Below, in pieces: positions 1 to 64,000 of a stretch of DNA of 64,000 nucleotides. The notes under the pieces were generated by a model, which did not search any database, had not been told where the DNA came from, and saw only the letters and a program-made list of their open reading frames with translations. The position numbers and the translations under genes were made by a program. Every line of letters starts with the position of its first letter. Position 1 is the first letter of the stretch. This DNA comes from Spirochaetaceae bacterium. Lineage in GTDB: Bacteria; Spirochaetota; Spirochaetia; DSM-2461. The stretch covers positions 256,001 to 320,000 of the forward strand of contig JAOPTT010000009.1 in assembly GCA_051531975.1 (NCBI GenBank), written 5' to 3'.

Positions 1-909
1 GCTTCTACAATGTTTGTATATTACAATGCAACTTATTTTGAAGCTGCTGGAATTAAAGAAGTTCCTACAGATTTAACTTCTATGAAGACAGCTATTGCTA
101 AATTAAAGACAACATTCCCAGATAAATTACCATTAACTGTTGGTCTGAAAGACAGCTGGTTTAATGGTGATATTTTCTCTCTATTTGCTAACATGGTAGA
201 GAAAGGAATTACTGAGAAAGCTGATAACGGTGAAGTTAAATGGAATGCTCCACAGTTTGTTCAAGCTATGACAGTTTTAAAACAATTAGTAGACGAAGGT
301 GTAATTGAAAAAGACGCACTTGGTGTTTCTGTATACGAAGATTCAATTGGTATGTGGGCAGATGGAAAAGCTGCAATGCACATTAACGGTGGTTGGGCAG
401 TTGGAATGTTATCTAACCCTACAAATGTAAATGCTGAAGGTAAACCATACGCAGATAGACGTGGTGACAGAGCTACAGATAATGACGTATTTGGTGCATT
501 TCCAGTTCCTAACTTTGCAGGTGGAGATCCAGTTGTTCTTGGTGGAATTGACGTTGGTATTTCGATAAATAAAAACGTAGCAAAAGATGCAGCTAAATTA
601 GATGCAGCTACAAAACTACTTGAGTATATGTTAGTTGGAGAGGGAAGAACTTACCAAACAGGTCGACCTGGTTCTGGTCTTATTCCATCTTTAAAAGGTG
701 CTTCTTTAAACAAAACAATATACCAAGACAAAGCGTCAGCTGATGGTGTAGATGCAATTGTTGATGCAACTAATAACAATATGGCAGCTCCTAGAGGAAC
801 TTCTAATCCTGCTGTATTTACTCAGTTAGGTATTGTAGTTCAAAACGTTGTAGCAGGTAACGACATTCAGTCTGAATTAGATGCTCTACAATTAGTTTCA
901 GAGAAATAA
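1..909 (+). CDS. Carbohydrate ABC transporter solute-binding protein (CUT1), 5'-partial
   Basis: Frame open from base 1; SBP_bac_1-like motifs (FVYYNATYF, GKAAMHINGGW, GAFPVP); followed by two permeases. Confidence 0.9.
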   Translation, partial: ASTMFVYYNATYFEAAGIKEVPTDLTSMKTAIAKLKTTFPDKLPLTVGLKDSWFNGDIFSLFANMVEKGITEKADNGEVKWNAPQFVQAMTVLKQLVDEGVIEKDALGVSVYEDSIGMWADGKAAMHINGGWAVGMLSNPTNVNAEGKPYADRRGDRATDNDVFGAFPVPNFAGGDPVVLGGIDVGISINKNVAKDAAKLDAATKLLEYMLVGEGRTYQTGRPGSGLIPSLKGASLNKTIYQDKASADGVDAIVDATNNNMAAPRGTSNPAVFTQLGIVVQNVVAGNDIQSELDALQLVSEK

Positions 910-924
910 TAGTTTAATTTTAAA

Positions 925-960
925 GACCAGCTATGTTTTAACCTTAGCTGGTCACTTTTA
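925..960 (+). terminator. Intercistronic stem-loop after SBP gene (attenuating/mRNA-stabilising)
   Basis: GACCAGCTA(925-933)...TAGCTGGTC(945-953) followed by ACTTTTA. Confidence 0.6.
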
Positions 961-976
961 TCAGGATGGTGTAATT

Positions 977-1888
977 ATGAAACAACCTAAAACAGGTTCT
1001 TTAATACGTATGAAGAGAGCAGAAGTCCTTTCAGGATATCTGTTTATAACTCCTATTTTAGTTCTACTAGGACTATTTGTTTTTTATGGTCTATTTTATG
1101 TCGTTAAGCTAAGTTTTTATAAATGGGATGGCTTTATGCCTGAAACAATGGTTTTTCGTGGTCTAAAAAATTACAAAATCCTATTTACTGATCCATTGTC
1201 TTTTAAAGCTATGGCCAATGTAGTTATTTTTATGGTTTCTACAGTAACTGTACAGATGTTTTTAGGTTTGTGTATTGCACTTTTGTTACGTCCTAAATTA
1301 GCCGGAAGTGGCTTTTTTAAAGCGATTATTTATATTCCAGTTACACTCTCATCAGTAGTAATTGCAAGAACTTTTATGGGACTTTATGAGCCATATTTTG
1401 GTGTTATAAATGTCTTTTTACGAACAGTTGGTTTAGATTCTTTAACTAGAGTTTGGTTAGGTGACCCTAATACAGCACTTTGGTGCATAATTATAGCTAA
1501 TATCTTCCAGTGGACTGGAGCTCAGATGGTTTTTTACATTGCAGGGCTTACCACAATAAGCGAAGACGTATTTGAAGCAGCCCAGATAGATGGAGCCGGC
1601 TTTTGGGAAACTTTAAGATCTATAGTTTGGCCAGGGTTATGGTCTACCCATACAACCGTAATAGTACTTGGAATTGTAGGTGCTATTAAAACATTTGATA
1701 TTGTGTGGTTATTAACCCAAGGTGGACCAGGTAATGCAACCCAGTTCCCTGCAACTATGTTATATCAGGCAGTAGCTCAGAATTCCCAGGCAGGTTATGG
1801 TGCCACAATAAGTGTATTCATGATTGTTATTAGTGTTATTTTATCCGCACTACAAATATCCTTTAACAGAAAAAAACAGGAGGCTTAA
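977..1888 (+). CDS. Sugar ABC transporter permease (MalF/UgpA-like)
   Basis: Multiple TM segments, EAA loop FEAAQIDGAG. Confidence 0.92.
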   Translation: MKQPKTGSLIRMKRAEVLSGYLFITPILVLLGLFVFYGLFYVVKLSFYKWDGFMPETMVFRGLKNYKILFTDPLSFKAMANVVIFMVSTVTVQMFLGLCIALLLRPKLAGSGFFKAIIYIPVTLSSVVIARTFMGLYEPYFGVINVFLRTVGLDSLTRVWLGDPNTALWCIIIANIFQWTGAQMVFYIAGLTTISEDVFEAAQIDGAGFWETLRSIVWPGLWSTHTTVIVLGIVGAIKTFDIVWLLTQGGPGNATQFPATMLYQAVAQNSQAGYGATISVFMIVISVILSALQISFNRKKQEA

Positions 1889-1889
1889 T

Positions 1890-2687
1890 GTGTTTAAAAC
1901 TATAAGTAGAAAAGAAAAAAATATAACTCAGACACTATTAATCCTTATTTCAACTATATATATTATCCCTATGATGTTTGTTCTTTTATCATCTTTTAAA
2001 GTTGGTGGAATTAAGAACTATACATATTTATTTACATCTGGTTTTCCTATTGTCAGAATGATTTTTAACAGTGTCTTTGTATCTTTAATGCAGGTAATAT
2101 TAATTGTTGGAGTTTCCTCCCCAGCAGCATTTGCATTTGCAAAAATTAGGTTCCCAGGTCGGGATACAATTTTTATGGTAATAATGTTAACGATGTCTAT
2201 TTCGTTATTATGTTTTATTACACCACTGTTTAGAACAATGAAGGCTTTAGGCTGGATGAATACATATGCCGCACTAATATTACCTGCAGCAACATTTTGG
2301 TTACCAATAGCAATATTAATTCTAAAAAACTACTTTGAATCTCTTGGTAATGAGTTAATGGAAGCTACAAAAATAGAAGGTGGTGGTTATTTTATTATAT
2401 GGTTTAAGGTTTATGCACCATTAAGTAAACCTGCTACAGTAAATGTTATTGTATTCGCTTTTATTAACTCTTGGAATGACTACTTAAATCCTCTACTTTT
2501 TTCTAGAACAGAGGAGATGAGAACTCTACCAATGGCTGTAATTTCTCTATCATCATCTATACATGGCGCACGTCCTGAAATCATCTTTGCCTGCCTTGTT
2601 ATTATGGCTATACCATCTATAATTATTTATTTGCTATTCCAAAAACATCTAGGTGAAGGGATGACATCTGGAGCTGTAAAAGGGTAA
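1890..2687 (+). CDS. Sugar ABC transporter permease (MalG/UgpE-like)
   Basis: EAA loop MEATKIEGGG, C-terminal GMTSGAVKG; GTG start at 1890 preceded by AGGAGG. Confidence 0.92.
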   Translation: MFKTISRKEKNITQTLLILISTIYIIPMMFVLLSSFKVGGIKNYTYLFTSGFPIVRMIFNSVFVSLMQVILIVGVSSPAAFAFAKIRFPGRDTIFMVIMLTMSISLLCFITPLFRTMKALGWMNTYAALILPAATFWLPIAILILKNYFESLGNELMEATKIEGGGYFIIWFKVYAPLSKPATVNVIVFAFINSWNDYLNPLLFSRTEEMRTLPMAVISLSSSIHGARPEIIFACLVIMAIPSIIIYLLFQKHLGEGMTSGAVKG

Positions 2688-2710
2688 AATATCAAACTGA
2701 GGAGTCCCCA

Positions 2711-3730
2711 TTGAAAGTTAAGCTTGTAGACGTGGCCCAAAAAGCCGGCGTATCCATTGCAACAGTCTCTAGAGTTCTAAATAATCACCCTGTAAGTGCT
2801 AAGGCAAAAAAAATTGTTGAAGAGACAATAACAGAGCTTGATTATAGACCAAATTTAACTGCCCGGGGTCTTATTAAGGGACAGTCTTTTCGTATTGGTG
2901 TTGTTGTATCAAACATGGAGAACCCCTATTATTCATCTATTATGAACTCAATGGAGTTACGTTTTAGAGAGGAAGGTTACCTTTGTAACTTTGCTAGTTC
3001 TACTAGTAGGGGAGATGAGGAAATTGATATCCTTAGGCGATTTGTAGACTCAGGGGTAGACGGCTTAATTATAGTTGATGTTGGAACAAAAGGTGAAAAC
3101 TCAGGCCTTTATACCGATCTTAATAAGCAGATTCCAGTTGTTTTAATAAATGGAAATCCAGACCGTTTGGATACAAACTTAATACTTGTAGACCAGGAAA
3201 AAGGTATGGAGCAGACCATGGACTACCTTTTTAGCCTGAATCACAAAAATATAGCCTTTATTCGAGGTGCATCAAATGGTTTTTCATTTGTATGTAAAGA
3301 ACAAGTCTATGTGCAGAAGATGAAAGAAAAGGGTTACGATATAAGTCCTGATATGATCGTTAATATAAAGGATACAAATCATTTTAACTGTATCGATTAT
3401 ACATGTAATAATATTTTGGATCTTCTAAAATCTAAAAATAGACCTACAGCTATATTTGCATCAAACGAACTTATGGGTCTTGGTGTATTAAAAGCTGCCC
3501 AATTATTAGGACTTGATGTTCCAAAAGATCTAACATTAGTTACTCACGATAATACTATCTTTTCTCTGATATCCCATCCACAAATGACAACAGTGGATAT
3601 GAACCCAGAACGTCTAGGTATAGAGTCTTCTGAAATGATGTTACAACTTCTAAGTAGTAAAGATAAAACACCTAGAAGGTTACTGATTTATCCTGAATTA
3701 ATCATTCGAGAGTCAAGTCGGAAAATATAG
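2711..3730 (+). CDS. LacI-family transcriptional regulator
   Basis: N-terminal HTH DVAQKAGVSIATVSRVLN, hinge YRPNLTARGL, C-terminal LIIRES; TTG start with GAGGAG RBS. Confidence 0.95.
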   Translation: MKVKLVDVAQKAGVSIATVSRVLNNHPVSAKAKKIVEETITELDYRPNLTARGLIKGQSFRIGVVVSNMENPYYSSIMNSMELRFREEGYLCNFASSTSRGDEEIDILRRFVDSGVDGLIIVDVGTKGENSGLYTDLNKQIPVVLINGNPDRLDTNLILVDQEKGMEQTMDYLFSLNHKNIAFIRGASNGFSFVCKEQVYVQKMKEKGYDISPDMIVNIKDTNHFNCIDYTCNNILDLLKSKNRPTAIFASNELMGLGVLKAAQLLGLDVPKDLTLVTHDNTIFSLISHPQMTTVDMNPERLGIESSEMMLQLLSSKDKTPRRLLIYPELIIRESSRKI

Positions 3731-3876
3731 TAATAAACACCATAACAACTTGATAATAATTAAACCTAATAGTGTACATTAATAGCAACAGTATAAGTTG
3801 CCATGTAATTTAACTAAACTAGGTATTTAACTGACTCTATATTGTTTGATGTTTATTTGTTATCTAATAATATAAA

Positions 3877-5133
3877 TTAAATAGAACTCTTTAATAGATC
3901 TATGGAATCTGTTCTATTTTTCTCTAATTCTAACATATATATTTCATCCTTTATTATTATTGAACGAGATTGTATGTTAGGTGAAACTGATGTTTTATCC
4001 CAATCTAAGTATGTTGCAGAAAGAGTTAATTCTCCATCATAGCGACGATAATTTTCTGATTCTGAATGTGTAATCCCTGGTAAAATAATTTCAAATACAT
4101 CAGAATAATCTACATAGAAACCTTCACTGTTTTCCCAAAGAGCACCACCTGTAAACATAACATTCTCTGTTATTCCATTTTGCACTGTCCATTCTATTTC
4201 ATTATTAATAAGTTCATTAGATATTACCACATTTGGGCTCACAGGACTTAAAGTTTCAGGAGTCCCAGGTTCAAATAATATAGTTATTCCTGCAACATCC
4301 TCAGTTTGAATGTTGCTTTCTCCTATCTCCAAGTCATTAATTATAAAAAAATAAGCTTCTGAATTAGGTGTAAGACAGGTATATGTATTAAAACCAATTT
4401 CGCCAGATAGTTGGGTACCTTCTCCATCAATATAGGTATATTTATCCTCATCAAAAGCTTTATTTCCATCGTAGTCAATAAAATTATAATACAGTTTTAC
4501 AAATTTATAAGAGTTTGTACTGTTATTTTTTATTTTGTAATGGCCATAAACGTATGTTGATCCAGTATAAGGTACATAGATATTACCTTTAGATACAGAT
4601 ATATCATTTTTACTAAATTCTGGATTAATTAAATGAATTTCGGGAGCTAAAATATCAGATTCAATACTTGGATCAAATGTCGTACTTGTTATAGAGTTTG
4701 GTTCAAAGTAAAAGTTGAAATTATATCTAAATAAGGTTGTGTATGTAATGATAAATTCATAACTTCCATCAGACTTAAATATATACTTTTCATCAGTCCT
4801 ATTGCCATTTGGAATTGTATAATAGGTTGATTCTCCATATTCTTGTAATATTAAATCAACTAATTGCATGTCATTTGGTATAATTATTTCTGAATCACCA
4901 GGTTGAATGGTTGCTGTTTCTTTATACATATCATAGGGATTGTTATCTATGTTTCCAAGATAGAGTGTTATTACCTTATCAGAGTTATTAACTACATTGA
5001 TCCCAGTATAATTAACAGGGTTTTTTACTATGGAAGTTAATGCATCTAGATCATTACTATTATTTGAATCTCCTGAATTATCACAGCCTGTTAATACGAT
5101 TAGTATAAGTAGTAGAGTTGAAAGTTGTTTCAT
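3877..5133 (-). CDS. Hypothetical lipoprotein
   Basis: Signal peptide with lipobox LTGC followed by Asn/Ser-rich linker; no recognisable family. Confidence 0.7.
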   Translation of the reverse strand: MKQLSTLLLILIVLTGCDNSGDSNNSNDLDALTSIVKNPVNYTGINVVNNSDKVITLYLGNIDNNPYDMYKETATIQPGDSEIIIPNDMQLVDLILQEYGESTYYTIPNGNRTDEKYIFKSDGSYEFIITYTTLFRYNFNFYFEPNSITSTTFDPSIESDILAPEIHLINPEFSKNDISVSKGNIYVPYTGSTYVYGHYKIKNNSTNSYKFVKLYYNFIDYDGNKAFDEDKYTYIDGEGTQLSGEIGFNTYTCLTPNSEAYFFIINDLEIGESNIQTEDVAGITILFEPGTPETLSPVSPNVVISNELINNEIEWTVQNGITENVMFTGGALWENSEGFYVDYSDVFEIILPGITHSESENYRRYDGELTLSATYLDWDKTSVSPNIQSRSIIIKDEIYMLELEKNRTDSIDLLKSSI

Positions 5134-5275
5134 TTAAGTCCTTTATATATTTTTAATTATCTTATGTAGCTTAAGTATCTTATTAGAATATGTCAAATAT
5201 AAAAAAAATTGTGAATGATTAGTTTCTTTTTAAACTTTAACCCAATGCTATTATTACTATCTTTTAATGCAGTTA

Positions 5276-5296
5276 AAAAGGAGATCTAAGTCTCCT
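5276..5296 (-). terminator. Rho-independent terminator of the SQase operon
   Basis: AGGAGA-tctaag-TCTCCT hairpin with A-run (U-tract on minus strand). Confidence 0.5.
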
Positions 5297-5380
5297 CCAT
5301 ACTATATTAACTAATCTGCATTTGCCTCCACTGTTACTATTAAAGTCTGGGAAATGTTAACTGGGAAAGAGTATAAAGAT

Positions 5381-6025
5381 TTATACAATAAAATCTAAAT
5401 TGTCACCATTAATTCCTACATAAGCTCCTCTTTTTACTGCAGGGGAGTCGTTATGGCATATTAACCACTTGTTTTGCATAAACAGTGTATTATCTGTAGT
5501 ACTGTTTTTTAACGGTGAATTAGTACCAGTAGGTAGAACTATAATTGTACAAAATGGGGTTTCTGATGTTCTACAAGGAGCTAGATGAAGTGTTCCAGCA
5601 TATAGTTCAACTGCGGTACCTTTAGGTAGATAAAAACACTGGGTCAGAGATGAATTCCAGCTATCATTAACAATATCTGTATGTTTTCCTAACATTAAAA
5701 CAACATCAGTAACTGATATAATAACCTCACTGCTTTTATGCCATTCCATCCCATTTAATAGGGTGTTATTCCCAAAACAAATACCAGTCTGAATTTCTAT
5801 TTCACCAAAAACAGTATCTTTTAGATATGTAAAAGATGGGGTTTTATGAAGAGACTCTATATCTTTAAAATATGTTGGACCATCTTTTTCCATAGCCTTT
5901 AGAGCATCTGAAAACATAGGGGCAAAGTTATGGCCTTTTAATTGATGACCATAAAATGTGAACTCCTTAGAGTCCACATTAAATAGCTGTAGGTTAGGGT
6001 TTAGTTCTCTAAGTCTTTCTAACAT
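5381..6025 (-). CDS. DUF4867-family (cupin-like) protein typical of sulfoglycolysis clusters
   Basis: Motifs LNGMEWHKSSE, ELYAGTLHLAPC, LPTGTN, NKWLICH; overlaps the SQase stop. Confidence 0.8.
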   Translation of the reverse strand: MLERLRELNPNLQLFNVDSKEFTFYGHQLKGHNFAPMFSDALKAMEKDGPTYFKDIESLHKTPSFTYLKDTVFGEIEIQTGICFGNNTLLNGMEWHKSSEVIISVTDVVLMLGKHTDIVNDSWNSSLTQCFYLPKGTAVELYAGTLHLAPCRTSETPFCTIIVLPTGTNSPLKNSTTDNTLFMQNKWLICHNDSPAVKRGAYVGINGDNLDFIV

Positions 6026-8010
6026 TCTGCTAAACCCTTAAAAAGTTCTGCATGTTTTGAGTCTTTTTTGTAAAATACTGGTGGCTCACCAATTGGGCTT
6101 TTAACTGTTACCCAACCACCTTTATATTCTTTGCCACTCCAAACATGAATCCACTGGTCATCTGGTAGATAAACCTTCCAGGTTTTTTTCCCTTTTTTAC
6201 AAACAGGGGCGACCAACAGATCAGAACCATACATATATTGGTATTTTAATTTATGTAGTTGTTCATCATTTTCATAATGGATAAAAGCATGTCTTACTGG
6301 AGGTATTCCTGTCTCCTGATACTCAGTTGATAGTTCTTTATGGTATGGCTTTAAAGTAGTATATATTCTAGTCATTTTTGCTAAGTGTGTCAGTGTATCT
6401 TTATCGGAATTAAACTGCCAGTTCGAACCTGGTCTGTTTCCTTCATGTGTTCTCATTATTTGAGTAAAAGCTGACATTTCACCCCAACGTTTAAATAGTT
6501 CTTTAGAACGTTTTATCCAAGCAATTGTAGTGTAACCACCTAAGTCTGAGTGAGTATAACCAATACCTGTAAATCCCATTGAAATTGAACCTGGTATAAC
6601 TGTTGCAAAACCGTTGTCATGGCTCCAGTTAACTAGCTGGTCACCATTCCAGTTCATTGCTGAGTATTTAGAAGAACCTGTATAAGCGGCTCTCATAAAA
6701 AATGTTACCTTATCTTCTGCCCCAGCTTCTTTTACAGCCTCGTGGTTAGCTTTTGCCCAATCGGCAGCGTACTGGTTATGGTATATTTCTGCATCTACTC
6801 CAGAATATAAAACAGCGTCTGTTGGAACATATTCACCAAAATCAGCCATCCAACCAGATAGACCGTTGCCTATCATATCTCTTTTAATAACTTCTTTAAT
6901 CCAAGTGTATGCTTCTGGGTTTGTAAGGTCTATCATAGCTGCTGGAAATGTTGTTATATAGACATAATAATCATCCCCATCCTTGTTTTTAACACAGTAG
7001 TTTTTCTCTTTTGCCTCTGCGTAAAGTGGGCCTTCAAGTGCTAAAAATGGGTTGATGTAACCCATAAACTTTATGCCTTTGTCATTTAGTTTTTTAACAT
7101 AATCTTTAAAGCCTGGGTATAGTTTTTCATCTGGTTTCCAGTCCCAAAATAGCTGCTTTCCAAAAGATGTAATTCTAATACCTTCCCAGTCCTGACACCA
7201 TATAGAGGCAACTTTAACTCCAGTATCTAAGGCATCTTGTAGCTTTTTATCTACAACTTCTGAACCACCTTGTAATCCTAACCACATTCCATCGTAAACC
7301 CACTCTGGAGGGGATACCTGTCTACCTAAGAATTCCGATAAATTAGTTAATGTTAATGGTGCACTCTCCCCAGCTCCAATAATTAAGGTTTCTGGAACTT
7401 CCCAGAAATCTAATTTATGAATGTTTTTATCTTTAAAATTAAATTCACAATAGGCAGTACCTTCCGAGTGGAAATACCAGTTATTTGAAGATACAAACGT
7501 TGGTTGAGAAAAATATGTGGTAAAAGAGTTGCCTCCATAACCCATTTTTAACTCAGCTAGAAGTGTTATAGCATCTTTACCACGACCTAAACCTGGTTCT
7601 TGTACCCAAATTGGTACATTTTGACCTCTAAGGTCTAGTTTTGAGTACTGTTCACCGCAGCCGTAGATATGTTCTTTCTCGATTGCAGGTAATACCATAG
7701 AAAACCTATTTATATCTCTGTTAGATGTTCTAGGTTTTATGTGTACTCGGCCGTCTTGCTCTATAAAGTCAACTGTTAAACTATTAAGAAAGTCTATGGT
7801 TACACTTTTGGAGCTGCTTTCAATAATAGTGAAGTTACTACAGTTCTCTAACTGTAAATTTTTGTTCTTAATCTTAAAAAGGCCATAATTGAATTTGTAT
7901 TTCCCAATACCTTTTCCAATATAAAAAGCCGGCTTGTTTACACTATGTTCAATTATTACTCTATTATTTAATGTAATGCTAAAACTATTTTCATTGTTAA
8001 GTAATTTCAT
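6019..8010 (-). CDS. yihQ: Sulfoquinovosidase (GH31, YihQ-like alpha-glucosidase)
   Basis: YihQ-like blocks GCGEQYS, LGLQGG, QDWEGIRITSFGKQLFWDW, nucleophile WMADFGEY, acid/base WNGDQ, SDLGGYT, MRTHEGNRP. Confidence 0.9.
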   Translation of the reverse strand: MKLLNNENSFSITLNNRVIIEHSVNKPAFYIGKGIGKYKFNYGLFKIKNKNLQLENCSNFTIIESSSKSVTIDFLNSLTVDFIEQDGRVHIKPRTSNRDINRFSMVLPAIEKEHIYGCGEQYSKLDLRGQNVPIWVQEPGLGRGKDAITLLAELKMGYGGNSFTTYFSQPTFVSSNNWYFHSEGTAYCEFNFKDKNIHKLDFWEVPETLIIGAGESAPLTLTNLSEFLGRQVSPPEWVYDGMWLGLQGGSEVVDKKLQDALDTGVKVASIWCQDWEGIRITSFGKQLFWDWKPDEKLYPGFKDYVKKLNDKGIKFMGYINPFLALEGPLYAEAKEKNYCVKNKDGDDYYVYITTFPAAMIDLTNPEAYTWIKEVIKRDMIGNGLSGWMADFGEYVPTDAVLYSGVDAEIYHNQYAADWAKANHEAVKEAGAEDKVTFFMRAAYTGSSKYSAMNWNGDQLVNWSHDNGFATVIPGSISMGFTGIGYTHSDLGGYTTIAWIKRSKELFKRWGEMSAFTQIMRTHEGNRPGSNWQFNSDKDTLTHLAKMTRIYTTLKPYHKELSTEYQETGIPPVRHAFIHYENDEQLHKLKYQYMYGSDLLVAPVCKKGKKTWKVYLPDDQWIHVWSGKEYKGGWVTVKSPIGEPPVFYKKDSKHAELFKGLAEC

Positions 8011-8013
8011 TTG

Positions 8014-8841
8014 TTAACCTTTTACAGCACCAGCTGTTAAGCCAGATATAATTTTATTATGAAACAGTATATAAACTACAATACTTGGGATAATTGTTAT
8101 AACAATTGCTGCATACATAGCAGTATAATCTGTTACAAACTGACTTGTGAAAAACCTAATACCTAACTGTAGTGTTCTAGACGATTCGGAAGACGTTAAA
8201 AGTAGAGCCATAATAAACTCATTCCATGCGTATATAAAACAGAATGTTCCCGCAGTAACTAAACCAGTCTGAGAGAGTGGTAAAATAACCTTAGAAAACC
8301 TTTGGAAAAAGCTAGCTCCATCTATAGTTGCAGCTTCTTCTAACTCTACTGGAATTGTTTTCATAAAAGATGTAGTTAAAAATACTGATATAGGTATATT
8401 TATTGTGCTATATACTAATATTAAAGCAAACAAAGTATCGTATAATTTAAGCTTTTGTATAATAGAGAAATAAGGAACCATAAAGGATATTATAGGAAGT
8501 AAAATTCCCGCTATTATTATTGTATATATAACATTTTTTCCTCTGAATTCTTCCCGTGCTAATATAAAAGAGGTAATAGCTGCAATAAATAGATTCAAAA
8601 ATACAGCAAATACAGCTACAAATGTAGAGTGTAAAAACAGGGTAGGTATGTTTGCTTTTTTCATTGCATTTACATAGTTTATAAACATCCATTTTTCAGG
8701 GAAACCAAAAGAGTTTGTCTGTAGTTCTAAGTTACTTGATTTAAAAGAAGCAAGTATTAACCAAATTATTGGATATAAGGCAACAAAAAGAAAGAAGCCT
8801 AATATAATCCATTTTAAAATATTACCGATTATTTTTTTCAA
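8014..8841 (-). CDS. Sugar ABC permease (probable SQ/SQ-glyceride uptake)
   Basis: EAA loop LEEAATIDGAS, GLTAGAVKG end; in operon with SQase. Confidence 0.9.
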   Translation of the reverse strand: MKKIIGNILKWIILGFFLFVALYPIIWLILASFKSSNLELQTNSFGFPEKWMFINYVNAMKKANIPTLFLHSTFVAVFAVFLNLFIAAITSFILAREEFRGKNVIYTIIIAGILLPIISFMVPYFSIIQKLKLYDTLFALILVYSTINIPISVFLTTSFMKTIPVELEEAATIDGASFFQRFSKVILPLSQTGLVTAGTFCFIYAWNEFIMALLLTSSESSRTLQLGIRFFTSQFVTDYTAMYAAIVITIIPSIVVYILFHNKIISGLTAGAVKG

Positions 8842-8854
8842 TTTCTCGCTCCTA

Positions 8855-9724
8855 TTATGCGTTTATGCCGTCATTGGCTTTAGTTAAAAGTTTTCTGATT
8901 AGAACAATAACAACAGTTCCTAAGAATATTAGTATTACTCCAGTTGCATTTGCCTGTCCAAAACGGAAAGCATCCATTTTATGATATAAAATTAGACCCA
9001 TAACTGATGTTGAGTGTGCAGGTCCACCATTAGTCATTAAAAATGTTGCCTCAAAGTGTCGCATTCCATAGGCCATAGCAAGGGTTATAGTAGTAACTAA
9101 TATTCCCCTAATCATAGGAAGGGTAATATACCAATCTTGTCGAAATGCATCACAGCCATCTAACTCTGCTGCTTCGTAGTATGATTTTGGTATTGTAGTT
9201 GTTGCTGCTAATATAATTATCATGAAATAACCGATGTATAGTACTTGCTGAATAATTATTGAAGGTAGAGCTGTTCCTAATTCACCTAACCAGTTATGTC
9301 CATCGTTTCCAAATAGCTTTAAAAATGCATTTAGAAACCCGTACATAGGGTTATATATCGCCTTCCACATCATGGCAATTGCCACAGCGGATATAATGTT
9401 AGGTAAAAAGTATATTGTTCTAAGAGTTTTCCAACCCTTTGGTTTTCTAGCTAAGATTAGGGCTACAATTGTTGCAAATGGTATCTGTATAAAACCTCCA
9501 CTAAGTGCCCATATAATATTGTTTCTTATTGATAATCTGAAAGTATCATCAGAAAATAGTTTGTTGTAGTTTTCTAGACCTACAAACTTCATATCTGATA
9601 TACCATTCCATGTATGAAGGCTTGTAAATATTACAGATCCCAACGGATAGATAAAAAAGCAGACATATATTAATGTAACCGGTAAAAGGAATAACATTAT
9701 CTTTGTAATATTTTTATTTTTCAT
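8855..9724 (-). CDS. Sugar ABC permease (probable SQ/SQ-glyceride uptake)
   Basis: EAA loop YEAAELDGC; ATG at 9724 (MKNKNI) preferred because the longer ORF start lies in a hairpin. Confidence 0.9.
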   Translation of the reverse strand: MKNKNITKIMLFLLPVTLIYVCFFIYPLGSVIFTSLHTWNGISDMKFVGLENYNKLFSDDTFRLSIRNNIIWALSGGFIQIPFATIVALILARKPKGWKTLRTIYFLPNIISAVAIAMMWKAIYNPMYGFLNAFLKLFGNDGHNWLGELGTALPSIIIQQVLYIGYFMIIILAATTTIPKSYYEAAELDGCDAFRQDWYITLPMIRGILVTTITLAMAYGMRHFEATFLMTNGGPAHSTSVMGLILYHKMDAFRFGQANATGVILIFLGTVVIVLIRKLLTKANDGINA

Positions 9725-9748
9725 ACGCAACAAATCCTTATAATGTAT

Positions 9749-9777
9749 AAAAAGGGGCACCTTTAATAGATGCCCCC
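9749..9777 (-). terminator. Intercistronic stem-loop after SBP gene
   Basis: GGGGCA...TGCCCC hairpin with adjacent A-run. Confidence 0.55.
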
Positions 9778-9790
9778 GGTTTAAATTAAA

Positions 9791-11056
9791 TTATTGATCG
9801 TTAACTTTTTTTAACATTGCAACAAATTCTTCAGGTGTTGCACCGTCTAGAGCCATAAGACCTAGAGCCTGACCAAACTCACTAACAACCTCTGCAGAAA
9901 CCATTCCAGCTAGGTGAGGAATAGTAAAACTTGCATTGTTAGAAGCTTCAATAAACTTCTTTTGTAATGGATCGTTAATAGATGAAGCGTCGTATTTAAC
10001 AGCAAATAAAGAACCAGCTTGTTTAGAAATCTCTGCTACATTTTCAGCTTTTGTCATCCATTTAATAAACTTTACTGCTGCTGCTGCTTTAGCAGGATCA
10101 TCGGCATTTGCAGCTGCTGCTAAGTTAGTTTGTAAGAAACCAATTTGTGCACCTTTGTTTTTACCAAATGCTGGAGCAGGACCAACTTCAACTGCATCAT
10201 AAACTGATGGAGCATCTGATTTGATTCTACCGATATACCAAGGTCCATTAATAAACATTGCTGTATCTTCTGCTAAGAAATGACCACCAGAAACACCGGC
10301 GTCACCACCAACTGCATCTCTTGTAGTATTATCATTTAAGTACATAGAAAGTAAAACTTCCGCTGCTTGAACATAAGCAGGTCCTTTAAATAAGTTATCA
10401 TATACATCTTTTCCACCAAAAGACGCTAAAAAGTGTGAATAAAATAACATAGATGTCCAGGCATTAGATCCACCAGTCATCTGAGAAGTAGGTGTAATTC
10501 CAGCTTCTTTTAATTTTTCAGCTGCAGCTAAAAATTCTTTAGCTGTTTTAGGGTAATTTGAAATACCGGCCTTAGCAAAAAGGTCCATATTATATAAAAC
10601 AGGAGTAATTGCAACTTCATAAGGAAGTGATTTAACCATTCCATTAACAGTAGCTTGAGCTATTGTTCCTTCGTTAAAGTCTCTTTTCCATCCACCGTTT
10701 AGCTCACTAGAAAAATCCATTAATAGATCTGATTCATAATATGCTTTTGTAGAAGGGTTTAACTTCATTGTAAAAACATCAGGTACAATTCCAGCAGCAA
10801 TTGAAGTTCTCATTTTTTGCTCATAACCATCGTAATCTGGTTGTGCCTCAATAACAACTTTTATCATTCCAGCATTGTCAACATTAAACTGTTCAACTAA
10901 ATCTGCAACTGCAGCTGCTTTAGAGTCTTCTCCAACCCAGATGCATGGCCACTTTATAGTAACCTCTTTAGTTGCCTCTTCATTTTGACCACTTGCAAAT
11001 AGTGGACTAGCTAAAACCATAGCTAATGTTAGTGCCAGTAAATTAAATCTTTTCAT
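9791..11056 (-). CDS. ABC solute-binding protein (probable SQ/SQ-glyceride binding)
   Basis: Leader ending LFASGQNE, SBP_bac_1 motifs (TAMFINGPWY); first gene of the SQase operon. Confidence 0.9.
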   Translation of the reverse strand: MKRFNLLALTLAMVLASPLFASGQNEEATKEVTIKWPCIWVGEDSKAAAVADLVEQFNVDNAGMIKVVIEAQPDYDGYEQKMRTSIAAGIVPDVFTMKLNPSTKAYYESDLLMDFSSELNGGWKRDFNEGTIAQATVNGMVKSLPYEVAITPVLYNMDLFAKAGISNYPKTAKEFLAAAEKLKEAGITPTSQMTGGSNAWTSMLFYSHFLASFGGKDVYDNLFKGPAYVQAAEVLLSMYLNDNTTRDAVGGDAGVSGGHFLAEDTAMFINGPWYIGRIKSDAPSVYDAVEVGPAPAFGKNKGAQIGFLQTNLAAAANADDPAKAAAAVKFIKWMTKAENVAEISKQAGSLFAVKYDASSINDPLQKKFIEASNNASFTIPHLAGMVSAEVVSEFGQALGLMALDGATPEEFVAMLKKVNDQ

Positions 11057-11072
11057 TCCGTTCTCCTATTTA

Positions 11073-11093
11073 TTACTTACTCTAAGTAAGTAA
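11073..11093. promoter_or_regulatory. Putative ROK-repressor operator 1
   Basis: Perfect palindrome TTACTTAC-tctaa-GTAAGTAA just upstream of the SBP RBS. Confidence 0.75.
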
Positions 11094-11149
11094 AGCATGT
11101 CAAACCAAAATCTGTCAAACAAAAAATGAATATTTTGCAAAAAAAATAA

Positions 11150-12322
11150 CTAAATGGAGAAATAATTTGTAAAAACCATATCAGCTGCACCTCTACCAGC
11201 GTCTATAGGATCGTAGATGACATGTCTTATCTGTACGGTTTTCGAATTGTGACGCTCAGAGTCCTCTTTTAGTAGTTCCTGAGCATACTCTGCTAGTTTT
11301 TCAACGAAAAGAGCAGATCTAGATATAAGTAAAAATGTATCAGGTGAGAATGAACGAACTAGTATTTTTAATCCTTTTGTTAGTTGTTCAGCTTTCTCTC
11401 TTATATATGCATCCATTTCTGGCTCTGTTTTGATTAAATTATCAATCTCTAAAAAGCTAGTCGCGTTATACTTTTCTTTTAGGTCTTTTAGTATTGCAGG
11501 TTCAGCTAAATAGGACTCTAAACATCCAAATTCCCCACACTCACATTCATGGCCATTTGTATTTATACATATATGACCAACTTCCATTGCTGTAAGGCCG
11601 TTAGAAGTTAAATTTTTCCCTTCGTTTATAAAAGCACCACCAACTCCACTTCTAATAAGTAGGGTTATTAAGGCGTTAGATTCAGATACGGCCCCATATT
11701 GGTATTCATTCATTGCAATTACAGAACAGTTATTATTTACATATATAGGCACATTAAAAAACTCTTTCATTCTGTCTTTTAAGTGGTAGTCACTTAATCC
11801 ACTAATTCTATTAAAGTAGAAGACTGTTCCAGATGAGATATCAACTCTACCGGGAGCTCCAATTCCTATTCCAAGTATTTTATCCGGGTTTATTCCAGAT
11901 TCAATAATAGCTTCGTTAATTAGTTTTGTTAACATTACAAGAACAGATTCTCCTGTAAGTTCTCCTTTTAACTCTATAAAGTTATTAAAAACTGTTTTTT
12001 TATCAAAATTCTCTATAACAACAGATGCAGAGGTAGAGCAAAAATCTACTCCTACAATAAAAGCAGCCTTAGAGTTTATCTGGTAAAATACTGGTCTTCT
12101 GCCTTTCTTTTCACTTTTAACAGTGCTCTTTTTATTTATCTTAATTAACTTTTCAGTCTCTAGATTAGTAAATATTCTTAAAATTGTAGGAGGTTTTAAC
12201 CCTGTTAGATTAACTGCCTGGGACTGGGAAAGCTCTTTATGTTTATGGATAAGGTTTAATATGAGTTTTTCGTTTCTTTTTCTTATATCGTTACCTCTAA
12301 GAGGGGATTTTGTCTCTGGCAT
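11150..12322 (-). CDS. ROK-family transcriptional repressor (XylR/NagC-like)
   Basis: N-terminal wHTH (LSQSQAVNLTGLKPPTI, GRRP), ROK domain GIGIGAPG, EVGH...CECGEFGCLE. Confidence 0.93.
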   Translation of the reverse strand: MPETKSPLRGNDIRKRNEKLILNLIHKHKELSQSQAVNLTGLKPPTILRIFTNLETEKLIKINKKSTVKSEKKGRRPVFYQINSKAAFIVGVDFCSTSASVVIENFDKKTVFNNFIELKGELTGESVLVMLTKLINEAIIESGINPDKILGIGIGAPGRVDISSGTVFYFNRISGLSDYHLKDRMKEFFNVPIYVNNNCSVIAMNEYQYGAVSESNALITLLIRSGVGGAFINEGKNLTSNGLTAMEVGHICINTNGHECECGEFGCLESYLAEPAILKDLKEKYNATSFLEIDNLIKTEPEMDAYIREKAEQLTKGLKILVRSFSPDTFLLISRSALFVEKLAEYAQELLKEDSERHNSKTVQIRHVIYDPIDAGRGAADMVFTNYFSI

Positions 12323-12439
12323 TATTTACTTCCTGTTAATTAGTTTACTTAGTTTAACAGTATTTATCGAGAATTTACAAGAAAATAAAGAAATTATCTT
12401 TACATAGTTTCAGTTCGGTGTTAATTTGAATCATCTTAT

Positions 12440-12460
12440 TTATTTACTGTAAGTAACTAA
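12440..12460. promoter_or_regulatory. Putative ROK-repressor operator 2
   Basis: TTATTTAC-tgtaa-GTAACTAA just upstream of the transketolase RBS. Confidence 0.75.
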
Positions 12461-12477
12461 ATGAATTAGGAGTGATT

Positions 12478-13296
12478 ATGTCAAATGAAGATTTGAAAGA
12501 ATTAGAAGTAATAGCAAAAGAAGTTAGAAAGAATACAATAGACTCTATTGGATATCTTGGTGTTGGGCATATAGGTGGTGCAATGTCTATAGTTGAGTTA
12601 TTAACAATATTGTATTACAGAAAGATGAAAATCGATCCTAAAAATCCAAAAATGGAAGATAGGGATAAATTAGTTTTATCAAAAGGACATGCTGGTCCTG
12701 CTTTATATAGTATTTTAGCTCAGAAGGAATATTTTCCTATAGAGTGGCTTAGAACTCTTAACCAGGGTGGTACAAAATTACCAAGTCACTGCGACATGAA
12801 CATGACCCCTGGTATCGATATGACAACAGGGTCTTTAGGCCAAGGATTATCTAGTGCTATTGGTCTGTGTTTAGCAATGAAGCTTGATAAAATTGATCGA
12901 AACGTTTTTACAATAATCGGTGATGGTGAATCCCAAGAGGGTCAAAACTGGGAAGCTGCAATGACAGCAGCCCACTATAAGTTAAACAAGTTAATTGCAT
13001 TTACTGATAATAACAAAATGCAGATAGATGGTTATACAAACGAAATTATGCCAATAGATGATTTAGAAAAAAAATGGTCAGCTTTTGGTTGGAATACTCA
13101 AAGAATAGATGGGCATGATTTTAAAGCTTTAGATAAGGCTATTGATAATGCAAGAGCCTGTACTGATAAACCTTCCATGATCATTATGGATACGATTAAA
13201 GGTAAAGGTTGTACATTTGCAGAGGGTGTAATTACAAATCATAACATGGCGTTTACTCACGACGCTGCATTAGAAGCTATTAAGGCTTTAGGTTAA
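12478..13296 (+). CDS. Transketolase, N-terminal subunit (probable 6-deoxy-6-sulfofructose transketolase, SqwGH-type)
   Basis: GHIGG, SKGHAGPALY, TGSLGQG, ThDP motif GDGESQEG; AGGAG RBS. Confidence 0.92.
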   Translation: MSNEDLKELEVIAKEVRKNTIDSIGYLGVGHIGGAMSIVELLTILYYRKMKIDPKNPKMEDRDKLVLSKGHAGPALYSILAQKEYFPIEWLRTLNQGGTKLPSHCDMNMTPGIDMTTGSLGQGLSSAIGLCLAMKLDKIDRNVFTIIGDGESQEGQNWEAAMTAAHYKLNKLIAFTDNNKMQIDGYTNEIMPIDDLEKKWSAFGWNTQRIDGHDFKALDKAIDNARACTDKPSMIIMDTIKGKGCTFAEGVITNHNMAFTHDAALEAIKALG

Positions 13297-13306
13297 GGGG
13301 GATAAA

Positions 13307-14251
13307 ATGTCAGATAAAGATATGAGAGAAGTATATACAAATACATTAATAAAAATGGCTGAAACTAACGATAAAATTTGTGTTATGGAAGCGGATTTAA
13401 TGAGAGCAACAGGTACTTTTCCTTTTAGAGATAAGTTCCCAGAAAGAACTTTTAATGTAGGTGTTGCAGAGGCAAACATGGTAGGTGTGGCATCTGGTCT
13501 ATCTGCTGGTGGAAAGATTCCATTTGCAGCAACATTTGGTTGTTTTGCAGCAAGAAGAACTTTTGATCAATTTTTCATCTCTGCAAACTATGCTAAACAA
13601 AACGTTAAACTAGTTGGAACTGATCCTGGTGTTTCTGCAGCATTTAATGGTGGAACACATATGCCTTTCGAAGACGTTGGTATGATGCGTTGTATACCTA
13701 ATCTAGTAATTTTTGAACCTTCAGATACTGTATCTTTAGCTAAACTATTAGTGCAATCAGCTGAACATAAAGGTTCAACTTACATGCGATTACAACGAAA
13801 GGGTAAAAACACAAGATATAACGATGATGATGAAATTATTTTAGGTAAAGGTAAGGTTATTCAGGAAGGAACAGATGTAACAATTATTGCAACTGGTTAT
13901 GTCCTTGTAGAAGAGGCTGTAAAAGCGACTGAAATCCTAACTAAAGAGGGTCTTTCTGTAAAACTAATTGATATGCATACAGTTAAACCATTAGATAGAG
14001 ATCTAATTTTAGAGTGTGCAAAAAGTACTAAAGCAATAGTAGTATGCGAAAATCATCAAAAAGCTGGTGGTCTTTATTCAGCTATAGCTGAACTTTTAGC
14101 AGCAGAATACCCAACTTTAATGCAAGCAGTTGCAGTAGAAGATAAATTTGGTCAGGTTGGAACATTAGATTTCTTAAAACAAGCTTATGGTTTTACAGCA
14201 GATAACATTGTAAATAAAACAAAACAATTATTAGGGAGAAAAAATGGATAA
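13307..14251 (+). CDS. Transketolase, C-terminal subunit (SqwGH-type)
   Basis: GVAEANMVGVASGLS, GGTHMPFED, DMHTVKPLD. Confidence 0.92.
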   Translation: MSDKDMREVYTNTLIKMAETNDKICVMEADLMRATGTFPFRDKFPERTFNVGVAEANMVGVASGLSAGGKIPFAATFGCFAARRTFDQFFISANYAKQNVKLVGTDPGVSAAFNGGTHMPFEDVGMMRCIPNLVIFEPSDTVSLAKLLVQSAEHKGSTYMRLQRKGKNTRYNDDDEIILGKGKVIQEGTDVTIIATGYVLVEEAVKATEILTKEGLSVKLIDMHTVKPLDRDLILECAKSTKAIVVCENHQKAGGLYSAIAELLAAEYPTLMQAVAVEDKFGQVGTLDFLKQAYGFTADNIVNKTKQLLGRKNG

Positions 14252-14732
14252 AATTAAACTAGCAATAGCGTCGGACTTGTCAGGGTTTCCACTAAAACAA
14301 GCAATTGTTGCCCACTTAGAAGAGAACTATAAAGACAAAATCGAAGTAGTTGATTTTGGTATAGAGAGTGAAGATAAACCTCAACCATATTTTGTTCAGG
14401 CTCCTAAAGTTGCAAAAGTAGTACAGAGTGGGGAAGTAGATAAAGGTATTTTAATCTGTGGAACTGGTCAGGGTATGGCTATTGTTGCAAATAAATATAG
14501 AGGTGTTTATGCATCTGTTGTAGATAGTGTTTTCTCTGGAGAGAGATCTAAAATTATTAACAATGCAAATGTTATTACTATGGGTGGTTGGATAACAGCA
14601 CCATTTTTAGGATTACAAATTGTTGATGGTTGGTTATCTATGGCATTTACTCAAAAAATGGAGTTCAAAAAAGACTTCTTAACAAATGCTTTTAACGAAG
14701 TTCAAAAGATTGAGGAAGAAATTTATGGCTGA
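14244..14732 (+). CDS. sqwI: RpiB/LacAB-family isomerase (probable 4-deoxy-4-sulfoerythrose isomerase)
   Basis: GILICGTGQGMAIVANK; the usual RpiB DH motif is altered (ASDLSG); located in the SQ cluster. Confidence 0.8.
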   Translation: MDKIKLAIASDLSGFPLKQAIVAHLEENYKDKIEVVDFGIESEDKPQPYFVQAPKVAKVVQSGEVDKGILICGTGQGMAIVANKYRGVYASVVDSVFSGERSKIINNANVITMGGWITAPFLGLQIVDGWLSMAFTQKMEFKKDFLTNAFNEVQKIEEEIYG

Positions 14733-16140
14733 TACAAAATTAATAATTGCAAATCTTGTCGACAGAGCAAGAAAAGCACAATCTTTGGTTAATTCTTATT
14801 CTCAGACACAACTTGATGATATTTGCCTTTCCATTGCCTGGGAAATGTACAATGATGAAAATATTAAAATCTTAGCTGAAATGGCTGTCGAAGAGACAGG
14901 TATGGGAAATGTTTCTGATAAAATCAAAAAACATAAAGGAAAAGTCCTTGGTATTATTACCGATGTGAAAGGTGTAAAATCTACTGGACTTATTGACCAT
15001 GATACAAAAACTAAAATTAAAAAATATGCTAAACCTGTCGGTGTTGTAGGAGCTTTGACTCCTGTAACTAATCCCACAGCAACACCAGCAAGCAATGCTG
15101 TTTCTATCTTAAAAGGTGGGAACGCTGTTATATTCGCTCCTCACCCTAAATCAAAAAATTGTTCAAAAAAAGCAATAGATTTTATGAGACAGGGACTAAA
15201 AAAAGTGGGAGCTCCAGTCGATTTGATTCAGATTGTAGAAGAACCTTCTATTGAAGGTACAGGTGAACTAATGGCCCAGGTTGATCTTGTCCTAGCTACT
15301 GGTGGTGGAGCCATGGTAAAAGCTGCTTATTCTAGTGGAACTCCAGCTTATGGTGTAGGACCTGGAAACTCAGTTCAGATAATATCTGAAGATGCTGATA
15401 TTAAAGATGCAGTGGCAAAAGTTGTTTTGAGTAAATGTTTTGATCATGCTACATCCTGTTCATCGGAGAACTCGATAATTGTAGAGGACTCTGTATATGA
15501 CGAAGTTGTGACTAACCTAAAAGCTAGCGGATCATATCTCTGTAATAACAGTGAAAGAGAGACTCTAGGTAACTGGATGTGGATAAAAAACTCTAAAGGT
15601 TTCAGATCAATAAACCCATCCATAGTCGCTAAATCCGCTAAAGTTATAGCCGAGGGTGCAGGGCTTAAAGTACCTGAAACAACAGAAATTTTACTTGTTG
15701 AAGGGTCTATGCCCCTGGAAGATGATTTTTTCAGTCAAGAGAAATTATCACCTGTTTTAACAATCTGGAAATATTCAGGTTTTGATAATGCAATGGAGAT
15801 TCTTACAAGACTTACAGATAATTGTGGTACAGGTCATTCTTGCGGTATTCATACATTTACTGATTCATATGTAGAGAGAATGTCTCTAGAGATGAAAACC
15901 AGTCGTATTATGGTAAACCAGCCCCAGGCTCCAGCCAACGGTGGAAACTTTTTTAACGGTATGGCCTCGACAACAACATTGGGTTGCGGTACATGGGGTG
16001 GAAATATCACCACAGAAAATATTACTTACAAGCATTTTTTGAACATTACATATGTTTCACAGTGGTTTCCTCCGGTAAAACCGGAAGATGTTGATATCTG
16101 GGGTGAATTTCACAAAAAATACAGAACTGATAGGAAATAA
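14725..16140 (+). CDS. sqwD: CoA-acylating aldehyde dehydrogenase, SauS-like (probable sulfoacetaldehyde dehydrogenase)
   Basis: PVGVVGALTPVTNP, ATGG, catalytic region SKCFDHATSCSSENS resembling SauS, LGCGTWGGN; ATG 14725 with GAGGA RBS. Confidence 0.8.
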   Translation: MADTKLIIANLVDRARKAQSLVNSYSQTQLDDICLSIAWEMYNDENIKILAEMAVEETGMGNVSDKIKKHKGKVLGIITDVKGVKSTGLIDHDTKTKIKKYAKPVGVVGALTPVTNPTATPASNAVSILKGGNAVIFAPHPKSKNCSKKAIDFMRQGLKKVGAPVDLIQIVEEPSIEGTGELMAQVDLVLATGGGAMVKAAYSSGTPAYGVGPGNSVQIISEDADIKDAVAKVVLSKCFDHATSCSSENSIIVEDSVYDEVVTNLKASGSYLCNNSERETLGNWMWIKNSKGFRSINPSIVAKSAKVIAEGAGLKVPETTEILLVEGSMPLEDDFFSQEKLSPVLTIWKYSGFDNAMEILTRLTDNCGTGHSCGIHTFTDSYVERMSLEMKTSRIMVNQPQAPANGGNFFNGMASTTTLGCGTWGGNITTENITYKHFLNITYVSQWFPPVKPEDVDIWGEFHKKYRTDRK

Positions 16141-16142
16141 AT

Positions 16143-17264
16143 ATGAAACTATTTGAATACCAGGCTAAAGAGACTTTTAAACGTTATGGAATAACAATTC
16201 CGAATAGTGTAGTTATTACTTCTATCGATGAACTGAAAGATGCAACAGATAAAATAGGATTTCCTCTTGTTTTGAAATCACAAATTTTAATGGGCGGTCG
16301 TGGTAAAGCTGGACTTATCCCTTTTGTCAGGGATGAAAAAGAAGTCAAAGAAAAATGCGAAATGCTATTTGCATCGGAATACAATGTAAATACAATCCTT
16401 GTGGAAGAAGCTGTTGATATCAAAAAAGAAATTTATCTCTCAATTACTGTTGATCCAGTAACTGCTTCTCATATGGTTATAGCCTGTGCTGACGGTGGTG
16501 TGGAGATTGAAATTCTTGCAGTGGACTCACCTGAAAAAATCTTAAGAGAATTTGTCGATCCAAATCTTGGACTTATGCCGTTCCAGATTAAAGATATTGC
16601 ATTTCGTTTAGGATTTGAGGGTGATGTGATGAAAAAATTCTCATCAGTTCTAACCAAACTATATGAAGCTTTTTTAAAAAATGATGCAGAACTCATAGAA
16701 ATAAATCCACTATTTATTACAGGCAATGATGATGTTATAGCCGGGGATGGGAAATTATCAATCGATGATAACTCTACTTTCCGACAGGACACATATAAGA
16801 AAACACGGGATTATTACGATTCTGATGCTGAATATGAATCGGCTCTAGAGGGGATTCCTTATTTGCAATTTGATGGAGATATCAGCCTTATGTGTGCCGG
16901 GGCTGGACTTACGACGACAGTTTACGATCTTATCAATTATGAAGGTGGAACTGTTGCAAATTACCTTGAATTTGGTGGCCCCAACTACAAAAAGGCGTTA
17001 AAAGCCATGGAGTTGTGCCTGAAAAATGATTCCAAAGTTATTTTGATGGTTACTTTTGGTACAATTGCCAGAGCCGATGTTATGGCTGAAGGTATTGTAG
17101 ATGCTATTAAAAGACTTAAACCCGATCGTCCTATTGTCACCTGTATTAGAGGTACAAATGAAGAGGAAGCAAGCAGAATATTAAAAGCTGCCGGATTGGA
17201 ACCTCTTTACGATACAGAGGAAGCTGTCAGAAAAGCAATTTCAATTGCAGCGGGGGTTAAATAA
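16143..17264 (+). CDS. Succinyl-CoA-synthetase beta-like subunit (probable ADP-forming sulfoacetate-CoA ligase, SqwKL/SauCD-type)
   Basis: MKLFEYQAK, GGRGKAG ATP-grasp, EINPL; divergent CAGAGLTTT/NYLEFGG in place of SucC NGAGLAMAT/NFLDVGG. Confidence 0.85.
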   Translation: MKLFEYQAKETFKRYGITIPNSVVITSIDELKDATDKIGFPLVLKSQILMGGRGKAGLIPFVRDEKEVKEKCEMLFASEYNVNTILVEEAVDIKKEIYLSITVDPVTASHMVIACADGGVEIEILAVDSPEKILREFVDPNLGLMPFQIKDIAFRLGFEGDVMKKFSSVLTKLYEAFLKNDAELIEINPLFITGNDDVIAGDGKLSIDDNSTFRQDTYKKTRDYYDSDAEYESALEGIPYLQFDGDISLMCAGAGLTTTVYDLINYEGGTVANYLEFGGPNYKKALKAMELCLKNDSKVILMVTFGTIARADVMAEGIVDAIKRLKPDRPIVTCIRGTNEEEASRILKAAGLEPLYDTEEAVRKAISIAAGVK

Positions 17265-18148
17265 TGAGCATATTTATTGATGAAAATACACAAGTTCTGA
17301 TTCAGGGAATCACCGGTAAAGAGGGAAGATTCTGGACAGAGCATATGATAGGTTGTGGAACTAACGTAGTTGCTGGAGTTACCCCTGGAAAAGAGGGACA
17401 GCAGGTTGAAGGGAAAGATGTATATCATTCTGTTAGAAGAGCTGCCCAAGAAGTCGATGTAGAGGCTACCATGTTATTTGTACCTCCAAGATTTACTAAA
17501 GATGCAGTTTTTGAAGCTCTGGATTCAGGGATTAAAAAAATTGTTACTGTTGCAGACGGAATCCCTCTACACGATGCTATTCAGATTAGAAAAGCTGCTT
17601 TATCAGAAGGAGCCTTGGTAATCGGTGGTAATACATCAGGTGTTATATCTCCTGGAAAAGCAATGATGGGGTTTTTCCCATACTGGATCAAAAGAGTATA
17701 TAAACCCGGACGAATAGGAGTTATGACTAGAAGTGGATCTTTAACAAACGAAGTTACAGCTATGATTGTTAAGGCCGGATTTGGTGTTTCATCTTTAATC
17801 GGAATAGGTGGAGACCCTGTACCAGGAACTAGATTTGCAGAGATGCTCCCCTATTATGAAGCTGACAGTGAAACTGATGCCGTAGTAATTATCGGAGAAC
17901 TTGGTGGATCCATGGAAGAGGAATGTGCCCAGATGAAAAGAGATGGTTTATATACAAAACCTCTTGTTGCTTTTCTTGGTGGACGGACTGCTCCTGAAGG
18001 AAAAACAATGGGCCATGCTGGTGCTATTGTTTCCGGAGGAAAAGGTTCAGTTAAAGATAAAATTGAAGCGTTAGAAAGTGTCGGTGGTAAAGTTGCTGAA
18101 AGACCTCGTTTTGTTGGAGATCTATTAAAAGAGGTACTAAAAAAATGA
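17264..18148 (+). CDS. Succinyl-CoA-synthetase alpha-like subunit (probable sulfoacetate-CoA ligase)
   Basis: QGITGKEG, GVTPGK, phospho-His motif MGHAGA; GGNTSG in place of SucD GPNCPG. Confidence 0.85.
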   Translation: MSIFIDENTQVLIQGITGKEGRFWTEHMIGCGTNVVAGVTPGKEGQQVEGKDVYHSVRRAAQEVDVEATMLFVPPRFTKDAVFEALDSGIKKIVTVADGIPLHDAIQIRKAALSEGALVIGGNTSGVISPGKAMMGFFPYWIKRVYKPGRIGVMTRSGSLTNEVTAMIVKAGFGVSSLIGIGGDPVPGTRFAEMLPYYEADSETDAVVIIGELGGSMEEECAQMKRDGLYTKPLVAFLGGRTAPEGKTMGHAGAIVSGGKGSVKDKIEALESVGGKVAERPRFVGDLLKEVLKK

Positions 18149-19593
18149 GTATAGTTAACAGAAAAAAATTACTTTATCTCGGACTGGCTTTTATTGTTAT
18201 GCTAATAGTGATGGTATTTCCTTTTTCGGAATCTGTAAGAGGTGCTGGTAAAGGTTTTTTGACCCATGAAGGGCAAATAGCAATGGCAATACTTCTTTTC
18301 AGCCTTGTTTTATGGATGACAGAAGCTCTGCCTTTTCATATAACTGGAATGTTAAGTGTTGTTCTCCTTGCTATTTTTAATGTTGATACTTTTAAAAATA
18401 TTATAAATGTTGGTTTTGGAAATCATATTATTGCGTTTTTTATCGGTGTATTGGTACTTTCTGCATTTATTACAAAATCGGGTCTTGGAAAAAGAATCAG
18501 TGTATTTTTATTATCCAAAACAGGAAATAGTACAAGTCTGATAATTTTGGGGTTTATGGTAGTTGGTGCGACCTTATCAATGTGGATTACAAATATGGCT
18601 GTTGCAGCTATGTTACTTCCTCTTGGTGTTTCTATTCTTGATGAAGAGGGTTGTCTCAGACTAAAAAGTAATTTTGGAAAAGCTCTTATGATCGCCTGTG
18701 TTTGGGGCCCACTAATCGGTGGAATCGGAACACCTGCAGGAGCAGGTCCAAATCCTATTGCTATCGGTTTTCTAAAAGAGATGGCAGGTGTTGATCTTAG
18801 TTTTACTCAGTGGATGAAATATGGAATCCCTGCAGTTATTCTGCTTCTTCCTATTGGATGGGCTCTGCTTATATTAATGTTTAAACCTGAAATGAAACAT
18901 CTTAAAAAAACAAAAGAGGACCTCCGGCACGAATATGATAATTATCCTCCTATGGGCCGTGAGGAAAAACTTACTCTTGTTATTTTCCTTCTAACAGTTG
19001 TTCTATGGTTGACTTCAGGAATGATTGGAAAAGCTATTGGAATATCTATTCCAGTTTCAATGCCGGTACTGTTTACTGCTACACTTTTCTTTTTACCTGG
19101 AGTAACAGGATTAAAATGGAAAGAGATTGAGGAAGATATTTCCTGGAGTGGAATAATATTGGTTGTTACTGGAATTTCTATTGGGATGATGCTCTATCAG
19201 ACAGGAGCTGCTGGATGGCTCTCTTTTGTTCTACTCGGAGGAATAGGTGATTTCTCTCCTTTAATGAGAGTCGGGGCTATTGTCTTTATCGTTATGATTT
19301 TAAAAATTGCTCTCTCGAGTAATTCGGTTACAGCAACAATTGTTATTCCTATAATGATTGCACTGGCTGATAATCTTGGACTAGATGCACTGTCAATTGC
19401 ACTGCCGGCAGCCATAACAGCCTCTCTTGCATTTATACTAGTTACATCGAGTCCAACCAATGTTATACCCTATTCAGCAGGATTCTTTTCAATTAGGGAC
19501 TTTGCAAAATCAGGAATTATCATGACACTTTTTACAACTGTAATAGTCTCTTTGGTTATATATTTCGTTGGAAGAGCATCCGGTTTATATTAA
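18145..19593 (+). CDS. DASS/SLC13-family anion transporter (candidate sulfoacetate exporter)
   Basis: Many TM helices, LSMWITN, GGIGTPAGAGPN, SSPTN motifs of DASS carriers. Confidence 0.85.
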   Translation: MSIVNRKKLLYLGLAFIVMLIVMVFPFSESVRGAGKGFLTHEGQIAMAILLFSLVLWMTEALPFHITGMLSVVLLAIFNVDTFKNIINVGFGNHIIAFFIGVLVLSAFITKSGLGKRISVFLLSKTGNSTSLIILGFMVVGATLSMWITNMAVAAMLLPLGVSILDEEGCLRLKSNFGKALMIACVWGPLIGGIGTPAGAGPNPIAIGFLKEMAGVDLSFTQWMKYGIPAVILLLPIGWALLILMFKPEMKHLKKTKEDLRHEYDNYPPMGREEKLTLVIFLLTVVLWLTSGMIGKAIGISIPVSMPVLFTATLFFLPGVTGLKWKEIEEDISWSGIILVVTGISIGMMLYQTGAAGWLSFVLLGGIGDFSPLMRVGAIVFIVMILKIALSSNSVTATIVIPIMIALADNLGLDALSIALPAAITASLAFILVTSSPTNVIPYSAGFFSIRDFAKSGIIMTLFTTVIVSLVIYFVGRASGLY

Positions 19594-19615
19594 TCGGAAA
19601 TAATATATTATTATG

Positions 19616-19658
19616 AAAACCGATTTTGCTTAATAGATATAAGTAAAATCGGTTTTTT
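19616..19658. terminator. Bidirectional terminator
   Basis: AAAACCGATTTTGCTTA...TAAGTAAAATCGGTTTT between convergent genes. Confidence 0.75.
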
Positions 19659-20170
19659 TATCTGATGGAATCTGCTGTTTCCTTTGCAAGTGTAACATAT
19701 TTCTCCGCACTTAGTTTTATCTGTTCATACTGCTCATCTGTAACAGTTTTAATAGCTCTACCTGGATTCCCGATAATTAATGATCGCGCAGGATAAACCT
19801 TTCCCTTTGTTACCAATGTTCCAGCACCGACAATAGAACCTTCTCCTATTTCAGCATTATCCAGGACAATAGAACCCATACCTATTAGACATCTATTTCC
19901 TATTGTACATGCATGAATAACAGCATTGTGACCAACGGTTACATCATCTCCAATTATAGTTGGGGAATCTTTACTTACATGAACAGTTGCATTGTCCTGT
20001 ATATTCGTTCTTTTCCCTATACTTATAGATGCAACATCCCCCCGGACAGTAACTCCGAACCATATTGAAACATTTTCTGCCAATAATACATCTCCAATTA
20101 TGAAACAGCCTGGTGCTTCAAGGGCAATATTATTTAAACAGGGTTTTTTCTCTTTGTATTTTAACTGCAT
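19658..20170 (-). CDS. Gamma carbonic anhydrase-family hexapeptide-repeat protein (YrdA/CaiE/PaaY-like)
   Basis: IIGDV, VRGD, NIQDN, TVGHNAVIHACTIG; ATG 20170 with GGAG RBS. Confidence 0.9.
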   Translation of the reverse strand: MQLKYKEKKPCLNNIALEAPGCFIIGDVLLAENVSIWFGVTVRGDVASISIGKRTNIQDNATVHVSKDSPTIIGDDVTVGHNAVIHACTIGNRCLIGMGSIVLDNAEIGEGSIVGAGTLVTKGKVYPARSLIIGNPGRAIKTVTDEQYEQIKLSAEKYVTLAKETADSIR

Positions 20171-20277
20171 AATCGCTCCAATTATTTTAAGTTTAACAGA
20201 TCTATGCTTTTTATAGCAACAAACCATTTTTATATCTTTACATAAATTTCATTCAATGTTAACTTAAATTAGAATAC

Positions 20278-20298
20278 TTATTTACCTTAAGTAACTAA
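20278..20298. promoter_or_regulatory. Putative ROK-repressor operator 3
   Basis: TTATTTAC-cttaa-GTAACTAA upstream of the AGGAGG RBS of the cupin gene. Confidence 0.75.
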
Positions 20299-20318
20299 AG
20301 GCAGGAGGGGAGAGTAAC

Positions 20319-21080
20319 ATGGAAGAAATTTTAGATGCAACTAAACATAATGCTATAGAAAGCAGTTGTTTACTTAGTGAAGTATTTAACCAAAATAGTT
20401 CAAATTTAGACTGGCTAGCACTATCTGATATGAGAATTCAGAATAATAGATCTGCAGAGATCTCGTATAAAAACGAAGAGACATTAATTGTAAACCTTGA
20501 CGGGAATGTTCATGTATATGTTGATGGTGTTGACTACTTAGTAAAACATTACGATATGTTATATATCCCAATAGATACACCTTTTTCTGTTGAACAACAT
20601 GGTGAGGAAGAAGCTCATTTATATCTTTACAGAGCAACTGGTGATGTTAAATATGTAACTTACCACGCTGACTATGAAGCTTGTAAAAAAGATGAAGAGA
20701 GAATTAGATACTTAAATAAAAAAGTAGTATATAAAATGTTCGATGTAACTGAAAAAGCTAATAAGTTTATGGTTGGTTATACATTCTACGAATCAAGAAC
20801 TAGAGCTTGGCCTCCACATAACCACACAGACCAAGAAGAAGTTTACAGCTTTATTGAAGGTAATGGTGCAATGGAAGTTTATGCAGATGACGAAAACAAA
20901 ACTTTTGTTTCTTCTGTATCAGTGGGGGATCATATTACAATTCCTATACTTAACTATCACCCTGTTTTTAGTCACGATGAGCCATTATGTTTTATCTGGT
21001 GTATTTCTGGTGAGAGATACTGGGTTGGAGATAAAAATAAGGACTTCATGACTGCAAAAGTTGATAAGTTAACAACATAA
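20319..21080 (+). CDS. KduI/IolB-family bicupin isomerase (candidate SQ isomerase)
   Basis: WPPHNH..QEEVY...GDHITIP..NYHPV matches the IolB/KduI metal-binding cupin pattern. Confidence 0.75.
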   Translation: MEEILDATKHNAIESSCLLSEVFNQNSSNLDWLALSDMRIQNNRSAEISYKNEETLIVNLDGNVHVYVDGVDYLVKHYDMLYIPIDTPFSVEQHGEEEAHLYLYRATGDVKYVTYHADYEACKKDEERIRYLNKKVVYKMFDVTEKANKFMVGYTFYESRTRAWPPHNHTDQEEVYSFIEGNGAMEVYADDENKTFVSSVSVGDHITIPILNYHPVFSHDEPLCFIWCISGERYWVGDKNKDFMTAKVDKLTT

Positions 21081-21148
21081 ATACAAAACAAATCAGGAGA
21101 AATTGGTGTTAGAACAGCTCCACAAAATATGGAGCTGTAAACCGTTAT

Positions 21149-22051
21149 TTAACTCAATACTATATTTAAATTCCATACCTTTTTTTGATATGGTTTTAAG
21201 GTGGATTCTACACCCTGTTTCTCCGATGCCCCTGGGCTATCCATTGGTGCTGTTGCAGGTTCTAGCGCAATATTATACTGATTATTCCAGCCTCCATTGT
21301 TTATCCAAAAACCTAACCAGGGTAGGGATGTTTCAGAAAATATCATCTCTAAAGTTCCTCTTTTGTCCTTTAGACCACAATACCCCTCCTGTAGTGGTTC
21401 CCCAGAGTAAAATTTGAAGCAGGAATTAGCAGGCAGATTAAATGGTTTAAAGAGTGGAACACTTTTTTCTATTACTCCAGATCCGTCTGTATCATGTACC
21501 CGGTTTAAGCTTCCTAATATACCACCATTCATGGCCTGCCTAATGGATTTTAACCCTTTAGGCAGTAGAACCTTAGTATCCTCAAAAAAACTAAATAGAG
21601 GATGGGGAGTCCAAAGTGAAGGTAAAGAAACTGATGACAGATTTTCCACTGAGTAATGAATATGAATTTCATTAGATAATAGCTGAATCTTTCTCTTAAA
21701 AATATAAGGTAGAAGTTCACCTTTAACAGCCATCCCTAGGGAGGTATTATCAGAGTCGATGACTGTCCACTTTTTACTCCATAACTCACCATGATCAGGT
21801 AGTTCAATCGGTTTATTCAGTATGCCAGGGATAATTTCTCTGTTAATTGTTGGAAACATCTCATCAAATCCAAAAGCATCTGTTTTTCCAAAAACACTAG
21901 GGATCGATTCCTTATTATCCTTTGATGAATCTTGATACAACCATTCACATTTTTTAGATTTATTAAATATAGAACTGATTTTACCCCCCCGGGAGGGTAG
22001 AACTTCTACTCTAATTTCATCGTTTTCTAATATAATGATCCCTGTTTTCAT
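21149..22051 (-). CDS. Aldose-1-epimerase/galactose-mutarotase-like protein
   Basis: GFDEMFPT, PDHGELW, WTPHP, IALEP; ATGA overlap with upstream gene. Confidence 0.75.
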   Translation of the reverse strand: MKTGIIILENDEIRVEVLPSRGGKISSIFNKSKKCEWLYQDSSKDNKESIPSVFGKTDAFGFDEMFPTINREIIPGILNKPIELPDHGELWSKKWTVIDSDNTSLGMAVKGELLPYIFKRKIQLLSNEIHIHYSVENLSSVSLPSLWTPHPLFSFFEDTKVLLPKGLKSIRQAMNGGILGSLNRVHDTDGSGVIEKSVPLFKPFNLPANSCFKFYSGEPLQEGYCGLKDKRGTLEMIFSETSLPWLGFWINNGGWNNQYNIALEPATAPMDSPGASEKQGVESTLKPYQKKVWNLNIVLS

Positions 22052-25000
22052 AAAAGCCCTATCTGGTGACAAATATCTTTTTCAAGTATCTCTTTTTTTA
22101 GTGATTCAAACTCTTTTTGGTTTTCCAGACCTTCATATCCCAGTGCCATAATATATTTTGCCTGTAGATCTCTTCTTAATGTTATATCATCTTCAAATAC
22201 CAGTAATAATGGTAGCGATGTAGCAAAATAATCAATCTCAGCTCTCTCTTTAAGTTGTTTTTCACCATAACTTATCATCTGCCTATAAAGGTTTTCAGCT
22301 TCAATATTATGACCTAATTCAGTCATTGATTTTGCTGTATAATAAGAGTTTTCACTAATATCTTGAACCTCCATAGAGCTAAAATCACCTTTTATTTCAC
22401 TACTTTTTTTAAAAAATATGTCACTTTTATCTTTATCTCCAGCAGCCTTGTATGTAAGACCTAAGTAAAAGAAAATATAACTCTGGTTCTGTAGGGGATG
22501 CCAACTCTCTCCAAGATTTTCTGGGATAGTTAGTATACTGTTAAAGTGGTTAATAGCTTTTTTATAATCCCTGTTTTTTAATGCAACTTTTCCTAAAATA
22601 AGGTGAGAAGTAGCCCATGAACCAACAACCTGTCCTTCGCCACCTTCCCAGGGATGGAACTGTCTTGAATTAAGGATTTTTAGAACTTTGTCACACTCTT
22701 CTGTTAAATTGTATAAGTTGGTTATCTCAATTACCAGGTCATCCCTTTCTGTTATTAAGTTATAGTTTTCCAGGAGAAACTCTTTTCTTAATTGTATAGA
22801 AATGTTCATTTTCTTTTTAAGCTGATCAAGTTCAAAAAGTACCCGTCCGTCATTAGGTGCAAGAGTAAATGCTTTGTTATAATATTTTAATGCTTTCTCT
22901 GGGTTTTCTTCAAAGTTAAAATACGCAATCCCTAAGTTTCTGTATACTACTGAAAGTTTTGATCCCCTAGTTTCAGCCATCTCCCAGCAATTAATAGCGT
23001 CGGATTTTCTTTTTTTATCATAAAGAAGATTCCCAAGATAATATGGAGCATTAAAATCACTGTTATTTGTAGTTATAACCCAGTTTAGTATGTCGTACTC
23101 AAAAGCTGTTGAAGGGAAAAAGTGGGTTGGGTCCTGTTGTGATGCAACCCTAAGATCACTCTCAAACTCTCTATTTAATATATTTTTTACCATAGCCATT
23201 GTGTAATATGGCAGGGGAGATTTGTTCTGTTTAGAAAGTATTAAATAACCTTCAAGTATAAACTCTGCCTCTTTATATAATCCTGCAGAAATATAATCTG
23301 CTGCTGTATCAATATAGTTATTTTCACAACCCCTCATTAATTTTAAGACAATTTCCTGGTGTTCTTTAAGTTTATTAGAATCATTAAGTTTCTCAAAAAT
23401 AAACAGTAATTCGTTATGTGCCATAAGAAATAGTTTGTCTTTTTTAATAATATCAAGGCAGATGTTAAGTGCTTCATTATATTTGCCTATATTTCTTAAA
23501 ACAGCAGCTTTTAGTGTCCATGCCTTAAAATTATCATAATTGTAGTTAATGGACTGGTCCAAATGTTCCAGTGCAGAACCTATATTATTATTTTTTATAT
23601 CCAGAAGTGCAACTTCAAAATAACCTGCAGATCTCCATGCATAGTTCCAGGTGGATTTATAAAATGCGGCATAAGCATCTCTGTTTTTGTTTTGTTTTTT
23701 TAGAGCCAAACCTAAACCGTAAAAAGCTTCACCATCTATAGGGTTTGGGTGTTTTGAAGTTAAGCGCTCTATTGCACTTCTAAAATATGTTTCAGCAAGT
23801 TTATATTCAAATCTACTAAGATGGTATTGTCCCATTGCTGTATTACATCGGATATCTCCAGGATCTCTTCTTAATGCCTCTTTCCAATAATCCTCTGGGT
23901 ATCTGGTTGGGTGACGATACTGGTTAAGATGCTCTCCAGCAAGGTAGAGATCTTCTGTACTTTCAAGATCTTTAGGTTCCGGTGTCTCTTTAGCTGCCTC
24001 GGGAAGTTCTTCAATACCTTTATTATTATTAATTGTATATTCTATAAGCTTTTTCCCATCAAAAGAGATTAGTTTTATTGAAAGACCTTCAGGATCAGAG
24101 TTAAATGGTATCTCTGATGTGAACGGTTTTCCAGGTTCTAATTCAGCTTTAAACGAGTCTAACTTCTCCCCTTTATAAGAGATAATAATTTGGGCATTGT
24201 GTAGTTGGGATGTGCAACAAACTCCGGTTTTAACTGTTCCATTTTCATAACTAAGATGAACTGCGCCAAATAGATTTGCCTGGTGTGCTATACCAATACC
24301 CTGTATAGGAAACCATGTTTGTGTAAATGTTTTAGTCTCTCCTGGCATTAGGTAGGTAAAATCCGGTTGATTATTGGTATAGACCCCTGCCATTAGTTCC
24401 ACATATGGACCATTATCATCAGTTAAGTTTTTATCCCAGTTCCAACCAAACTCAGAATTACCCCATGTCCACTGTTTTTTACCAGGTGAAATATGTCTAT
24501 TTGCAACATGAACAAATCCACCTTCTTGCTTAAAGTCATAACCTCCAAAAAACTCACCTTCGGTCTCTACAACCATGTAGCTTGTTGGTACTGGTATGTT
24601 TTTATATCTAGAAATGTCTGTCCCAGGGGCATAATCAATTCCATAATAAATATCTTTCGCCAAAGGGAATTCACTCATTGCCCGGGCAGCATGGTCAGCA
24701 ACATAGTTAACATCAGGGGGGAAAAATGACTGATATTCATCGTGTACCTCGGCTGCTACATTTGCCCACCAGAGGAAAGTTTTAATATCCTCAGTTCTGT
24801 TATATAGACGTACTTTTGCCTGCAGTACTGAACTATCAGGTTTAAGGGATAGACCTATCATCCCCTTCATTCTTTCCATAGGATCATGGTCGCTTAACCA
24901 GACAGTTTTTGTCCCATCACTCTCGATTTCAAATGTATATTCAACAGGCATATATGTACCGGGTCTATGATGTTGGGGCCAGTTGAATTCTACTCCACCT

Positions 25001-25386
25001 GAGAGCCATGGACCAGCTAGACCAACAAGTGCTGGTTTTATTACGTCATTCCTGTAAAAGAAATCGTAGTTATTGTTTGTTTTATCCTGACCGATTTGAA
25101 TCCGGCCTCCAAGCTCTGGTAGTATTATAAAACGTACATAGTCATTTTCGAGAAATATTCCGTCATACTCTTTATCTATTTTGTCGTCGGATACTTTATC
25201 AATATATGGGATAGGATAGACTTTTCCACAACTTCCCTGATATACCCTTTTTTCAAAGAACATAGGATTATGTTCAGCTTCTCCGACCTCGTATGTTGGT
25301 ATAGAAATTTTGCTATTCCACAATTTTACCGATTCATTTTTTTGCTCTGCCGGTACATTAAAAATATATGGTGATTTAGTTTCCAT
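22048..25386 (-). CDS. DUF5107-domain tetratricopeptide-repeat protein (E. coli YphG-like)
   Basis: RVYQGSCGKVYP, IKPALVGLAGPWLSGGVEFNWPQHHRP, SPGKKQWTWG, FHPWEGGEG; C-terminal TPR-like helices. Confidence 0.85.
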   Translation of the reverse strand: METKSPYIFNVPAEQKNESVKLWNSKISIPTYEVGEAEHNPMFFEKRVYQGSCGKVYPIPYIDKVSDDKIDKEYDGIFLENDYVRFIILPELGGRIQIGQDKTNNNYDFFYRNDVIKPALVGLAGPWLSGGVEFNWPQHHRPGTYMPVEYTFEIESDGTKTVWLSDHDPMERMKGMIGLSLKPDSSVLQAKVRLYNRTEDIKTFLWWANVAAEVHDEYQSFFPPDVNYVADHAARAMSEFPLAKDIYYGIDYAPGTDISRYKNIPVPTSYMVVETEGEFFGGYDFKQEGGFVHVANRHISPGKKQWTWGNSEFGWNWDKNLTDDNGPYVELMAGVYTNNQPDFTYLMPGETKTFTQTWFPIQGIGIAHQANLFGAVHLSYENGTVKTGVCCTSQLHNAQIIISYKGEKLDSFKAELEPGKPFTSEIPFNSDPEGLSIKLISFDGKKLIEYTINNNKGIEELPEAAKETPEPKDLESTEDLYLAGEHLNQYRHPTRYPEDYWKEALRRDPGDIRCNTAMGQYHLSRFEYKLAETYFRSAIERLTSKHPNPIDGEAFYGLGLALKKQNKNRDAYAAFYKSTWNYAWRSAGYFEVALLDIKNNNIGSALEHLDQSINYNYDNFKAWTLKAAVLRNIGKYNEALNICLDIIKKDKLFLMAHNELLFIFEKLNDSNKLKEHQEIVLKLMRGCENNYIDTAADYISAGLYKEAEFILEGYLILSKQNKSPLPYYTMAMVKNILNREFESDLRVASQQDPTHFFPSTAFEYDILNWVITTNNSDFNAPYYLGNLLYDKKRKSDAINCWEMAETRGSKLSVVYRNLGIAYFNFEENPEKALKYYNKAFTLAPNDGRVLFELDQLKKKMNISIQLRKEFLLENYNLITERDDLVIEITNLYNLTEECDKVLKILNSRQFHPWEGGEGQVVGSWATSHLILGKVALKNRDYKKAINHFNSILTIPENLGESWHPLQNQSYIFFYLGLTYKAAGDKDKSDIFFKKSSEIKGDFSSMEVQDISENSYYTAKSMTELGHNIEAENLYRQMISYGEKQLKERAEIDYFATSLPLLLVFEDDITLRRDLQAKYIMALGYEGLENQKEFESLKKEILEKDICHQIGLL

Positions 25387-25514
25387 TAGTATCCTCCAAA
25401 TAGAACTTTGTCTTCTTCTATATATAGTAGGCCGTATTTCTTAAAAAACAATGGAGGAAATTATCTTAAAACTGGACTATCTTATGAAATTATTATATTT
25501 TTATACTTTATTAT

Positions 25515-26423
25515 ATGCAAAAGATGTCTTATATTATGTTTATGGAGAAATATCAAATAGATGGGTTTTTTAATCAGAGGTTAATTGTAATCCCAAATAA
25601 AATAAAAGAATCTTTACAGTCCGAAGTACTTTATAGAAGGTTATATATTACTGATATAGGATTTTTTCCAAAGGTGGCAACACATAGGAGAGATAGAGAG
25701 AAGGGTGTTTCCCAGCATATTTGTATCTACTGTGTTAAAGGTGAAGGATGGATTAAAACCGTCGAGGGAATAAAAAAAATATCGGAGAAAGAAATCCTGA
25801 TTATCCCCCAAAACACACCTCATAGTTATGGGTCATCACAGGATAATCCATGGAGTATATACTGGTTCCACTTCTCGGGAGAGGACTCTATCCAATATTT
25901 TAAAGATCAGAATCATATAATAATTAAAAAATTACAGGTGAATAATGAACTGAATTTTATCGAAATATTTGACCGAATATACCTGTCCCTTGAGAAGGGG
26001 TATAACAGGGGGAATATGATTATAGTTTCTGGGCTTTTTAGTTATCTATTATCCCTTATTTTTTTCTCAGGAAATAGAGATGAGTATAAACTTGATAAAA
26101 ATGGAGAGATAGTAGATAAAAGTATAGAATATATGCGGAATCATCTGAATAGCCAATTAACATTGAAGCAGATGGCTTCCTATGTTAACTACTCAATACC
26201 ACACTTTTGTGGCATATTTAAGCAAAAAACAGGACATTCTCCAATTCATTATTTTCTACAGTTAAAAGTTCAGAAAGCCTGCCTACTATTGGATACTACT
26301 CTGGATAATATATCAGAAATAAGTCGTACTCTAGGATTTGAAGATCCCTACTACTTCTCAAGAGTATTCAGTAAAATAATGGGTAATTCACCAAGAACTT
26401 ATAGAAAAATAAAGAAGGGGTAA
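25515..26423 (+). CDS. AraC-family transcriptional regulator (true start may be ATG 25542)
   Basis: Cupin PHSYGS..PWSIYWFHF and HTH GFEDPYYFSRVF. Confidence 0.93.
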   Translation: MQKMSYIMFMEKYQIDGFFNQRLIVIPNKIKESLQSEVLYRRLYITDIGFFPKVATHRRDREKGVSQHICIYCVKGEGWIKTVEGIKKISEKEILIIPQNTPHSYGSSQDNPWSIYWFHFSGEDSIQYFKDQNHIIIKKLQVNNELNFIEIFDRIYLSLEKGYNRGNMIIVSGLFSYLLSLIFFSGNRDEYKLDKNGEIVDKSIEYMRNHLNSQLTLKQMASYVNYSIPHFCGIFKQKTGHSPIHYFLQLKVQKACLLLDTTLDNISEISRTLGFEDPYYFSRVFSKIMGNSPRTYRKIKKG

Positions 26424-26435
26424 ATTCAAAATATA

Positions 26436-28280
26436 TTAGTCTTTATTTTCTAAATCTTTATCTTGAGCAATTGGTAATAGAATCGTAAAAACTGTATATT
26501 TTCCAGGTATACTTTGCACTGAAATATCCCCATTGTAGGATTCAACAATATGTTGACATATAGATAATCCTAAACCAGTATTTGTTTTTGTAACCTTAGT
26601 ACTATAAAAGGGAAGAAAAATATGATCCTGAATCTCACTTGGAATACCATGGCCATTATCCATAATTTCAATTTTTATATATTGTTCAATTTTATTTACT
26701 GATATTTGGGAAGTCTTTATAGTAATTTCACCACCAATAAGAACAGCTTCTGTTGCATTATACAGAAGGTTTATGAAAAGTTGCTTAAGTTTATTTTCAT
26801 GTCCTTCTAAAAATAGTGACTTACTTTTAAAAGATTTTTTAAGTGTTATTTTTCTTTTTTGAAAGCGGTGCCCTATTAGGGTTGCAACTTCTTCAAGAAG
26901 GGCATTTATATCTAGAGTCATCATAGGTCTAACAGCTACTCTAGAAAAAGACAGAAGGCTATTAATTGTTTCAACTATTCTAGTTAGTTCTGATTGAATC
27001 TTATCTACGCAATCAATAGAATCTTCATTTAGTTTTTCCATTTGAAGCAGGTCTAGGTAGTTTTGAATAATGCTTAAAGGGTTATTTACTTCATGGGCAA
27101 CACCTGCTGCCATCTCAGCAGTTGAAACAAACTTTTCGGCCTGCTGAAGATATTTTTGTGTCTCATAATCGACGGAAATATCTTCTAAGAACAATAACGT
27201 TCCCTGAGCGATATCCTTATCCTCACCAAGAGGGGACACCCGTATTTTTAATAACTTTTTATCTCCGAATTTTAATTTTTGCCACAATTCACTTTTTCGG
27301 TTTTTAATAGCGGCCAGAATATCATCACTTTTCTCAAGAGATAGTTTTTTAATATAATCAATTAATAGAGTATCTTTTATCTCTTCAGGTTTACATTCAA
27401 GAATTCTAGACGCAGCTAAATTAATATCTTGAATCTCATTTGTAGGTGAAATTATCATGAGTCCCTGGGGTATGTCGTTTATAATCCTTTTATCATACCT
27501 AGATATAAGCAGTGCTTTATTATTAACAGGAGTTTTTTCATAACCTTTATCTACAGCAAAGTTAAATGCAAGATTCATAAGTCTGGTTCTATTCACGAGA
27601 TTAACATCTTCTGTTCCTCGGCGGTGACCATTATGCATTATTGTAACTCTATCGGCTATTTGGAAAATCTCATCAATATTTGATGTTACATATATAATTC
27701 CCATTTTCTTATTACGACACATCCTTAAAAGTCTGTAAATATGTTCCTGCTGTTCTGGAGTTGTTCGTTGGGATATCTCGTCTAGAATAAGTATATCATC
27801 ACCACGGCCTAAAACCCGCATAAATGAGAGAACCTGTCTTCTTGAGAATGTAAGATCTGAAACCTTTGTTAGTGGATCTTCATCAAAACCATACTTTATA
27901 AAAAGTTCCTTGCACTCCTTTAAAAGCGCTCTTTTTTTAGTAGGTAACATAATGCCTGGGAAGCGCCCTATATATATGTTATCTAAAAGGGTTCCTGTAG
28001 TAATCACCTCATCATTTTGATATAACATCCCGATTCCATACTGGTGTGATAAAGAGGGAGTTAAACCTGTAACTATTTCCCCTTTTATTTTTATAACTCC
28101 ATCCTGGGCTGTATTATATCCACTTAAAAGTTTTACCAAGGATGATTTTCCTGAACCGTGATCACCTATTATAGCGTGAATTTCTCCAGGGTATAGATCA
28201 AAATCAATACCTTTAAGGGCGGTGAGGTTTCCATAAGAGTAATGAATGTTTCGCATTTTTACTAATGGATCTTTGTTCAT
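26436..28280 (-). CDS. ABC-ATPase-like domain / PAS / histidine kinase fusion protein
   Basis: N-terminal ~240 aa sugar-ABC NBD (Walker A GDHGSGKS, ILILDE); central PAS-like region; H-box AAGVAHEVNNPL, N-box QLFINLLYNA, DNGHG, F-box, TGLGLS; no TM segment. Confidence 0.9.
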   Translation of the reverse strand: MNKDPLVKMRNIHYSYGNLTALKGIDFDLYPGEIHAIIGDHGSGKSSLVKLLSGYNTAQDGVIKIKGEIVTGLTPSLSHQYGIGMLYQNDEVITTGTLLDNIYIGRFPGIMLPTKKRALLKECKELFIKYGFDEDPLTKVSDLTFSRRQVLSFMRVLGRGDDILILDEISQRTTPEQQEHIYRLLRMCRNKKMGIIYVTSNIDEIFQIADRVTIMHNGHRRGTEDVNLVNRTRLMNLAFNFAVDKGYEKTPVNNKALLISRYDKRIINDIPQGLMIISPTNEIQDINLAASRILECKPEEIKDTLLIDYIKKLSLEKSDDILAAIKNRKSELWQKLKFGDKKLLKIRVSPLGEDKDIAQGTLLFLEDISVDYETQKYLQQAEKFVSTAEMAAGVAHEVNNPLSIIQNYLDLLQMEKLNEDSIDCVDKIQSELTRIVETINSLLSFSRVAVRPMMTLDINALLEEVATLIGHRFQKRKITLKKSFKSKSLFLEGHENKLKQLFINLLYNATEAVLIGGEITIKTSQISVNKIEQYIKIEIMDNGHGIPSEIQDHIFLPFYSTKVTKTNTGLGLSICQHIVESYNGDISVQSIPGKYTVFTILLPIAQDKDLENKD

Positions 28281-29608
28281 ACTTCTATGCCAAGCTTTTT
28301 CATTTTGTTATAAAGTGTTCTTCTTGTTATTCCTAAAAAATCTGCAGTTTTACCTCGACTGTTATTTGTTTTATCCAGAGTATCAAGGATAATCTCTCTG
28401 GTTATATTATCCGAGACATTCCTAAGAGGTAACACCTTTTCTTTTGGTGAGTATATTTTGTACTGTTCAGGAATAACATCCATTCCAAGTGTATCTTCAT
28501 CACAGAAAATGACCATTCGTTCCACTGTATTTCTGAGTTCTCTAATGTTTCCTGGCCAGTCGTGCTGAAGAAAAAGCAGATCAACTTCACTAGTAAATCC
28601 ATCTATATTTTTCCCATATTTTATACTGAATTCTTTTACAAATGCCCGGGAGAGTGAGAGTATATCTTCTAACCTCTGTTTTAAAGAGGGTAGCTCTATC
28701 TGGATAACAGAGAGTCGATAATATAGATCCTCTCGAAAAGTTCCACCTGTAATACGTTCCTTAAGGTCCCTATTTGTTGCAGCAACAATACGGACATCCA
28801 TTTTTCTAGTTTTATGAGAACCAAGACGTTCATACTCTTTTTCTTGAATAACTCTTAGCAGTTTTGCCTGGGTTTTGGTACTCATCTCCCCAATTTCATC
28901 AAGAAAAATAGTTCCACCCTCAGCAACTTCAAATTTTCCAGGTCGGGATTCTGAGGCATCAGTGAATGCTCCCTTTTCATATCCAAATAGTTCACTTTCC
29001 AAAAGAGCTTCCGGAATAGCAGCACAATTTAATTTTAAAAAAGGTTTTCCCTCTCGGGAGCTATAGCTATGAATTGCTGAAGCTGCAAGTTCTTTTCCTG
29101 TGCCAGATTCTCCTGTTATCAATACTGGAACATCGGTTGGAGCAACCTTTGATATCATTTTAATTTTTTTTCTCATTATTGGATTCGCCGATATCATACA
29201 TTTTGTTGCATTTGATTCAGGAGAATAAATATCACTGTTTGATTCATCATCAGAAAGCAGAGGTTCAATCTCTTTAAGCAGATTGGCAAACCTAACTGGT
29301 TTTTCAAAGAAGTTAATTGCTCCATAACGCATGGCCTGAACTACATTCTCTACTGATGCATAACCAGATACCATTAATATAGGGAGTTTACTATAAACTT
29401 TTCGGATTTGCAGAATAAGATCTATTCCTGATAACTCTGGCATTTTTAAATCAGTGATTAGAAGATCACATGGATTTTCTCTTAACATATGAAGAGCGTG
29501 TTCAGGATTAACAGTGTATACTGGATCATAACCTTTTGCTTTTAATAGTTTAGATAGGCTAATACAGAGTTGTTCTTCATCATCTACAATCAAAATTCTT
29601 TTATTCAT
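28277..29608 (-). CDS. Sigma54-dependent response regulator (NtrC/AtoC-like)
   Basis: Receiver (IVDDE, DLKMP), AAA+ GESGTGKE, ESELFG, GAFTDA, WPGNIREL, Fis HTH; ATGA overlap with the kinase. Confidence 0.95.
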   Translation of the reverse strand: MNKRILIVDDEEQLCISLSKLLKAKGYDPVYTVNPEHALHMLRENPCDLLITDLKMPELSGIDLILQIRKVYSKLPILMVSGYASVENVVQAMRYGAINFFEKPVRFANLLKEIEPLLSDDESNSDIYSPESNATKCMISANPIMRKKIKMISKVAPTDVPVLITGESGTGKELAASAIHSYSSREGKPFLKLNCAAIPEALLESELFGYEKGAFTDASESRPGKFEVAEGGTIFLDEIGEMSTKTQAKLLRVIQEKEYERLGSHKTRKMDVRIVAATNRDLKERITGGTFREDLYYRLSVIQIELPSLKQRLEDILSLSRAFVKEFSIKYGKNIDGFTSEVDLLFLQHDWPGNIRELRNTVERMVIFCDEDTLGMDVIPEQYKIYSPKEKVLPLRNVSDNITREIILDTLDKTNNSRGKTADFLGITRRTLYNKMKKLGIEV

Positions 29609-29677
29609 ACTAAGGAATGATAATTGACAAAAGTTAAATTGACAAGGACTTCGTTCGAATAGACAATTTGGATATAA

Positions 29678-29730
29678 TTGGGAAAAAAGATTCTCAAATA
29701 ATATCGGAATGAGAAACGTTATTTCCTATT
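29678..29730. promoter_or_regulatory. Putative tandem upstream activator sequences for the NtrC-type regulator
   Basis: TTGGGAA-N6-TTCTCAA (29678-29697) and AATGAGAAA-N5-TTTCCTATT (29708-29730), about 100-150 bp upstream of the -24/-12 site. Confidence 0.45.
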
Positions 29731-29825
29731 AATTCAATAATATGATTTATATTATTTTGTTTGTAAATAGGATATATCTATATATAGTAAGCATTTACCA
29801 GTTTTTGGTAATTGATTAAATGTTT

Positions 29826-29841
29826 TGGCATGAATTATGCA
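29826..29841 (+). promoter_or_regulatory. Sigma54 (-24/-12) promoter of araFGH
   Basis: TGGCATGAATTATGCA with exact GG-N10-GC spacing, 35 bp before the araF start. Confidence 0.8.
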
Positions 29842-29875
29842 GTGTTAAGAGTATACAGAAAAAGAGGAGAACATT

Positions 29876-30874
29876 GTGAAGAAAAACGTAATTTTAACTA
29901 TCTGTCTGATTTTAATGACAGGTTCATTATTTGCCAACGGGGTAAAGGAAGCTAAAAGCGAGACTAAAGAGATTAAAATAGGATTTCTTGTAAAAATGCC
30001 TGAGGAAGGATGGTTTCAACAAGAGTGGAAGTTTGCCCAGGAAGCAGGAGCAGATTACGGATTTAAAGTAATTGAGATCGGAACTCCTGATGGAGAGAAA
30101 GTTCTATCAGCTATAGATAATCTTGCAGCGCAAGGTGCACAAGGTTTTATAATTTGTACACCAGATGTAAAGCTTGGATCTGCAATATTAGCCAAAGCTA
30201 ATGCAAATGACTTAAAGCTATTTACAGTTGATGATCGTCTAGTTGGAGCTGATGGAACACCTATTCAAGAGATCCCTCATATGGGTATATCTGCATACGA
30301 AATTGGTAAAGAAGTAGGTAAAACACTGGCCTCCCAGATGAAAGAGAGAGGATGGAAACAGGAAGAAACAGGTTTTATGAGAATAAGTTTTAATGAACTT
30401 CCTACAGCAGTAGATAGAATTACAGGTGCTACAGATGCATTAGTTGAAATGGGTTATGATAAGAATTTTATATTTGATTCCCCACAGAAAACCACAGATA
30501 CAGAGGGTGCTTTTAATGCGGCAAATATTACAATTACAAAAAATCCTAATATTAAACACTGGCTTATTACAGGACTTAATGATGAAGCTTCAGCTGGTGG
30601 AACAAGAGCTCTAGAAGGTAATGGTTTTGCTGTAGAAGATATCTGTGCAGTAGGAATTGGTGGAAGTGGTGTAGCTATTGCTGAATTTGAAAAAGAAAAT
30701 CTTACAGGTTTCTATTCTACAGCACTGCTTTCTCCTAGAAGACATGGTTATGAAACTGCAGAATTGGTATACAAATGGATTACCACTGGTGTTAAACCTC
30801 CAGCAACTACATGGACTAGTGCTGCTATGATGAACCGTTCAAACTATATTGCTGTACAAAAAGAAAACAGCTAA
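29876..30874 (+). CDS. araF: L-arabinose ABC transporter binding protein
   Basis: IKIGFLVKMPEEGWFQQEWKFA, PDGEKVLSAIDNLAAQGAQGFIICTPDVKLG, TVDDR match AraF. Confidence 0.9.
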   Translation: MKKNVILTICLILMTGSLFANGVKEAKSETKEIKIGFLVKMPEEGWFQQEWKFAQEAGADYGFKVIEIGTPDGEKVLSAIDNLAAQGAQGFIICTPDVKLGSAILAKANANDLKLFTVDDRLVGADGTPIQEIPHMGISAYEIGKEVGKTLASQMKERGWKQEETGFMRISFNELPTAVDRITGATDALVEMGYDKNFIFDSPQKTTDTEGAFNAANITITKNPNIKHWLITGLNDEASAGGTRALEGNGFAVEDICAVGIGGSGVAIAEFEKENLTGFYSTALLSPRRHGYETAELVYKWITTGVKPPATTWTSAAMMNRSNYIAVQKENS

Positions 30875-30899
30875 TACAGACATTATTTAAACAATTACA

Positions 30900-30931
30900 A
30901 TAACAGGAAGATTATATTTCTTCCTGTTATT
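30900..30931 (+). terminator. Intercistronic stem-loop after araF
   Basis: ATAACAGGAAGA...TCTTCCTGTTAT. Confidence 0.6.
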
Positions 30932-30958
30932 TATCCTAAATTAAATTGAGAGTTTGAT

Positions 30959-32470
30959 ATGATACCTTATTTACAATTTCGATCAGTTACAAAAAAATAT
31001 CCTGGAGTGGTTGCTTTGAACAACGTTTCATTTGATGTGCAACGTGGTGAAGTTCATGGATTAATCGGAGAGAATGGGGCCGGAAAATCGACCCTACTTA
31101 AAACCCTAAGTGGAGCACATAAACCAACATCAGGAGAAGTTATTCTTAATGGCGTTGTGCAAGACTTTACAAATACAAAGGATGCTTTAAAAGCCGGTGT
31201 TTCAATAATTTACCAGGAATTACATCTTGTTCCGGAAATGACAGTAGCAGAAAACCTTCTTTTAGGTCATTTCCCAAAAAAGATATCAGGTTTTATAGAT
31301 TTTAAATCTATGAGATCAATAGCCCGTTCCGAGCTTAAGTATATACTGGAAGATATAGACGTTAATAAAAAAATTAAAGAATTATCAATTGGACAAAGAC
31401 AAATGATAGAAATAGCAAAGGCGCTTTTACATAATGCGGATATTATAGCTTTTGATGAACCTACAAGTTCACTATCTGAAAGGGAAACAACTCGTCTTTT
31501 TGAAATTATTGATAATCTAAGAAAAGAAGGAAAATCTATTTTATATGTTTCCCATAGAATGGAAGAGATATTTAAGATATGTGATTCTGTAACTGTTTTC
31601 CGTGATGGTCAGAAAATAGAAACATTTACTGACATGAATAAAATTGATAATGATATTCTTGTTAACCGTATGGTTGGTCGGGATATAAAAGATGTATATA
31701 GTTACAAACCAAGAAAAATTGGTGAGACTTATCTTAAGGTTGAAGGTGTAAAGGGTTTTGGTTTAGAAGAGCCTGCTACTTTCGAACTGAAGAGAGGGGA
31801 AATTTTAGGTTTTTTTGGTTTAGTTGGCGCTGGACGTACAGAACTAATGAAGTTAATATATGGCGCTGAAAAATCTGATAATGGAAGTTTAGTTTTAGAC
31901 GGTAATAAGATTAAAATAAATTGTCCAAAGGATTCAATTGATAATGGTATATTTTTCTGCCCTGAAGATAGAAAGGATGAAGGAATAATACCAATAAGAA
32001 GTATTGTTGAAAATATAAATATTAGTGTCCGTAGACACAGTCTTAAAGCAGGTATTTTTCTTAACAAAAAAACAGAAATAGATACTACTGATAAATTTAT
32101 TAAAGCACTACGGATTAAAACACCTCATAGAGAACAAACTGTGGGTAGTCTTTCTGGGGGAAATCAGCAAAAGGTTATTTTAGCCCGTTGGTTAGCGGAA
32201 GATGTTAAGGTTTTAATTATGGATGAACCAACTAGAGGAATCGATGTTGGTGCAAAAAGTGAAATATACCAGCTTATGTACAAATTGGCAGAAGAGGGTA
32301 AATCAGTTATTTGCGTATCAAGTGACCTTCCGGAAGTTATGGGTGTGTCAGACCGTCTGCTTGTTATGAGGGAAGGTCAGATTGTATCTTCTTTTGATAA
32401 AAAAGATTACTCCGAAGAAGCTATTCTGAGCAAAGCATTGCTTAATACAAAAGCTAGTGTTCAGTCTTAA
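30959..32470 (+). CDS. araG: L-arabinose ABC transporter ATPase
   Basis: Tandem NBDs GENGAGKS, LSIGQRQ, FDEPTSSL, LSGGNQQK, DEPTRGIDVGAK. Confidence 0.92.
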   Translation: MIPYLQFRSVTKKYPGVVALNNVSFDVQRGEVHGLIGENGAGKSTLLKTLSGAHKPTSGEVILNGVVQDFTNTKDALKAGVSIIYQELHLVPEMTVAENLLLGHFPKKISGFIDFKSMRSIARSELKYILEDIDVNKKIKELSIGQRQMIEIAKALLHNADIIAFDEPTSSLSERETTRLFEIIDNLRKEGKSILYVSHRMEEIFKICDSVTVFRDGQKIETFTDMNKIDNDILVNRMVGRDIKDVYSYKPRKIGETYLKVEGVKGFGLEEPATFELKRGEILGFFGLVGAGRTELMKLIYGAEKSDNGSLVLDGNKIKINCPKDSIDNGIFFCPEDRKDEGIIPIRSIVENINISVRRHSLKAGIFLNKKTEIDTTDKFIKALRIKTPHREQTVGSLSGGNQQKVILARWLAEDVKVLIMDEPTRGIDVGAKSEIYQLMYKLAEEGKSVICVSSDLPEVMGVSDRLLVMREGQIVSSFDKKDYSEEAILSKALLNTKASVQS

Positions 32471-32495
32471 TAAAAACAAAAAAAAGAGGATTATA

Positions 32496-33476
32496 ATGGA
32501 AAATACAATAACATTAAAACAGGAGAATAAGTTTTTAAAACATTTTCATGGAATGTGGCAAAACTCAGGAATGATGGTAATATTTTTACTTTTATTTGTA
32601 GGTTTATCTATATTTGTTCCATATTTTTTCACCTGGCGTAACTTGATAGGTTTAGGTCTATCTGTATCCATGGTGGGAATGGTTGCCTGTACTATGCTTT
32701 TTGCCCTTGCATCAGGTGATTTTGATCTGTCTGTGGAGAATATTGTAGCATTTTCTGGAGTTACTGCAGCTGTAGTAACTAATTCTACAGGAAGTGTTGT
32801 GTATGGAGTTATCGCTGGTGTTCTTGGTGGGGGAGTTATAGGGGTTGCTAATGGTACTATAATTGCCAAGTTTGGAATCAATGCACTTATTACTACCCTA
32901 GCTATGTCACAAATTGTAAGAGGATTAGCATTTATAGTTTCAGGTGGAAGTGCTATTGGTGTTGCAAATACAAAATTCTTTGTTTTAGGTAACGGATCTC
33001 TGTTTGGTATTCCAAATCCTATAACTATAACAATAATTTGTTTTATTGTTTTTGGAATACTATTAAATAATACGTCTTTTGGTAAAAATACACTGGCTAT
33101 TGGTGGTAATATGGAAGCTACAAGGTTAGCCGGAGTCGCTGTAAGTAAAATAAGGATTCTTATTTTTACTCTTCAGGGTATGATGGCCGGGTTTGCTGGT
33201 GTTGTTCTTGCATCAAGAATGACAAGTGGACAACCTAATACTTCTCTGGGATTTTCCCTCGATGTTATATCTGCTTGTGTTCTTGGTGGAGTTTCTCTAT
33301 CAGGAGGTGTTGCCCCAATTCAAGGTGCTATAGTTGGTGTTCTAATTATGGGTACTGTTCAAAATGCAATGAACCTAATGAATATTCCTACTTTCTACCA
33401 GTATATGGTACGTGGTGTTATTCTGCTTATCGCTGTTCTGATAGATAAGTTCAAACAGAAAAATGCATTAAAATAG
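32496..33476 (+). CDS. araH: L-arabinose ABC transporter permease
   Basis: LASGDFDLSV, SRMTSGQP, ISACVLGGVSL; ATG 32496 with AGAGGA RBS. Confidence 0.92.
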   Translation: MENTITLKQENKFLKHFHGMWQNSGMMVIFLLLFVGLSIFVPYFFTWRNLIGLGLSVSMVGMVACTMLFALASGDFDLSVENIVAFSGVTAAVVTNSTGSVVYGVIAGVLGGGVIGVANGTIIAKFGINALITTLAMSQIVRGLAFIVSGGSAIGVANTKFFVLGNGSLFGIPNPITITIICFIVFGILLNNTSFGKNTLAIGGNMEATRLAGVAVSKIRILIFTLQGMMAGFAGVVLASRMTSGQPNTSLGFSLDVISACVLGGVSLSGGVAPIQGAIVGVLIMGTVQNAMNLMNIPTFYQYMVRGVILLIAVLIDKFKQKNALK

Positions 33477-33555
33477 AATGTTGATATAGAGGGATACTGC
33501 TGTTTTATTCAGTATTTCTCTATGAACTTTGAGTCCATACTTAGGAGTCGATAAA

Positions 33556-35412
33556 ATGTCTATAAAAGCTAAATTAATGAGTCTGATCTCTATAATACTT
33601 TTTTCATTTTTTTTAATTATTGTTGGATATTTTTTGGCTATCTCTCCAATAAAAAAAATGGAAATTGAAACAGGTATTCTCGAATCTCTTAAAATTTCTT
33701 TATTAGAAGAGAAATCCCAAATAAATCTTATTTTAGGAGACTCTTCATATGTGCAAACTATTGAGGAATTTTATGAAGCAGCAGATAAAACAAGTACTGT
33801 TTTTGAAGATATAAATTCAATAGAGTATATACGTTCAAAAAATCCTGGTATTAGAAATTCTCTAATAATAATTTCTAAAGTTAATAAGCTTAAAATTGAA
33901 GAGCTTCAAAAGTTGAAAAAGACAGATTTAGAATTAAGAATAATTGTTGAAGATATTTTCATATTTCTAGACTCATTTAATATTGTAAAGATTTACAGTG
34001 CACCCCAGTATCTTAATAATACCGGGAAAGAAGAAAGCTTAATTTTTGACAATCAATTTAATAGTTTTCTGTCTCAACACTCTATATATCAGTTATCACT
34101 TAATAGTTCATCTGCTGTTTTAAATGAACAATTTGAAGCGATAGATAGAGAAGTTAACAACATAAAAGTAAAGATTAATATAACTATTGGAATAGTTATT
34201 TCTATTCTTCTTATCTCTGTTTTTATTGGAAGTATAATATTTGCTAATTCTATCGCAGTGAATATAAAAAAAATTGTAAGATCTATAAATCATTTAAAGG
34301 ATGGTGATTTAACTGTTGTTTCTATAATTGATTCAAAAGACGATCTGGGAAAACTTAATAATAATCTGAGTCACTTTCAGGAGAATATGAAAGGGCTTAT
34401 ACATAGAATAAAGGGTGTTTCCCATGAAAATATAAGTGTTCAGGAGAAGCTTATTATAGAGGTTAAAGATACTGAAAACTCAAGCTTATCAATATCTGAA
34501 AGTTCAGATGAAATAAAAAAAGATATTGAGAATCTAAATGAAACCGCCAGTTTATCTTATGCTTCTGTTGAGTTGATCTCCACTCAAATTGAAAACCTAA
34601 ATGCTTCTATAATGGAACAAACATCAATGATAGAGGAATCCACTGCAGCAGTTAATCAGATGATGGCATCTATTGTTAATGTTGAGCAGGTTACAATAAA
34701 TAAAATAGATAGCTTAAAATTAATGATGCAATCACTTGTTAATGGTAATAGTCAGCTTCAAAATACCTCTATTAGTATAGAGCGGATAGATAATAGTGTT
34801 GGTGTTATTCAAAATATGGTATCAATCATTGAAAATATATCATCTCAAACAAATCTTCTGGCTATGAATGCAGCTATAGAGGCAGCACATGCTGGAGAAT
34901 ATGGGAAGGGCTTTGCTGTAGTTGCAGATGAAATAAGAAAGCTGGCAGAAGCATCTACAAAGAATTCAAAAGAAGTTGCTGACTCATTAAAAGAGATTTT
35001 AGACAGTATAAAAGATGCAACTACATCAAGCAGAACCACACAACAAACATTCACAGGAATAATTTCCGATGTAGATGGACTTTTCAGCTCAATGAATGAG
35101 ATCAGTTTAAGTCTCATAGAACTAAAAACAGGTGGGGATCAGATACTTATAGCTATGAATTCCCTTCAAACTATGTCTATAGATGTTCAGGATAACTCTA
35201 CAAATATTACAGATCAATCACAGGCTGTATATAGTTCAGCCCAGAACGTTCAAAAAATATCAGGGAATGTACACAGTGGAATAAATCGGGTTTCTAATGA
35301 TATAGGGCGGATTTCTAAAACTATCAATGTTATTCAGAACCTAACCGATAATATAGGTTCTGTTGCAGAACGGATTGATACTGAGTTGGGTTTTTTTAAA
35401 ACTTCAATTTAA
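33556..35412 (+). CDS. Methyl-accepting chemotaxis protein
   Basis: Two TM helices, [42 protein letters not shown] 33556 with AGGAG RBS. Confidence 0.95.
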
Positions 35413-35538
35413 CATATATCTAATCTTTAAAATGATCATAATGTATATGCTTTTGATTATCACCTCCATTTCTAAATGACAGTTCCTACTTTAAGATTAA
35501 TAATATAAGAGAATAACTACTTAAAGAGAGGAAAATAA

Positions 35539-36699
35539 ATGAAAATAACTGATGTAAAAGTCTGGCTTGTAGAAGGTATTAAATATAACTGGACAATGAT
35601 CAAAATATATACAGATGAAGGTTTGACGGGTGTTGGTGAAGCGACAAACTGGCCAGGAAGTCCAATTGTTGAAGCTGCAGCTATACATGCAGGGGAACGA
35701 ATAATTGGTATGGATCCATTAAGGACTGATTATATATGGACAAAACTATATCGGGATCTTAACTGGGTTGGTCCCTATGGGGCATCAATGTGTGCCATTT
35801 CAGGAATCGATATGGCTCTTTTGGATCTTAAAGGAAAAGCATTTGGAGTACCATGTTATGAGTTATTAGGTGGTGCATTCCGTACAGAGATTCCACTCTA
35901 TGCAAATTACTGGTTTACAGGTGGAGGGCATAATGTTGAAGACTATGCTAAACAGGCAAAGGTTGTACAAAAAGCTGGATTCAAGGGATTAAAATTTGAC
36001 CCATTTGCTCATACAAGTTACTTCTATGGAGATGACTTATCATCTAATCTTTCCCTAACAACAACACAGCAGGACTTAGCTTTTGATATCTGCGCCGGGG
36101 TTCGAGAAGCTACTGGCCCGGATATGATCATGTTAATAGAAACCCATGCTTTACTAAATACAAAAACAGCAATTACTATGGCTAACCGCCTAGCAGATCT
36201 AGATATTAGTTGGTACGAAGAACCTGTAGGTCCTGAAAATGCTAAAACTCTTAAAGCAGTCCGTGACCGTCTTGATCCCCGTGTTTCTATCTGTGTTGGT
36301 GAGAGACATTATACAAGGCATGGTATTCGGGATGTTCTTGAAAATCACACATGCGATATTCTTATGCCGGATATTACAAGGTGTGGTGGTCCTTCAGAAA
36401 TGAAACGTATGGCAACTATGATGGAAGCTTATAATGTACTTCTAGCACCACATAATCCTAATGGTCCGCTATCTACAATCGCTAGTGCACATGTTTGTGC
36501 TTCGGTACCTAATTTTTTCCGACAGGAATTTATGTTTAATGATGTCCCATGGAGAGATGAGGTTATAGATCATCCTATAGATATAAAAGATGGTAAACTT
36601 ATTTTATCCCGGCGTCCTGGTCTTGGAGTTGATCTAGTTGAAGAAGTTATGCAGTCTCATCCTGGAATACGAGAAGCAAGAGATGGCTTTTATGTATAA
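35539..36699 (+). CDS. Mandelate racemase/galactonate dehydratase-family acid-sugar dehydratase
   Basis: AISGIDMALLDLKGK, KxK (KGLKFD), WYEEP, GERH, APHNP. Confidence 0.9.
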   Translation: MKITDVKVWLVEGIKYNWTMIKIYTDEGLTGVGEATNWPGSPIVEAAAIHAGERIIGMDPLRTDYIWTKLYRDLNWVGPYGASMCAISGIDMALLDLKGKAFGVPCYELLGGAFRTEIPLYANYWFTGGGHNVEDYAKQAKVVQKAGFKGLKFDPFAHTSYFYGDDLSSNLSLTTTQQDLAFDICAGVREATGPDMIMLIETHALLNTKTAITMANRLADLDISWYEEPVGPENAKTLKAVRDRLDPRVSICVGERHYTRHGIRDVLENHTCDILMPDITRCGGPSEMKRMATMMEAYNVLLAPHNPNGPLSTIASAHVCASVPNFFRQEFMFNDVPWRDEVIDHPIDIKDGKLILSRRPGLGVDLVEEVMQSHPGIREARDGFYV

Positions 36700-36710
36700 A
36701 GGGGATAAAA

Positions 36711-37499
36711 ATGAGTCTTGAAATAGATCTTAAAGGTAAAGTAGCTGTTGTTACAGGTGTCTCCCAGGGGTTAGGTCTAGGTGTTGCTAAGGTTCTTGCC
36801 AATGCAGGTTGTAATATAGCTGGTTGTGCATTTAGTAGTAAAGAATCTGATAAGGCACAGAATTTTCTTGAAATTATGAAGTTGGAAAATATTAAAGCAA
36901 ACTATTTTAGTGTTGATGTTACAAAATTAGAAGAACAGTCCCGTTTTATCGATTCGGTTATAAAAGAGTTTGGGCGGATAGATCTTGTTATATCCAATGC
37001 AGGTGTAAACGTATTTAAGGGAGTATTAGATTGCTCGGAGGAGGACTGGTCTTATAATGAGCAGTTGAATCTTTCTTCACACTGGCGTTTGGCTAAGCTG
37101 ACTTATCTCTATCTTTCAAAAAATGCAGATGGAGTTTTTATTGTCATGACTTCAAACCACTGCAACTCAACTATGTCAGGTTGTTTCCCCTACAATGTAA
37201 CTAAAACCGCTTTAAAGGGTTTAGTTCAATCAATGGCAATAGAGTGGGGTCCATTAATAAGAACAATTGGTATAGCTCCAGGATTTATTCAATCTCCAGC
37301 TAACAAACAATGGTTTGATGCCTATGATGAACCTAAGGATGAAGAGAAGAAAACAATAGACCTTCACCCTGTTGGTAGACTTGGAACTGTAGAGGATGTT
37401 GGGGCTTTATGTGCATTTTTAGCTAGTGGCTATGCTGGATTCATTAGTGGAACTACATATCTTATTGATGGTGGGCGTTCAGCTCTGATGCAGGATTAA
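36711..37499 (+). CDS. SDR-family oxidoreductase
   Basis: TGVSQGLG, NAG, YNVTK, DGG. Confidence 0.92.
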   Translation: MSLEIDLKGKVAVVTGVSQGLGLGVAKVLANAGCNIAGCAFSSKESDKAQNFLEIMKLENIKANYFSVDVTKLEEQSRFIDSVIKEFGRIDLVISNAGVNVFKGVLDCSEEDWSYNEQLNLSSHWRLAKLTYLYLSKNADGVFIVMTSNHCNSTMSGCFPYNVTKTALKGLVQSMAIEWGPLIRTIGIAPGFIQSPANKQWFDAYDEPKDEEKKTIDLHPVGRLGTVEDVGALCAFLASGYAGFISGTTYLIDGGRSALMQD

Positions 37500-37501
37500 G
37501 T

Positions 37502-39109
37502 ATGATTGTACAGAAGCTTACAACAGAAATCTCTGGGCTTGGTGAGTGTCCACTTTGGAACGAGAAGGAACACAAGCTCTACTGGACAGATATTACAGGT
37601 AAAATGATATGGACATACTCTCCTGTTTCATCAAATGCAGAAGTTCATACCAAGTTTGATTTTATGGTTGGTGGATTTGCCTTCACTAAAAAAAATGAAT
37701 TGATATTATGTTCTGATAGTGGGATTTATATCTATAAAAAGAACGAGTTTGCACCGAAGTTATTATATAGTATCGACGTTGAAAAAAATGAAAGGTTCAA
37801 TGATGTCACTGTGGATCCTGTTGGTCGTATACTGGCTGGAACACTAAAAACAGGTTTCAAAAACGGGAATTTATATTTACTTGAAATGAATAAACCACCA
37901 CGAATAATTCTAAGAGATTTAGGTATTTCAAATGGTATGTGTTTTGATGAAAATAACAATCGTTTTTATCATACCGATTCATGTCATCGAACTATAAGTT
38001 ATTTTGATTATGATCGGAATAATGGAACTATTTCCAATAAAAAAGTTATATATAAGGGATTAGAATCTGATGGTTTTCCAGACGGTATAACAATGGATAA
38101 TGAAGGTTACATATGGGTAGCTTGCTGGGGTGCATCACAGATTATACGTATAGATAAAATTGATGGGACAATACTTCAGAGAGTAGACGTACCAGCCAGG
38201 CAGCCATCCAGTATCACTTTTGGTGCAGAAGACCTAAGTACTCTTTTCATTACGACCGCCGCGGAAGGAGCCATAGATTTAACTACCGGTAAAGATAAGG
38301 AAGGAAACTTTCTTGGTGGATATCTTTATTGTTTCAATCCCGGAGTAAAAGGGAAAAAAGAGTATTATGCAAATTTTAAAAATAAGATGAATCAGGAGAT
38401 AGTTATGAATAATTTATGGAATAGTGACGAGGAGTTATTTAACCTAGCAAAAGAAGAACTTTTTACAGCCGTTGTAGGAGATATAATGGATAAATTAGGT
38501 TATTATCATCAGTTTTTACCACCTAACATTAGACCCCTCGATGATAATATGGTGGTTATAGGTAGAGCTATGACAGTTCTTGAAGCTGACTGTTTTCAAG
38601 AGCTTAATCCCAATCATGTTAACGAGAGTAACGGTGTAATGAACAGACCTTTTGGTCTTATGTTAGAGGCTTTAGATGATATAAAAAAAGATGAAGTTTA
38701 TATCTGTACAGGATCATCACCACATTACGCATTATGGGGTGAGATTATGTCTACCCGGGTCAAATATTTAGGATCTGCTGGGGCAGTTGTTAATGGATAT
38801 AGCCGTGATACTAAAGGAATCTTAGAACTTGGGTTCCCCTGTTTTTCATATGGGCCATATGCCCAGGATCAGGCACCTAGAGGGCGTGTTATTGATTTTC
38901 GTTGTCCTATAGAAATTGAAGGTGTAAGAATAAATGATGGAGATATTATCTTTGGTGATATTGACGGTGTATGTATCATACCTAAAGAAATTGAAGAAGA
39001 GGTATTTATTGGTGCATTAGAAAAAGCAAGAGGTGAAAAAATTACTCAGGATGCAATACGAGGTGGAATGAGTGCTGTGGAAGCCTGGGAAAAGTATGGT
39101 ATTATGTAA
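37502..39109 (+). CDS. SMP-30/gluconolactonase domain fused in frame to RraA/HMG-aldolase-family domain (possibly two genes, second starting at 38405)
   Basis: GECPLW, RFND, SNG, PDG lactonase motifs to ~aa 293; AVVGDIMD, ALWGEIMS, RDT, GDIDGV RraA motifs after; internal CAGGAG-N6-ATG at 38405. Confidence 0.85.
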   Translation: MIVQKLTTEISGLGECPLWNEKEHKLYWTDITGKMIWTYSPVSSNAEVHTKFDFMVGGFAFTKKNELILCSDSGIYIYKKNEFAPKLLYSIDVEKNERFNDVTVDPVGRILAGTLKTGFKNGNLYLLEMNKPPRIILRDLGISNGMCFDENNNRFYHTDSCHRTISYFDYDRNNGTISNKKVIYKGLESDGFPDGITMDNEGYIWVACWGASQIIRIDKIDGTILQRVDVPARQPSSITFGAEDLSTLFITTAAEGAIDLTTGKDKEGNFLGGYLYCFNPGVKGKKEYYANFKNKMNQEIVMNNLWNSDEELFNLAKEELFTAVVGDIMDKLGYYHQFLPPNIRPLDDNMVVIGRAMTVLEADCFQELNPNHVNESNGVMNRPFGLMLEALDDIKKDEVYICTGSSPHYALWGEIMSTRVKYLGSAGAVVNGYSRDTKGILELGFPCFSYGPYAQDQAPRGRVIDFRCPIEIEGVRINDGDIIFGDIDGVCIIPKEIEEEVFIGALEKARGEKITQDAIRGGMSAVEAWEKYGIM

Positions 39110-39126
39110 CCGGAGATATAACAGGT

Positions 39127-39960
39127 ATGGAAATTGTAAAACATCGGTTTAAAAAGTATTTTCAACCGGTAAAAAGGGACCTTGATTGGGGAATCTATCT
39201 ATTAGGATGTGGAGATTATACAAGCCCTAATATAGAAATGCCTGAAGATGGGCGATATCTTAATGATTATGCTATTGTCTATTTTACTGAGGGAGAGGGT
39301 CTTTTTTATATAGATAAGGAAAACGCTATTCCCTGGTCTACCGGTGATGTTATTTTACTTTTCCCAGGTGTCTGGCATAAATATGTTTCAGAAAATAGTC
39401 AAAATTCAAAACAACTTTGGATTGTATTTAATGGTTCTTATGTCAGGCATCTTCAGAAAAATAATTTTCTTTCAACAAATAATTCTCTTATTCATATTGG
39501 ATTTGATACAGAATTACATAATCTGTTTAATAAAATAGAGACCCTGGCGGAAACTGAATCATTAACTTTCCAAATTGAATCTGGAGCGGAACTTATTAAG
39601 TTATTAGCACGAATTATAAAATTATCCGATAAAAACAAATCTGTACCAATACAACCTGTAATTTGTAAGTCTATAGATTATATTGAAGAAAACCCTGAAA
39701 AAGAGATAGATTTTGAGGACTTTTCAAAATCCAATGGAATAAGTTACATACATTTTCGCCGACAGTTTAAACAGAGTACAGGATTGGCTCCTCTACAGTA
39801 CCAGATGCAGGTCAAAATAAATAAAGCAAAAATACTTTTGGAAACCGATAAATCGGTAAAAGAAGTAGCTTTTGAACTAGGTTTTAAATGTCAGTACTAT
39901 TTCTCAAGAAAATTTAAAGAGAAGACTGGAATACCCCCATCTGAATGGACATATATATAG
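39127..39960 (+). CDS. AraC-family transcriptional regulator
   Basis: LLFPGVWHKY cupin; GFKCQYYFSRKFK HTH. Confidence 0.92.
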   Translation: MEIVKHRFKKYFQPVKRDLDWGIYLLGCGDYTSPNIEMPEDGRYLNDYAIVYFTEGEGLFYIDKENAIPWSTGDVILLFPGVWHKYVSENSQNSKQLWIVFNGSYVRHLQKNNFLSTNNSLIHIGFDTELHNLFNKIETLAETESLTFQIESGAELIKLLARIIKLSDKNKSVPIQPVICKSIDYIEENPEKEIDFEDFSKSNGISYIHFRRQFKQSTGLAPLQYQMQVKINKAKILLETDKSVKEVAFELGFKCQYYFSRKFKEKTGIPPSEWTYI

Positions 39961-39961
39961 T

Positions 39962-40795
39962 TTAAACATTCTCTCCAATATTCATATTACGAAATTTTCC
40001 TGGAGACATTCCTATATATTTTTTAAACTGATTTGAAAATGCATATTGATCTTTATAACCAAGGTCTACCGATATAGCTTTTATAGATAAAGAAGGATTA
40101 TGCAGTAGTCTTTTTGCTTCATTTATACGTTTTAATACACGGTAATGATGCATACTAAATCCTGTTTCATTCTTAAACATCTTTCGGATACTTTCATAAC
40201 CCCCTGGTAGTGGACCTACTAGTTTCTTTAAATCCAGCTTTTTATCAAGATTATCACTAAGCTGTCTATACAATTCCTCCACTAGAGATTCCATGTTATC
40301 AAGGCTAATATTATTGCTTGCTAATTCATTTATAAATAGAATAAAAGATTGAACCTCTATAAGCAGTCTCTTGTAGTTTTTTTCGTTACTATTTTTAAAC
40401 CTGTTTAAAAGAGACTCACATCTTGTTAAGGTCTCGTGGCCAGGAACTGTATGTAATATTGGGGCGTCTGAAATAAAATTAATAGATGTTAAAGTTTTAT
40501 ACAGCTTTTTACCAAAACAGATATAAAATTCACGCCATGGTTCACCATCTTCAACTGTAGTTGTATGTATTACCCCAGGCCTTCTTTGAACAAAGTCTCC
40601 TTTTTGGATGATAGTTCTATTCCCTTCCTCATCAATGTATACACCTTTACCAGAGAGTATGAGGAAACCACCATAATAGTAAAAATAATGTCTCTTAATC
40701 TCCGGTTTTTTAGATAGGAATCCACAGGCAATAACTCCATCTATATGATCATTATTAATTGTTTTATATATCATATCGTAATTAGTTGATTTCAT
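39962..40795 (-). CDS. AraC-family transcriptional regulator
   Basis: GYKDQYAFSNQFKKYIGMSPGKFR; ATG 40795 with GGAG RBS. Confidence 0.92.
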   Translation of the reverse strand: MKSTNYDMIYKTINNDHIDGVIACGFLSKKPEIKRHYFYYYGGFLILSGKGVYIDEEGNRTIIQKGDFVQRRPGVIHTTTVEDGEPWREFYICFGKKLYKTLTSINFISDAPILHTVPGHETLTRCESLLNRFKNSNEKNYKRLLIEVQSFILFINELASNNISLDNMESLVEELYRQLSDNLDKKLDLKKLVGPLPGGYESIRKMFKNETGFSMHHYRVLKRINEAKRLLHNPSLSIKAISVDLGYKDQYAFSNQFKKYIGMSPGKFRNMNIGENV

Positions 40796-40922
40796 TTTCT
40801 CTCCGATACCATTTATTACATTAAGAATACCATTATTGACATTTTTAACTGGCAATTTAGATTTATACTGATATCATATTGTACATCTAAATGTATAATA
40901 AATCATATAAAGAGGTTAAATA

Positions 40923-41990
40923 ATGAATAAAAGAGAGAACTTTCTATCAATGTTACGCCGACAGGGTTATGAATATGCACCTGTAGATCTGGTCCTTTGT
41001 CCTTCACTTCTTGAATCCTATGAAAAGGATATTTCTTCAACAAAGAATTTTGAAGACTATTTTGGATTACCATGGCGTGAAGTTGAAGATGGTAAGATTA
41101 TAGCTGTTGATGATAGCGTATATGAAGAATATTATAAAGATAAATTAAAAGAAGGTAGAACAATAGACTCTTGGGGAGTCGGGCATGAGCCTGGTAGTGA
41201 TGCATGTATGCATATGACATATATGCGACATCCTATGAAAGATTTAACAACAATTGAAGAGTTAGAAAATTATCCATATCCTGATTATTTGAACGGAGAT
41301 TTTAGCCATCAGAAGACACAGATTGACGCCATACATGAGAAAGGTTTAGCTTCATGTGGTAATATGCAGATAACTATATGGGAAGCTTCTTGGTACTTAA
41401 GAAGTATGGAACAGCTTATGATGGATATGATCATGGATAAAGAAAAGGCTGAACTCATAATAGATAAGGTTTTGGAATTGAGTATACATAGAGCTGTTCA
41501 ATATGCGAAAGCAGGTTGTGATATCCTATTTTTTGGTGATGATATTGGTATGCAGTCAAGTATAATGATGAGTGTTGAAATGTATGTTGAATGGTTTAAA
41601 CCAAGATTGACAAAACTGATAGATACAGTTAAAAAAGTTAATCCAAATATCATAATTTTTTATCATTCCTGCGGTTTTGTTGAACCTTTTATACCACATC
41701 TAATTGAGGCTGGAGTAGATGTTCTTAATCCTGTACAACCAGAATGTATGGATTTTGAGAAACTTCATGGGTTATATGGTGATAAAATCTCTTTCCATGG
41801 AACCATTGGAACTCAAACTACTATGCCATTTGGAACACCTGATGAGGTTCGAGAGCTTGTTATTAAAAACTTATCGATTGCAGGAAAAAAGGGTGGTCTA
41901 TTTTGCTCTCCTACACATATGTTAGAACCGGAAGTTCCCTGGGAAAATATTATGGCTTATATTGAAGCTTGTAAATCATTTAAGCCATAA
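40923..41990 (+). CDS. Uroporphyrinogen-decarboxylase/MtaA-CmuA superfamily protein
   Basis: GDDIG, FYHSCG, DVLNPVQPE, GTIGTQ.TMPFGT, PTH. Confidence 0.85.
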   Translation: MNKRENFLSMLRRQGYEYAPVDLVLCPSLLESYEKDISSTKNFEDYFGLPWREVEDGKIIAVDDSVYEEYYKDKLKEGRTIDSWGVGHEPGSDACMHMTYMRHPMKDLTTIEELENYPYPDYLNGDFSHQKTQIDAIHEKGLASCGNMQITIWEASWYLRSMEQLMMDMIMDKEKAELIIDKVLELSIHRAVQYAKAGCDILFFGDDIGMQSSIMMSVEMYVEWFKPRLTKLIDTVKKVNPNIIIFYHSCGFVEPFIPHLIEAGVDVLNPVQPECMDFEKLHGLYGDKISFHGTIGTQTTMPFGTPDEVRELVIKNLSIAGKKGGLFCSPTHMLEPEVPWENIMAYIEACKSFKP

Positions 41991-42062
41991 TATAAAACTG
42001 TCTTTGTAGTGTTCATTGTAATAACATCGGTAATTCGATTAAAGATGTTATTACAAATAGAA

Positions 42063-42875
42063 TTACATCAGTTTTAGAGGTTTAAAATTAGAATCTCCAG
42101 GTCCAGGGTATCTGTATTTACCTTTTGATAATTTTCCAATGTTTATAGTCTTGGTTGGACAATGATTTATACATCTCATACATAAAAAACAGTTCTTATC
42201 AAATTTAACAAATTTTCCAGACACAGTAATATTATTAACAGGACAGATTTTTTCACAATGTCCACATCCTGTACAATCTTTACCTGCAGCTAACTTCTTA
42301 GATAATGATCTCTCAAATGGTCTCATTAAAAATGCAATAAAATTAAATAAAGCAGCAGAAAATTTATTGATATTTATTTGTGAATCCTTTGGTAATGTAT
42401 AATCTCCATTATCAATTTTTATTAAATCTTCAAAAATCAGTTCCACTTCAGGTATATTAGAGAAATCACGATTTAACATTTTTTTAACTATTTTAGAATC
42501 GGGACTTACAAAACTTAAACCATCAGAACCAGGCATTATTATTGACCTTCCACCTATAATGTTTCCATTGTTTTTCTTTATAGTTTTAGCTGTATTATAT
42601 AGTGCTGCGCCAGCAGAATATGCCATGGTAGTAAAGATATAAACCTCTTTCCCCTCTAAGTCCTGGGAAATTATCTGTTTTAATATTGATACTACATTCA
42701 AAGCATAAACTGGAAAGCCTAGATAAATTCTTGAGGAATCCTTAATTTGTGATTTATCATATTTCTCAAAAGGTATCATAGATATATCTTCATGTTTTGA
42801 CCTGATGTCATTAATGATCGATGCTATAAAGTGAGTATTTCCAGTTCCACTAAAATATAATATTGTTGATTTCAA
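42063..42875 (-). CDS. EFR1-family flavodoxin-ferredoxin fusion
   Basis: YFSGTGNT, GFPVY, two 4Fe-4S motifs CTGCGHCEKICP and CFLCMRCINHCP. Confidence 0.9.
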   Translation of the reverse strand: MKSTILYFSGTGNTHFIASIINDIRSKHEDISMIPFEKYDKSQIKDSSRIYLGFPVYALNVVSILKQIISQDLEGKEVYIFTTMAYSAGAALYNTAKTIKKNNGNIIGGRSIIMPGSDGLSFVSPDSKIVKKMLNRDFSNIPEVELIFEDLIKIDNGDYTLPKDSQININKFSAALFNFIAFLMRPFERSLSKKLAAGKDCTGCGHCEKICPVNNITVSGKFVKFDKNCFLCMRCINHCPTKTINIGKLSKGKYRYPGPGDSNFKPLKLM

Positions 42876-42941
42876 TTTTTACCCCATAATATTTTAGAAA
42901 TTATTGTTTCTGTATAAGAATATAATGAAAAATTGGGAAAT

Positions 42942-42977
42942 AAAAAAGCCACTGGTTCATATCATTTCCCAGTGGCT
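42942..42977 (-). terminator. Rho-independent terminator after serA
   Basis: AGCCACTGG...CCAGTGGCT with A-run. Confidence 0.7.
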
Positions 42978-43002
42978 ATAAATTTTATAATGTTTGCTTA
43001 TT

Positions 43003-44160
43003 CTAGATTGCTCTAGCTACAACAACACCAGCTAAAGATTTAACATCGGCTTCTATAACTTTTGCATCTTTATCAGTATTAACAATAGCGTAAGTTAAAT
43101 TACCTCTTGTTTCAGTTATCATATCAGTATATGTGATCCCTGCTTTCTTAAGTGCTTCTGTCATTCCAAAAAGTAATTCTGAATTGTTTTTTGCACAAGC
43201 TGTAATTCTAGGACCATTAACGTCTAAGGTCACGTTAGGGAAGTTCACAGAGTTTAATACATTTCCAGTTTCTAAGTATAAAGAAACTTGGTTAACTACC
43301 ATTTTAGCACAATTCTCTTCAGATTCATTTGTGGAAGCACCTAAATGAGGAATAGGAATAATGTTATCTACATTTACCATTAAAGCATTAGGAAAGTCCG
43401 TAATATATTTTGCAACTTTACCAGATTTAACAGCAGCTACCATATCAACATCGTTAATTAGTCCACCTCTTGCAAAGTTAACAATTCTAACACCATCGAT
43501 ACACTTAGCTAAAAGCTCAGCATTAAACATTGCTTTTGTATCTGCATTTACAGGTAAGTGTAATGATAAATAATCAACCTCTGCAAAAATTGCATCCATA
43601 GAGTCTTTAATTACAATGTTTGATGATAGTTTTGCTTTTGCAGCATCAGAAATAAATGGGTCGTAACCAACAACTTCCATACCTAAAGCGTCACAAGCAT
43701 TGGCAACTAATCCACCAATTGCTCCTAAACCGATAACTCCCATTTTTTTACCAAGAATCTCAGGTCCACCAAAATTAGATTTACCTTTTTCTACCTGTGC
43801 AGGAACATCAGTATCACCATCTTTAAGCTCTTTAGCCCAAACAATAGATTCAAATACAGCACGGGATGACATAAATAGAGCAGTAATAACTAACTCTTTT
43901 ACAGCATTTGCATTTGCACCAGGTGCATTAAATACAACAATACCTTCTTCTGTACATCTGTCTGCTGGTACATTGTTAGTTCCAGCTCCAGCTCTACCAA
44001 TTGCCTTCATTGTTGATGGGAACTTAGTATCATGAAGTTTGTAACTTCTTAAAATGATTCCCTCAGCATCTGTATGGTTTTCATTTATATCGTATTTAGC
44101 TTTATCAAATAGAGATAAACCTTTATCAGAAATCTTATTATATGTCTGTATTTTGTACAT
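43003..44160 (-). CDS. serA: D-3-phosphoglycerate dehydrogenase
   Basis: RAGAGTNNVP, NAPGANANAVKE, GLGAIG, PHLGAST, C-terminal ACT-like domain; follows serC. Confidence 0.92.
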   Translation of the reverse strand: MYKIQTYNKISDKGLSLFDKAKYDINENHTDAEGIILRSYKLHDTKFPSTMKAIGRAGAGTNNVPADRCTEEGIVVFNAPGANANAVKELVITALFMSSRAVFESIVWAKELKDGDTDVPAQVEKGKSNFGGPEILGKKMGVIGLGAIGGLVANACDALGMEVVGYDPFISDAAKAKLSSNIVIKDSMDAIFAEVDYLSLHLPVNADTKAMFNAELLAKCIDGVRIVNFARGGLINDVDMVAAVKSGKVAKYITDFPNALMVNVDNIIPIPHLGASTNESEENCAKMVVNQVSLYLETGNVLNSVNFPNVTLDVNGPRITACAKNNSELLFGMTEALKKAGITYTDMITETRGNLTYAIVNTDKDAKVIEADVKSLAGVVVARAI

Positions 44161-44192
44161 TATTGTCTTCTCCACTCAATATATATATGTTA

Positions 44193-45269
44193 TTAGCTAT
44201 TTGCTTTCTCAAAATCAGCCATAACTTTAACTAATTTCTCTACACCCTCTAATGGCATAGCGTTATAGATAGAAGCTCTCATTCCACCAACAGATCTGTG
44301 ACCTTTTAATGTCATTAAATCTTGGGAAGCAGCCTCTTTAATAAATTTAGCATCTAATTCATCGTTACCAGTTACAAAAGGGATATTCATTAAAGATCTA
44401 TCTTCAACTTTTGCAGTTCCTGAGAACATTTTACTGTTATCTAAATAGTTGTATAGTAGGTTAGCTTTAGTTAGGTTATTTTTATAAATACCATCTAATC
44501 CACCCTTAGATTTAATCCAACCTAAAACTTTACCTAAAATATAGATACCATAAGTAGGAGGTGTATTAAACATAGAAGCTGCATCAGCATGTGTTTTATA
44601 CTGCATCATTGTTGGTGTACCTTCAATGTGCTTACCAATTAGGTCATCTCTGATTATTACAAGTGTAACTCCAGCAGGTCCTAAGTTCTTCTGTGCACCA
44701 GCAAAGATAACACCGTAGTCACTTACATTTATAGGCTCTGACATAATGTTTGAAGACATATCTGCAATAATTGGAGTATCTCCAGTATTTGGTAGTTCTA
44801 CAAATCTTGTACCATAAATAGTATTGTTACTAGCAAGATATACATAATCAGCATCGTCTGAAAATTTAAGATCTTTTGGAATATATGAGAAAGTAGCATC
44901 TTCTGATGATGCAATAACATTAGCTTCACCAACTAGTTTAATTTCGGTTACAGCTTTTTTCGTCCAAGCACCTGTGTTAATAACGTCAACTTTACCAGTT
45001 TTGTTCATTAGGTTCATTGGAAGCATTGCAAACTGAGTAGAAGCTCCACCTTGTAAAAATAGCACTTTGTAGTTATCAGGTACGTCCATAACTTCTCTTA
45101 CAAGTTTTTCTGCATTATCATATATGGCTACAAACTCTTTGGATCTGTGACTCATCTCCATTACGGACATTCCCGAGCCTTGGTAATCTAGCATCTCTGA
45201 TGCTGCTTCTTGTAAGACTTCCTGAGGAAGCATTGCAGGTCCTGCGGAAAAATTGAAAACTCTTTTCAT
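44193..45269 (-). CDS. serC: Phosphoserine aminotransferase
   Basis: FNFSAGPAMLP, MEMSHRS, GAQKNLGPAG, GHRSVGGMRASIYNA. Confidence 0.97.
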   Translation of the reverse strand: MKRVFNFSAGPAMLPQEVLQEAASEMLDYQGSGMSVMEMSHRSKEFVAIYDNAEKLVREVMDVPDNYKVLFLQGGASTQFAMLPMNLMNKTGKVDVINTGAWTKKAVTEIKLVGEANVIASSEDATFSYIPKDLKFSDDADYVYLASNNTIYGTRFVELPNTGDTPIIADMSSNIMSEPINVSDYGVIFAGAQKNLGPAGVTLVIIRDDLIGKHIEGTPTMMQYKTHADAASMFNTPPTYGIYILGKVLGWIKSKGGLDGIYKNNLTKANLLYNYLDNSKMFSGTAKVEDRSLMNIPFVTGNDELDAKFIKEAASQDLMTLKGHRSVGGMRASIYNAMPLEGVEKLVKVMADFEKANS

Positions 45270-45282
45270 AATTTTACTCTCC

Positions 45283-45327
45283 TTGGTTGCTTAGCTGAGC
45301 GGGATTGTATTAACAATCCGACCGGCT
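45283..45327. mobile_element. 45-bp hairpin micro-element, copy A (rex-serC spacer)
   Basis: TTGGTTGCTTAGCTGAGCG-GGATTGT-atta-ACAATCC-GACCGGCT; arms resemble the insertion at 57402-57442. Confidence 0.5.
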
Positions 45328-45980
45328 TAAGTTTGTTTGTTTTCATATTGTGATATCAACGCAGATAAAATATTAAATTCACCTGCTATAAATATATTTC
45401 GTATAAAAACATCATCTCTGTTTATCTCTATTAAAACAGGGCTGAAGTTAATAATTCCTTTAATTCCACATGCTATAAGGTCATTTGCGACTTTTCTTGC
45501 ACTGGCTTGTGGTACAGTTATCATACCAATTTTAATCTGTTCTTTTTCAATTATATCTTTCATTTTGTCCATAGGGTATATGGTCATATCTGTTCTATCG
45601 TTTATAAGTTTAGCATCATTATTATCAAACCCTGCAACTACTGTATATTCATTTGAATAAAATCCATTTTTAGTTGTAATTACCGTTCCTAATCTACCCA
45701 TTCCAACTATACACGCTTTTTTGTATTTATTGAAACCAAGATACTCTGCAATTATGTTTTTTAAGTTAATAATATCGTAACCATTACCGTTACCAGCTTG
45801 TCTTAAAAAGCTAATATCTTTTCTGATTGTATGGGAGGGAACTCCAAGAAGTTTACCAATTTCGGCTGAAAATATCCGTTCTTGTCCTTCCTTTTGTAGG
45901 TTTTCTAAAAGGACAAACAGAGTTGATAACCTAACAATAGTAGGTTTTGGTATGATAAGTCTGTCTAGCTCATTTTTCAT
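45327..45980 (-). CDS. rex: Redox-sensing transcriptional repressor Rex
   Basis: IPKPTIVRL, TIRKDIS, GY, IVGMGRLG, TVP, GIINFSP; ATG 45980 with GGAG RBS. Confidence 0.92.
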   Translation of the reverse strand: MKNELDRLIIPKPTIVRLSTLFVLLENLQKEGQERIFSAEIGKLLGVPSHTIRKDISFLRQAGNGNGYDIINLKNIIAEYLGFNKYKKACIVGMGRLGTVITTKNGFYSNEYTVVAGFDNNDAKLINDRTDMTIYPMDKMKDIIEKEQIKIGMITVPQASARKVANDLIACGIKGIINFSPVLIEINRDDVFIRNIFIAGEFNILSALISQYENKQT

Positions 45981-45988
45981 ATCAACTC

Positions 45989-46006
45989 CAGTGAATAATT
46001 TCACAT
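45989..46006. promoter_or_regulatory. Rex operator (autoregulatory)
   Basis: ATGTGAA-atta-TTCACTG (minus) vs consensus TTGTGAA-N4-TTCACAA, between a TTGACA promoter and the rex RBS. Confidence 0.7.
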
Positions 46007-46077
46007 TATTTAATAATATAAAAATATATCGATTCCTGTCAATTGCAAATATACAAATATAATATAAATGAATTTTT

Positions 46078-46322
46078 AGGACTAAAATAATGTTTTGTTA
46101 TAATAGGTATCGGCAGGGCTTTTAATTTTATTTTTCATGGAATTTTCAAAATTACGGGATAAATTATATTTATTTAGCAAATTATTAATGTTTTGATAAA
46201 CTCCTGTTTTATATGATTGGTCCATTTTTGAACTATTATATAAAGCACATAATTCTGGATATAATAGAGGGCATTCCTTGTTAATGAAGAGCCGATTTAC
46301 AAATAATTTCAGAAATATCCAT
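46078..46322 (-). pseudogene. Probable internally deleted radical-SAM (SPL-like) gene remnant
   Basis: MDISEIICKSALH* joined to a C-terminal-like stretch YPELCALY...YKTGVYQNINNLLNKYNL...MKNKLK; family recognised from memory only. Confidence 0.35.
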
Positions 46323-46327
46323 ATATC

Positions 46328-47212
46328 TTATTTATAAGCTTTGGATATCTCTGTTGCAATATTTTTTAAGTTTAAAAGGTAGTCCTGGTGTAGAGGGTTT
46401 AATGAAGTTACTCTTCCACCAATTGCGTCGGCTATAACCTTCGCACTTTTTATAGAGAACTCAGGTTGAACTACAATTATTTTAGCTCCATCTGCTATAG
46501 CTTCAGATATTATTCTTTCTAAACCTTTAGGTGTAGGTTCTTTTCCTCCGGTCTCTACGGCTTCCTGAATTAATCCAAACTCATCTAAGAAGTATCCAAA
46601 TGATGGGTGATAAACAAATACTACGTTTCCTTTGTATGGATCTAGAATCTGATGTAATTCCTCTGTTATAGAGTTTAGCTGTTTTATTAGTATATTAAAC
46701 CTAGAAGTATAATATTCTTCTCCTTCAGGATCAGATTTAATTAGATTTATTAATATGTTTTGAGCTATTATTTTTCCTAAAACTGGAGATAACCAAGTAT
46801 GTGGGTCTAATTCTTCATTTTCTGGGTGTTCCTCGACGGAGTGATTGTGACCTTCTACTATTTCCCTTTTTTTTATACCTATAGATGAATCTATGACCTT
46901 AAGATTTTTTAAAGTATTCAATATTTTACCTAAGTAGATATTTTCAAATGGAACACCAATAGTAAATAGTATATCGGCGGTACTAAGTTTAACTATTTGA
47001 TTTGGTGTTGGTTGATATGTTGCTGGATTTTTACCTGGTCCAACTAGAACACTGCAATCTACCCGCTCTCCACCAATCTGTTCCACAAAAAACTTCTGAG
47101 GAATAATGCTTGTAAATACTTTTAAACTATTTGATTCTTCTTCGATATTTGTTGTACCAAATAGTGAATATATTGAAATAACTGATAATATTAGATATGT
47201 AATTCGTTTCAT
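46328..47212 (-). CDS. znuA: Zinc/metal ABC transporter binding protein
   Basis: His-rich loop GHNHSVEEH, DPHTWLSP, YHPSFGYF. Confidence 0.88.
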   Translation of the reverse strand: MKRITYLILSVISIYSLFGTTNIEEESNSLKVFTSIIPQKFFVEQIGGERVDCSVLVGPGKNPATYQPTPNQIVKLSTADILFTIGVPFENIYLGKILNTLKNLKVIDSSIGIKKREIVEGHNHSVEEHPENEELDPHTWLSPVLGKIIAQNILINLIKSDPEGEEYYTSRFNILIKQLNSITEELHQILDPYKGNVVFVYHPSFGYFLDEFGLIQEAVETGGKEPTPKGLERIISEAIADGAKIIVVQPEFSIKSAKVIADAIGGRVTSLNPLHQDYLLNLKNIATEISKAYK

Positions 47213-47315
47213 GATTTTAAAAGTAATATTTGTTTATTTAATAGTCAACGCTACATAAAGCTTTCATAAGTTATAAAAAGTTGCACCATGTGAAAGTCTG
47301 GACTATTATTATCTT

Positions 47316-50276
47316 ATGCTTAAAATTAATAGATTTAATAATATATATGGAAGAGATACAGAAAAAGAGATCTTAATAAAAACTTTTAAGAAGTCAATCA
47401 ATAATATGCTACAGATAATATATGTTTCAGGACCCATTGGCTCAGGAAAAACTTCAGTAGTTAATGATATACAGAAAGAGATACAAGAGTGTAATGGTAT
47501 TTTTTTAAAAGGACAGTACGATCAACATAATATAAATTTACCATTTAACAGTTTATCAAAAGCATTTTACAATTATTTTGATACAATTTTGGTAAGAGAT
47601 GAAGAGAAAGCAAAAGAAATTTGTAACTCTATAGAAGTTGAGCTTGGGGATAATCTTCAATTTGTTTTACAGGCATTCCCAGATATTGGAACCTTTTTTA
47701 AAAACAGAGATGCCTCAGTAGGTCTTCCTATAAAAGAACAGGAGAGTATATTAATATCAAGTTGTATAACTTTTTTTAAAATTATTGGAGATTTAGGTGG
47801 ACCTATATTTTTATTCTATGATAATTTTCAGTGGGCAGATAATAGCTCAATAGAGTTACTCCAGCTATTGTTTAAATCTATTGATCTAAAAAATATAACA
47901 ATTGTTTGCGCTTTCAGAGGGATCGAATCAAATGAAAAACTAAGTGCCCTAATCAATTCTAATAAGAACAGCAAAAATGTTACATCTTTACCAATTAGTC
48001 CAATAGATTCAGATACTATAATGAAGATTTTAATCGAAACGTTTGATAATGATAATCCAGAAATTAAACCGTTATCAGACTTTATAATGAGAAAAACTAG
48101 GGGGAATCCTCTTCAAATTCATAATATTTTAAGAATACTTGTTAAGGATAATTTAATTAAACAGTACATTAATGATAATTGGAATTGGTCTTTATCGGAT
48201 ATTGAAAAATATGATATTGGAAAGAGCTTAGAAGATAATTTTTATCATGATTTTGAAGATCTTTCAGATTCGAAAAAAAAGTGTTTAGAATACGCCGCTT
48301 GTATTGGGGACAGCTTTTCAATTCAGGAGTTATTTCTATTTGTCGATAAAAACTTAAGCTTAAGAGATGATCTGGTTGAATTGATGTCAGATGGTTATAT
48401 AGTCTCTAGTAATCTAAGTGCTAGACTATTAAGTTATCCTAATATTGAAGTTAATTGTATTGGAGCTGGGAAACCTGTAGTATTAAGTTTCCTGCATGAT
48501 TCTATTTATAAAACTTGTCTAGGATCTTTATCTAAGGAGACAAAACAAGAGGTTCATTTGAAGCTAGGACTTCATTACCTAGAAAAAAGTCTATTACAAA
48601 AATCTTTTAGTATTAAAAGTGCTCTTCAATTTATATTATGCGAAGAAACTATTCCTAAGAGTTATAAAAAGCAGCTCTTAGATTTATATCTTGTGGCCGG
48701 TTCCCAGTGTCTAAAGACAGGAGCTTATGATCTAGGATTAAAGCTATCCCTAGAAGCAAAAAAAATATTATCTAAAGACTTCTCTCTGTCGGAATATCCA
48801 GATATTGCTAGAGATGTATATTTGAACTTAATGAAATCATACTACTTAAAGGATGAGATCCAGTTAGCTGAAGAACTGTCAGTTTCCCTTGTTGATATGA
48901 GTATTGGGCAGATTAAAAAGGCAGAAATATATAAAGAGCAAATGTCATGTTATTTATATCTAGGAAAGTTAAAAGAGTGTTTATCAAAAGGTCATAAAGC
49001 ACTTTCTATATTAAATTATCATTTTGATACAGATCCATCTATGTTTAAATTTATTCAAAAACTAATTTGGACTAACATTAAATTAAAACCACTTAAGACT
49101 AGAGATCTTTTATACAATGTGTCTGGGAAAGATAAAAGAGTTGAGTTAATTATTAATATCCTTGGAGGATTTATTGCTCCAGCATTTATCGCAGGAGAGT
49201 CTTATCTATTTTCTGTGGCATCGTTAAGTCAGATTCTTTTAACACTTAAACATGGGAATTATAAGGAGTCCGGTTGTTCATATAGTAGTTATGCTCTTTT
49301 ATTAAGTGGTTTAGGGAATTATAAAAAAGCGGCGCACTATTCTGAACTAGCAATAAAACTAAATGAGACTGGAGGTTCCAGTTTCTGGACTCCCTTAATT
49401 GATTCTATTAATATGTTATTTGTTGCCCCATGGAATAAGAGGTGGGAAGAGTTACCAGATCTTTCAAAAAAAGCGATGACTTCTTCTAAGCAAATTGGAG
49501 AGAAGTTTATATTGGCTAATCATTATAGTTTTGTAAATCAGTGGAACCCACATATAACTTTGACAAATGCAATAAAAGAGGGTGATTCATATCTAGAACT
49601 AATTACTGACTTAAACCAAGAAGGTCCATATTGGGGAGCAAAAGTTGTATACCAACGATGGATGAATTTAACTGGTCAACTCTCAGATAATTTAACTTTA
49701 GACTCATATTCTTTTAATGCCAAAGAGGTTCTAAAAAAACTATCTGAGATTAATTATATTTCAGGAATTGCAGTTTATCATATACAGATGATGACAATAT
49801 TATATCATCGTGGGCAGTATGAAAAAGCATATGATTGTTTTTTAGATTGTAATAAGGTTGTTTCTACATTAGCCGGGTCGGCCTATATATTCGATTATAC
49901 ATTATATGGTTTTCTTTTAAATGCAGCACTATATAGACAAAGTTCAGACAGAAAAATAAAAAGAAGTAATTTTAAGAGTATGAACAAACTAAGTCGGCGT
50001 ATGGATAAATGGGCTAGTATTAACCCAGATAATTTTAACTATTATAAGATACTTTTTGATGCAGAACGATGTTTTTCTAAAGGTAAAACAAATAGAGCCC
50101 AAACTTTATATAAAGAAAGTCAGTATTTTGTAGAATCTAGTATAAATAATAGAGATAAAGGCATTGTTCTAGAAGCTGCTAGTAGATTTTATATGAATAT
50201 AAATCATGAAGATACTGCCACTAAATTAGAAATTGAATCTAAAGGATATTATAAAGAGTGGGGTTATATAAAATAG
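47316..50276 (+). CDS. Stand-alone AAA_16/STAND-like ATPase with helical C-terminal region
   Basis: IYGRDTE, Walker A GPIGSGKT, DNFQWAD, TRGNP, AACIG, FLHD; no kinase or output domain. Confidence 0.8.
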   Translation: MLKINRFNNIYGRDTEKEILIKTFKKSINNMLQIIYVSGPIGSGKTSVVNDIQKEIQECNGIFLKGQYDQHNINLPFNSLSKAFYNYFDTILVRDEEKAKEICNSIEVELGDNLQFVLQAFPDIGTFFKNRDASVGLPIKEQESILISSCITFFKIIGDLGGPIFLFYDNFQWADNSSIELLQLLFKSIDLKNITIVCAFRGIESNEKLSALINSNKNSKNVTSLPISPIDSDTIMKILIETFDNDNPEIKPLSDFIMRKTRGNPLQIHNILRILVKDNLIKQYINDNWNWSLSDIEKYDIGKSLEDNFYHDFEDLSDSKKKCLEYAACIGDSFSIQELFLFVDKNLSLRDDLVELMSDGYIVSSNLSARLLSYPNIEVNCIGAGKPVVLSFLHDSIYKTCLGSLSKETKQEVHLKLGLHYLEKSLLQKSFSIKSALQFILCEETIPKSYKKQLLDLYLVAGSQCLKTGAYDLGLKLSLEAKKILSKDFSLSEYPDIARDVYLNLMKSYYLKDEIQLAEELSVSLVDMSIGQIKKAEIYKEQMSCYLYLGKLKECLSKGHKALSILNYHFDTDPSMFKFIQKLIWTNIKLKPLKTRDLLYNVSGKDKRVELIINILGGFIAPAFIAGESYLFSVASLSQILLTLKHGNYKESGCSYSSYALLLSGLGNYKKAAHYSELAIKLNETGGSSFWTPLIDSINMLFVAPWNKRWEELPDLSKKAMTSSKQIGEKFILANHYSFVNQWNPHITLTNAIKEGDSYLELITDLNQEGPYWGAKVVYQRWMNLTGQLSDNLTLDSYSFNAKEVLKKLSEINYISGIAVYHIQMMTILYHRGQYEKAYDCFLDCNKVVSTLAGSAYIFDYTLYGFLLNAALYRQSSDRKIKRSNFKSMNKLSRRMDKWASINPDNFNYYKILFDAERCFSKGKTNRAQTLYKESQYFVESSINNRDKGIVLEAASRFYMNINHEDTATKLEIESKGYYKEWGYIK

Positions 50277-50283
50277 TTAAAAT

Positions 50284-50306
50284 AAAGCCCCATATTATGG
50301 GGCTTA
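50284..50306. terminator. Bidirectional terminator
   Basis: AAGCCCCATA-t-TATGGGGCTT between convergent genes. Confidence 0.75.
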
Positions 50307-50311
50307 TATAT

Positions 50312-52090
50312 TTACTCTTTCTCGACTGGTAATTTAATCTGAAGGCTTAATTCTTCAACTTGTATAGGCTCAACTTCCGCAGGACTTTCATCCATAGGAG
50401 ACATGGCCATATTGTTTTTAGGGAAAGGAATAACCTCTCTAATTGAGTCTTCTCCAGCCATAATCATAACTAGTCTATCTAAACCTGGAGCAATTCCACC
50501 GTGGGGAGGAGCACCAAATTTAAATGATTCAAGTAGGAAACCAAACTTTGACATAGCTTCTTCTTCCTGGATTCCAACAATAGAGAATATTCTTTTTTGG
50601 ATCTCTGGGTCATGAACTCTAATAGAACCAGATGCTAACTCGTAACCGTTAAGAACTAAGTCGTATAGGTCACCTTTTACTTCACCAGGATTTTCTTCCA
50701 TTGTTTCTAAATATTGATTTTGTGGCATACTAAATAGGTGGTGACAAGCTTCCCAGTTTCCATCATCATTTTTTTCAAATAGTGGGAAATCTACAATCCA
50801 ACAGAAGTTAAAAGTTTTAGGATCAAATAGATTTCTATCAATACCTAATTGTTTTCTAACAGCACCTAAAGATGTTACTGAAGTTTTCCAATCAGAACCC
50901 ATTAGTAGGATTAAGTCATTCTCTTTTGCACCTAAGCCGTCAGTTATTTCAGTAAATTGGTTATTATAAAACTTTGAAACTCCACCATCAAAAGAATCGG
51001 CTTTAACTTTCATCCAAGCTAAACCTTTAGCTCCATGTTGTTTTGCAACTTCTTCTAACTGTGTTATTTTTTTTCTTGAATAATCAGGGGCAGCATCAGG
51101 TACAACGATTGCTCTAACTGCTCCATTTGTATCTAATACAGATTTAAATACTCCAAAGTCAGAACCTGGTACATAAGGTGCGAAATCTTGAAGTTTCATA
51201 TCGAATCTTAATTCTGGTTTATCAGAACCATAGGTATTCATTGCATCCATATAAGTTAATCTTTGGAACTGTGATGGTAGTGTTATTCCCATTGTTTTAT
51301 TAAATATAAAACCCATCATCTCTTCTGTCATTTTATAGATATCTTCAGCTGAAACAAAACTCTGTTCAATATCAATTTGTGTAAACTCTAATTGTCTATC
51401 ACCCCTTGCATCTTCATCACGGTAACATCTAGCAATCTGGAAGTATTTATCCATGTTAGAAACCATTAATATCTGCTTATATAACTGTGGTGATTGAGGT
51501 AGTGCAAAAAACTTTCCTGGGTGCACTCTAGAAGGTACTAAAAAGTCTCTAGCTCCCTCTGGAGTCGCTTTTATTAAAGTTGGAGTCTCAATCTCCATAA
51601 AACCTTGTCCATTTAAGAACTCTCTTGTTGCAAATGTTACGTCGGATCTAAGTTTCATTCTCTTTTGCATACCATCGGATCTTAAATCCAGGTATCTATA
51701 TTTTAATCTAAGTGTCTCGTTAGCTTTTGATTCATCTTCTATCATAAAAGGTAGAGTTTCACACTTATTTAGAATTGTAATAACTTTTGCAGACAGTTCA
51801 ATTTCACCTGTAGCCATGTCAGGATTAATCATGGAGTCAGGTCTTTTTCTTACTATACCTTTAATTGCAACACAGTATTCAAATTTTAGTTCAGAAGCTA
51901 CATCTAAAATATCCTGGTTAGCATCTTCATCTATAACAACCTGTGTTACACCATATTTATCTCTAAGGTTTATAAAGTGTACACCACCATGATTCCGGTT
52001 TTTATGTACCCAACCGTTTAATATAATCTCTTTACCATCGAATTCTTTTGTTAGTTCTCCGCATGTTACGGTTCTCTGCATCTCTTTCAT
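50312..52090 (-). CDS. aspS: Aspartyl-tRNA synthetase
   Basis: RLKYRYLDLR, TPEGARDF, LPQSPQLYKQ, RDED, GAPPHGGIAPGLDR. Confidence 0.97.
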   Translation of the reverse strand: MKEMQRTVTCGELTKEFDGKEIILNGWVHKNRNHGGVHFINLRDKYGVTQVVIDEDANQDILDVASELKFEYCVAIKGIVRKRPDSMINPDMATGEIELSAKVITILNKCETLPFMIEDESKANETLRLKYRYLDLRSDGMQKRMKLRSDVTFATREFLNGQGFMEIETPTLIKATPEGARDFLVPSRVHPGKFFALPQSPQLYKQILMVSNMDKYFQIARCYRDEDARGDRQLEFTQIDIEQSFVSAEDIYKMTEEMMGFIFNKTMGITLPSQFQRLTYMDAMNTYGSDKPELRFDMKLQDFAPYVPGSDFGVFKSVLDTNGAVRAIVVPDAAPDYSRKKITQLEEVAKQHGAKGLAWMKVKADSFDGGVSKFYNNQFTEITDGLGAKENDLILLMGSDWKTSVTSLGAVRKQLGIDRNLFDPKTFNFCWIVDFPLFEKNDDGNWEACHHLFSMPQNQYLETMEENPGEVKGDLYDLVLNGYELASGSIRVHDPEIQKRIFSIVGIQEEEAMSKFGFLLESFKFGAPPHGGIAPGLDRLVMIMAGEDSIREVIPFPKNNMAMSPMDESPAEVEPIQVEELSLQIKLPVEKE

Positions 52091-52244
52091 AAACAAGAGA
52101 ATAGCATTTTTAATTTAGTTTGTTAACTATTTATTCCTATAGGTATTAGTCAAACTTTAGTAAATAACAGATTTTTTTTATGTTTTTGTAATATATTTAG
52201 TTGTCATATCTATAAATAATTATTATTATGTCTTCATACAATAC

Positions 52245-52271
52245 TAATTAGGACTAAATTAGTCCGAATTA
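52245..52271. promoter_or_regulatory. IscR/Rrf2-type operator upstream of nifSU
   Basis: TAATTAGGACTAA-A-TTAGTCCGAATTA (1 mismatch); core GACT-AAATT-AGTC fits the IscR type-1 pattern. Confidence 0.7.
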
Positions 52272-52282
52272 CTTAGGAGTAG

Positions 52283-54419
<2,137 letters not shown>

Positions 54420-54425
54420 TAACAG

Positions 54426-54453
54426 ACCCTGCTTTTGCAGGGGTTATTTTTTT
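54426..54453 (+). terminator. Rho-independent terminator after nifU
   Basis: CCCTGC-tttt-GCAGGG followed by T-tract. Confidence 0.7.
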
Positions 54454-54595
54454 ATAAGTATATTATTTATTCAATTTCATATCTAATAATATCTTCCACT
54501 TTTGGAACTGTGTTGTATGTCTTCACCCAATTACCATTTTGTTTGACTTCATATATTTTAAAAACAAATGGTATTCCTTTTGCAATAATAGTGTT

Positions 54596-54711
54596 GGAAG
54601 GTCTTATTTCATTATTATTTAAAGCTATCAACTTTAGTTTTAAATGGGCTTAAATAGTGAAAAATTCCATAAACAAAATCAGTCCCGTGTGTTAAATTTG
54701 GAGATATTGTT
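54596..54711. repeat. ~116-bp direct repeat, copy 1
   Basis: GGAAGGTCTTATTTCATTA...AAATGGGCTTAAATAGTGAAAA...CAAAATCAGTCCCGT...TTTGGAGATATTGTT; near-identical to 56605-56721. Confidence 0.9.
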
Positions 54712-54779
54712 TTTAGGAAGCTTTAAATAATCAAATATGTTAGTGTTCTACTTTGTATGTAGCAGTATTATCAATTATG

Positions 54780-55991
54780 TTATTTAACTTCAAATCTTAT
54801 ATTTTCTAGAAGAAAATCATATAGATTTATATGTGTGATACCATCTTTTGATAGATCAATTTTATCCATGGTAATCAAATATTTTGGATATTGATCATTT
54901 ATTTTTAGAAGTGCATTCATCTCCCTTGCATATGTTCTTTCATCTAAAGCCGTCAGACTAACCTGAAAATATAATCTTTTATCTCCTTTAATAGCAATAA
55001 AATCTACCTCGGATGACATGTTTTTCCCAACAGTTACTTCATAACCTAATCGAAGTAACTGAAGATATACAATATTTTCTATAACATGTCCTAAATTACC
55101 ACTGCGATATCCTATGAGCCTGTTTCTAAGACCTGTATCAACGACATAGTATTTACCATTAGTTTTAAGACGTTCTTTTCCCCTAATATCATATCTCTCA
55201 CATTGATAAAGCATATGGGCATCACACATTAACTGTAGATAATTATCTACTGTGTCTGAGGTGATTTTATGTCCATGAGATATCATTGTATTTTTGATTG
55301 CATTGGCAGATGTATTATTACCAATATTTTCAAAAACAAACTTTGCTACTTTATAGAAAGCTCCTTCATCTCGAATCCTACCTCTTAGAATAATATCTCT
55401 AGTAAATATTGAATCAAATAATCCTGAAAGAATTGCCTCTACCAGTTCCTGCCCATTAGCTAAACTAACAGCGGGAAAAGATCCTACTAGAAGATACTCG
55501 TTAAAATGCTTCTCAACATTTTGTTCACTATATGATTTAAATTCTAAAAACTCTTTAAATGATAAGGGCAGAACTTTAATCTCTATATACCTACCTGAAA
55601 GATATGTAAGATGCTCCCCTGAAAACATTCTTGAATTTGAGCCAGTAACATATATATCAGCATTAAAACTTACTCTTAAACTATTAATAACTTTCGCCCA
55701 ATCATAGAGCTCTTGTACTTCATCAATTAGTAAATAGATTCTACTACTATCTTTCACTTTACCTTTTATGTAGTCATGTATGGATTTCTCATCTTTTAAA
55801 TCATCATTTAGATATTTTTCATAATTTATTTCAATGATCTGGCTTTCTTCTACACTCTGATCTATAAGATATTCTTTAAACAGAACAAGTAGAGATGATT
55901 TCCCTGATCGTCTAACACCAGTTATCACTTTAACAAAATCATTATCTTTATACTGAACCAGTTTATCTGTATATCTTGATCTCTTAATCAT
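54780..55991 (-). CDS. ATP-binding protein, AAA_14 + DUF4143 family
   Basis: ITGVRRSGKS, LIDEVQ, VTGSNS, KYYVVDTGL, EVDFIA...QV. Confidence 0.9.
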   Translation of the reverse strand: MIKRSRYTDKLVQYKDNDFVKVITGVRRSGKSSLLVLFKEYLIDQSVEESQIIEINYEKYLNDDLKDEKSIHDYIKGKVKDSSRIYLLIDEVQELYDWAKVINSLRVSFNADIYVTGSNSRMFSGEHLTYLSGRYIEIKVLPLSFKEFLEFKSYSEQNVEKHFNEYLLVGSFPAVSLANGQELVEAILSGLFDSIFTRDIILRGRIRDEGAFYKVAKFVFENIGNNTSANAIKNTMISHGHKITSDTVDNYLQLMCDAHMLYQCERYDIRGKERLKTNGKYYVVDTGLRNRLIGYRSGNLGHVIENIVYLQLLRLGYEVTVGKNMSSEVDFIAIKGDKRLYFQVSLTALDERTYAREMNALLKINDQYPKYLITMDKIDLSKDGITHINLYDFLLENIRFEVK

Positions 55992-56246
55992 AAGTACCTC
56001 ATTATTCTAACTATAACTTCAAAATCGACAGAAATCAATTATATTACGATCAGTAGTCGTAAAAAGAAATAGTATTGTCGTTTTTCATAGTAAAAACTAA
56101 GTATTTAATAATAAGATTAAGCAATGTTCAGGCCCAAATATATGGATATATTGCTGTAACAGTATAACAACAGAATTTTATTGGTTAAACATTTGATACT
56201 TAATGTTGATAATCCCTTACTTATAAGGAATTATCATTATTAAAAG

Positions 56247-56604
56247 CTATACAGCTACGTCGATAACCTCTTCTTCTTTTACCACTACAGGAATTGGTTT
56301 AAACTCCACATGTTCAGCTACAACTTTTATCCTTGAATGAGGATTCTCAGATTCATCCACCCACCTGTCCTGTTTTAATCTTCCAACAACTCTAACACCT
56401 CTACCCTTGCAAAGATGTTTAAGGCAGCTCTCGGCTATTGTCGACCAAACTTCTATATCAAAGTAGGATACCTCTTTTACATAATCATCATCTTTCTTAT
56501 AACTTCTGTTAACAGCTATAGTAAAGTTACAGATAATAGTATCCTGGGGGGGTTCTTCTCTCTACAGGGTCTTTAACTAAATTTCCCTCTAACAACATAG
56601 AGTC
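56247..56604 (-). pseudogene. ssb: Single-stranded DNA-binding protein, frameshifted and probably 5'-clipped
   Basis: DSMLLEGNLVKDP...CNFTIAVNR...SYFDIEVW...KGRGVRVVGRLKQDRW...VAEHVEFKP; extra base in G7 run at 56546-56552; absent from the ORF track. Confidence 0.85.
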
Positions 56605-56721
56605 GGAAGGTCTTATTTCATTATTTTTTAGAAGCTATCAAATTTAGTAAAAAATGGGCTTAAATAGTGAAAATTTCCATAAACAAAATCAGTCCCGTCT
56701 TTTTAATTTGGAGATATTGTT
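56605..56721. repeat. ~117-bp direct repeat, copy 2
   Basis: Near-identical to 54596-54711; abuts the clipped 5' end of ssb. Confidence 0.9.
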
Positions 56722-56973
56722 GCAATTTAAATATTATGCAATTGTCAGTCCCCAAACACTCCTACAAATAGTAGTTATTACAACATATTGATTATGAAAT
56801 ATTTTCATAAATAGATCTCCATATTATTTTTTATATATTAATTCAAAAAGGTGTATTTGATACGTCTGTACAGTTAGTAATATTTTACATTTTATTATTC
56901 CTGTTCCATATAATTAAAGAATCTATTGTGAATAACATATCATAAATATGTCCAGTAAACTGGTGGAATTCCG

Positions 56974-57866
56974 TTATATAAGTTTTTTCAACTCTTCTAT
57001 AGAAAAACCAGTGACTTTAGAAACAAAATCTAGTTCAGATCCTGCATTTAGAAGATTTCTAGCGATTTATTCCTTACCTTGATCTCTAGCATACTCCAAA
57101 GCTCACCTATCAGAAGCCACATCTTCTAAATATTTATTATATGCTCTCTGCTCTTTTGGAGTCATGGATATGTAGTCCAGCTTTTCACTCATCTCTTTTA
57201 TTCCCTTGGATTCAAATTCGTCCTCGACTCTGTGATTCTTTATGGAATAGATCCACTCATCTAAGGAGTCTTTTACCCTATTGTTAAAAATAGAGATGGA
57301 TATAACAAAGTACTCAGGAAAGATATTAATCTAATCTCTACTATTATTATAACCAACTAAGAAGTTACTGTCTATATTTATAGGTTCTCTACTGTGTAAT
57401 CTAGGCTGCATAGGCGAGCAGTAAACTTGTTTACGACCAGCTCAGAGAATTCTGTTTTACCATGATAGACATAATCTGAATGGGAATTACTACTTTTAGC
57501 TTCTACATCAAAATAGATTAGGCTTACAGAGTAGACTTTATTAACATAGGAATAATCCTCTCCAGATTTTATATTATCTGAAATATCCTTACTTGTTCCA
57601 AATAGTAACCTTTTAAAGTAGTTTTTTTCAGGAGCATACTGTATCTCTATTATCACATGTTCCCCTGAAGAGTTTTCTGCAATTAGATCTACCCTGTTAT
57701 ACTTAATATCCCGAGCATCCTGATTCCCCTCGCTCTCTAGAATATTAACAACTTTTATTTCTTCACCTAAAAGTGCTAATAAAAATCCTTCCAGTACTAC
57801 ATAGTTTACTTTATCCCTCAGGATATACTTTATTGCCCAATCAAAACTTACAATTTCTCTACTCAT
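56974..57866 (-). pseudogene. Rpn-family PD-(D/E)XK nuclease (recombination-promoting nuclease/putative transposase) pseudogene
   Basis: SFDWAIK, LESE, NRVD, IIEIQ, YHGKTEF, IFPEY, LDEWIY, C-terminal IARNLLNAG...SKVTGFSIEE; broken by a 41-bp insertion, stops and further frameshifts. Confidence 0.85.
57402..57442. mobile_element. 41-bp hairpin micro-element, copy B (inserted in Rpn gene)
   Basis: TAGGCTGCATAGGCGAGCA-GTAAAC-tt-GTTTAC-GACCAGCT; excision restores the reading frame EF-S-G-L-H. Confidence 0.65.
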
Positions 57867-58059
57867 ACTAGGTTTATAGTGGTTCGTATCATATAAATTC
57901 AATTTAAAATCGATATATCTGGCTAAATTGATAACTAATTATATATCTTCAGAAAGCTGTATGTATGAAATTCAGTGCGTAATAATGGTTATTTGACTAA
58001 AGAACATTGGAATACTATTATACTGGATGGAACCCTGGAAGACGATCTTGTAAAAAGAC

Positions 58060-60489
58060 TTATTTAACGATTAACTCAATTTTTTTACCACAAAACACTA
58101 TTGTATTTTTAATTTTATTATTCATTACCACGTCTATTTTTATACTCATAGGCATTCCATTAAAGTCACCATTTCTATCATCAATTATTAAAGTACTACT
58201 TTTGTCATTCCATAAAATTCTGGTTATTGAATATCTATCTTTTTCATAATCATTACTCTTACCATCATCTTCATACATTAAAAATTCACCATCTGCATTT
58301 GGATAAATATGAATTTCATACCCTTCATTGGCCCTTTCATCTGCAAATTGGATTCCAGGTCTCATAGGAATTATTGATCCAGCTTTAATAAATATGGGCA
58401 TAACATCAATAGGTGTATCTACAACTAATTCGATTCCGCCTTTATAGTATTTATTTGTATAAAAATCATACCATCCACAACCTTCAGGAAGGTAGCAACT
58501 TATCTGCTTCTTAGTTGCTATTTCTACTCCACCAATGTCAAAATACATTGGTTTTGTTATTGGACAAACCATAATTGATTCACCCATCATAAATTGACTT
58601 TTTATAGTCCTGGCCTTTTCATCATGACTAAAATCAAATAGTAAGCTTCTCATTATGGTTTTATTAAAAAGTCTTACACTTCCGGCTATTGAATATATAT
58701 ATGGAATTAGTTTGTATCTGATATCTATGAATCTTTTAATAGAGTCATAAAACATATCTCCTTCCTCGCCAAAATTCCAAATTTCTCTTGGAGTATCAGT
58801 CCCGTGGGATCTAAACATAGGTAAAAAAGCACCCATTTGAATCCATCGCACATAAAGCTCACAATAGGCCGGATCGTCTATACCGTCTTCATAATCCCCT
58901 TTCCAAAACCAAAATTTATCAGAATTATCAGAACATTTACAACCTCTATTTCTCCAATTTTCTTTAACAACAAAGAAACCACCGATATCTAGAGTCCAAT
59001 ATGGATAACCTGAAAGTCCCATATTTAAACCTTCAACTATCTGTTTTTTCATGGTGTCATAGGTTGCAGTAATATCACCTGACCATAAAAAAGCTGAATA
59101 CTTTTGTGATGACGCATATCCGGAACGTGTTAGATTAACAACACGATTATTTTTAAAATCTTCAATTTGATTATTATATATACCCATTGAATGTACTAAT
59201 GGATATAAATTAGCCTGTTCACTTTTGAGATACTTTTTATGTTCTGTTCCAACAAGATAATATCTTTCCCGTGGCTTCCTTAATTGTGAACCGGTCCAGT
59301 CCGGACTACTAAATGGTTCTACAGAATCACACCACCATGAATCAAAACCTACATCGTATAACCCTTCTTTTGCCTGTTTCCAATATATTTTCCTAGCTTC
59401 TTTATCAAAAGCATCATACGTTGCATAATCAAATAATAGTTGGTCGTTTTTTATAAATTCATCATGATTTTCACAACCGGCGTTCATATTTGGCCAGATA
59501 GAAACCATGGTATGTGCATTCATTTTATGAATATTATCAATACACTCTTTTATATCCCCATAACGAGATTTATCAAGTATTTTATTCCCCCACTTACCAT
59601 CTTCCCAAGTATTCCAATCCTGTACTACACAATCTATAGGAACATTAAGCTCACGGTGTTTTGTAACAATATCTTCTAATTCTTTTGCAGAATAGTACTG
59701 TTCTTTTGATTGAATATAGCCAAAAACCCAACGTGGAAACATTGTAGCTTGACCTGTTAACTTTCTAAAACCATCAATTACATTATCTGGCTTTTCACCT
59801 GCAACAAAATAGTATTCCAAGTGTGGTATTGAATCACAAAACATATATGAATATGGTTTAGAATCATTAAAAATCATTAACGAGCCACAATCAAATAGCA
59901 TTCCATAGCCTGAATCAGATAAAAACATCGGCATTGGAATTCTCATATTATGTTGATATAAATACTGTGTTGTTCCTCTATAATTATATATACCCTCTTC
60001 ACCTTGTCCCAATCCATAAATACCCTCACCATCTTCAAACTCAAAATGAAGCTTTCCACTAAAAGCTTTATGTGTAATTTGTGGAATTAGGTTTCCTACA
60101 AAATTCCGTTCTCCATCTGGTGTTTTCACACGGTTTATAATTGGTTTATCACCGCCTGTGGAATATTCTAATATATCAATTTCATGTAATTCTCTCGATC
60201 CTTCTCTTAATAAACACTTACCATTTTCATCAAAATAACTAAGTTTTTTTGTATTCTTATTAAAAGAAACACTGAGTTCAGACATTTTAACAACAAGGTC
60301 AAATTCTGATTCAATAACATCAAAATCAACATTTATAAAACTATTATGATCAATAATTATGGATTCAGATTCACCAACTCTTTTTTTACTATATATAATT
60401 CGTATAATTTTTTTATTAACAGGTTGAACTTTTAAAATACCATGTTTCAAATAAATTGAAACTCCATTTTTTTCAACTTTATAATTCAT
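58060..60489 (-). CDS. GH31 glycoside hydrolase (alpha-xylosidase-like)
   Basis: YGLGQ, DCVVQDW, nucleophile WWCDSVEP, WSGDI, WTLDIGGF, FRSHG. Confidence 0.9.
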   Translation of the reverse strand: MNYKVEKNGVSIYLKHGILKVQPVNKKIIRIIYSKKRVGESESIIIDHNSFINVDFDVIESEFDLVVKMSELSVSFNKNTKKLSYFDENGKCLLREGSRELHEIDILEYSTGGDKPIINRVKTPDGERNFVGNLIPQITHKAFSGKLHFEFEDGEGIYGLGQGEEGIYNYRGTTQYLYQHNMRIPMPMFLSDSGYGMLFDCGSLMIFNDSKPYSYMFCDSIPHLEYYFVAGEKPDNVIDGFRKLTGQATMFPRWVFGYIQSKEQYYSAKELEDIVTKHRELNVPIDCVVQDWNTWEDGKWGNKILDKSRYGDIKECIDNIHKMNAHTMVSIWPNMNAGCENHDEFIKNDQLLFDYATYDAFDKEARKIYWKQAKEGLYDVGFDSWWCDSVEPFSSPDWTGSQLRKPRERYYLVGTEHKKYLKSEQANLYPLVHSMGIYNNQIEDFKNNRVVNLTRSGYASSQKYSAFLWSGDITATYDTMKKQIVEGLNMGLSGYPYWTLDIGGFFVVKENWRNRGCKCSDNSDKFWFWKGDYEDGIDDPAYCELYVRWIQMGAFLPMFRSHGTDTPREIWNFGEEGDMFYDSIKRFIDIRYKLIPYIYSIAGSVRLFNKTIMRSLLFDFSHDEKARTIKSQFMMGESIMVCPITKPMYFDIGGVEIATKKQISCYLPEGCGWYDFYTNKYYKGGIELVVDTPIDVMPIFIKAGSIIPMRPGIQFADERANEGYEIHIYPNADGEFLMYEDDGKSNDYEKDRYSITRILWNDKSSTLIIDDRNGDFNGMPMSIKIDVVMNNKIKNTIVFCGKKIELIVK

Positions 60490-60536
60490 ATAATTAATCC
60501 CTTAATAACGACCTTATTCTTAATAATTAGTCTGTT

Positions 60537-60940
60537 TTATAAATCTTTCAAATATGGACTTCGATCTTCAACCAAAGTGAGCAAATTACTGACCTCTGAC
60601 CAACAGCTCCCATTGAACACACCACCAACACTACTTAATGTTTCCCAGGAGTATACCGGTCTTTCATCTGTAGACATATACTGGCTGATAGTCGAAGAAA
60701 TTTCCTTATACAGTTCAAGATACAAGACCTGCATCAACAAGGGCAGCGCTTGTTGATCCACCGACTCTAATATTTCCAGTTCCGGTATCTACAAACTGTC
60801 CGATTTGACCATACCGGCTGAATATATCTACAAACTCATCGACGCATTTTTTAGCTCCATAAATTCAAAATGTTTGAAGTGGGTAATAAAAACTAGAAAC
60901 TGCTTTTATATAAGGCTACAAGGTTAATTCCCAGTGACAT
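60537..60940 (-). pseudogene. Internally deleted remnant of an uncharacterised glycosidase-like gene
   Basis: Protein-like fragments in different frames: RYGQIGQFVDTGTGNIRVGGSTSAA and SCWSEVSNLLT; start ATG 60940; multiple stops. Confidence 0.5.
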
Positions 60941-60959
60941 TATTTTCCTTATATAACCT

Positions 60960-62219
60960 CTATTTATCCCCGTTGAATTCTTTTACAGCATCTATAGCTG
61001 CAACAATGTTTTCAAGTGGGGTCTTTGCCTGTATATTATGTATGGCATTAAACACATAACCACCTTCTTTAGCAAATATTTCACATCTCTCCAGAACCTG
61101 GGTTCTAACCTGTTCAGGGGTTCCAAAAGGGAGAATGTTTTGTGTATCAACACCACCGCCCCAGAACACTACATCCTTTCCAAATTCACCTTTTAAAGCA
61201 TTTGCATCCATTCCTGTTGCAGACAGTTGTACGGGATTTAATATATCAAAGCCACTATCAATTAGATCCGGAACAAAAGATGCAATTGCCCCACAGCAGT
61301 GCTTAAAGGTTTTCCAGTTTGTATTGGCATGTATCCAGTCATTAATCTTTTTATAATGTGGTTTCCATAACTCCCTATATGTATCTATAGAACAGAATGT
61401 TCCATTTTGAGTTCCAAAATCTGTTCCACATACAAAAAATGCATCGATTTTATCACCAATTGCATTGTGAATCTTTTCGTAGTTTTTAATTCCAATTTCA
61501 GTCTGTTTTTCAAATAGTTCATAGATATATTCCGGTCTTAATGCTGTAGACATATACCACTCGGTTATATCCCTTATGCCTTTAGGGTTTTTTAACTGGG
61601 GTGCCGGCACACAGGCTATATCCCCCAATGATGTACCGGAGAAATTCCCAATTACACCTTTTCCTGTTGCAGAGGCTCTATCAGCTTCATTAATTAAAAA
61701 TTGTAAATCCTTATCACTTATAGGGCCGAACTCTTCAAGATTATCCTGAACATTCAGATTATCCTCATCAATTGGTTCCTGCCTGATTATCTCATCAAAA
61801 AAATGTCCACTTTTAGGCATTCTTCCACTTGGTCTGGCTGTTAAATCCCCCTGGGGATATAAAAGAGTATCCCCTTTATCATCTATTGTATAATTAAAAT
61901 CTTTTGAAACCAAAACTTTTAACCCATCATTCATAGTCCACTCTTTCCATGCTGTATTTGGAAAACCGAACCATGTATTTCTGGAATTTACTGCTGTAAC
62001 ATCAACACCTATAGCTTCCTGAAGATCCTCTTCCACTAATCCCAAACATTGATAAGGTTCGTAAACTTTTACAAGTTTTTTTTCCAGGCCATAATAATCC
62101 CTTAATTCTGCAACTATACTGGCATGAATACCTGTTACGGCAGTTCCTCCAAAGTCTATTGGAACTTTATCCGGTTGTTTATGGTTAAGACACGCTTGTA
62201 ATCTCTCTTTTGAATTCAC
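60960..62219 (-). CDS. Uroporphyrinogen-decarboxylase/methyltransferase (MtaA-CmuA) superfamily protein
   Basis: PDKVPIDFGGT, GTDFGTQ, FKHCCG, DILNPVQ, WGGGVDTQ, HNIQ; GTG start with AGGAG RBS. Confidence 0.85.
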   Translation of the reverse strand: MNSKERLQACLNHKQPDKVPIDFGGTAVTGIHASIVAELRDYYGLEKKLVKVYEPYQCLGLVEEDLQEAIGVDVTAVNSRNTWFGFPNTAWKEWTMNDGLKVLVSKDFNYTIDDKGDTLLYPQGDLTARPSGRMPKSGHFFDEIIRQEPIDEDNLNVQDNLEEFGPISDKDLQFLINEADRASATGKGVIGNFSGTSLGDIACVPAPQLKNPKGIRDITEWYMSTALRPEYIYELFEKQTEIGIKNYEKIHNAIGDKIDAFFVCGTDFGTQNGTFCSIDTYRELWKPHYKKINDWIHANTNWKTFKHCCGAIASFVPDLIDSGFDILNPVQLSATGMDANALKGEFGKDVVFWGGGVDTQNILPFGTPEQVRTQVLERCEIFAKEGGYVFNAIHNIQAKTPLENIVAAIDAVKEFNGDK

Positions 62220-62276
62220 TTTAATCTCCTTCTTATATTGTTAACATTTTGAAGTCACATCTATATTCTGCAGTCT

Positions 62277-64000
62277 TTACAACTTTCTCCTATAAGCTTC
62301 TATTTTACTTATTGAAAATCTTTCTAAACCAAATGCGAATGTCTGAACAATTCCAAAATACCTTATCTCAGATAAGGGGACATTAATAGTATTAACACCT
62401 TCATGGCCTTTTTGTGAGACTACCGGTCCAATCCATTTTCCGTTTTCGCTCGATATATATACCTCGTATTCTTTCGGGAAACCTTCATTGCAAACAAATA
62501 TTATCTCGTCAATCAAACTATCCGATCCAATATCAGTTACCAGCCACTGCCCCGGTAATTGATAACCATTAAATTCCCACGTTGTATCATCAAGTCCATC
62601 AACTGCTAAAGAAGGTATTCCTGCAATATGAGGATTTGTATGGTTATCTAAAGCTGTAAAACCAGAAGTCACCAGCCATTTATTCCGGGTAAAATTTTTG
62701 TTACCCAAATCAAAATGCTCATTTACAACTGTATTTGTTTGGAAATTTGTATTATATATTTCAAGGTTATTTATAGCCCACCATAATGAAGTTTCATCAG
62801 CTGTAATTACAAATTTAATATACCTCATAAACACTTTGGGAAAGCTGACTTCATATTTACCATTATTAAAATTTACTTCAATTAGTAATTTCCCCCATTT
62901 TATTTTATCTTCAGAAACATAAATGTCGAACTTCCCGGGATAGTTTTTGTCGCAATACAGCTCAAGTCTATTAAATGATTGACTGCACCCCATATCTGCC
63001 AAAAACCACTGGCCGGAAAGCTGAGGTTTACCTGAAGTCCATCTGGTATAGGAATTCCCATCAATTGTATTTTTAGCAATATTTTTATACCAACTGTCAA
63101 ATGCTTCAAATTTCCACTCTTTCGGATTTAACATACCCAGTTTTAATTCACTTTTACTGAATGGAAAATCATCTTTAAGTCCAATAGAGTCTACTGGTAT
63201 ATCTGTAAATCCTGATTCATAGGCAGGAGAATTTTCACTCAACTTAAAATCTCCATTCTCTGTATTTACAAATAATGGATCACTAATCAATGAATTATTA
63301 TCAAAACCAGTTGTCTTATTCCAATCATTCAGATTAGTAACATCTTCAATTCTGGAGAATTTGTAGTTATTATTGCTATTATAAAATATATTATCATCTG
63401 ATTCTTTTATATTTTCATAGGAACAATTTGCAAAATCATAGATCGTGTCACCTGAATTATAAATAATGTTATTTTTGATTGTTACCAAATCTAATTCCAT
63501 CAAACTGAATGCTTGATGCGTGAGGTTGTTTACCATAACATTATTTTGTATTACGTTATTAGTACCTTTTATACACATACAGCATGCATTGTTTATATTG
63601 TATAAAATATTATTCGTAACGCTAAAATAACTAGCACCATCATCGAGATATATACCTAATCCAGTTCCCATTGGTGTACCACTATCGTGAACTAAATTAT
63701 TATGTATAATATTTCCTTTCCCTGCAGCCCAGGCTTCAATAGGTCCAGAGTCCTGTGAATCCTTATTTGCCCCGGATACATCATTAAAAGCAATATAGTT
63801 ATCTCTTGAATGAATAAAATCCCAATGATTTTCCCAAGTGACTGGAATATCTTCAATATACTTTCCTTCCATCCTGTTATACTGTAATCCCTTTAAGGAA
63901 ATGCAATATCTTGGAAAGTCATAAACTCTATTATTAGTGATTATATTATTACCACTTTGATTTATTTGAATTCCAGAACCATGTCCAACGGTTTTTCCAC
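62277..64000 (-). CDS. Right-handed beta-helix protein (GH141-like) with two C-terminal F5/8 type C (discoidin/CBM32) domains, 5'-partial
   Basis: Frame open to window end; DSGPIEAW, GIYLDDGAS, Asn-ladder repeats; IDGNSYTRWTS...QW..DMG and VDGLDDTTW...QW..DIG. Confidence 0.8.
   Translation of the reverse strand, partial: GKTVGHGSGIQINQSGNNIITNNRVYDFPRYCISLKGLQYNRMEGKYIEDIPVTWENHWDFIHSRDNYIAFNDVSGANKDSQDSGPIEAWAAGKGNIIHNNLVHDSGTPMGTGLGIYLDDGASYFSVTNNILYNINNACCMCIKGTNNVIQNNVMVNNLTHQAFSLMELDLVTIKNNIIYNSGDTIYDFANCSYENIKESDDNIFYNSNNNYKFSRIEDVTNLNDWNKTTGFDNNSLISDPLFVNTENGDFKLSENSPAYESGFTDIPVDSIGLKDDFPFSKSELKLGMLNPKEWKFEAFDSWYKNIAKNTIDGNSYTRWTSGKPQLSGQWFLADMGCSQSFNRLELYCDKNYPGKFDIYVSEDKIKWGKLLIEVNFNNGKYEVSFPKVFMRYIKFVITADETSLWWAINNLEIYNTNFQTNTVVNEHFDLGNKNFTRNKWLVTSGFTALDNHTNPHIAGIPSLAVDGLDDTTWEFNGYQLPGQWLVTDIGSDSLIDEIIFVCNEGFPKEYEVYISSENGKWIGPVVSQKGHEGVNTINVPLSEIRYFGIVQTFAFGLERFSISKIEAYRRKL

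Follow-up and report, generated by a model that had tools for sequence, protein, structure and literature searches.

The window analysed here is a 64,000-nt stretch of contig JAOPTT010000009.1, part of a genome of 5,457,215 bases (5.46 Mb) that is 98.5% complete; all coordinates refer to the window. It contains a sulfo-TK gene cluster for the degradation of sulfoquinovose (SQ), a sulfur-containing sugar of plants, and a gene for a cupin of the KduI/IolB superfamily, with the following features.

5381..6025 (-), SqvB/SftX (DUF4867 cupin; PF16161, 209.4 bits), last gene of the YihQ/ABC operon
6019..8010 (-), YihQ-type GH31 sulfoquinovosidase (NF007746, 880.5 bits, cut-off 553)
8014..11056 (-), ABC importer: permeases 8014-8841 and 8855-9760, solute-binding protein 9791-11056 (BPD_transp_1, SBP_bac_1)
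11077..11094, putative operator copy 1, preceding the ABC/YihQ/SqvB operon; arms ACTTAC / GTAAGT
11150..12322 (-), ROK-family regulator (ROK match of 114.6 bits and a weak wHTH; best NCBIfam matches NagC and Mlc)
12444..12461, putative operator copy 2, upstream of the transketolase (TK) operon
12472-13296 (+), SqwG, and 13307-14251 (+), SqwH, split sulfofructose transketolase (Transketolase_N; Transket_pyr and Transketolase_C)
14244..14732 (+), SqwI, RpiB/LacAB-family isomerase (PF02502, 126.8 bits)
14686-16140 (+), SauS-like acylating sulfoacetaldehyde dehydrogenase (best match NF047625, 512.8 bits, cut-off 600)
16143-17264 (+), SqwK, within 14686..19593, forming a SucC-/SucD-like ligase pair with SqwL
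17264-18148 (+), SqwL, within 14686..19593, the partner of SqwK
18145-19593 (+), DASS exporter (TIGR00785)
20237..20265 (+), putative cupin promoter: TTTACA, 17-nt spacer, TAACTT; the segment aligns with the TK promoter
20282..20299, putative operator copy 3, 20 nt before the cupin ATG
20319..21080 (+), cupin gene, candidate SQ-to-SF isomerase; KduI/IolB superfamily bicupin of 253 aa
21115..21137, hairpin and possible terminator (8-bp stem, loop of 7 nt) where the cupin and DUF4432 genes converge

The preliminary description had stated that every sulfo-TK step except the SQ isomerase is present, and this was borne out, the remaining functions all being encoded in the window. They comprise the sulfoquinovosidase (YihQ), the SQ importer (ABC transporter), the split transketolase SqwGH, SqwI, and sulfoacetaldehyde processing with the exporter, following the enzyme roles given in the available portions of PMC9594981, PMC12890257 and PMC11659671. 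Sulfoerythrose isomerisation is the role assigned to SqwI in the available portion of PMC9594981. SqvD/SftI was found neither in the cluster nor elsewhere in the genome. The ABC proteins are 58-67% identical to those of an ABC operon in genome G323 that ends with an SftI-like gene. The SqvB/DUF4867 gene was absent from the earlier account of the cluster.

No FucI-like or AGE-fold gene was found in the window, in agreement with the earlier claim that it holds neither a YihS-type nor an SqvD-type gene. Genome-wide, PF02952 matches are confined to contig C7, and the single PF07221 match lies on contig C1. No SftI/SqvD orthologue was found in the 98.5%-complete genome: the two top-scoring proteins reach 61.7 and 54.9 bits with NF048012, compared with a yardstick of 142-272 bits for spirochaete SftI-like genes. 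Both weak matches lie in unrelated sugar clusters, the 61.7-bit gene in one of pentose type. A YihS orthologue was not found genome-wide either, the only AGE-fold protein being N-acylglucosamine 2-epimerase-like and encoded beside a GntR regulator. The outcome of these searches favours the reading of the cupin as the isomerase.

Several other candidates were rejected. The FucI-like gene on C7 and the AllA/DUF4867-like gene next to it were considered as a distant SqvD/SqvB pair, but the former scores 63.5 bits where 700 are required, and its surroundings comprise a full-length transketolase and genes for an FGGY kinase, a GH43 and a sugar ABC transporter; it was dismissed as an SftI. The FucI-like gene on contig C6 (54.9 bits) has no neighbour resembling the SQ proteins of the window. 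A 418-aa ORF at 3877-5133 (-), considered as a divergent SqvD, carries a lipoprotein signal and has no family match; a hairpin separates it from SqvB, which lies upstream of it.

The cupin ORF starts with ATG, with GGAGG 8-12 nt upstream. In Pfam profile searches its product matches PF04962 (KduI/IolB) over residues 24-235 (51.6-52.2 bits, cut-off 23.9) and Cupin_2 (34.8 bits), confirming the KduI/IolB-type cupin that had been placed at 20278..21080; no DNA-binding domain was found. The scores against the equivalog models of KduI (NF002091, 42 bits, cut-off 250) and IolB (TIGR04378, 37.3 bits, cut-off 205) do not identify it as an orthologue of either enzyme. Profile searches gave no PF02952 or NF048012 match, which places the cupin outside the SftI/SqvD family and is silent on shared function, and no PF16161 (DUF4867) match, which places it outside the SqvB/SftX family; PF16161 matches 5381-6025 instead. 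The hairpin behind the gene was missed by the terminator scan because it has no T-run.

The AF2 model of the cupin (mean pLDDT 96, pTM 0.92) shows a bicupin fold. KduI is its nearest solved relative by fold (Z 24.2, r.m.s.d. of 2.0 Å over 214 residues) and is also matched by sequence (E = 1.2e-10, ~16% identity), and the IolB-like structure 2qjv superimposes with a Z of 23.5 and an r.m.s.d. of 3.0 Å over 224 residues. Further bicupins reach a Z of ~22, close to that of KduI, so the comparison supports the fold class and does not by itself fix the function. The predicted metal motif consists of H167, H169, E173/E174 and H214 in the C-terminal barrel, and the cupin segment PPHNHTDQEEVY aligns with PAHTHARRMETY of KduI with the His-His-Glu motif in register. 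H167, H169, E173, E174 and H214 are invariant across 64 cupin sequences, which share ~50 invariant positions at identities as low as 45%. The conserved Arg/Lys residues are R128, R130, K135, R162 and R233.

The 18-nt operator TTACNNTAAGTAASTAAA has three matches in total on both strands of the 5,457,215 bases, starting at 11077, 12444 and 20282; the pattern was built from those three sites, so that the count measures specificity and is no independent discovery. The earlier observation that the cupin gene bears the same operator as the two SQ operons holds genome-wide, with all three matches located at exactly these three cluster promoters, as in a ROK-regulated SQ regulon. About 80 nt of the cupin promoter region, with a shared TTTACA, can be aligned with the TK promoter region, and judged by this alignment the two promoters are paralogous over that length. 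The cupin promoter at 20237..20265 is listed as putative because the consensus promoter scan made no call. The ROK protein is the presumed repressor acting on the shared operator, and ROK genes recur in related cupin/SQ clusters. TTAC-N5-GTAA sites with extended similarity are found 29-65 nt before the cupin gene at four loci (L007, L008, L010 and G380/L087), two of which have no SQ gene nearby, and related sites also precede the TK, ABC and MFS-YihQ operons of L009, L010, L011 and L088. By this similarity the operator before the cupin gene is conserved in four other genomes. Sediminispirochaeta-type genomes have a conserved segment upstream of the cupin gene, and no convincing match was found between this segment and their SQ-operon sites.

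Relatives of the cupin are encoded in comparable gene clusters of several further bacterial phyla. At L009 and L011 the cupin gene directly follows the DASS gene on the same strand as the last gene of the TK operon, and at L010 it abuts the SqwI and transketolase genes. The closed genome G380 has the order ROK-YihQ-cupin-SBP-permease-permease and neither an SftI nor an AGE match genome-wide. Sulfoglycolysis genes of the transketolase/RpiB or transaldolase type were found at 32 of 80 cupin homologue loci from four phyla (split TK with RpiB in 10, FSA-type transaldolase in 22), the transaldolase usually being accompanied by aldehyde dehydrogenase, TauE, or SuyB-like/ComC-like/LarA genes. TK-type and TAL-type loci are spread across both main clades of the cupin tree. 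No RpiB gene was found in the 22 TAL-type loci, which leaves SQ/SF as the step common to the TK and TAL contexts. Another 25 of the 80 loci have no sulfosugar gene within 10 kb, and a further 19 have only GFO/IDH/MocA, NagB-like, PIG-L or xylose-isomerase-like TIM-barrel neighbours, some of which could themselves be isomerases. Most of the comparison genomes are incomplete MAGs.

The cupin and SftI show a complementary distribution. Among 401 Spirochaetota genomes, 109 of them YihQ-positive, YihQ occurs with an SftI-like gene in 24 and with the cupin in 3, with no overlap, as expected from the mutual exclusivity that had been put forward as a check. The cupin was found in only those 3 of the 401 genomes, a count that is uninformative without the paired SftI-like data. 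Neither gene was found in 82 of the 109 YihQ-positive genomes, indicating that the SftI-like genes and the cupin do not exhaust the isomerase options. Of the SftI-like genes in this sample, 19 are no more than 136 bp from YihQ, and no genome with an SftI-like gene has the cupin. None of 15 further cupin-bearing genomes has an NF048012 score above 110.7 bits; nine have no match whatever, and six have weak FucI-family matches elsewhere (30-111 bits). The families of SftI, YihS and SqvB (PF02952, PF07221 and PF16161) gave no match in 119 neighbouring ORFs at 24 cupin loci, nor did three spirochaete SftI-like queries in 86 loci. In G073 and G323, orthologous clusters carry SftI where the window has the cupin.

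The missing step, the operator, the synteny and the complementary distribution make it probable, with moderate confidence, that the cupin is a third, non-orthologous SQ-to-sulfofructose isomerase, as had been proposed; judged from sequence, it most likely performs the one pathway step without a known enzyme here. It would be a metal-dependent bicupin that interconverts SQ (aldose) and 6-deoxy-6-sulfofructose (SF, ketose) and feeds SF to the SqwGH transketolase, giving a sulfo-TK pathway without YihS or SqvD/SftI. By analogy with cupin sugar isomerases such as KduI, SQ in its open-chain form may bind through O1 and O2 to the metal at H167, H169, E173 or E174, and H214, and a proton may be shifted between C2 and C1 by an ene-diol route. 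R128, R130, K135, R162 and R233 may bind the C6 sulfonate in the way that a C6 carboxylate is held in KduI and IolB. The ROK regulator would bind immediately downstream of the promoter, at the shared operator, and its repression of the cupin gene and the two SQ operons would be lifted by SQ or an SQ glycoside.

It is possible, though unlikely, that SqwI converts SQ to SF as well as sulfoerythrose to sulfoerythrulose and that the cupin is an accessory acting on SQ/SF by ring opening, anomerisation or C2 epimerisation, as proposed for SqvB or KdgF. All TK-type cupin clusters examined, including that of G380, encode SqwI, whose family acts on 6-phospho-hexoses (NCBIfam LacA/LacB matches); since the family includes hexose-6-phosphate isomerases, SqwI might isomerise SQ too. 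Its role was assigned without direct activity measurement according to the available portion of PMC9594981, and ring opening is within the catalytic range of cupins in that of PMC11968277. However, canonical sulfo-TK clusters such as that of G073 hold SftI alongside SqwI, indicating that SqwI alone is apparently insufficient there, and the 22 TAL-type cupin loci are without an RpiB gene. A further point against an accessory role is that the occurrence of the cupin follows the absence of SftI and not that of SqvB, which is retained in addition to the cupin in the window, at L010 and in G380.

At 28 of the 80 loci the cupin gene is clustered with a GFO/IDH/MocA gene (median signed distance, -17 bp). 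This raises the very unlikely alternative that the cupin belongs to an oxidoreductive route with the dehydrogenase, for example isomerising a keto-sulfosugar, its presence in YihQ clusters being secondary. Xylose-isomerase-like TIM barrels co-occur (labelled XylTIM_a/b; 10 of the 22 TAL-type loci), as does a 3-keto-disaccharide hydrolase (one locus, L047), and the trio of GFO, TIM barrel and cupin resembles IolG, IolE and IolB. Nevertheless, the GFO and TIM-barrel proteins score only 120.6 and 64.9 bits against the IolG and IolE cut-offs of 355 and 290, no GFO gene lies by the SQ genes in the window or in the L009, L010 and L052/L059 clusters, and the pathway of the window would remain without an SQ isomerase.

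The membership of PF04962, the names IolB or KduI carried by homologues in databases, and a GH36 alpha-galactosidase gene directly downstream of the cupin gene (short gap, same strand) in Sediminispirochaeta-type loci would fit an ordinary KduI/IolB-type isomerase that acts on a carboxylated sugar of uronate or inositol catabolism, or on a different sugar, e.g. an alpha-galactoside product, and lies beside the SQ cluster by chance. This is highly improbable given the equivalog scores (42 bits where KduI requires 250, and 37 bits where IolB requires 205) and the operator common to the SQ operons and conserved in other genomes. All four Sediminispirochaeta-type genomes tested carry an SftI-less sulfo-TK cluster away from the cupin. 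KduD is not near 20319-21080, as it would be for a KduI orthologue, and iolC, iolD, iolE, iolG and iolJ were not found among the scanned ORFs of window positions 1-36,700, which upholds the earlier claim that no other iol or kdu genes are nearby. Two other PF04962 members were found in the genome-wide search, both outside the window, where two canonical KduI-KduD pairs occur (KduI scores of 461 and 454 bits with NF002091). The KduI function proper is thus already covered, which counts in favour of the SQ isomerase reading. Sensor domains exist among cupins, but a non-catalytic protein, e.g. one that partners the ROK regulator in ligand binding or regulation, is extremely unlikely in view of the invariant His-His-Glu-His site among ~50 invariant positions in 64 sequences, the lack of any DNA-binding domain found, and the occurrence of the cupin in clusters with no ROK gene found nearby, e.g. 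L024 and L047.

Beyond the window, the chances are about even that this bicupin family represents a third independent class of SQ isomerase and marks sulfoglycolysis missed by present marker-based surveys in Spirochaetota, Verrucomicrobiota, Planctomycetota, Lentisphaerota and Acidobacteriota, with neighbours that may release SQ. The cupin clusters of those phyla often lack YihQ and have a GFO/IDH/MocA dehydrogenase adjoining the cupin; together with the TIM-barrel and hydrolase neighbours this dehydrogenase may provide a further NAD-dependent release of SQ from glycosides. The GFO/IDH/MocA neighbour was rejected as an SqgA, the NAD-dependent SQase, which belongs to the SDR superfamily in the available portion of PMC10755693.

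SQ is produced on a scale of ~10 billion tonnes a year, according to the source text available, and its turnover is tracked through genome searches for known pathway enzymes. If the cupin is an isomerase, clusters like that of the window are scored as incomplete or missed, so that SQ degraders would be undercounted among spirochaetes and among PVC and Acidobacteria lineages living in soil, freshwater and sediment. One reaction would then have three independent solutions, in a set of pathways known for non-orthologous replacement, and a large 'IolB/KduI-like' annotation class would gain a distinct, testable function. More than 1,200 cupin homologues were found, the named ones being called 5-deoxy-glucuronate isomerase, 5-keto 4-deoxyuronate isomerase or mannose-6-phosphate isomerase-like. 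Searches of the full text of main articles turned up no account of the family as an SQ enzyme.

Among known systems, SqvB/SftX (DUF4867) is likewise a cupin of SQ clusters and binds metal, and activity on SQ or SF was not detected for it (both from the available portion of PMC11968277); unlike the bicupin, it belongs to a single-domain family, PF16161, and is a separate gene of the window at 5381-6025. YihS, the AGE-fold SQ isomerase of the sulfo-EMP pathway, has the same reaction as that predicted for the cupin but differs in its unrelated (alpha/alpha)6 fold and in needing no metal, as given in the available portion of PMC9594981. The FucI-like SqvD/SftI (PF02952; NF048012) shares the predicted reaction, the place in the sulfo-TK/sulfo-TAL pathways and the cluster position by YihQ or ABC genes, whereas its fold and sequence are unrelated to those of the cupin, and the two were never together in the genomes searched. 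IolB (5-deoxy-glucuronate isomerase) is of the same Pfam family and fold (IolB-like PDB 2qjv) and converts a C1 aldehyde to a 2-ketone in a C6-carboxylated hexose; the cupin differs in its TIGR04378 score (37.3 bits vs. 205) and in having no iol genes among the scanned window ORFs. KduI (4-deoxy-L-threo-5-hexosulose-uronate ketol-isomerase; NF002091; PDB 7e4s, 7yrs and 1xru) shares the bicupin fold, the Pfam family and the aligned His-x-His...Glu metal motif of the C-terminal barrel. It is longer (~278 aa vs. 253 aa) and has KduD as a partner, whereas the cupin has none and is surrounded by sulfosugar genes. The substrate of KduI is a hexose that is anionic at C6 and undergoes an aldose/ketose-type isomerisation, and the cupin would, by analogy, carry out the same type of reaction on a C6-anionic hexose.

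Both strands were read over 5.4-21 kb of the window, in which the following genes of the sulfoquinovose (SQ) cluster are located.

Genes of the SQ cluster (window positions, strand, product)
5381-6025, minus, SqvB/DUF4867 (209 bits)
6019-8010, minus, YihQ sulfoquinovosidase (880 bits, cut-off 553)
8014-9760, minus, two ABC permeases
9791-11056, minus, solute-binding protein
11150-12322, minus, ROK-family regulator
12472-14251, plus, SqwG and SqwH, split transketolase
14244-14732, plus, SqwI, RpiB/LacAB family
14686-16140, plus, SauS-like acylating sulfoacetaldehyde dehydrogenase (best match, 513 bits, cut-off 600)
16143-18148, plus, SqwK and SqwL, SucCD-like ligase
18145-19593, plus, DASS transporter
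19658-20227, minus, gamma-carbonic-anhydrase-like gene
20319-21080, plus, the cupin ORF (253 aa, ATG start, GGAGG ribosome-binding site 8-12 nt upstream)

The cluster is the sulfoacetate-forming variant of the transketolase (sulfo-TK) pathway as reviewed in PMC9594981, PMC12890257 and PMC11659671. There, SQ is first converted to sulfofructose (SF) by the FucI-like SqvD/SftI (PF02952), SqvB is a possible helper of this isomerisation and SqwI is putatively assigned to the later sulfoerythrose step. Downstream of the cupin (21149-26423) lie genes for a DUF4432 protein and a 1112-aa DUF5107-plus-TPR protein, which share a 25-nt overlap and are oriented towards an AraC regulator gene; both DUFs are uncharacterised domains, and their neighbourhood with the cupin is not kept in relatives. 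Farther on (26436-29608, minus), a 614-aa protein combines an N-terminal ABC-transporter ATPase domain with PAS, HisKA and HATPase_c domains, an unusual sensor-kinase architecture, and adjoins a sigma-54 response regulator opposite an AraG/AraH-like sugar ABC system.

The preliminary description had noted that the cluster contains no gene for the SQ-to-SF step, and the search of the remaining genome (98.5% complete by marker genes) bears this out: a true FucI, weak matches to SftI on contigs C6 and C7 and one epimerase-like AGE-fold protein were found, none of them an orthologue of SftI or YihS. PF02952 matches two genes, both on C7, a true FucI of 603 aa and a FucI-like protein of 493 aa located with an FGGY kinase, a full-length transketolase, GH43 and a sugar ABC system. 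The latter scores 61.7 bits, the best in the genome, on the NCBI SftI model (NF048012), and a C6 gene in another sugar cluster scores 54.9 bits; the SftI-like genes of 42 sampled genomes of the same phylum, 19 of which adjoin YihQ, score 142-272 bits. Three of these phylum sequences used as tblastn queries hit the same C6 and C7 genes with only 20-24% identity. The sole PF07221 (AGE-fold) protein is N-acylglucosamine 2-epimerase-like and adjoins a GntR regulator; the 418-aa ORF downstream of SqvB was rejected as an unrelated lipoprotein. As far as these searches reach, an SQ isomerase of known type is missing from the genome. Next to the gene of the 493-aa protein, the pentose-type cluster on C7 (L006:9786-11860) has a small AllA/DUF4867-like cupin gene, a pairing that mirrors SqvD-SqvB outside sulfosugar metabolism.

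The single-copy cupin matches Pfam PF04962 (KduI/IolB) with 52.2 bits (cut-off 23.9) and Cupin_2 with 34.8 bits. It falls below the NCBI orthologue-level models of KduI (42 bits vs. a cut-off of 250) and IolB (37.3 bits vs. 205) and is therefore a divergent third branch of the superfamily, orthologous to neither enzyme. Two canonical KduI genes (461 and 454 bits), each adjoining KduD, are present in the same genome, one on C4 and the other on C9, ~105 kb from the cupin. More than 1,200 homologues have similar length; where their source gives a name, it is 5-deoxy-glucuronate isomerase, 5-keto 4-deoxyuronate isomerase or mannose-6-phosphate isomerase-like.

Taking a single genome for each species confirmed 166 stretches that encode a homologue; most comparison genomes are MAGs. 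The best 80 of the 166 were retrieved together with flanks of up to 10 kb, and neighbours were classed by locus-built profiles and by Pfam/NCBIfam on cluster representatives. Within 10 kb in these best 80, a split transketolase plus RpiB occurs in 10 loci, often with SauS/SqwKL/DASS or Fe-ADH/TauE, and an FSA-type transaldolase in 22, usually with an aldehyde dehydrogenase. Several of the latter also carry TauE, a SuyB-like dehydratase, a ComC-like Ldh_2 protein or a LarA racemase (531 bits on the malate-racemase model), the gene set that the transaldolase (sulfo-TAL) route with sulfolactate breakdown would need. Four loci have another sulfonate-related match (two only AdhE-like), 19 have only GFO/IDH/MocA, NagB-like, PIG-L or TIM-barrel neighbours, and 25 show none of these contexts. 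Both contexts, transketolase and transaldolase, are scattered across the two main clades of a maximum-likelihood tree (Spirochaetota in one, PVC plus Acidobacteriota in the other); the link between the cupin and sulfosugars is therefore family-wide rather than an accident of a single lineage.

Twelve of the 25 loci without context (given as L015-L023 and L026) share a synteny of PGM, UPF0047, a cNMP-binding histidine kinase and the cupin, followed in L015-L019 and L022 by a GH36 alpha-galactosidase. In all four genomes of this synteny tested, ROK, DUF362, solute-binding protein, two permeases and YihQ are located elsewhere, beside SqwG/SqwH, and the fetched stretches of these SQ clusters contain no SftI; L090, the only one of the four to reach that far, continues with SauS and SqwK. 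A conserved segment precedes the cupin gene in L015-L023 and L026. The DUF362 protein of the Sediminispirochaeta-type clusters (L089:2365-3471, L090:8831-9943, L092:15444-16550), a 4Fe-4S dicluster protein, lies between ROK and the SQ binding protein, and a second DUF362 gene lies near the cupin locus.

The most telling loci (ARRANGEMENTS) are L009 and L011, L010, G380, and L052 and L059. The cupin of L009 and L011 (78-81% identical) follows DASS by ~25 nt in the same orientation, without an intervening operator, and is the last gene of the transketolase operon. The window differs by the opposite-strand gamma-carbonic-anhydrase-like insert and a second promoter/operator copy. This hexapeptide-repeat gene, which separates DASS and the cupin only in the window genome and is absent in L009 and L011, shares with the window cupin a 91-bp divergent region containing the operator. 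In L010, SqwI and the transketolase genes directly adjoin the cupin, and YihQ and SqvB are in the same locus. The closed 3.9-Mb genome G380, from a different family, has the order ROK, YihQ, operator, cupin, solute-binding protein, permease, permease, divergent from SqwG-SqwH-SqwI-SauS-SqwK-SqwL-DASS, and its whole genome has no match to the SftI model or PF07221. The Opitutae loci L052 and L059 have the order cupin, a 305-aa gene of unknown function, SuyB-like, ComC-like, LarA, transaldolase, aldehyde dehydrogenase and ROK; this looks like a route from SQ through sulfolactate to pyruvate and sulfite in one locus. The cluster is compact (L052:9944-17800, L059:2001-9700), with a PF03601 membrane protein preceding the cupin and LarA above the malate-racemase cut-off.

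Among the best 80 loci, a GFO/IDH/MocA dehydrogenase is tightly paired with the cupin in 28 (median gap -17 bp), and many PVC and Acidobacteria loci also have TIM-barrel proteins and a NagB-like/PIG-L pair. Alternative isomerases could be among these neighbours; RpiB, GFO, TIM-barrel and NagB-like genes are all absent from L052 and L059. Nineteen of the 22 transaldolase-type loci have the dehydrogenase, in many cases alongside a xylose-isomerase-like TIM barrel, and one has a 3-keto-disaccharide hydrolase (L047:10630-12440). No YihQ lies within 10 kb of the cupin in the transaldolase-type loci of Verrucomicrobiota, Planctomycetota and Acidobacteriota (e.g. L046, L054, L062; further examples are L063, L071, L076 and L081), and the GFO/IDH/MocA and TIM-barrel neighbours may serve oxidoreductive cleavage of SQ glycosides. 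The recurrent 281-aa NagB-like protein (L042-L049, L060, L080; 88 bits on the nagB model, below cut-off) often lies beside a PIG-L/LmbE-type deacetylase, and a NagB-like gene (L087:18709-19554) ends the YihQ-cupin-ABC operon of G380.

The distributions of the cupin and SftI are complementary. The 119 otherwise unlabelled ORFs of 24 transketolase- or transaldolase-type loci have no match to PF02952, PF07221 or PF16161; the FucI, FucI-like, AGE and AllA-like proteins of the window genome have none in the best 80 loci, and three spirochaete SftI-like queries none in 86 loci. In whole-genome searches, none of 15 other cupin-bearing genomes reaches the SftI cut-off (best 110.7 bits, nine without any match), and three of five transaldolase-type genomes also have no AGE-fold match. 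In 401 evenly drawn genomes of the phylum, the cupin occurs in three (the window genome, G380 and G175), an SftI-like gene in 42 (E <= 1e-40) and YihQ in 109 (E <= 1e-150). All three cupin genomes have YihQ and none has an SftI-like gene; a test for such mutual exclusivity had been proposed in the preliminary description. YihQ and an SftI-like gene occur together in 24 genomes, in 19 of them <=136 bp apart. Another 82 YihQ-positive genomes, 62 of them from one family, have neither SftI-like gene nor cupin, so other solutions, or other roles of that GH31, must exist. In that family (f20), 62 of 75 genomes have 720-800-aa proteins above the YihQ equivalog cut-off; either it uses another SQ route or this GH31 is not a sulfoquinovosidase. 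The replacement is directly visible in two canonical control clusters, which have SftI instead of the cupin: G073 has the order ROK, x, SftI, YihQ, x, DASS, SqwG, SqwH, SqwI, and G323, of the same class as the window, has YihQ, SqvB, x and, on the opposite strand, solute-binding protein, permease, permease, SftI, with transporter proteins 58-67% identical to those of the window.

The main rival explanation is a dual role of SqwI, which would also act as the SQ isomerase. SqwI is present in every transketolase-type cupin cluster, and its family includes hexose-6-phosphate isomerases. However, the transaldolase-type cupin loci without RpiB argue against this dual role, as do the canonical clusters that retain both SftI and SqwI.

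The operator described in the preliminary description is real. Its sequence TTACNNTAAGTAASTAAA starts at window positions 11077, 12444 and 20282 and has no further match on either strand of the 5.46-Mb genome; as the pattern was derived from the same three sites, this count speaks for its specificity only. Over ~80 nt, the promoter region of the cupin aligns with that of the transketolase operon; TTTACA is common to both, and the bases around the operator agree at 20 of 22 positions. At the cupin, the operator sits between the putative promoter and the start codon, a position that would suit a repressor, and we infer the ROK protein to be its partner. In L007, L008, L010 and G380, the cupin gene is preceded at a distance of 29-65 nt by TTAC-N5-GTAA sites with extended similarity; the stretches retrieved for L007 and L008 contain no SQ gene. 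Such sites also precede transketolase, ABC or MFS-YihQ-SqvB operons in L009, L010, L011 and L088. The bare motif is expected about once per 25-30 kb, as estimated from base composition, and in all five genomes of the lineage it lies directly before the cupin gene; the placement is therefore not due to chance. The sites in other genomes are independent support for the operator.

Across 64 aligned homologues, with identities as low as 45%, ~50 positions are invariant, among them the metal motif PPH167NH169TDQE173E174VY, H214 and several Arg/Lys residues. The AlphaFold model is a two-barrel cupin (pLDDT 96, pTM 0.92). KduI enzymes are the only significant solved relatives in a sequence-profile search (E = 1.2e-10), in which the His-His-Glu motifs align. 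Structural comparisons ranked KduI first (Z 24.2, rmsd 2.0 Å, 214 residues) with an IolB-like protein (Z 23.5), ahead of other bicupins close behind (Z ~22).

The initial observation of a cupin sharing its operator with the two operons of an SQ cluster devoid of SftI and YihS is thus confirmed, and its interpretation as a non-orthologous SQ isomerase is supported by several independent comparative lines. From these genomic comparisons, the cupin very probably acts at the SQ/SF level as a sulfosugar-catabolic enzyme, and it is more likely than not the SQ/SF isomerase itself. Full-text literature searches found no KduI/IolB-type cupin in SQ catabolism; PMC11968277 discusses the DUF4867 cupin SqvB/SftX as a protein of unknown role, and a rumen study of spirochaete sulfo-TK clusters gives SftI as the isomerase (PMC13219744). 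As an SQ isomerase, the cupin would add a new enzyme family to a pathway whose reactions, this one included, are already known.

Both KduI and IolB act as isomerases on hexose derivatives bearing a C6 carboxylate, and C6 of SQ bears a sulfonate. An ene-diol aldose-ketose isomerisation at the metal would fit this, the fold itself being no proof.

Follow-up and report, generated by a model that had tools for sequence, protein, structure and literature searches.

An AraFGH-like sugar transporter in the window (the whole 64,000-nt stretch of DNA that was analysed) is encoded next to a soluble histidine kinase of 614 amino acids, whose input domain is a nucleotide-binding domain (NBD) of the type found in CUT2 transporter ATPases. 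Judging from sequence and gene order, the kinase and its NtrC-type response regulator very probably control the neighbouring transporter. As the best explanation of the whole, we tentatively propose a dedicated two-component switch for a CUT2 importer, in which the kinase NBD reads the AraH permease. We regard the kinase family, which is widespread and unstudied, as a new variation on two-component sensing coupled to a transporter, with the NBD as its putative sensor end. In agreement with an earlier sequence-only reading, which knew of no characterised example, no characterised or described NBD-histidine kinase fusion of this layout was found in the literature searched. That reading is partly supported as a whole, and the fusion that it observed is real.

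Domain Layout of the Kinase

The kinase is encoded by a single uninterrupted ORF (Table 1), to which NBD, PAS-like, HisKA and HATPase domains had been assigned; ORF calls, Pfam and AF2 agree with this layout. Pfam matched ABC_tran to residues 22–169 (5e-19, 69.7 bits vs. a cut-off of 25), PAS marginally to residues 264–368 (7.6e-5, 23.1 vs. 22.6), HisKA to residues 389–447 (53.5 bits vs. 26.9), and HATPase_c to residues 494–605 (84.8 bits vs. 26.4). The proposed CUT2-type identity of the first ~240 residues was borne out by NCBIfam, which aligned residues 3–248 with NBD1 of AlsA, YtfR, LsrA, and AraG, all of them CUT2 ATPases. With its single NBD, the kinase stays below the cut-offs of the respective equivalogs (AlsA, 149.5 bits vs. 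772; AraG, 135.4 vs. 689). The AF2 model contains a full NBD fold over residues 1–237 (pLDDT ~80–90), a low-confidence linker at 238–266, and C-terminal to it a PAS-like fold with five strands, followed by a pair of DHp helices and the CA domain. No membrane helix was detected, as stated before, the top Kyte-Doolittle 19-mer value of the kinase being 1.18 vs. 2.56 in AraH. Residues H396, N504/N508, D541-G543-G545, and G569-G571 were invariant in an alignment of 36 family sequences, and the kinase core is complete, with the phospho-acceptor and the N, G1, and G2 boxes all in place. Variability within the family is greatest in the PAS region, and reading its sequence revealed no familiar cofactor or ligand motif.

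Table 1. Features of the kinase and transporter locus, numbered by position in the window.
Feature	Position	Strand	Evidence
Soluble sensor histidine kinase, 614 aa: NBD, linker, PAS-like, HisKA, HATPase_c	26436..28280	-	ORF calls, Pfam, NCBIfam, AF2, hydropathy
N-terminal ABC NBD, CUT2 NBD1-like, residues 1–237	27570..28280	-	Pfam, NCBIfam, alignment, tree, AF2
Variable linker, ~26 residues (238–263), pLDDT <50	27492..27569	-	Alignment, AF2
PAS-like domain, residues 264–368	27177..27491	-	Pfam, AF2, 3a0r (ThkA) aligned over 262–585
DHp/HisKA helices, residues 372–447, phospho-acceptor H396 (AHEVNNPL)	26940..27167	-	Pfam, alignment, AF2
HATPase_c catalytic domain, residues 454–605	26466..26921	-	Pfam, alignment
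NtrC-type response regulator, REC + sigma-54 AAA+ + HTH_8	28277..29608	-	ORF calls, Pfam, NCBIfam
Direct repeat AATTGACAA x2, ~190 bp upstream of the promoter	29622..29645		Sequence repeat
Candidate sigma-54 -24/-12 promoter TGGCATGAATTATGCA, 35 nt before the araF start	29826..29841	+	Motif scan
Periplasmic sugar-binding protein (Peripla_BP_1), AraF position	29876..30874	+	ORF, Pfam
AraG-type tandem-NBD CUT2 ATPase	30959..32470	+	NCBIfam equivalog (781.9 bits vs. cut-off 689), Pfam
AraH-type permease (BPD_transp_2)	32457..33476	+	NCBIfam equivalog (473.8 vs. cut-off 378), Pfam

Distribution of the Kinase Family

The same length and layout (575–665 aa) recurred in 129 of the best 150 cluster representatives at 50% identity, almost every one of which aligned end to end in a single match, and PF00005 was combined with kinase domains in every homologue among the 120 matches listed. 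Across three phyla, members of the family are linked to CUT2 transporters that differ in specificity. Three kinase paralogues are encoded in the host genome and two in L009, each adjoining its own CUT2 transporter. ABC_tran-GAF-kinase proteins of Actinomycetota may represent a second origin of an NBD-kinase input.

Partner Regulator, Promoter, and Transporter Genes

The coupling to an NtrC-type activator proposed before was found here as a 4-nt overlap of the regulator stop with the kinase start, and an NtrC-type regulator lies directly upstream of the kinase in all 18 full-length public loci surveyed. The regulator of the window combines a sigma-54 activator domain (245.6 bits, Pfam) with REC and HTH_8 domains. 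Its sigma-54 contact loop reads GAFTDA, as in 7 of the 15 other partner regulators checked; the remaining ones carry GAFTGA or GAYTGA (7) or GSFTGA (1).

Within 8 kb of the kinase, 17 of the 18 loci encode a BPD_transp_2 permease together with an ATPase of the tandem-NBD type. The sole locus without a CUT2 transporter is a 4.5-kb contig. Binding proteins were detected by Pfam in 14 of 15 loci (99 ORFs) and by tblastn in the 15th, and a complete ATPase is encoded at every informative locus.

The description of araFGH as sigma-54-driven is consistent with a GG-N10-GC match at the candidate promoter and the presence of rpoN in the genome. A TGGC-N8-TGC core directed at the transporter operon was present in 17 of 20 upstream regions, vs. 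0.59 hits expected over the 6,596 bases scanned, and absent from those of L015, L016, and L046; the L015 region contains a TGGT variant. Transporter control is well supported by the combined conservation of regulator, CUT2 genes, and sigma-54 core. The direct repeat upstream of the promoter is a possible activator site.

Conservation and Ancestry of the NBD

All motifs quoted in the sequence-only reading are present as written. The kinase NBD contains a Walker A motif (GDHGSGKS), a Q-loop glutamine (Q88), and a Walker B motif (ILILDE), together with a degenerate signature (LTFSRRQ), D-loop (DEISQ), and switch region (YVTSN), the counterparts of which in AraG NBD1 are LSIGQRQ, DEPTS, and YVSHR. 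Among 130 family representatives, the lysine of Walker A (GxxxxGK[ST]) is retained in 126, the aspartate of Walker B in 125, the catalytic glutamate in 114, and the Q-loop glutamine in 104. The label "pseudo-ATPase" is therefore too strong, although signature and D-loop are lost. Two Planctomycetota members lack the Q-loop glutamine and have DQ in Walker B.

The signature is degenerate throughout the family, as had been noted for the window protein, following L[SNT]x[SA][DEQ] instead of LSGGQ, and at neither signature glycine position is glycine among the six commonest residues of the 130 representatives. In the D-loop, P169 and T170, which are conserved in NBD1, are lost (DEISQ vs. DEPT). However, the signature of AraG NBD1, which had served as reference, is itself non-canonical, the canonical LSGGNQQK being located in NBD2, so part of the degeneracy is ancestral. 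The switch histidine is missing from the window protein, as claimed, but retained in 80 of the 130 representatives and 8 of 16 modules; its loss is a trait of the window subclade, not of the whole family.

In a quick tree, the kinase NBDs formed one group apart from NBD1 and NBD2 and were nested within no NBD1 lineage, a position that makes them sister to the NBD1 of CUT2 ATPases. Several kinase pairs mirrored the pairs of their cognate ATPases (L005/L009a; L007/L089; L001/L002 with the window and L008). The pairing is not strict: L015 combines an AraFGH-type transporter with a kinase from the other subclade, and kinase and transporter subclades also mismatch in L016, L046, and L090.

Proposed Mechanism and Alternatives

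In the mechanism that we propose, the kinase and its NtrC-type partner would form a dedicated switch for the adjacent CUT2 importer, here AraFGH-like, and the phosphorylated regulator would activate the sigma-54 promoter before araF. The kinase input domain would have been copied long ago from NBD1 of a CUT2 ATPase and would still bind ATP after loss of the motifs used in trans by canonical NBD dimers. In the most likely arrangement, the AraH permease dimer would receive both NBDs of a kinase dimer at its coupling helices, where they would replace AraG on a small fraction of permeases. Docking of the sugar-loaded binding protein, or the transport cycle, would then shift NBD spacing or ATP occupancy, and this change would set kinase vs. 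phosphatase activity via the PAS-DHp core.

Docking on AraH or AraG had also been suggested in the sequence-only reading. We predicted complexes of two AraH chains (residues 20–339) with the NBD (residues 1–250), which reached ipSAE values of 0.55, 0.55, and 0.56 vs. 0.11 for the best of three controls, graded as "weak support" by the tool. The runs shared at least 92% of their contacts, with a partner pLDDT of at least 78. Of 157 solved complexes, 116 clear the pass mark, as do 2 of the 215 mismatched pairs; the passes at or below 0.60 comprise just 18 of the solved complexes plus both mismatched pairs. Because ABC NBD-permease complexes have already been solved, the pass may reflect likeness alone, and any ABC NBD might dock on the AraH dimer just as well. 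Sensing through NBD-permease docking is possible, and under this reading the ABC importer would act as a transmembrane receptor. Several observations count against it. The permease needs no extra NBD, since a complete ATPase is encoded at every informative locus, and the variable, low-confidence linker would be a poor lever for mechanical signal transfer. Moreover, the window NBD is no nearer to NBD1 of its own AraG (26% identity, E 6.6e-28) than to the other CUT2 ATPases of the genome (best E 7.5e-39), and the family-wide degenerate signature argues against canonical ATP-driven NBD closure. The mismatched modules, the two Planctomycetota members without a Q-loop glutamine, and the three upstream regions without the sigma-54 core likewise weigh against the proposed mechanism. 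A further reading, which we hold to be somewhat less likely than not, gives a binding-protein-dependent ABC importer a second role as a transmembrane receptor, with the two hydrolysis-poor NBDs of a dimeric soluble kinase replacing the ATPase on the permease dimer; external docking of the sugar-loaded binding protein would then be read directly as NBD movement and converted to phosphorylation. If this is true, a transporter motor domain would represent a new class of histidine-kinase input, which has multiplied into paralogous sensor/transporter pairs.

Alternatively, the kinase may never contact the transporter. Its PAS domain or NBD would then sense a cytoplasmic signal such as the imported sugar or a catabolite, and the NBD would serve as an ATP/ADP-dependent gate or clamp, providing an energy check ahead of expressing an ATP-costly importer. 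We consider this unlikely. Several observations agree with it: ATP-binding residues are conserved whereas the trans-acting signature and D-loop are not, the variability of the PAS region is expected if paralogues recognise different ligands, and the flexible linker suits a regulatory appendage. The solved structure closest to the PAS-kinase part is that of the soluble Thermotoga kinase ThkA (3a0r, E 2e-31, residues 262–585), and the ever-present complete ATPase also fits. However, cytoplasmic sensing leaves unexplained why the input domain originated specifically from CUT2 NBD1, and equally the link of the family, in three phyla, with CUT2 transporters that differ in specificity. The marginal PAS match, which lacks a familiar ligand motif, is equally unfavourable, as is the retention of the Q-loop glutamine, which couples ATP to the permease in ABC proteins.

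It is improbable that the kinase reads the transporter via AraG, by pairing in trans with an AraG NBD, e.g., mimicking NBD1 against the LSGGNQQK of NBD2, and thereby reports the ATPase cycle. The kinase NBD resembles NBD1 and has kept Walker A, Walker B, and the Q-loop intact. In CUT2 NBD2, the signature is canonical but Walker A is degenerate (GAGRTE) and the switch histidine is missing, so an NBD1 mimic could complete the consensus site. However, the NBD1 positions facing NBD2 are lost in the kinase (signature LS[IV][AG]QxQ, the helix after it, and DEPT/D-loop), and the covalently joined NBDs of AraG should outcompete a trans partner.

Even less credit can be given to the idea that the kinase dimer powers the AraH dimer as an alternative ATPase, with kinase activity as a by-product of transport. 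The frequent catalytic glutamate and switch histidine of the family and the match of two NBDs per kinase dimer to two permease subunits would suit a working motor, but the signature is degenerate throughout, the window clade also lacks the switch histidine, and the operon always contains a full ATPase gene at informative loci.

Finally, an assembly chimera or decaying pseudogene, of which the former had been considered before, has negligible probability: the window stems from a metagenome-assembled genome and the only DNA run containing it is probably its own source, but a separately assembled contig (15,285 nt, depth 45.8) spans positions 26400–29700 without differences, the catalytic residues are invariant, and the conservation of the end-to-end layout in at least 129 clusters and many independent assemblies rules this reading out.

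Comparison with Known Systems

Bce modules consist of an intramembrane-sensing kinase, a BceAB-type exporter with an FtsX-like permease, and an OmpR-type regulator. The Bce kinase is a membrane protein without input domain that binds the BceAB exporter (PMC6978683; these modules are also treated in PMC9169098 and PMC5786555). The BceAB-BceS/BceR flux-sensing systems of Bacillota resemble the family described here in that a two-component system works as one unit with an ABC transporter, the transporter's own genes are under its control, and the kinase itself lacks an extracellular sensor. In contrast, the kinase described here, whose contact with the transporter is putative, is soluble and carries its own NBD (no membrane helix at a top 19-mer value of 1.18), the transporter is an importer of the CUT2 class that depends on a binding protein and has a BPD_transp_2 permease, and the regulator is of the NtrC/sigma-54 type (REC, Sigma54_activat, HTH_8) instead of the OmpR type.

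The PstSCAB-PhoU-PhoR system for phosphate signalling is similar in that its kinase, which has a PAS domain in the cytoplasm but no periplasmic sensor, reads an ABC importer at the NBD subunit PstB; PhoR is membrane-anchored and requires the adaptor PhoU (PMC6978683). In the present family, the kinase itself includes an NBD paralogue as a fused domain, and no PhoU-like gene was found by Pfam among 99 ORFs in 15 loci. In the control of the maltose regulon by MalK and MalT, a transcription regulator takes its signal from the surface of an NBD subunit that belongs to a sugar importer of the ABC type. MalK is a working ATPase that sequesters MalT, whereas the NBD described here is a separate, signature-less copy built into the kinase.

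The N-domain of KdpD carries Walker motifs. KdpD, a histidine kinase whose N-terminal nucleotide-binding module likewise lies in the cytoplasm, regulates the adjacent transporter operon kdpFABC (PMC2714519). This module, however, is not an ABC NBD, and KdpD has four membrane helices and an OmpR-type regulator. Two-component sugar sensing with a borrowed transporter-type component also occurs in XylFII-LytS, ChvE-VirA, and LuxP-LuxQ. These systems take over a periplasmic binding protein and signal through a membrane kinase, whereas the family described here has recruited the cytoplasmic motor domain and lacks any membrane segment.

AtoS/AtoC are similar to the pair described here in the PAS-HisKA-HATPase core and the NtrC-type partner. 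The kinase scored 219.4 bits vs. a cut-off of 646 for the AtoS equivalog (NF008468, NCBIfam), with a match restricted to residues 260–609 that leaves the NBD uncovered, and the regulator matched AtoC with 392 bits vs. an equivalog cut-off of 714 (NCBIfam). Many family members are named AtoS/AtoC by JGI.

The NBD-Kinase and Its Locus

The 614-aa kinase is one of five genes identified by ORF calls in the region 26436-33476 of the window, and its Pfam matches comprise ABC_tran (residues 22-169), a marginal PAS (264-368), HisKA (389-447) and HATPase_c (494-605). NCBIfam models of CUT2 ATPases align through their first half with residues 3-248, and models of AtoS-like kinases with residues 260-609; all scores fall far short of the equivalog values. 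An AF2 model (mean pLDDT 75.3, pTM 0.42) consists of a complete nucleotide-binding domain (NBD; 1-237), a low-confidence linker (238-266), a five-stranded PAS-like fold, two DHp helices and a CA domain. No membrane helix was detected in the kinase, its top 19-mer hydropathy being 1.18 vs. 2.56 in AraH. Every motif quoted for the kinase and AraG in an earlier, sequence-only reading was found as written. A PDB sequence search retrieved no solved structure holding the fusion; residues 262-585 matched ThkA (3a0r) best, and the N-terminus matched generic ABC NBDs.

Features of the kinase locus and flanking genes in the window
Feature	Position	Strand	Remarks
DUF4432 aldose-epimerase-like protein	21149-22072	-	
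DUF5107 + TPR protein, 1,112 aa	22048-25386	-	
AraC-family regulator (AraC_binding + HTH_18)	25515-26423	+	adjoins kinase 3' end, convergent
NBD-kinase, 614 aa	26436-28280	-	ORF
NtrC-type response regulator, 443 aa	28277-29608	-	overlaps kinase start by 4 nt
Sigma-54-like element (candidate promoter)	29826-29841	+	TGGCATGAATTATGCA, 35 nt 5' of araF
Binding protein (araF)	29876-30874	+	divergent from regulator/kinase
Tandem-NBD ATPase (AraG)	30959-32470	+	above NCBIfam equivalog cut-off
Permease (AraH)	32457-33476	+	above NCBIfam equivalog cut-off
Methyl-accepting chemotaxis protein (MCP), 627 aa	33529-35412	+	
Enolase-superfamily MR_MLE protein, short-chain dehydrogenase, gluconolactonase (SGL)/RraA-like aldolase fusion (three genes)	35539-39109	+	

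Size and Distribution of the Family

Protein searches revealed the fusion in many genomes, so it is no assembly chimera. A word-indexed search returned 1,282 matches, and all 120 of those listed were about 600 aa long with PF00005 and kinase domains. One homologue, 64% identical, belongs to the culturable Oceanispirochaeta sp. M1. In an exhaustive search, 129 of the best 150 representatives of 50%-identity clusters were 575-665 aa long, nearly all of them single end-to-end matches. The other 21 were dropped from the family statistics and comprised the odd 851-aa protein P0126 with two HisKA stretches and shorter matches (255-512 aa), namely tandem ATPases and proteins of 255-488 aa that are probably fragments or plain kinases. 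The family is large and spans Spirochaetota, KSB3/Moduliflexus and Planctomycetota; it numbers at least 129 clusters at 50% identity, whose members presently have no annotation other than 'ABC domain-containing protein' or 'AtoS'. Three full-length paralogues, those of the window, L089 and L090, are present in the window's own genome. In a sample of the phylum, full-length matches at E <= 1e-50 occurred in 13 of 301 genomes and 11 of 126 genera, so the family is patchy there; three of the 13 genomes contained three copies each. A separately assembled 15-kb contig spans the locus with zero differences, although the DNA run it comes from is probably the source sample and the contig is therefore not independent. 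RNA datasets containing this DNA were not found, and the single RNA run from that sample yielded no match to it. Overall, the observation of the fusion is confirmed.

A search of full-text literature, with subscription journals outside its coverage, yielded no description of an ABC-NBD/histidine-kinase fusion. Fusions of an NBD to a kinase may also occur in different domain arrangements: Atlas clusters gave leads with a score of 0.84, among them an 852-aa ABC_tran + GAF_2 + HisKA cluster (166 members, commonest in Actinomycetota) and a Spirochaetota cluster of 136 members (515 aa, ABC_tran + HisKA).

Conserved Neighbourhood and Regulatory Output

Using the family alignment, with patterns drawn from the kinase part, we fetched 80 loci, set aside 62 containing plain kinases and used the 18 with full-length family members, which come from all three of the lineages named. 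As judged by tblastn with the window proteins, an NtrC-type regulator gene lies directly upstream of the kinase in 18/18 loci, which bears out the coupling to such an activator claimed previously. A tandem ATPase and a permease are encoded within 8 kb in 17/18, the exception being a 4.5-kb contig. AraFGH-like transporters (>50% identity) occur in only five loci, and the identities of 27-43% in the others suggest different sugar specificities. A Pfam analysis of 99 ORFs from 15 loci, including those of the two other paralogues of the window's genome, confirmed the module set of a REC-sigma54-HTH regulator, NBD-kinase, binding protein, tandem ATPase and BPD_transp_2 permease(s). Four GC-rich loci (L003, L006, L010, L011) and the short L017 were covered by tblastn, and all but L017 also by the promoter scan, while the Pfam scan, tree and motif table were confined to the others. 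One locus, L009, contains two back-to-back regulator-kinase pairs, each adjoining its own transporter.

The sigma-54-like element before araF has the core TGGC-N8-TGC, which was found in orientation toward the transporter operon in 17 of 20 upstream regions vs. 0.59 matches expected from the core frequency across all loci, applied to the 6,596 scanned bases. Among the exceptions, L015 contains a TGGT variant and L016 and L046 none. The predicted sigma-54 transcription start in the window is near 29853. An rpoN gene is present in the window's genome, in line with the previously claimed sigma-54 control of araFGH. In the loop that contacts sigma-54, the regulators of the window clade (8/16, including the window's) have GAFTDA or GSFTDA, and the remaining partner regulators GAFTGA, GAYTGA or GSFTGA. 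A putative role of the kinase-regulator pair in activating the adjacent transporter operon is well supported by these sequence features.

Some modules showed further peculiarities. The partner regulator of L012 is split over two frames (L012:6646-7969; tblastn matches to residues 1-181 and 183-441), with only the beginning of the sigma-54 domain detected by Pfam, which is a frameshift or sequencing error in that MAG. Homologous ORFs of about 400 aa without Pfam match (28% identity, E 2e-39) lie between the binding-protein and ATPase genes at L089:6449-7672 (-), belonging to another paralogue of the window's genome, and at L007:2007-3200 (-); the kinases of these two modules are sister to each other, as are their ATPases. 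As judged from the matches listed, tandem CUT2 ATPases number well over a dozen in the window's genome. Only three of them adjoin an NBD-kinase, so most CUT2 transporters there must be regulated otherwise.

Properties of the NBD

A quick maximum-likelihood tree (SH-aLRT only) was calculated from the NBDs of 16 kinases together with both halves, NBD1 and NBD2, of each cognate ATPase, leaving out the second L009 module. Kinase NBDs, NBD1 and NBD2 were each set apart from the rest by a single branch (SH-aLRT 88, 83 and 100). Because the kinase NBDs are nested within no NBD1 lineage, the tree suggests a single old origin.

Motifs of the cognate ATPase halves and the kinase NBDs
Motif	NBD1	NBD2	Kinase NBD
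Walker A	GENGAGKST	GxxGAGRTE	GxH[RG]xGK[ST]
Q-loop	YQE	PEDRK	Q retained in 14/16
Signature	LS[IV][AG]QxQ	LSGGNQQK	degenerate
Walker B / D-loop	DEPT	DEPTRGIDV	DE in 14/16; DE[IVA][SLA]
Switch	SH[RK]	SSELPE	His in 8/16

The contrasting motifs of NBD1 and NBD2 indicate that CUT2 ATPases contain one consensus and one degenerate ATP site. The degenerate signature previously noted in the kinase is real, but the NBD1 signature with which it had been compared is itself non-canonical. Among 130 representatives, the Walker A Lys is retained in 126, the Walker B Asp in 125, the catalytic Glu in 114, the Q-loop Gln in 104 and the switch His in 80, whereas Gly is outside the six commonest residues at both signature Gly positions. 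Of the positions that NBD1 conserves, the kinases have lost 21, and these cluster within the signature helix and at the DEPT/D-loop, on the surface facing the partner NBD. Because ATP-side residues are kept and partner-facing positions lost, we conclude that ATP binding in cis is under selection and canonical trans-dimer chemistry is not. The proposed term 'pseudo-ATPase' describes the window clade more aptly than the family. Two kinases from Planctomycetota (L016:2133-3989 and L046:8001-9806) lack the Q-loop Gln and contain 'LDQ' instead of 'LDE' in Walker B; Glu-to-Gln is the classical ATP-trapping substitution.

Possible Mode of Sensing

To our knowledge, it is understood in only a few systems (Bce, Pst/PhoU, DctA/DcuS) how cells gauge the activity of their own transporters, and in all of these, kinase and transporter are separate proteins whose contact was found by genetics. 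In the family described here, the candidate contact element, the NBD, is fused to the kinase itself, which makes the transporter-contact hypothesis directly testable. The modules resemble BceAB-BceS, PstSCAB-PhoU-PhoR and DctA-DcuS in their logic of transporter co-sensing (PMC6978683). They are no Bce modules, because they combine a soluble kinase with a binding-protein-dependent importer and a sigma-54-type regulator.

Sensing through the transporter is a plausible proposal. As our first choice, the kinase NBDs would dock on the permease. We prefer this because the family is strictly tied to CUT2 transporters, its NBD originates from CUT2 NBD1, and the two NBDs that a kinase dimer would present match a permease dimer. 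Complex predictions of two AraH copies (residues 20-339) with the NBD (1-250) yielded ipSAE values of 0.55, 0.55 and 0.56 vs. 0.00, 0.11 and 0.00 for the controls, graded as 'weak support', with at least 92% contact agreement between runs and a partner pLDDT of at least 78. Among solved complexes, 116 of 157 attained the pass mark, as did 2 of 215 mismatches; passes at <= 0.60 comprise only 18 of these solved complexes and both mismatches. Because ABC NBD-permease complexes have already been solved, the score may reflect mere likeness to them.

Docking is also disfavoured by the full ATPase always encoded alongside the kinase, the variable and flexible NBD-PAS linker, the absence of any special likeness of the window NBD to its own AraG, and kinase and transporter phylogenies that are only partly congruent in the quick tree. 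In the main rival explanation, the PAS domain would sense in the cytoplasm and the NBD would act as an ATP-dependent gate. We give less weight to pairing of the kinase NBD with NBD2 of AraG, since the residues with which NBD1 faces NBD2 are those lost in the kinase. We rejected the kinase NBD as a mimic of NBD1 of the cognate AraG, which ranks low as a match among the CUT2 ATPases of the genome. If docking on the permease is true, the kinase would represent a modular device for sensing sugars in soluble form, whose paralogues within one genome differ in specificity, and a natural case of a degenerate NBD serving signalling rather than transport.

Further Genes at the Loci

The MCP gene may be co-transcribed with the transporter, because it begins 53 nt past araH on the same strand, and its product could rely on this transporter's binding protein in taxis. 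The three genes that follow, downstream of the transporter, together resemble a sugar pathway of the oxidative, non-phosphorylative type. In L018, too, an SGL lactonase gene is present 3' of the kinase. The AraC-family regulator is a possible second sugar regulator of the locus. The DUF5107 + TPR and DUF4432 proteins flanking the kinase may be further members of the regulon, because the same kinds recur beside family members of other phyla (L016:3986-7549, L001:9807-10781, L002:9853-10824).

Follow-up and report, generated by a model that had tools for sequence, protein, structure and literature searches.

A spirochaete family of small folded, REP-like mobile DNA repeats

Two folded repeats in a spirochaete contig

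The window, a stretch of 64,000 nucleotides from a spirochaete draft genome (hereafter G000), contains two copies of a short hairpin-forming repeat (Table 1). Copy A occupies the gap between two genes of the minus strand, rex and serC, and extends from the rex stop codon (45327-45329) to the Shine-Dalgarno site of serC. Its last base is shared with the rex stop codon. At its other end, it adjoins CTCTCCT, the complement of the serC ribosome-binding region, and thereby meets the serC start from the opposite strand. Copy B lies within an Rpn-like nuclease pseudogene, which is disrupted twice, first by the copy itself and again, some 26 codons past the insertion, by an in-frame TAG.

The letters of both copies are exactly those transcribed in an initial sequence-only reading, and a recount agrees with the similarity it gave for the left arms (13/19) and right arms (7/8). 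The pattern GAGCR-N14-24-GACCRGCT matches twice in the window versus 0.00 times expected from 100 dinucleotide shuffles, which excludes chance as the origin of the two look-alike copies. In copy A, the 5' tail is TT-GGTTGCTT, the outer stem (P1) pairs 45293-45296 with 45324-45327, and the internal loop reads GAGCG / GACC. The P1 register of this copy is off by one compared to the family consensus. In copy B, P1 pairs 57413-57415 with 57440-57442, and the inner hairpin (P2) spans 57421-57434.

Table 1. Repeat copies and neighbouring features in the window.
Feature	Position	Strand	Support
serC (phosphoserine transaminase)	44193..45269	-	NCBIfam NF003764, 536 bits; TIGR01364, 506 bits
serC ribosome-binding region, AAGGAGAGTAAAATT before the ATG at 45269	45270..45282	-	Sequence
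Copy A	45283..45327	+ (folding strand +)	Covariance-model match G000:C9:301283-301329, E 4.4e-8
P2 hairpin of copy A (GGATTGT / ATTA / ACAATCC)	45302..45319	+	Sequence, alignment A1
rex (redox-sensing repressor)	45327..46004	-	NCBIfam Rex models, 166 bits; Pfam Put_DNA-bind_N and CoA_binding
PDDEXK_2 (PD-(D/E)XK, Rpn-like) pseudogene	57100..57902	-	Pfam PF12784, E 6.7e-20
Copy B	57402..57442	+ (folding strand +)	Covariance-model match G000:C9:313402-313444, E 4.3e-10

Empty sites show insertion and loss

Alleles free of the repeat were recovered for both copies in the window. The rex-serC junction is empty in the congeners G002 and G003 (...AAACTTTAGGAGAG...ATG) as well as in two metagenome contigs spanning the site (runs X1 and X2, with ~87% and ~93% identity), and G001 carries a diverged copy. 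The X2 contig has 23 differences in 341 bases, and G001-G003 are 86-89% identical over the same rex-serC segments. The sequence-only reading had proposed that removing copy A leaves a compact junction in which rex ends at a TAG. The compact junction is real as an empty allele, but the TAG stop is not, as rex in the empty alleles continues past it (ACT TTA GGA GAG TAA).

Deleting the 41 nt of copy B gives back the peptide EFSGLH, as had been predicted, and the resulting join matches two nuclease paralogues (C2:525778-526505 and C7:120306-120947) that lack exactly those 41 nt. Despite this removal, the gene would still be broken by the TAG 26 codons further on. A further empty site was found in RNase P RNA, where the P3 loop holds a unit in G014 and G018 and is empty in the sister species G005 and G010.

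Since empty sites exist at rex-serC, in the nuclease paralogues and in RNase P RNA, the repeat has been inserted at these places, consistent with the earlier proposal of a tiny non-coding and non-autonomous element. The repeat inserts without target duplication, with none present when empty and filled alleles are compared at the rex-serC and nuclease paralogue junctions, and it is gained and lost between close relatives.

Family size and distribution

Copies A and B are members of a spirochaete family of small folded mobile DNA repeats of the REP-like kind. The element had been described as present twice, which falls far short of the 36 units at about 25 loci detected in G000 by a covariance model. 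Units frequently form head-to-tail arrays of two to four. The same model matched in 21 of 41 related genomes, in 25 of 151 genomes sampled from the class and in 4 of 151 sampled from the phylum, with G000 included in each count. The highest copy numbers in other genomes reach at least 38-42 units. A link to hairpin repeats of Bacteroidota, suggested in the sequence-only reading, is not supported. The relatives of G000 fall in one class, and G000 encodes FlaA, which we take to be a protein type specific to spirochaetes; the FlaA model had no match in 14 control genomes. G000 itself appears to be a metagenome-derived draft of 29 contigs, with a marine-metagenome run as its possible source.

In a search of both strands at 20 loci, with E values of up to 1, the motif matches no Rfam family, and it is absent from the published literature searched. 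The sole Rfam match at the 20 loci, V_AS7, scores 31 bits versus a gathering score of 90, is unrelated and lies away from the repeat.

Fold and folding strand

Units of about 43 nt begin with an invariant unpaired tail (GGWTGCAT), which precedes a stem of 3-4 bp (P1). Between this stem and a variable hairpin of 5-7 bp (P2) lies an asymmetric internal loop that is likewise invariant (GAGCAG / CGACCAG). The conserved arms and covarying stems noted for two copies hold across the family. Pairing amounts to 93.4% in alignment A1 and 95.1% in alignment A3 and drops to 27-49% in slid registers, and the covariation score of the alignments was reached by none of 500 shuffles. Single sequences do not stand out in folding energy (z from +0.1 to -2.5).

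The strand on which the repeat was first read is favoured as the one that folds, both by its seven core pairs, with 16 G.T versus 2 A.C wobbles, and by the direction of the surrounding genes at most G000 loci. The outermost P1 pair shows the opposite trend (24 A.C versus 7 G.T), and the distant-family sample has too few wobbles to tell the strand (2 G.T versus 1 A.C). The core wobbles would agree with a functional RNA module made from this strand, such as a protein-binding motif or the end of an antisense RNA. Such a module would also account for the sense-oriented copies in the P3 loop of RNase P RNA (G014 and G018) and the 23S-5S spacers of G019, and for the strict conservation of unpaired bases across families. 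We consider a module of this kind highly improbable. At most G000 loci, the genes on either side are encoded by the other strand (the 3'-side neighbour at 23 of 26), hence transcription of the strand as read is not expected. The lack of the P3 insertion in sister species and of any Rfam match for the repeat at the loci searched argues in the same direction.

Placement at gene starts

At 21 of 25 G000 loci, the repeat adjoins the Shine-Dalgarno sequence and start codon of a gene in the opposite orientation. On its own strand, it sits 1-3 nt 3' of a pyrimidine motif (CTCC / CCY). CC[CT] occurs within the last 5 nt before 68 of 97 units compared to a background of 6.5%, and 73 of 97 units have C at position -4. 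Of 36 first units in a distant family, 33 are preceded by CTCC, TCCC or TTCC, and 29 have the complement of a start codon as well. Copy B is an exception to the flank motif, being preceded by AATC. Units adjoin the 5' ends of tRNA genes on the antisense strand as well. The motif is the complement of both the Shine-Dalgarno sequence and the GG-rich 5' ends of tRNA genes, which explains why units accumulate at position -1 of these sites in antisense orientation.

Such placement might instead reflect a role at the RNA level, exerted by the messenger strand. Its sequence, the reverse complement of the strand as first read, would form a hairpin about 10 nt upstream of the Shine-Dalgarno sequence that stabilizes or processes the downstream cistron or tunes its translation, with spread of the repeat being secondary. 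The fixed distance to the Shine-Dalgarno sequence at most loci of both G000 and the distant family would fit, as would the unpaired tail, which leaves the Shine-Dalgarno sequence free. In many cases, the repeat also takes up the entire interval between same-strand genes and must then be co-transcribed with them. Yet the genes downstream at G000 loci include aroA, pth, argS, thrS, serC, rsgA, a sulfatase and a glycoside hydrolase and have no common function; judged by these names, which were read from translations, the repeat-adjacent genes are not a regulon. The same operon junction can be filled or empty in close relatives, and copies are also found within a pseudogene, group II introns, an rRNA spacer and the P3 loop of RNase P RNA. 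The core wobbles favour the other strand, and Rfam holds no match. A messenger-strand function is thus unlikely to explain the family.

Candidate mobilizing enzymes

Mobilization in trans by an HUH/RAYT-like enzyme or a tyrosine or serine recombinase had been suggested from the window alone. The first candidate found no backing, as the Y1_Tnp model (PF01797) had no match in G000 or in seven other carriers (G001, G005, G010, G014, G018, G086 and G110). RAYT genes are flanked by their own REPs, but none of the 22 Y1 loci in relatives has a unit within 1.5 kb. The family could nevertheless be an ordinary REP/REPIN or IS200/IS605 derivative moved by a Y1 HUH enzyme (RAYT or TnpA) that was lost, left unassembled or resides elsewhere. 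The copy-richest genomes do have Y1 genes (G081, G105, G148, G167, G019 and G022).

Like REP, BIME and REPIN-RAYT systems, the element is a short extragenic non-coding hairpin that occurs tens of times per genome, at times in tandem. It also shares with them a conserved single-stranded tag next to its stem, the lack of target duplication and copy numbers that differ between relatives. Like IS200/IS605 elements and their miniatures (PATEs), it has no inverted terminal repeats or duplications, leaves seamless empty sites and inserts its folding strand directly 3' of a short specific motif. REP palindromes are marked on one side by a conserved tetranucleotide, GTAG or CGTC (PMC3733652), while the element has neither at a fixed place and is instead invariant at GGWTGCAT, GAGCAG and CGACCAG. 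Unlike REPs, it has an invariant, asymmetric internal loop that separates two covarying helices. Its head-to-tail arrays are unlike the inverted doublets of REPINs, and its position at gene starts on the antisense strand contrasts with that of REPs after stop codons. IS200/IS605 elements have two subterminal hairpins, compared to one hairpin within 43 nt here. TnpA and TnpB were not found in G000. Orientation relative to GC skew, with 18 of 26 on the C-rich strand, is confounded with gene direction and uninformative about replication. Overall, a Y1-moved derivative of these known groups appears very unlikely.

Searches of G000 for other mobilizers gave no match to IS110 or the TnpB domain, and a broken fragment was the only trace of a reverse transcriptase. 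No multi-copy IS was present in the assembly. No inverted pair of units flanks a gene in G000, where all arrays are head-to-tail. Because G000 is apparently a metagenome-derived draft, a repeated or plasmid-borne mobilizer gene could be missing.

A tyrosine recombinase is a possible mobilizer. An integron integrase is encoded in G000 (IntI; TIGR02249, 387 bits versus a cut-off of 265; G000:C8:31744-32685), yet its presence does not track the element and the attC sites of the integron differ. IntI acts on folded single strands and might move the element, which would serve as a minimal attC-like substrate of non-canonical form. It scores above the curated cut-off also in G005, G010, G019 and G086 and is present in 11 of 16 genomes with at least eight units. 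The element resembles attC in its paired ends, unpaired spacer and variable tip, and in a folding strand that is antisense to the next gene and lies just upstream of the ribosome-binding site; recognition as a folded single strand would be a further parallel. Junctions without duplication would fit as well, and G019 has four units within 26 kb of intI.

Against this stand the distribution and sequence of the element. Among 41 relatives, 13 have both IntI and the element, 8 the element without IntI and 9 IntI without the element. IntI was not found in G105 (at least 38 units) or in G303 (18 units, 97% complete). The attC sites of G000 measure about 105-110 nt, more than twice the length of the element, are unrelated in sequence and have ends of the form ...ATAAC ... 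GTTAT.... The usual core sites of attC are missing from the element, and its unpaired 5' tail has no complementarity to the 3' end, unlike the inverse core sites of attC. Units are scattered beside housekeeping genes outside the cassette array, the model search placed none within 20 kb either side of intI in G000, and the four units near intI in G019 lie within group II introns. Movement by the chromosomal integrase is improbable to much the same degree as movement by a Y1 enzyme.

A model for mobility and its significance

On balance, the family is probably a non-autonomous REP-like mobile DNA of about 43 nt, placed antisense at gene starts and moved by a trans-acting enzyme, though we hold this with modest confidence. 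The element would move as a folded single strand of DNA, on which a nuclease or recombinase acting in trans might recognize the invariant unpaired bases and cut after CCY, much as HUH enzymes do on REP and IS200/IS605 ends. Insertion antisense to ribosome-binding sites and tRNA starts would presumably be harmless to host genes. The 3' end of the element (...GCCY) regenerates the flank motif, which would explain the head-to-tail arrays. Homogeneous arrays could have arisen by slippage instead of self-targeting. A bolder version, which we regard as distinctly unlikely, is single-strand transposition without any HUH transposase. The enzyme would be new to such elements, possibly IntI acting on a minimal non-attC fold, and the target would be the Shine-Dalgarno complement itself, with gene starts tagged genome-wide.

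Two further comparisons concern small mobile repeats of other kinds. A MITE of the DDE type was ruled out, as the element has neither inverted repeats at its ends nor a target-site duplication at its junctions. Rickettsia palindromic elements are small palindromic repeats that also occupy tolerated places in protein-coding and RNA genes. They exceed the element described here two- to threefold in length, are often kept in frame within proteins and come from another phylum.

Small REP-type repeats are common. The element is set apart by a sharp placement rule (antisense at ribosome-binding sites or tRNA 5' ends), by RNA-like covariation of its fold and by the lack of a recognizable cognate transposase in several complete carrier genomes. 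The element is a tractable case for finding either a new mobilizing enzyme or a new substrate class of a known enzyme. It marks gene starts, and its presence within RNase P RNA, spacers of rRNA operons and group II introns reveals where insertions of 43 nt are tolerated. In practice, the element breaks draft assemblies and can mislead the annotation of operon junctions in spirochaetes.

A dispersed family of covarying hairpins

The ~43-nt hairpin repeat, described as present twice in the sequence-only reading, forms a family rather than a pair. A loose whole-genome scan of the assembly under study (G000, 5.46 Mb in 29 contigs) recovered dozens of copies, and head-to-tail arrays of two to four units with a period of 40-42 nt are common. 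The two stretches in the window have exactly the sequences first read there. The motif GAGCR-N14-24-GACCRGCT matches twice in the window, against 0.00 matches expected from 100 dinucleotide-preserving shuffles.

The features shared in an alignment of 25 units (A1) are a 5' tail left unpaired (GGWTGCAT), an outer helix P1 of 3-4 bp, an invariant internal loop (GAGCAG / CGACCAG) and an inner hairpin P2 of 5-7 bp that is free in sequence. Both sides of P1 change together (GGC/GCC, GCC/GGC, CCC/GGG, TGC/GCA, GTC/GAC, TCC/GGA). Pairing holds in 93.4% of cells and drops to 31-45% when the partner is slid, and none of 500 shuffles reached the covariation score. In a second set (A3), made up of 80 distinct units found in relatives, 95.1% of cells are paired and again none of 500 shuffles reached the score, though A3 was fitted to the model and thus leans towards the structure. 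The possibility that TGGT in the 5' tail pairs instead with ACCA was rejected, as position 5 is variable and its partner invariant.

Counting with a covariance model (R1) gave 36 units in the genome under study (E up to 1). The model matches 21 of 41 relatives, own genome included, with 17 of 24 within the same family. It also matches 25 of 151 genomes in a class sample, several genomes carrying at least about 40 units. In a sample of the phylum, 4 of 151 genomes match at E up to 1e-6, counting the genome under study. We take the group to be spirochaetes because the genome under study encodes three FlaA homologues, none of 14 control genomes has a FlaA match, and FlaA is not known from outside the spirochaetes.

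Some units are composite, with the 3' half replaced or followed by a different hairpin, itself conserved (CGCAAAGCATGYCTTTGCG), together with a second module of the form GAGC-hairpin-ACC (contig positions C7:33343-33382, C4:42584-42625, C2:357548-357590 and C13:217048-217150, as well as locus L031 in the congener G001). Units at C11:72392, C7:229972 and C9:171131 have an extra hairpin of ~25 nt within P2.

Empty and filled sites

The view of the repeat as a mobile, non-autonomous micro-element was borne out by comparing empty with filled sites. At the site of copy A, where rex and serC identities were confirmed with NCBIfam, the congeners G002 and G003 have a bare junction (...AAACTTTAGGAGAG...ATG), and G001 carries a diverged unit whose loop is almost identical. 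Two metagenome contigs also join across rex-serC without the element. The first, from the sample that may be the source, differs at 55 of 416 bases; the second, from a different study, differs at 23 of 341. Over the same segments, the three congeners are only 86-89% identical to the genome under study. These figures imply either a precise loss of the element or two entries at the same spot. Among the sequencing runs, X1, the possible source, is the only one that contains the stretch, and gaps in coverage do not count as absence. The RNA run X4 yielded one partial contig, too little to bear on transcription.

Exactly the 41 nt of copy B are absent from two paralogues of the interrupted gene. 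Another fragment of the same PDDEXK_2 family carries a further unit in the opposite orientation (C2:527655-527698). In RNase P RNA, units occupy the P3 terminal loop in sense orientation in two species (G014, L228; G018, L227), which lengthens the RNA by ~50 nt and shows that this loop tolerates a structured insertion. Two other members of the genus, G005 and G010 (L225, L226), have no unit in their RNase P RNA. No target duplication was found at any junction examined.

The PDDEXK_2 gene is a pseudogene twice over: besides the 41-nt insertion it has an in-frame TAG, and comparison with the paralogue at C2:525778-526505 reveals a deletion of 3 nt. SerC is 81-83% identical within the genus and only 43-49% identical to SerC of other genera of its own family, but reaches 58-66% with Clostridia-labelled contigs, which suggests that serC was acquired horizontally. 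Searching named genomes with SerC returned only matches of 58-66% identity, mostly Clostridia-like and of no help in locating empty sites.

Coordinates of the two window copies, an adjacent and an interrupted gene, and the integron locus
Feature	Location	Strand	Context	Support
Copy A	window 45283-45327	plus	between rex stop codon and serC ribosome-binding site, filling the whole gap; both genes on minus strand	
serC	window 44193-45269	minus		
Copy B	window 57402-57442	plus	inside PDDEXK_2 (Rpn-like) gene	
PDDEXK_2 (Rpn-like) pseudogene	window 57100-57902	minus		Pfam E 6.7e-20
Chromosomal integron integrase	G000 C8:31744-32685	minus		387 bits, cut-off 265
Integron array	G000 C8 ~34,500-43,400		outside the window; same-strand open frames beyond the integrase	at least five attC-like sites between frames (...ATAAC ... 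GTTAT...)

A proposed fold in single-stranded DNA

At most loci the folding strand is antisense to both neighbouring genes, from which we infer that single-stranded DNA, not RNA, is the molecule in which the fold is important. A riboswitch or leader function was rejected because the downstream genes are unrelated. In a sample of a distant family (A4), wobble cells are too few to favour either strand. Across the seven core pairs, the non-Watson-Crick cells on the folding strand are 16 G.T and 2 A.C. With 24 A.C against 7 G.T, the outermost pair shows the opposite trend and is perhaps not a true pair. Of 69 distinct hairpins, 13 have C(GNA)G triloops and 11 have CTTG loops, which is at most suggestive of DNA. 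Minimum-energy structures of single sequences folded as DNA differ from the fold supported by covariation (z from +0.1 to -2.5) and add little to the case. With respect to GC skew, 18 of 26 units lie on the C-rich strand, an orientation confounded with gene direction.

Candidate mobilisers and known systems

The HUH enzyme proposed to move the element was not found in the genome under study, nor was any repeat-flanked Y1 locus found in relatives. Y1 HUH transposases (PF01797) had no match in this genome and seven other carriers, three of which are complete genomes. Where Y1 genes are present, none of 22 loci has a unit within 1.5 kb. Domain searches of the genome under study found neither IS110 nor TnpB, its assembly contains no multi-copy IS, and its reverse transcriptase is one broken fragment. 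For Y2/IS91, the control of the search had no match anywhere. The PDDEXK_2/Rpn nucleases were rejected as mobilisers, as they do not co-vary with the element. The short contigs C26 and C29 appear by eye to be pieces of Rpn/YhgA-like nucleases, a family that may be partly behind the assembly breaks.

Integron integrases exceed the curated cut-off in the genome under study and in 22 of 41 relatives. However, IntI is absent from eight carriers and present in nine non-carriers, and the high-copy genomes G105 and G303 lack it. In the genome under study, the 20 kb on either side of intI contain no unit, and the genome's own attC sites, at ~105-110 nt, are unlike the element.

In manner of working, REP and IS200/IS605-type single-strand elements come closest, but the element lacks the features that define them (tag, doublets, cognate Y1). 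Nor does it qualify as an attC site or as a DDE-type MITE. The sequence-only interpretation stands in part, for a mobile, non-autonomous micro-element but not for two copies or an HUH mobiliser. Rfam holds no matching family. Two 14-mers of the motif, spelled as DNA and RNA, had no occurrence in a literature text search, and two 12-mers matched only unrelated papers, all of them eukaryotic-cell studies among the matches listed. The motif is unmentioned in the portions available of three REP surveys (PMC3733652, PMC12306157, bioRxiv 10.64898/2026.09.22.753630), whose supplements could list it.

Placement beside start codons and within other repeats

At most loci of the genome under study both neighbouring genes lie on the strand opposite the element, which often makes up the whole intergenic gap. 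At 21 of 25 loci the opposite strand carries, no more than 21 nt from the 5' end of the element, an SD-like sequence with the start codon of an open frame of at least 40 codons. Across several genomes, 97 units that are single or come first in an array have C at position -4 in 73 cases and a pyrimidine at position -3 in 85; in 68, CC[CT] occurs within the 5 nt just before the unit, compared with 6.5% of random 5-mers. The distant family (A4) has CTCC, TCCC or TTCC 1-3 nt before 33 of 36 first units, and in 29 of the 36 the complement of a start codon also follows at a distance of 4-11 nt. The empty sites show CTCC to be part of the target and not of the element. The element's 3' end (...GCC(T/C)) repeats the target motif, and units within arrays are joined with the same spacing of 1-2 nt.

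Other genomes have further kinds of sites. In G010, tRNA genes have the element directly against their 5' ends, on the opposite strand. In G019, it is found in 23S-5S spacers, in group II introns and in a further palindromic repeat (CCCCTCTCC...GGAGAGGGG), where it occupies the loops. Antisense units lie in the 5' part of group II introns in G086 (L207-L216) and G019 (L148, L149, L151). The ten copies of the element in G086 are identical, and the 2.15-kb introns that carry them are near-identical. As far as 1.87 Mb these introns occupy the minus strand, and from 1.96 Mb onwards the plus strand; the replichore-like strand switch of the ten element copies is explained by their position inside the intron.

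The palindromic repeat represents a second, GC-rich family whose members read roughly CCCCTCTCC-loop-GGAGAGGGG, in many cases with AACCCTCACCCC in front, with loci L140-L147, L155, L164, L168, L188 and L193 in G019, G022, G014 and G005. Insertions of the 43-nt element lie in its loops. Genomes with the GC-rich repeat also carry several Y1 genes of ~170 aa, which might be its partners.
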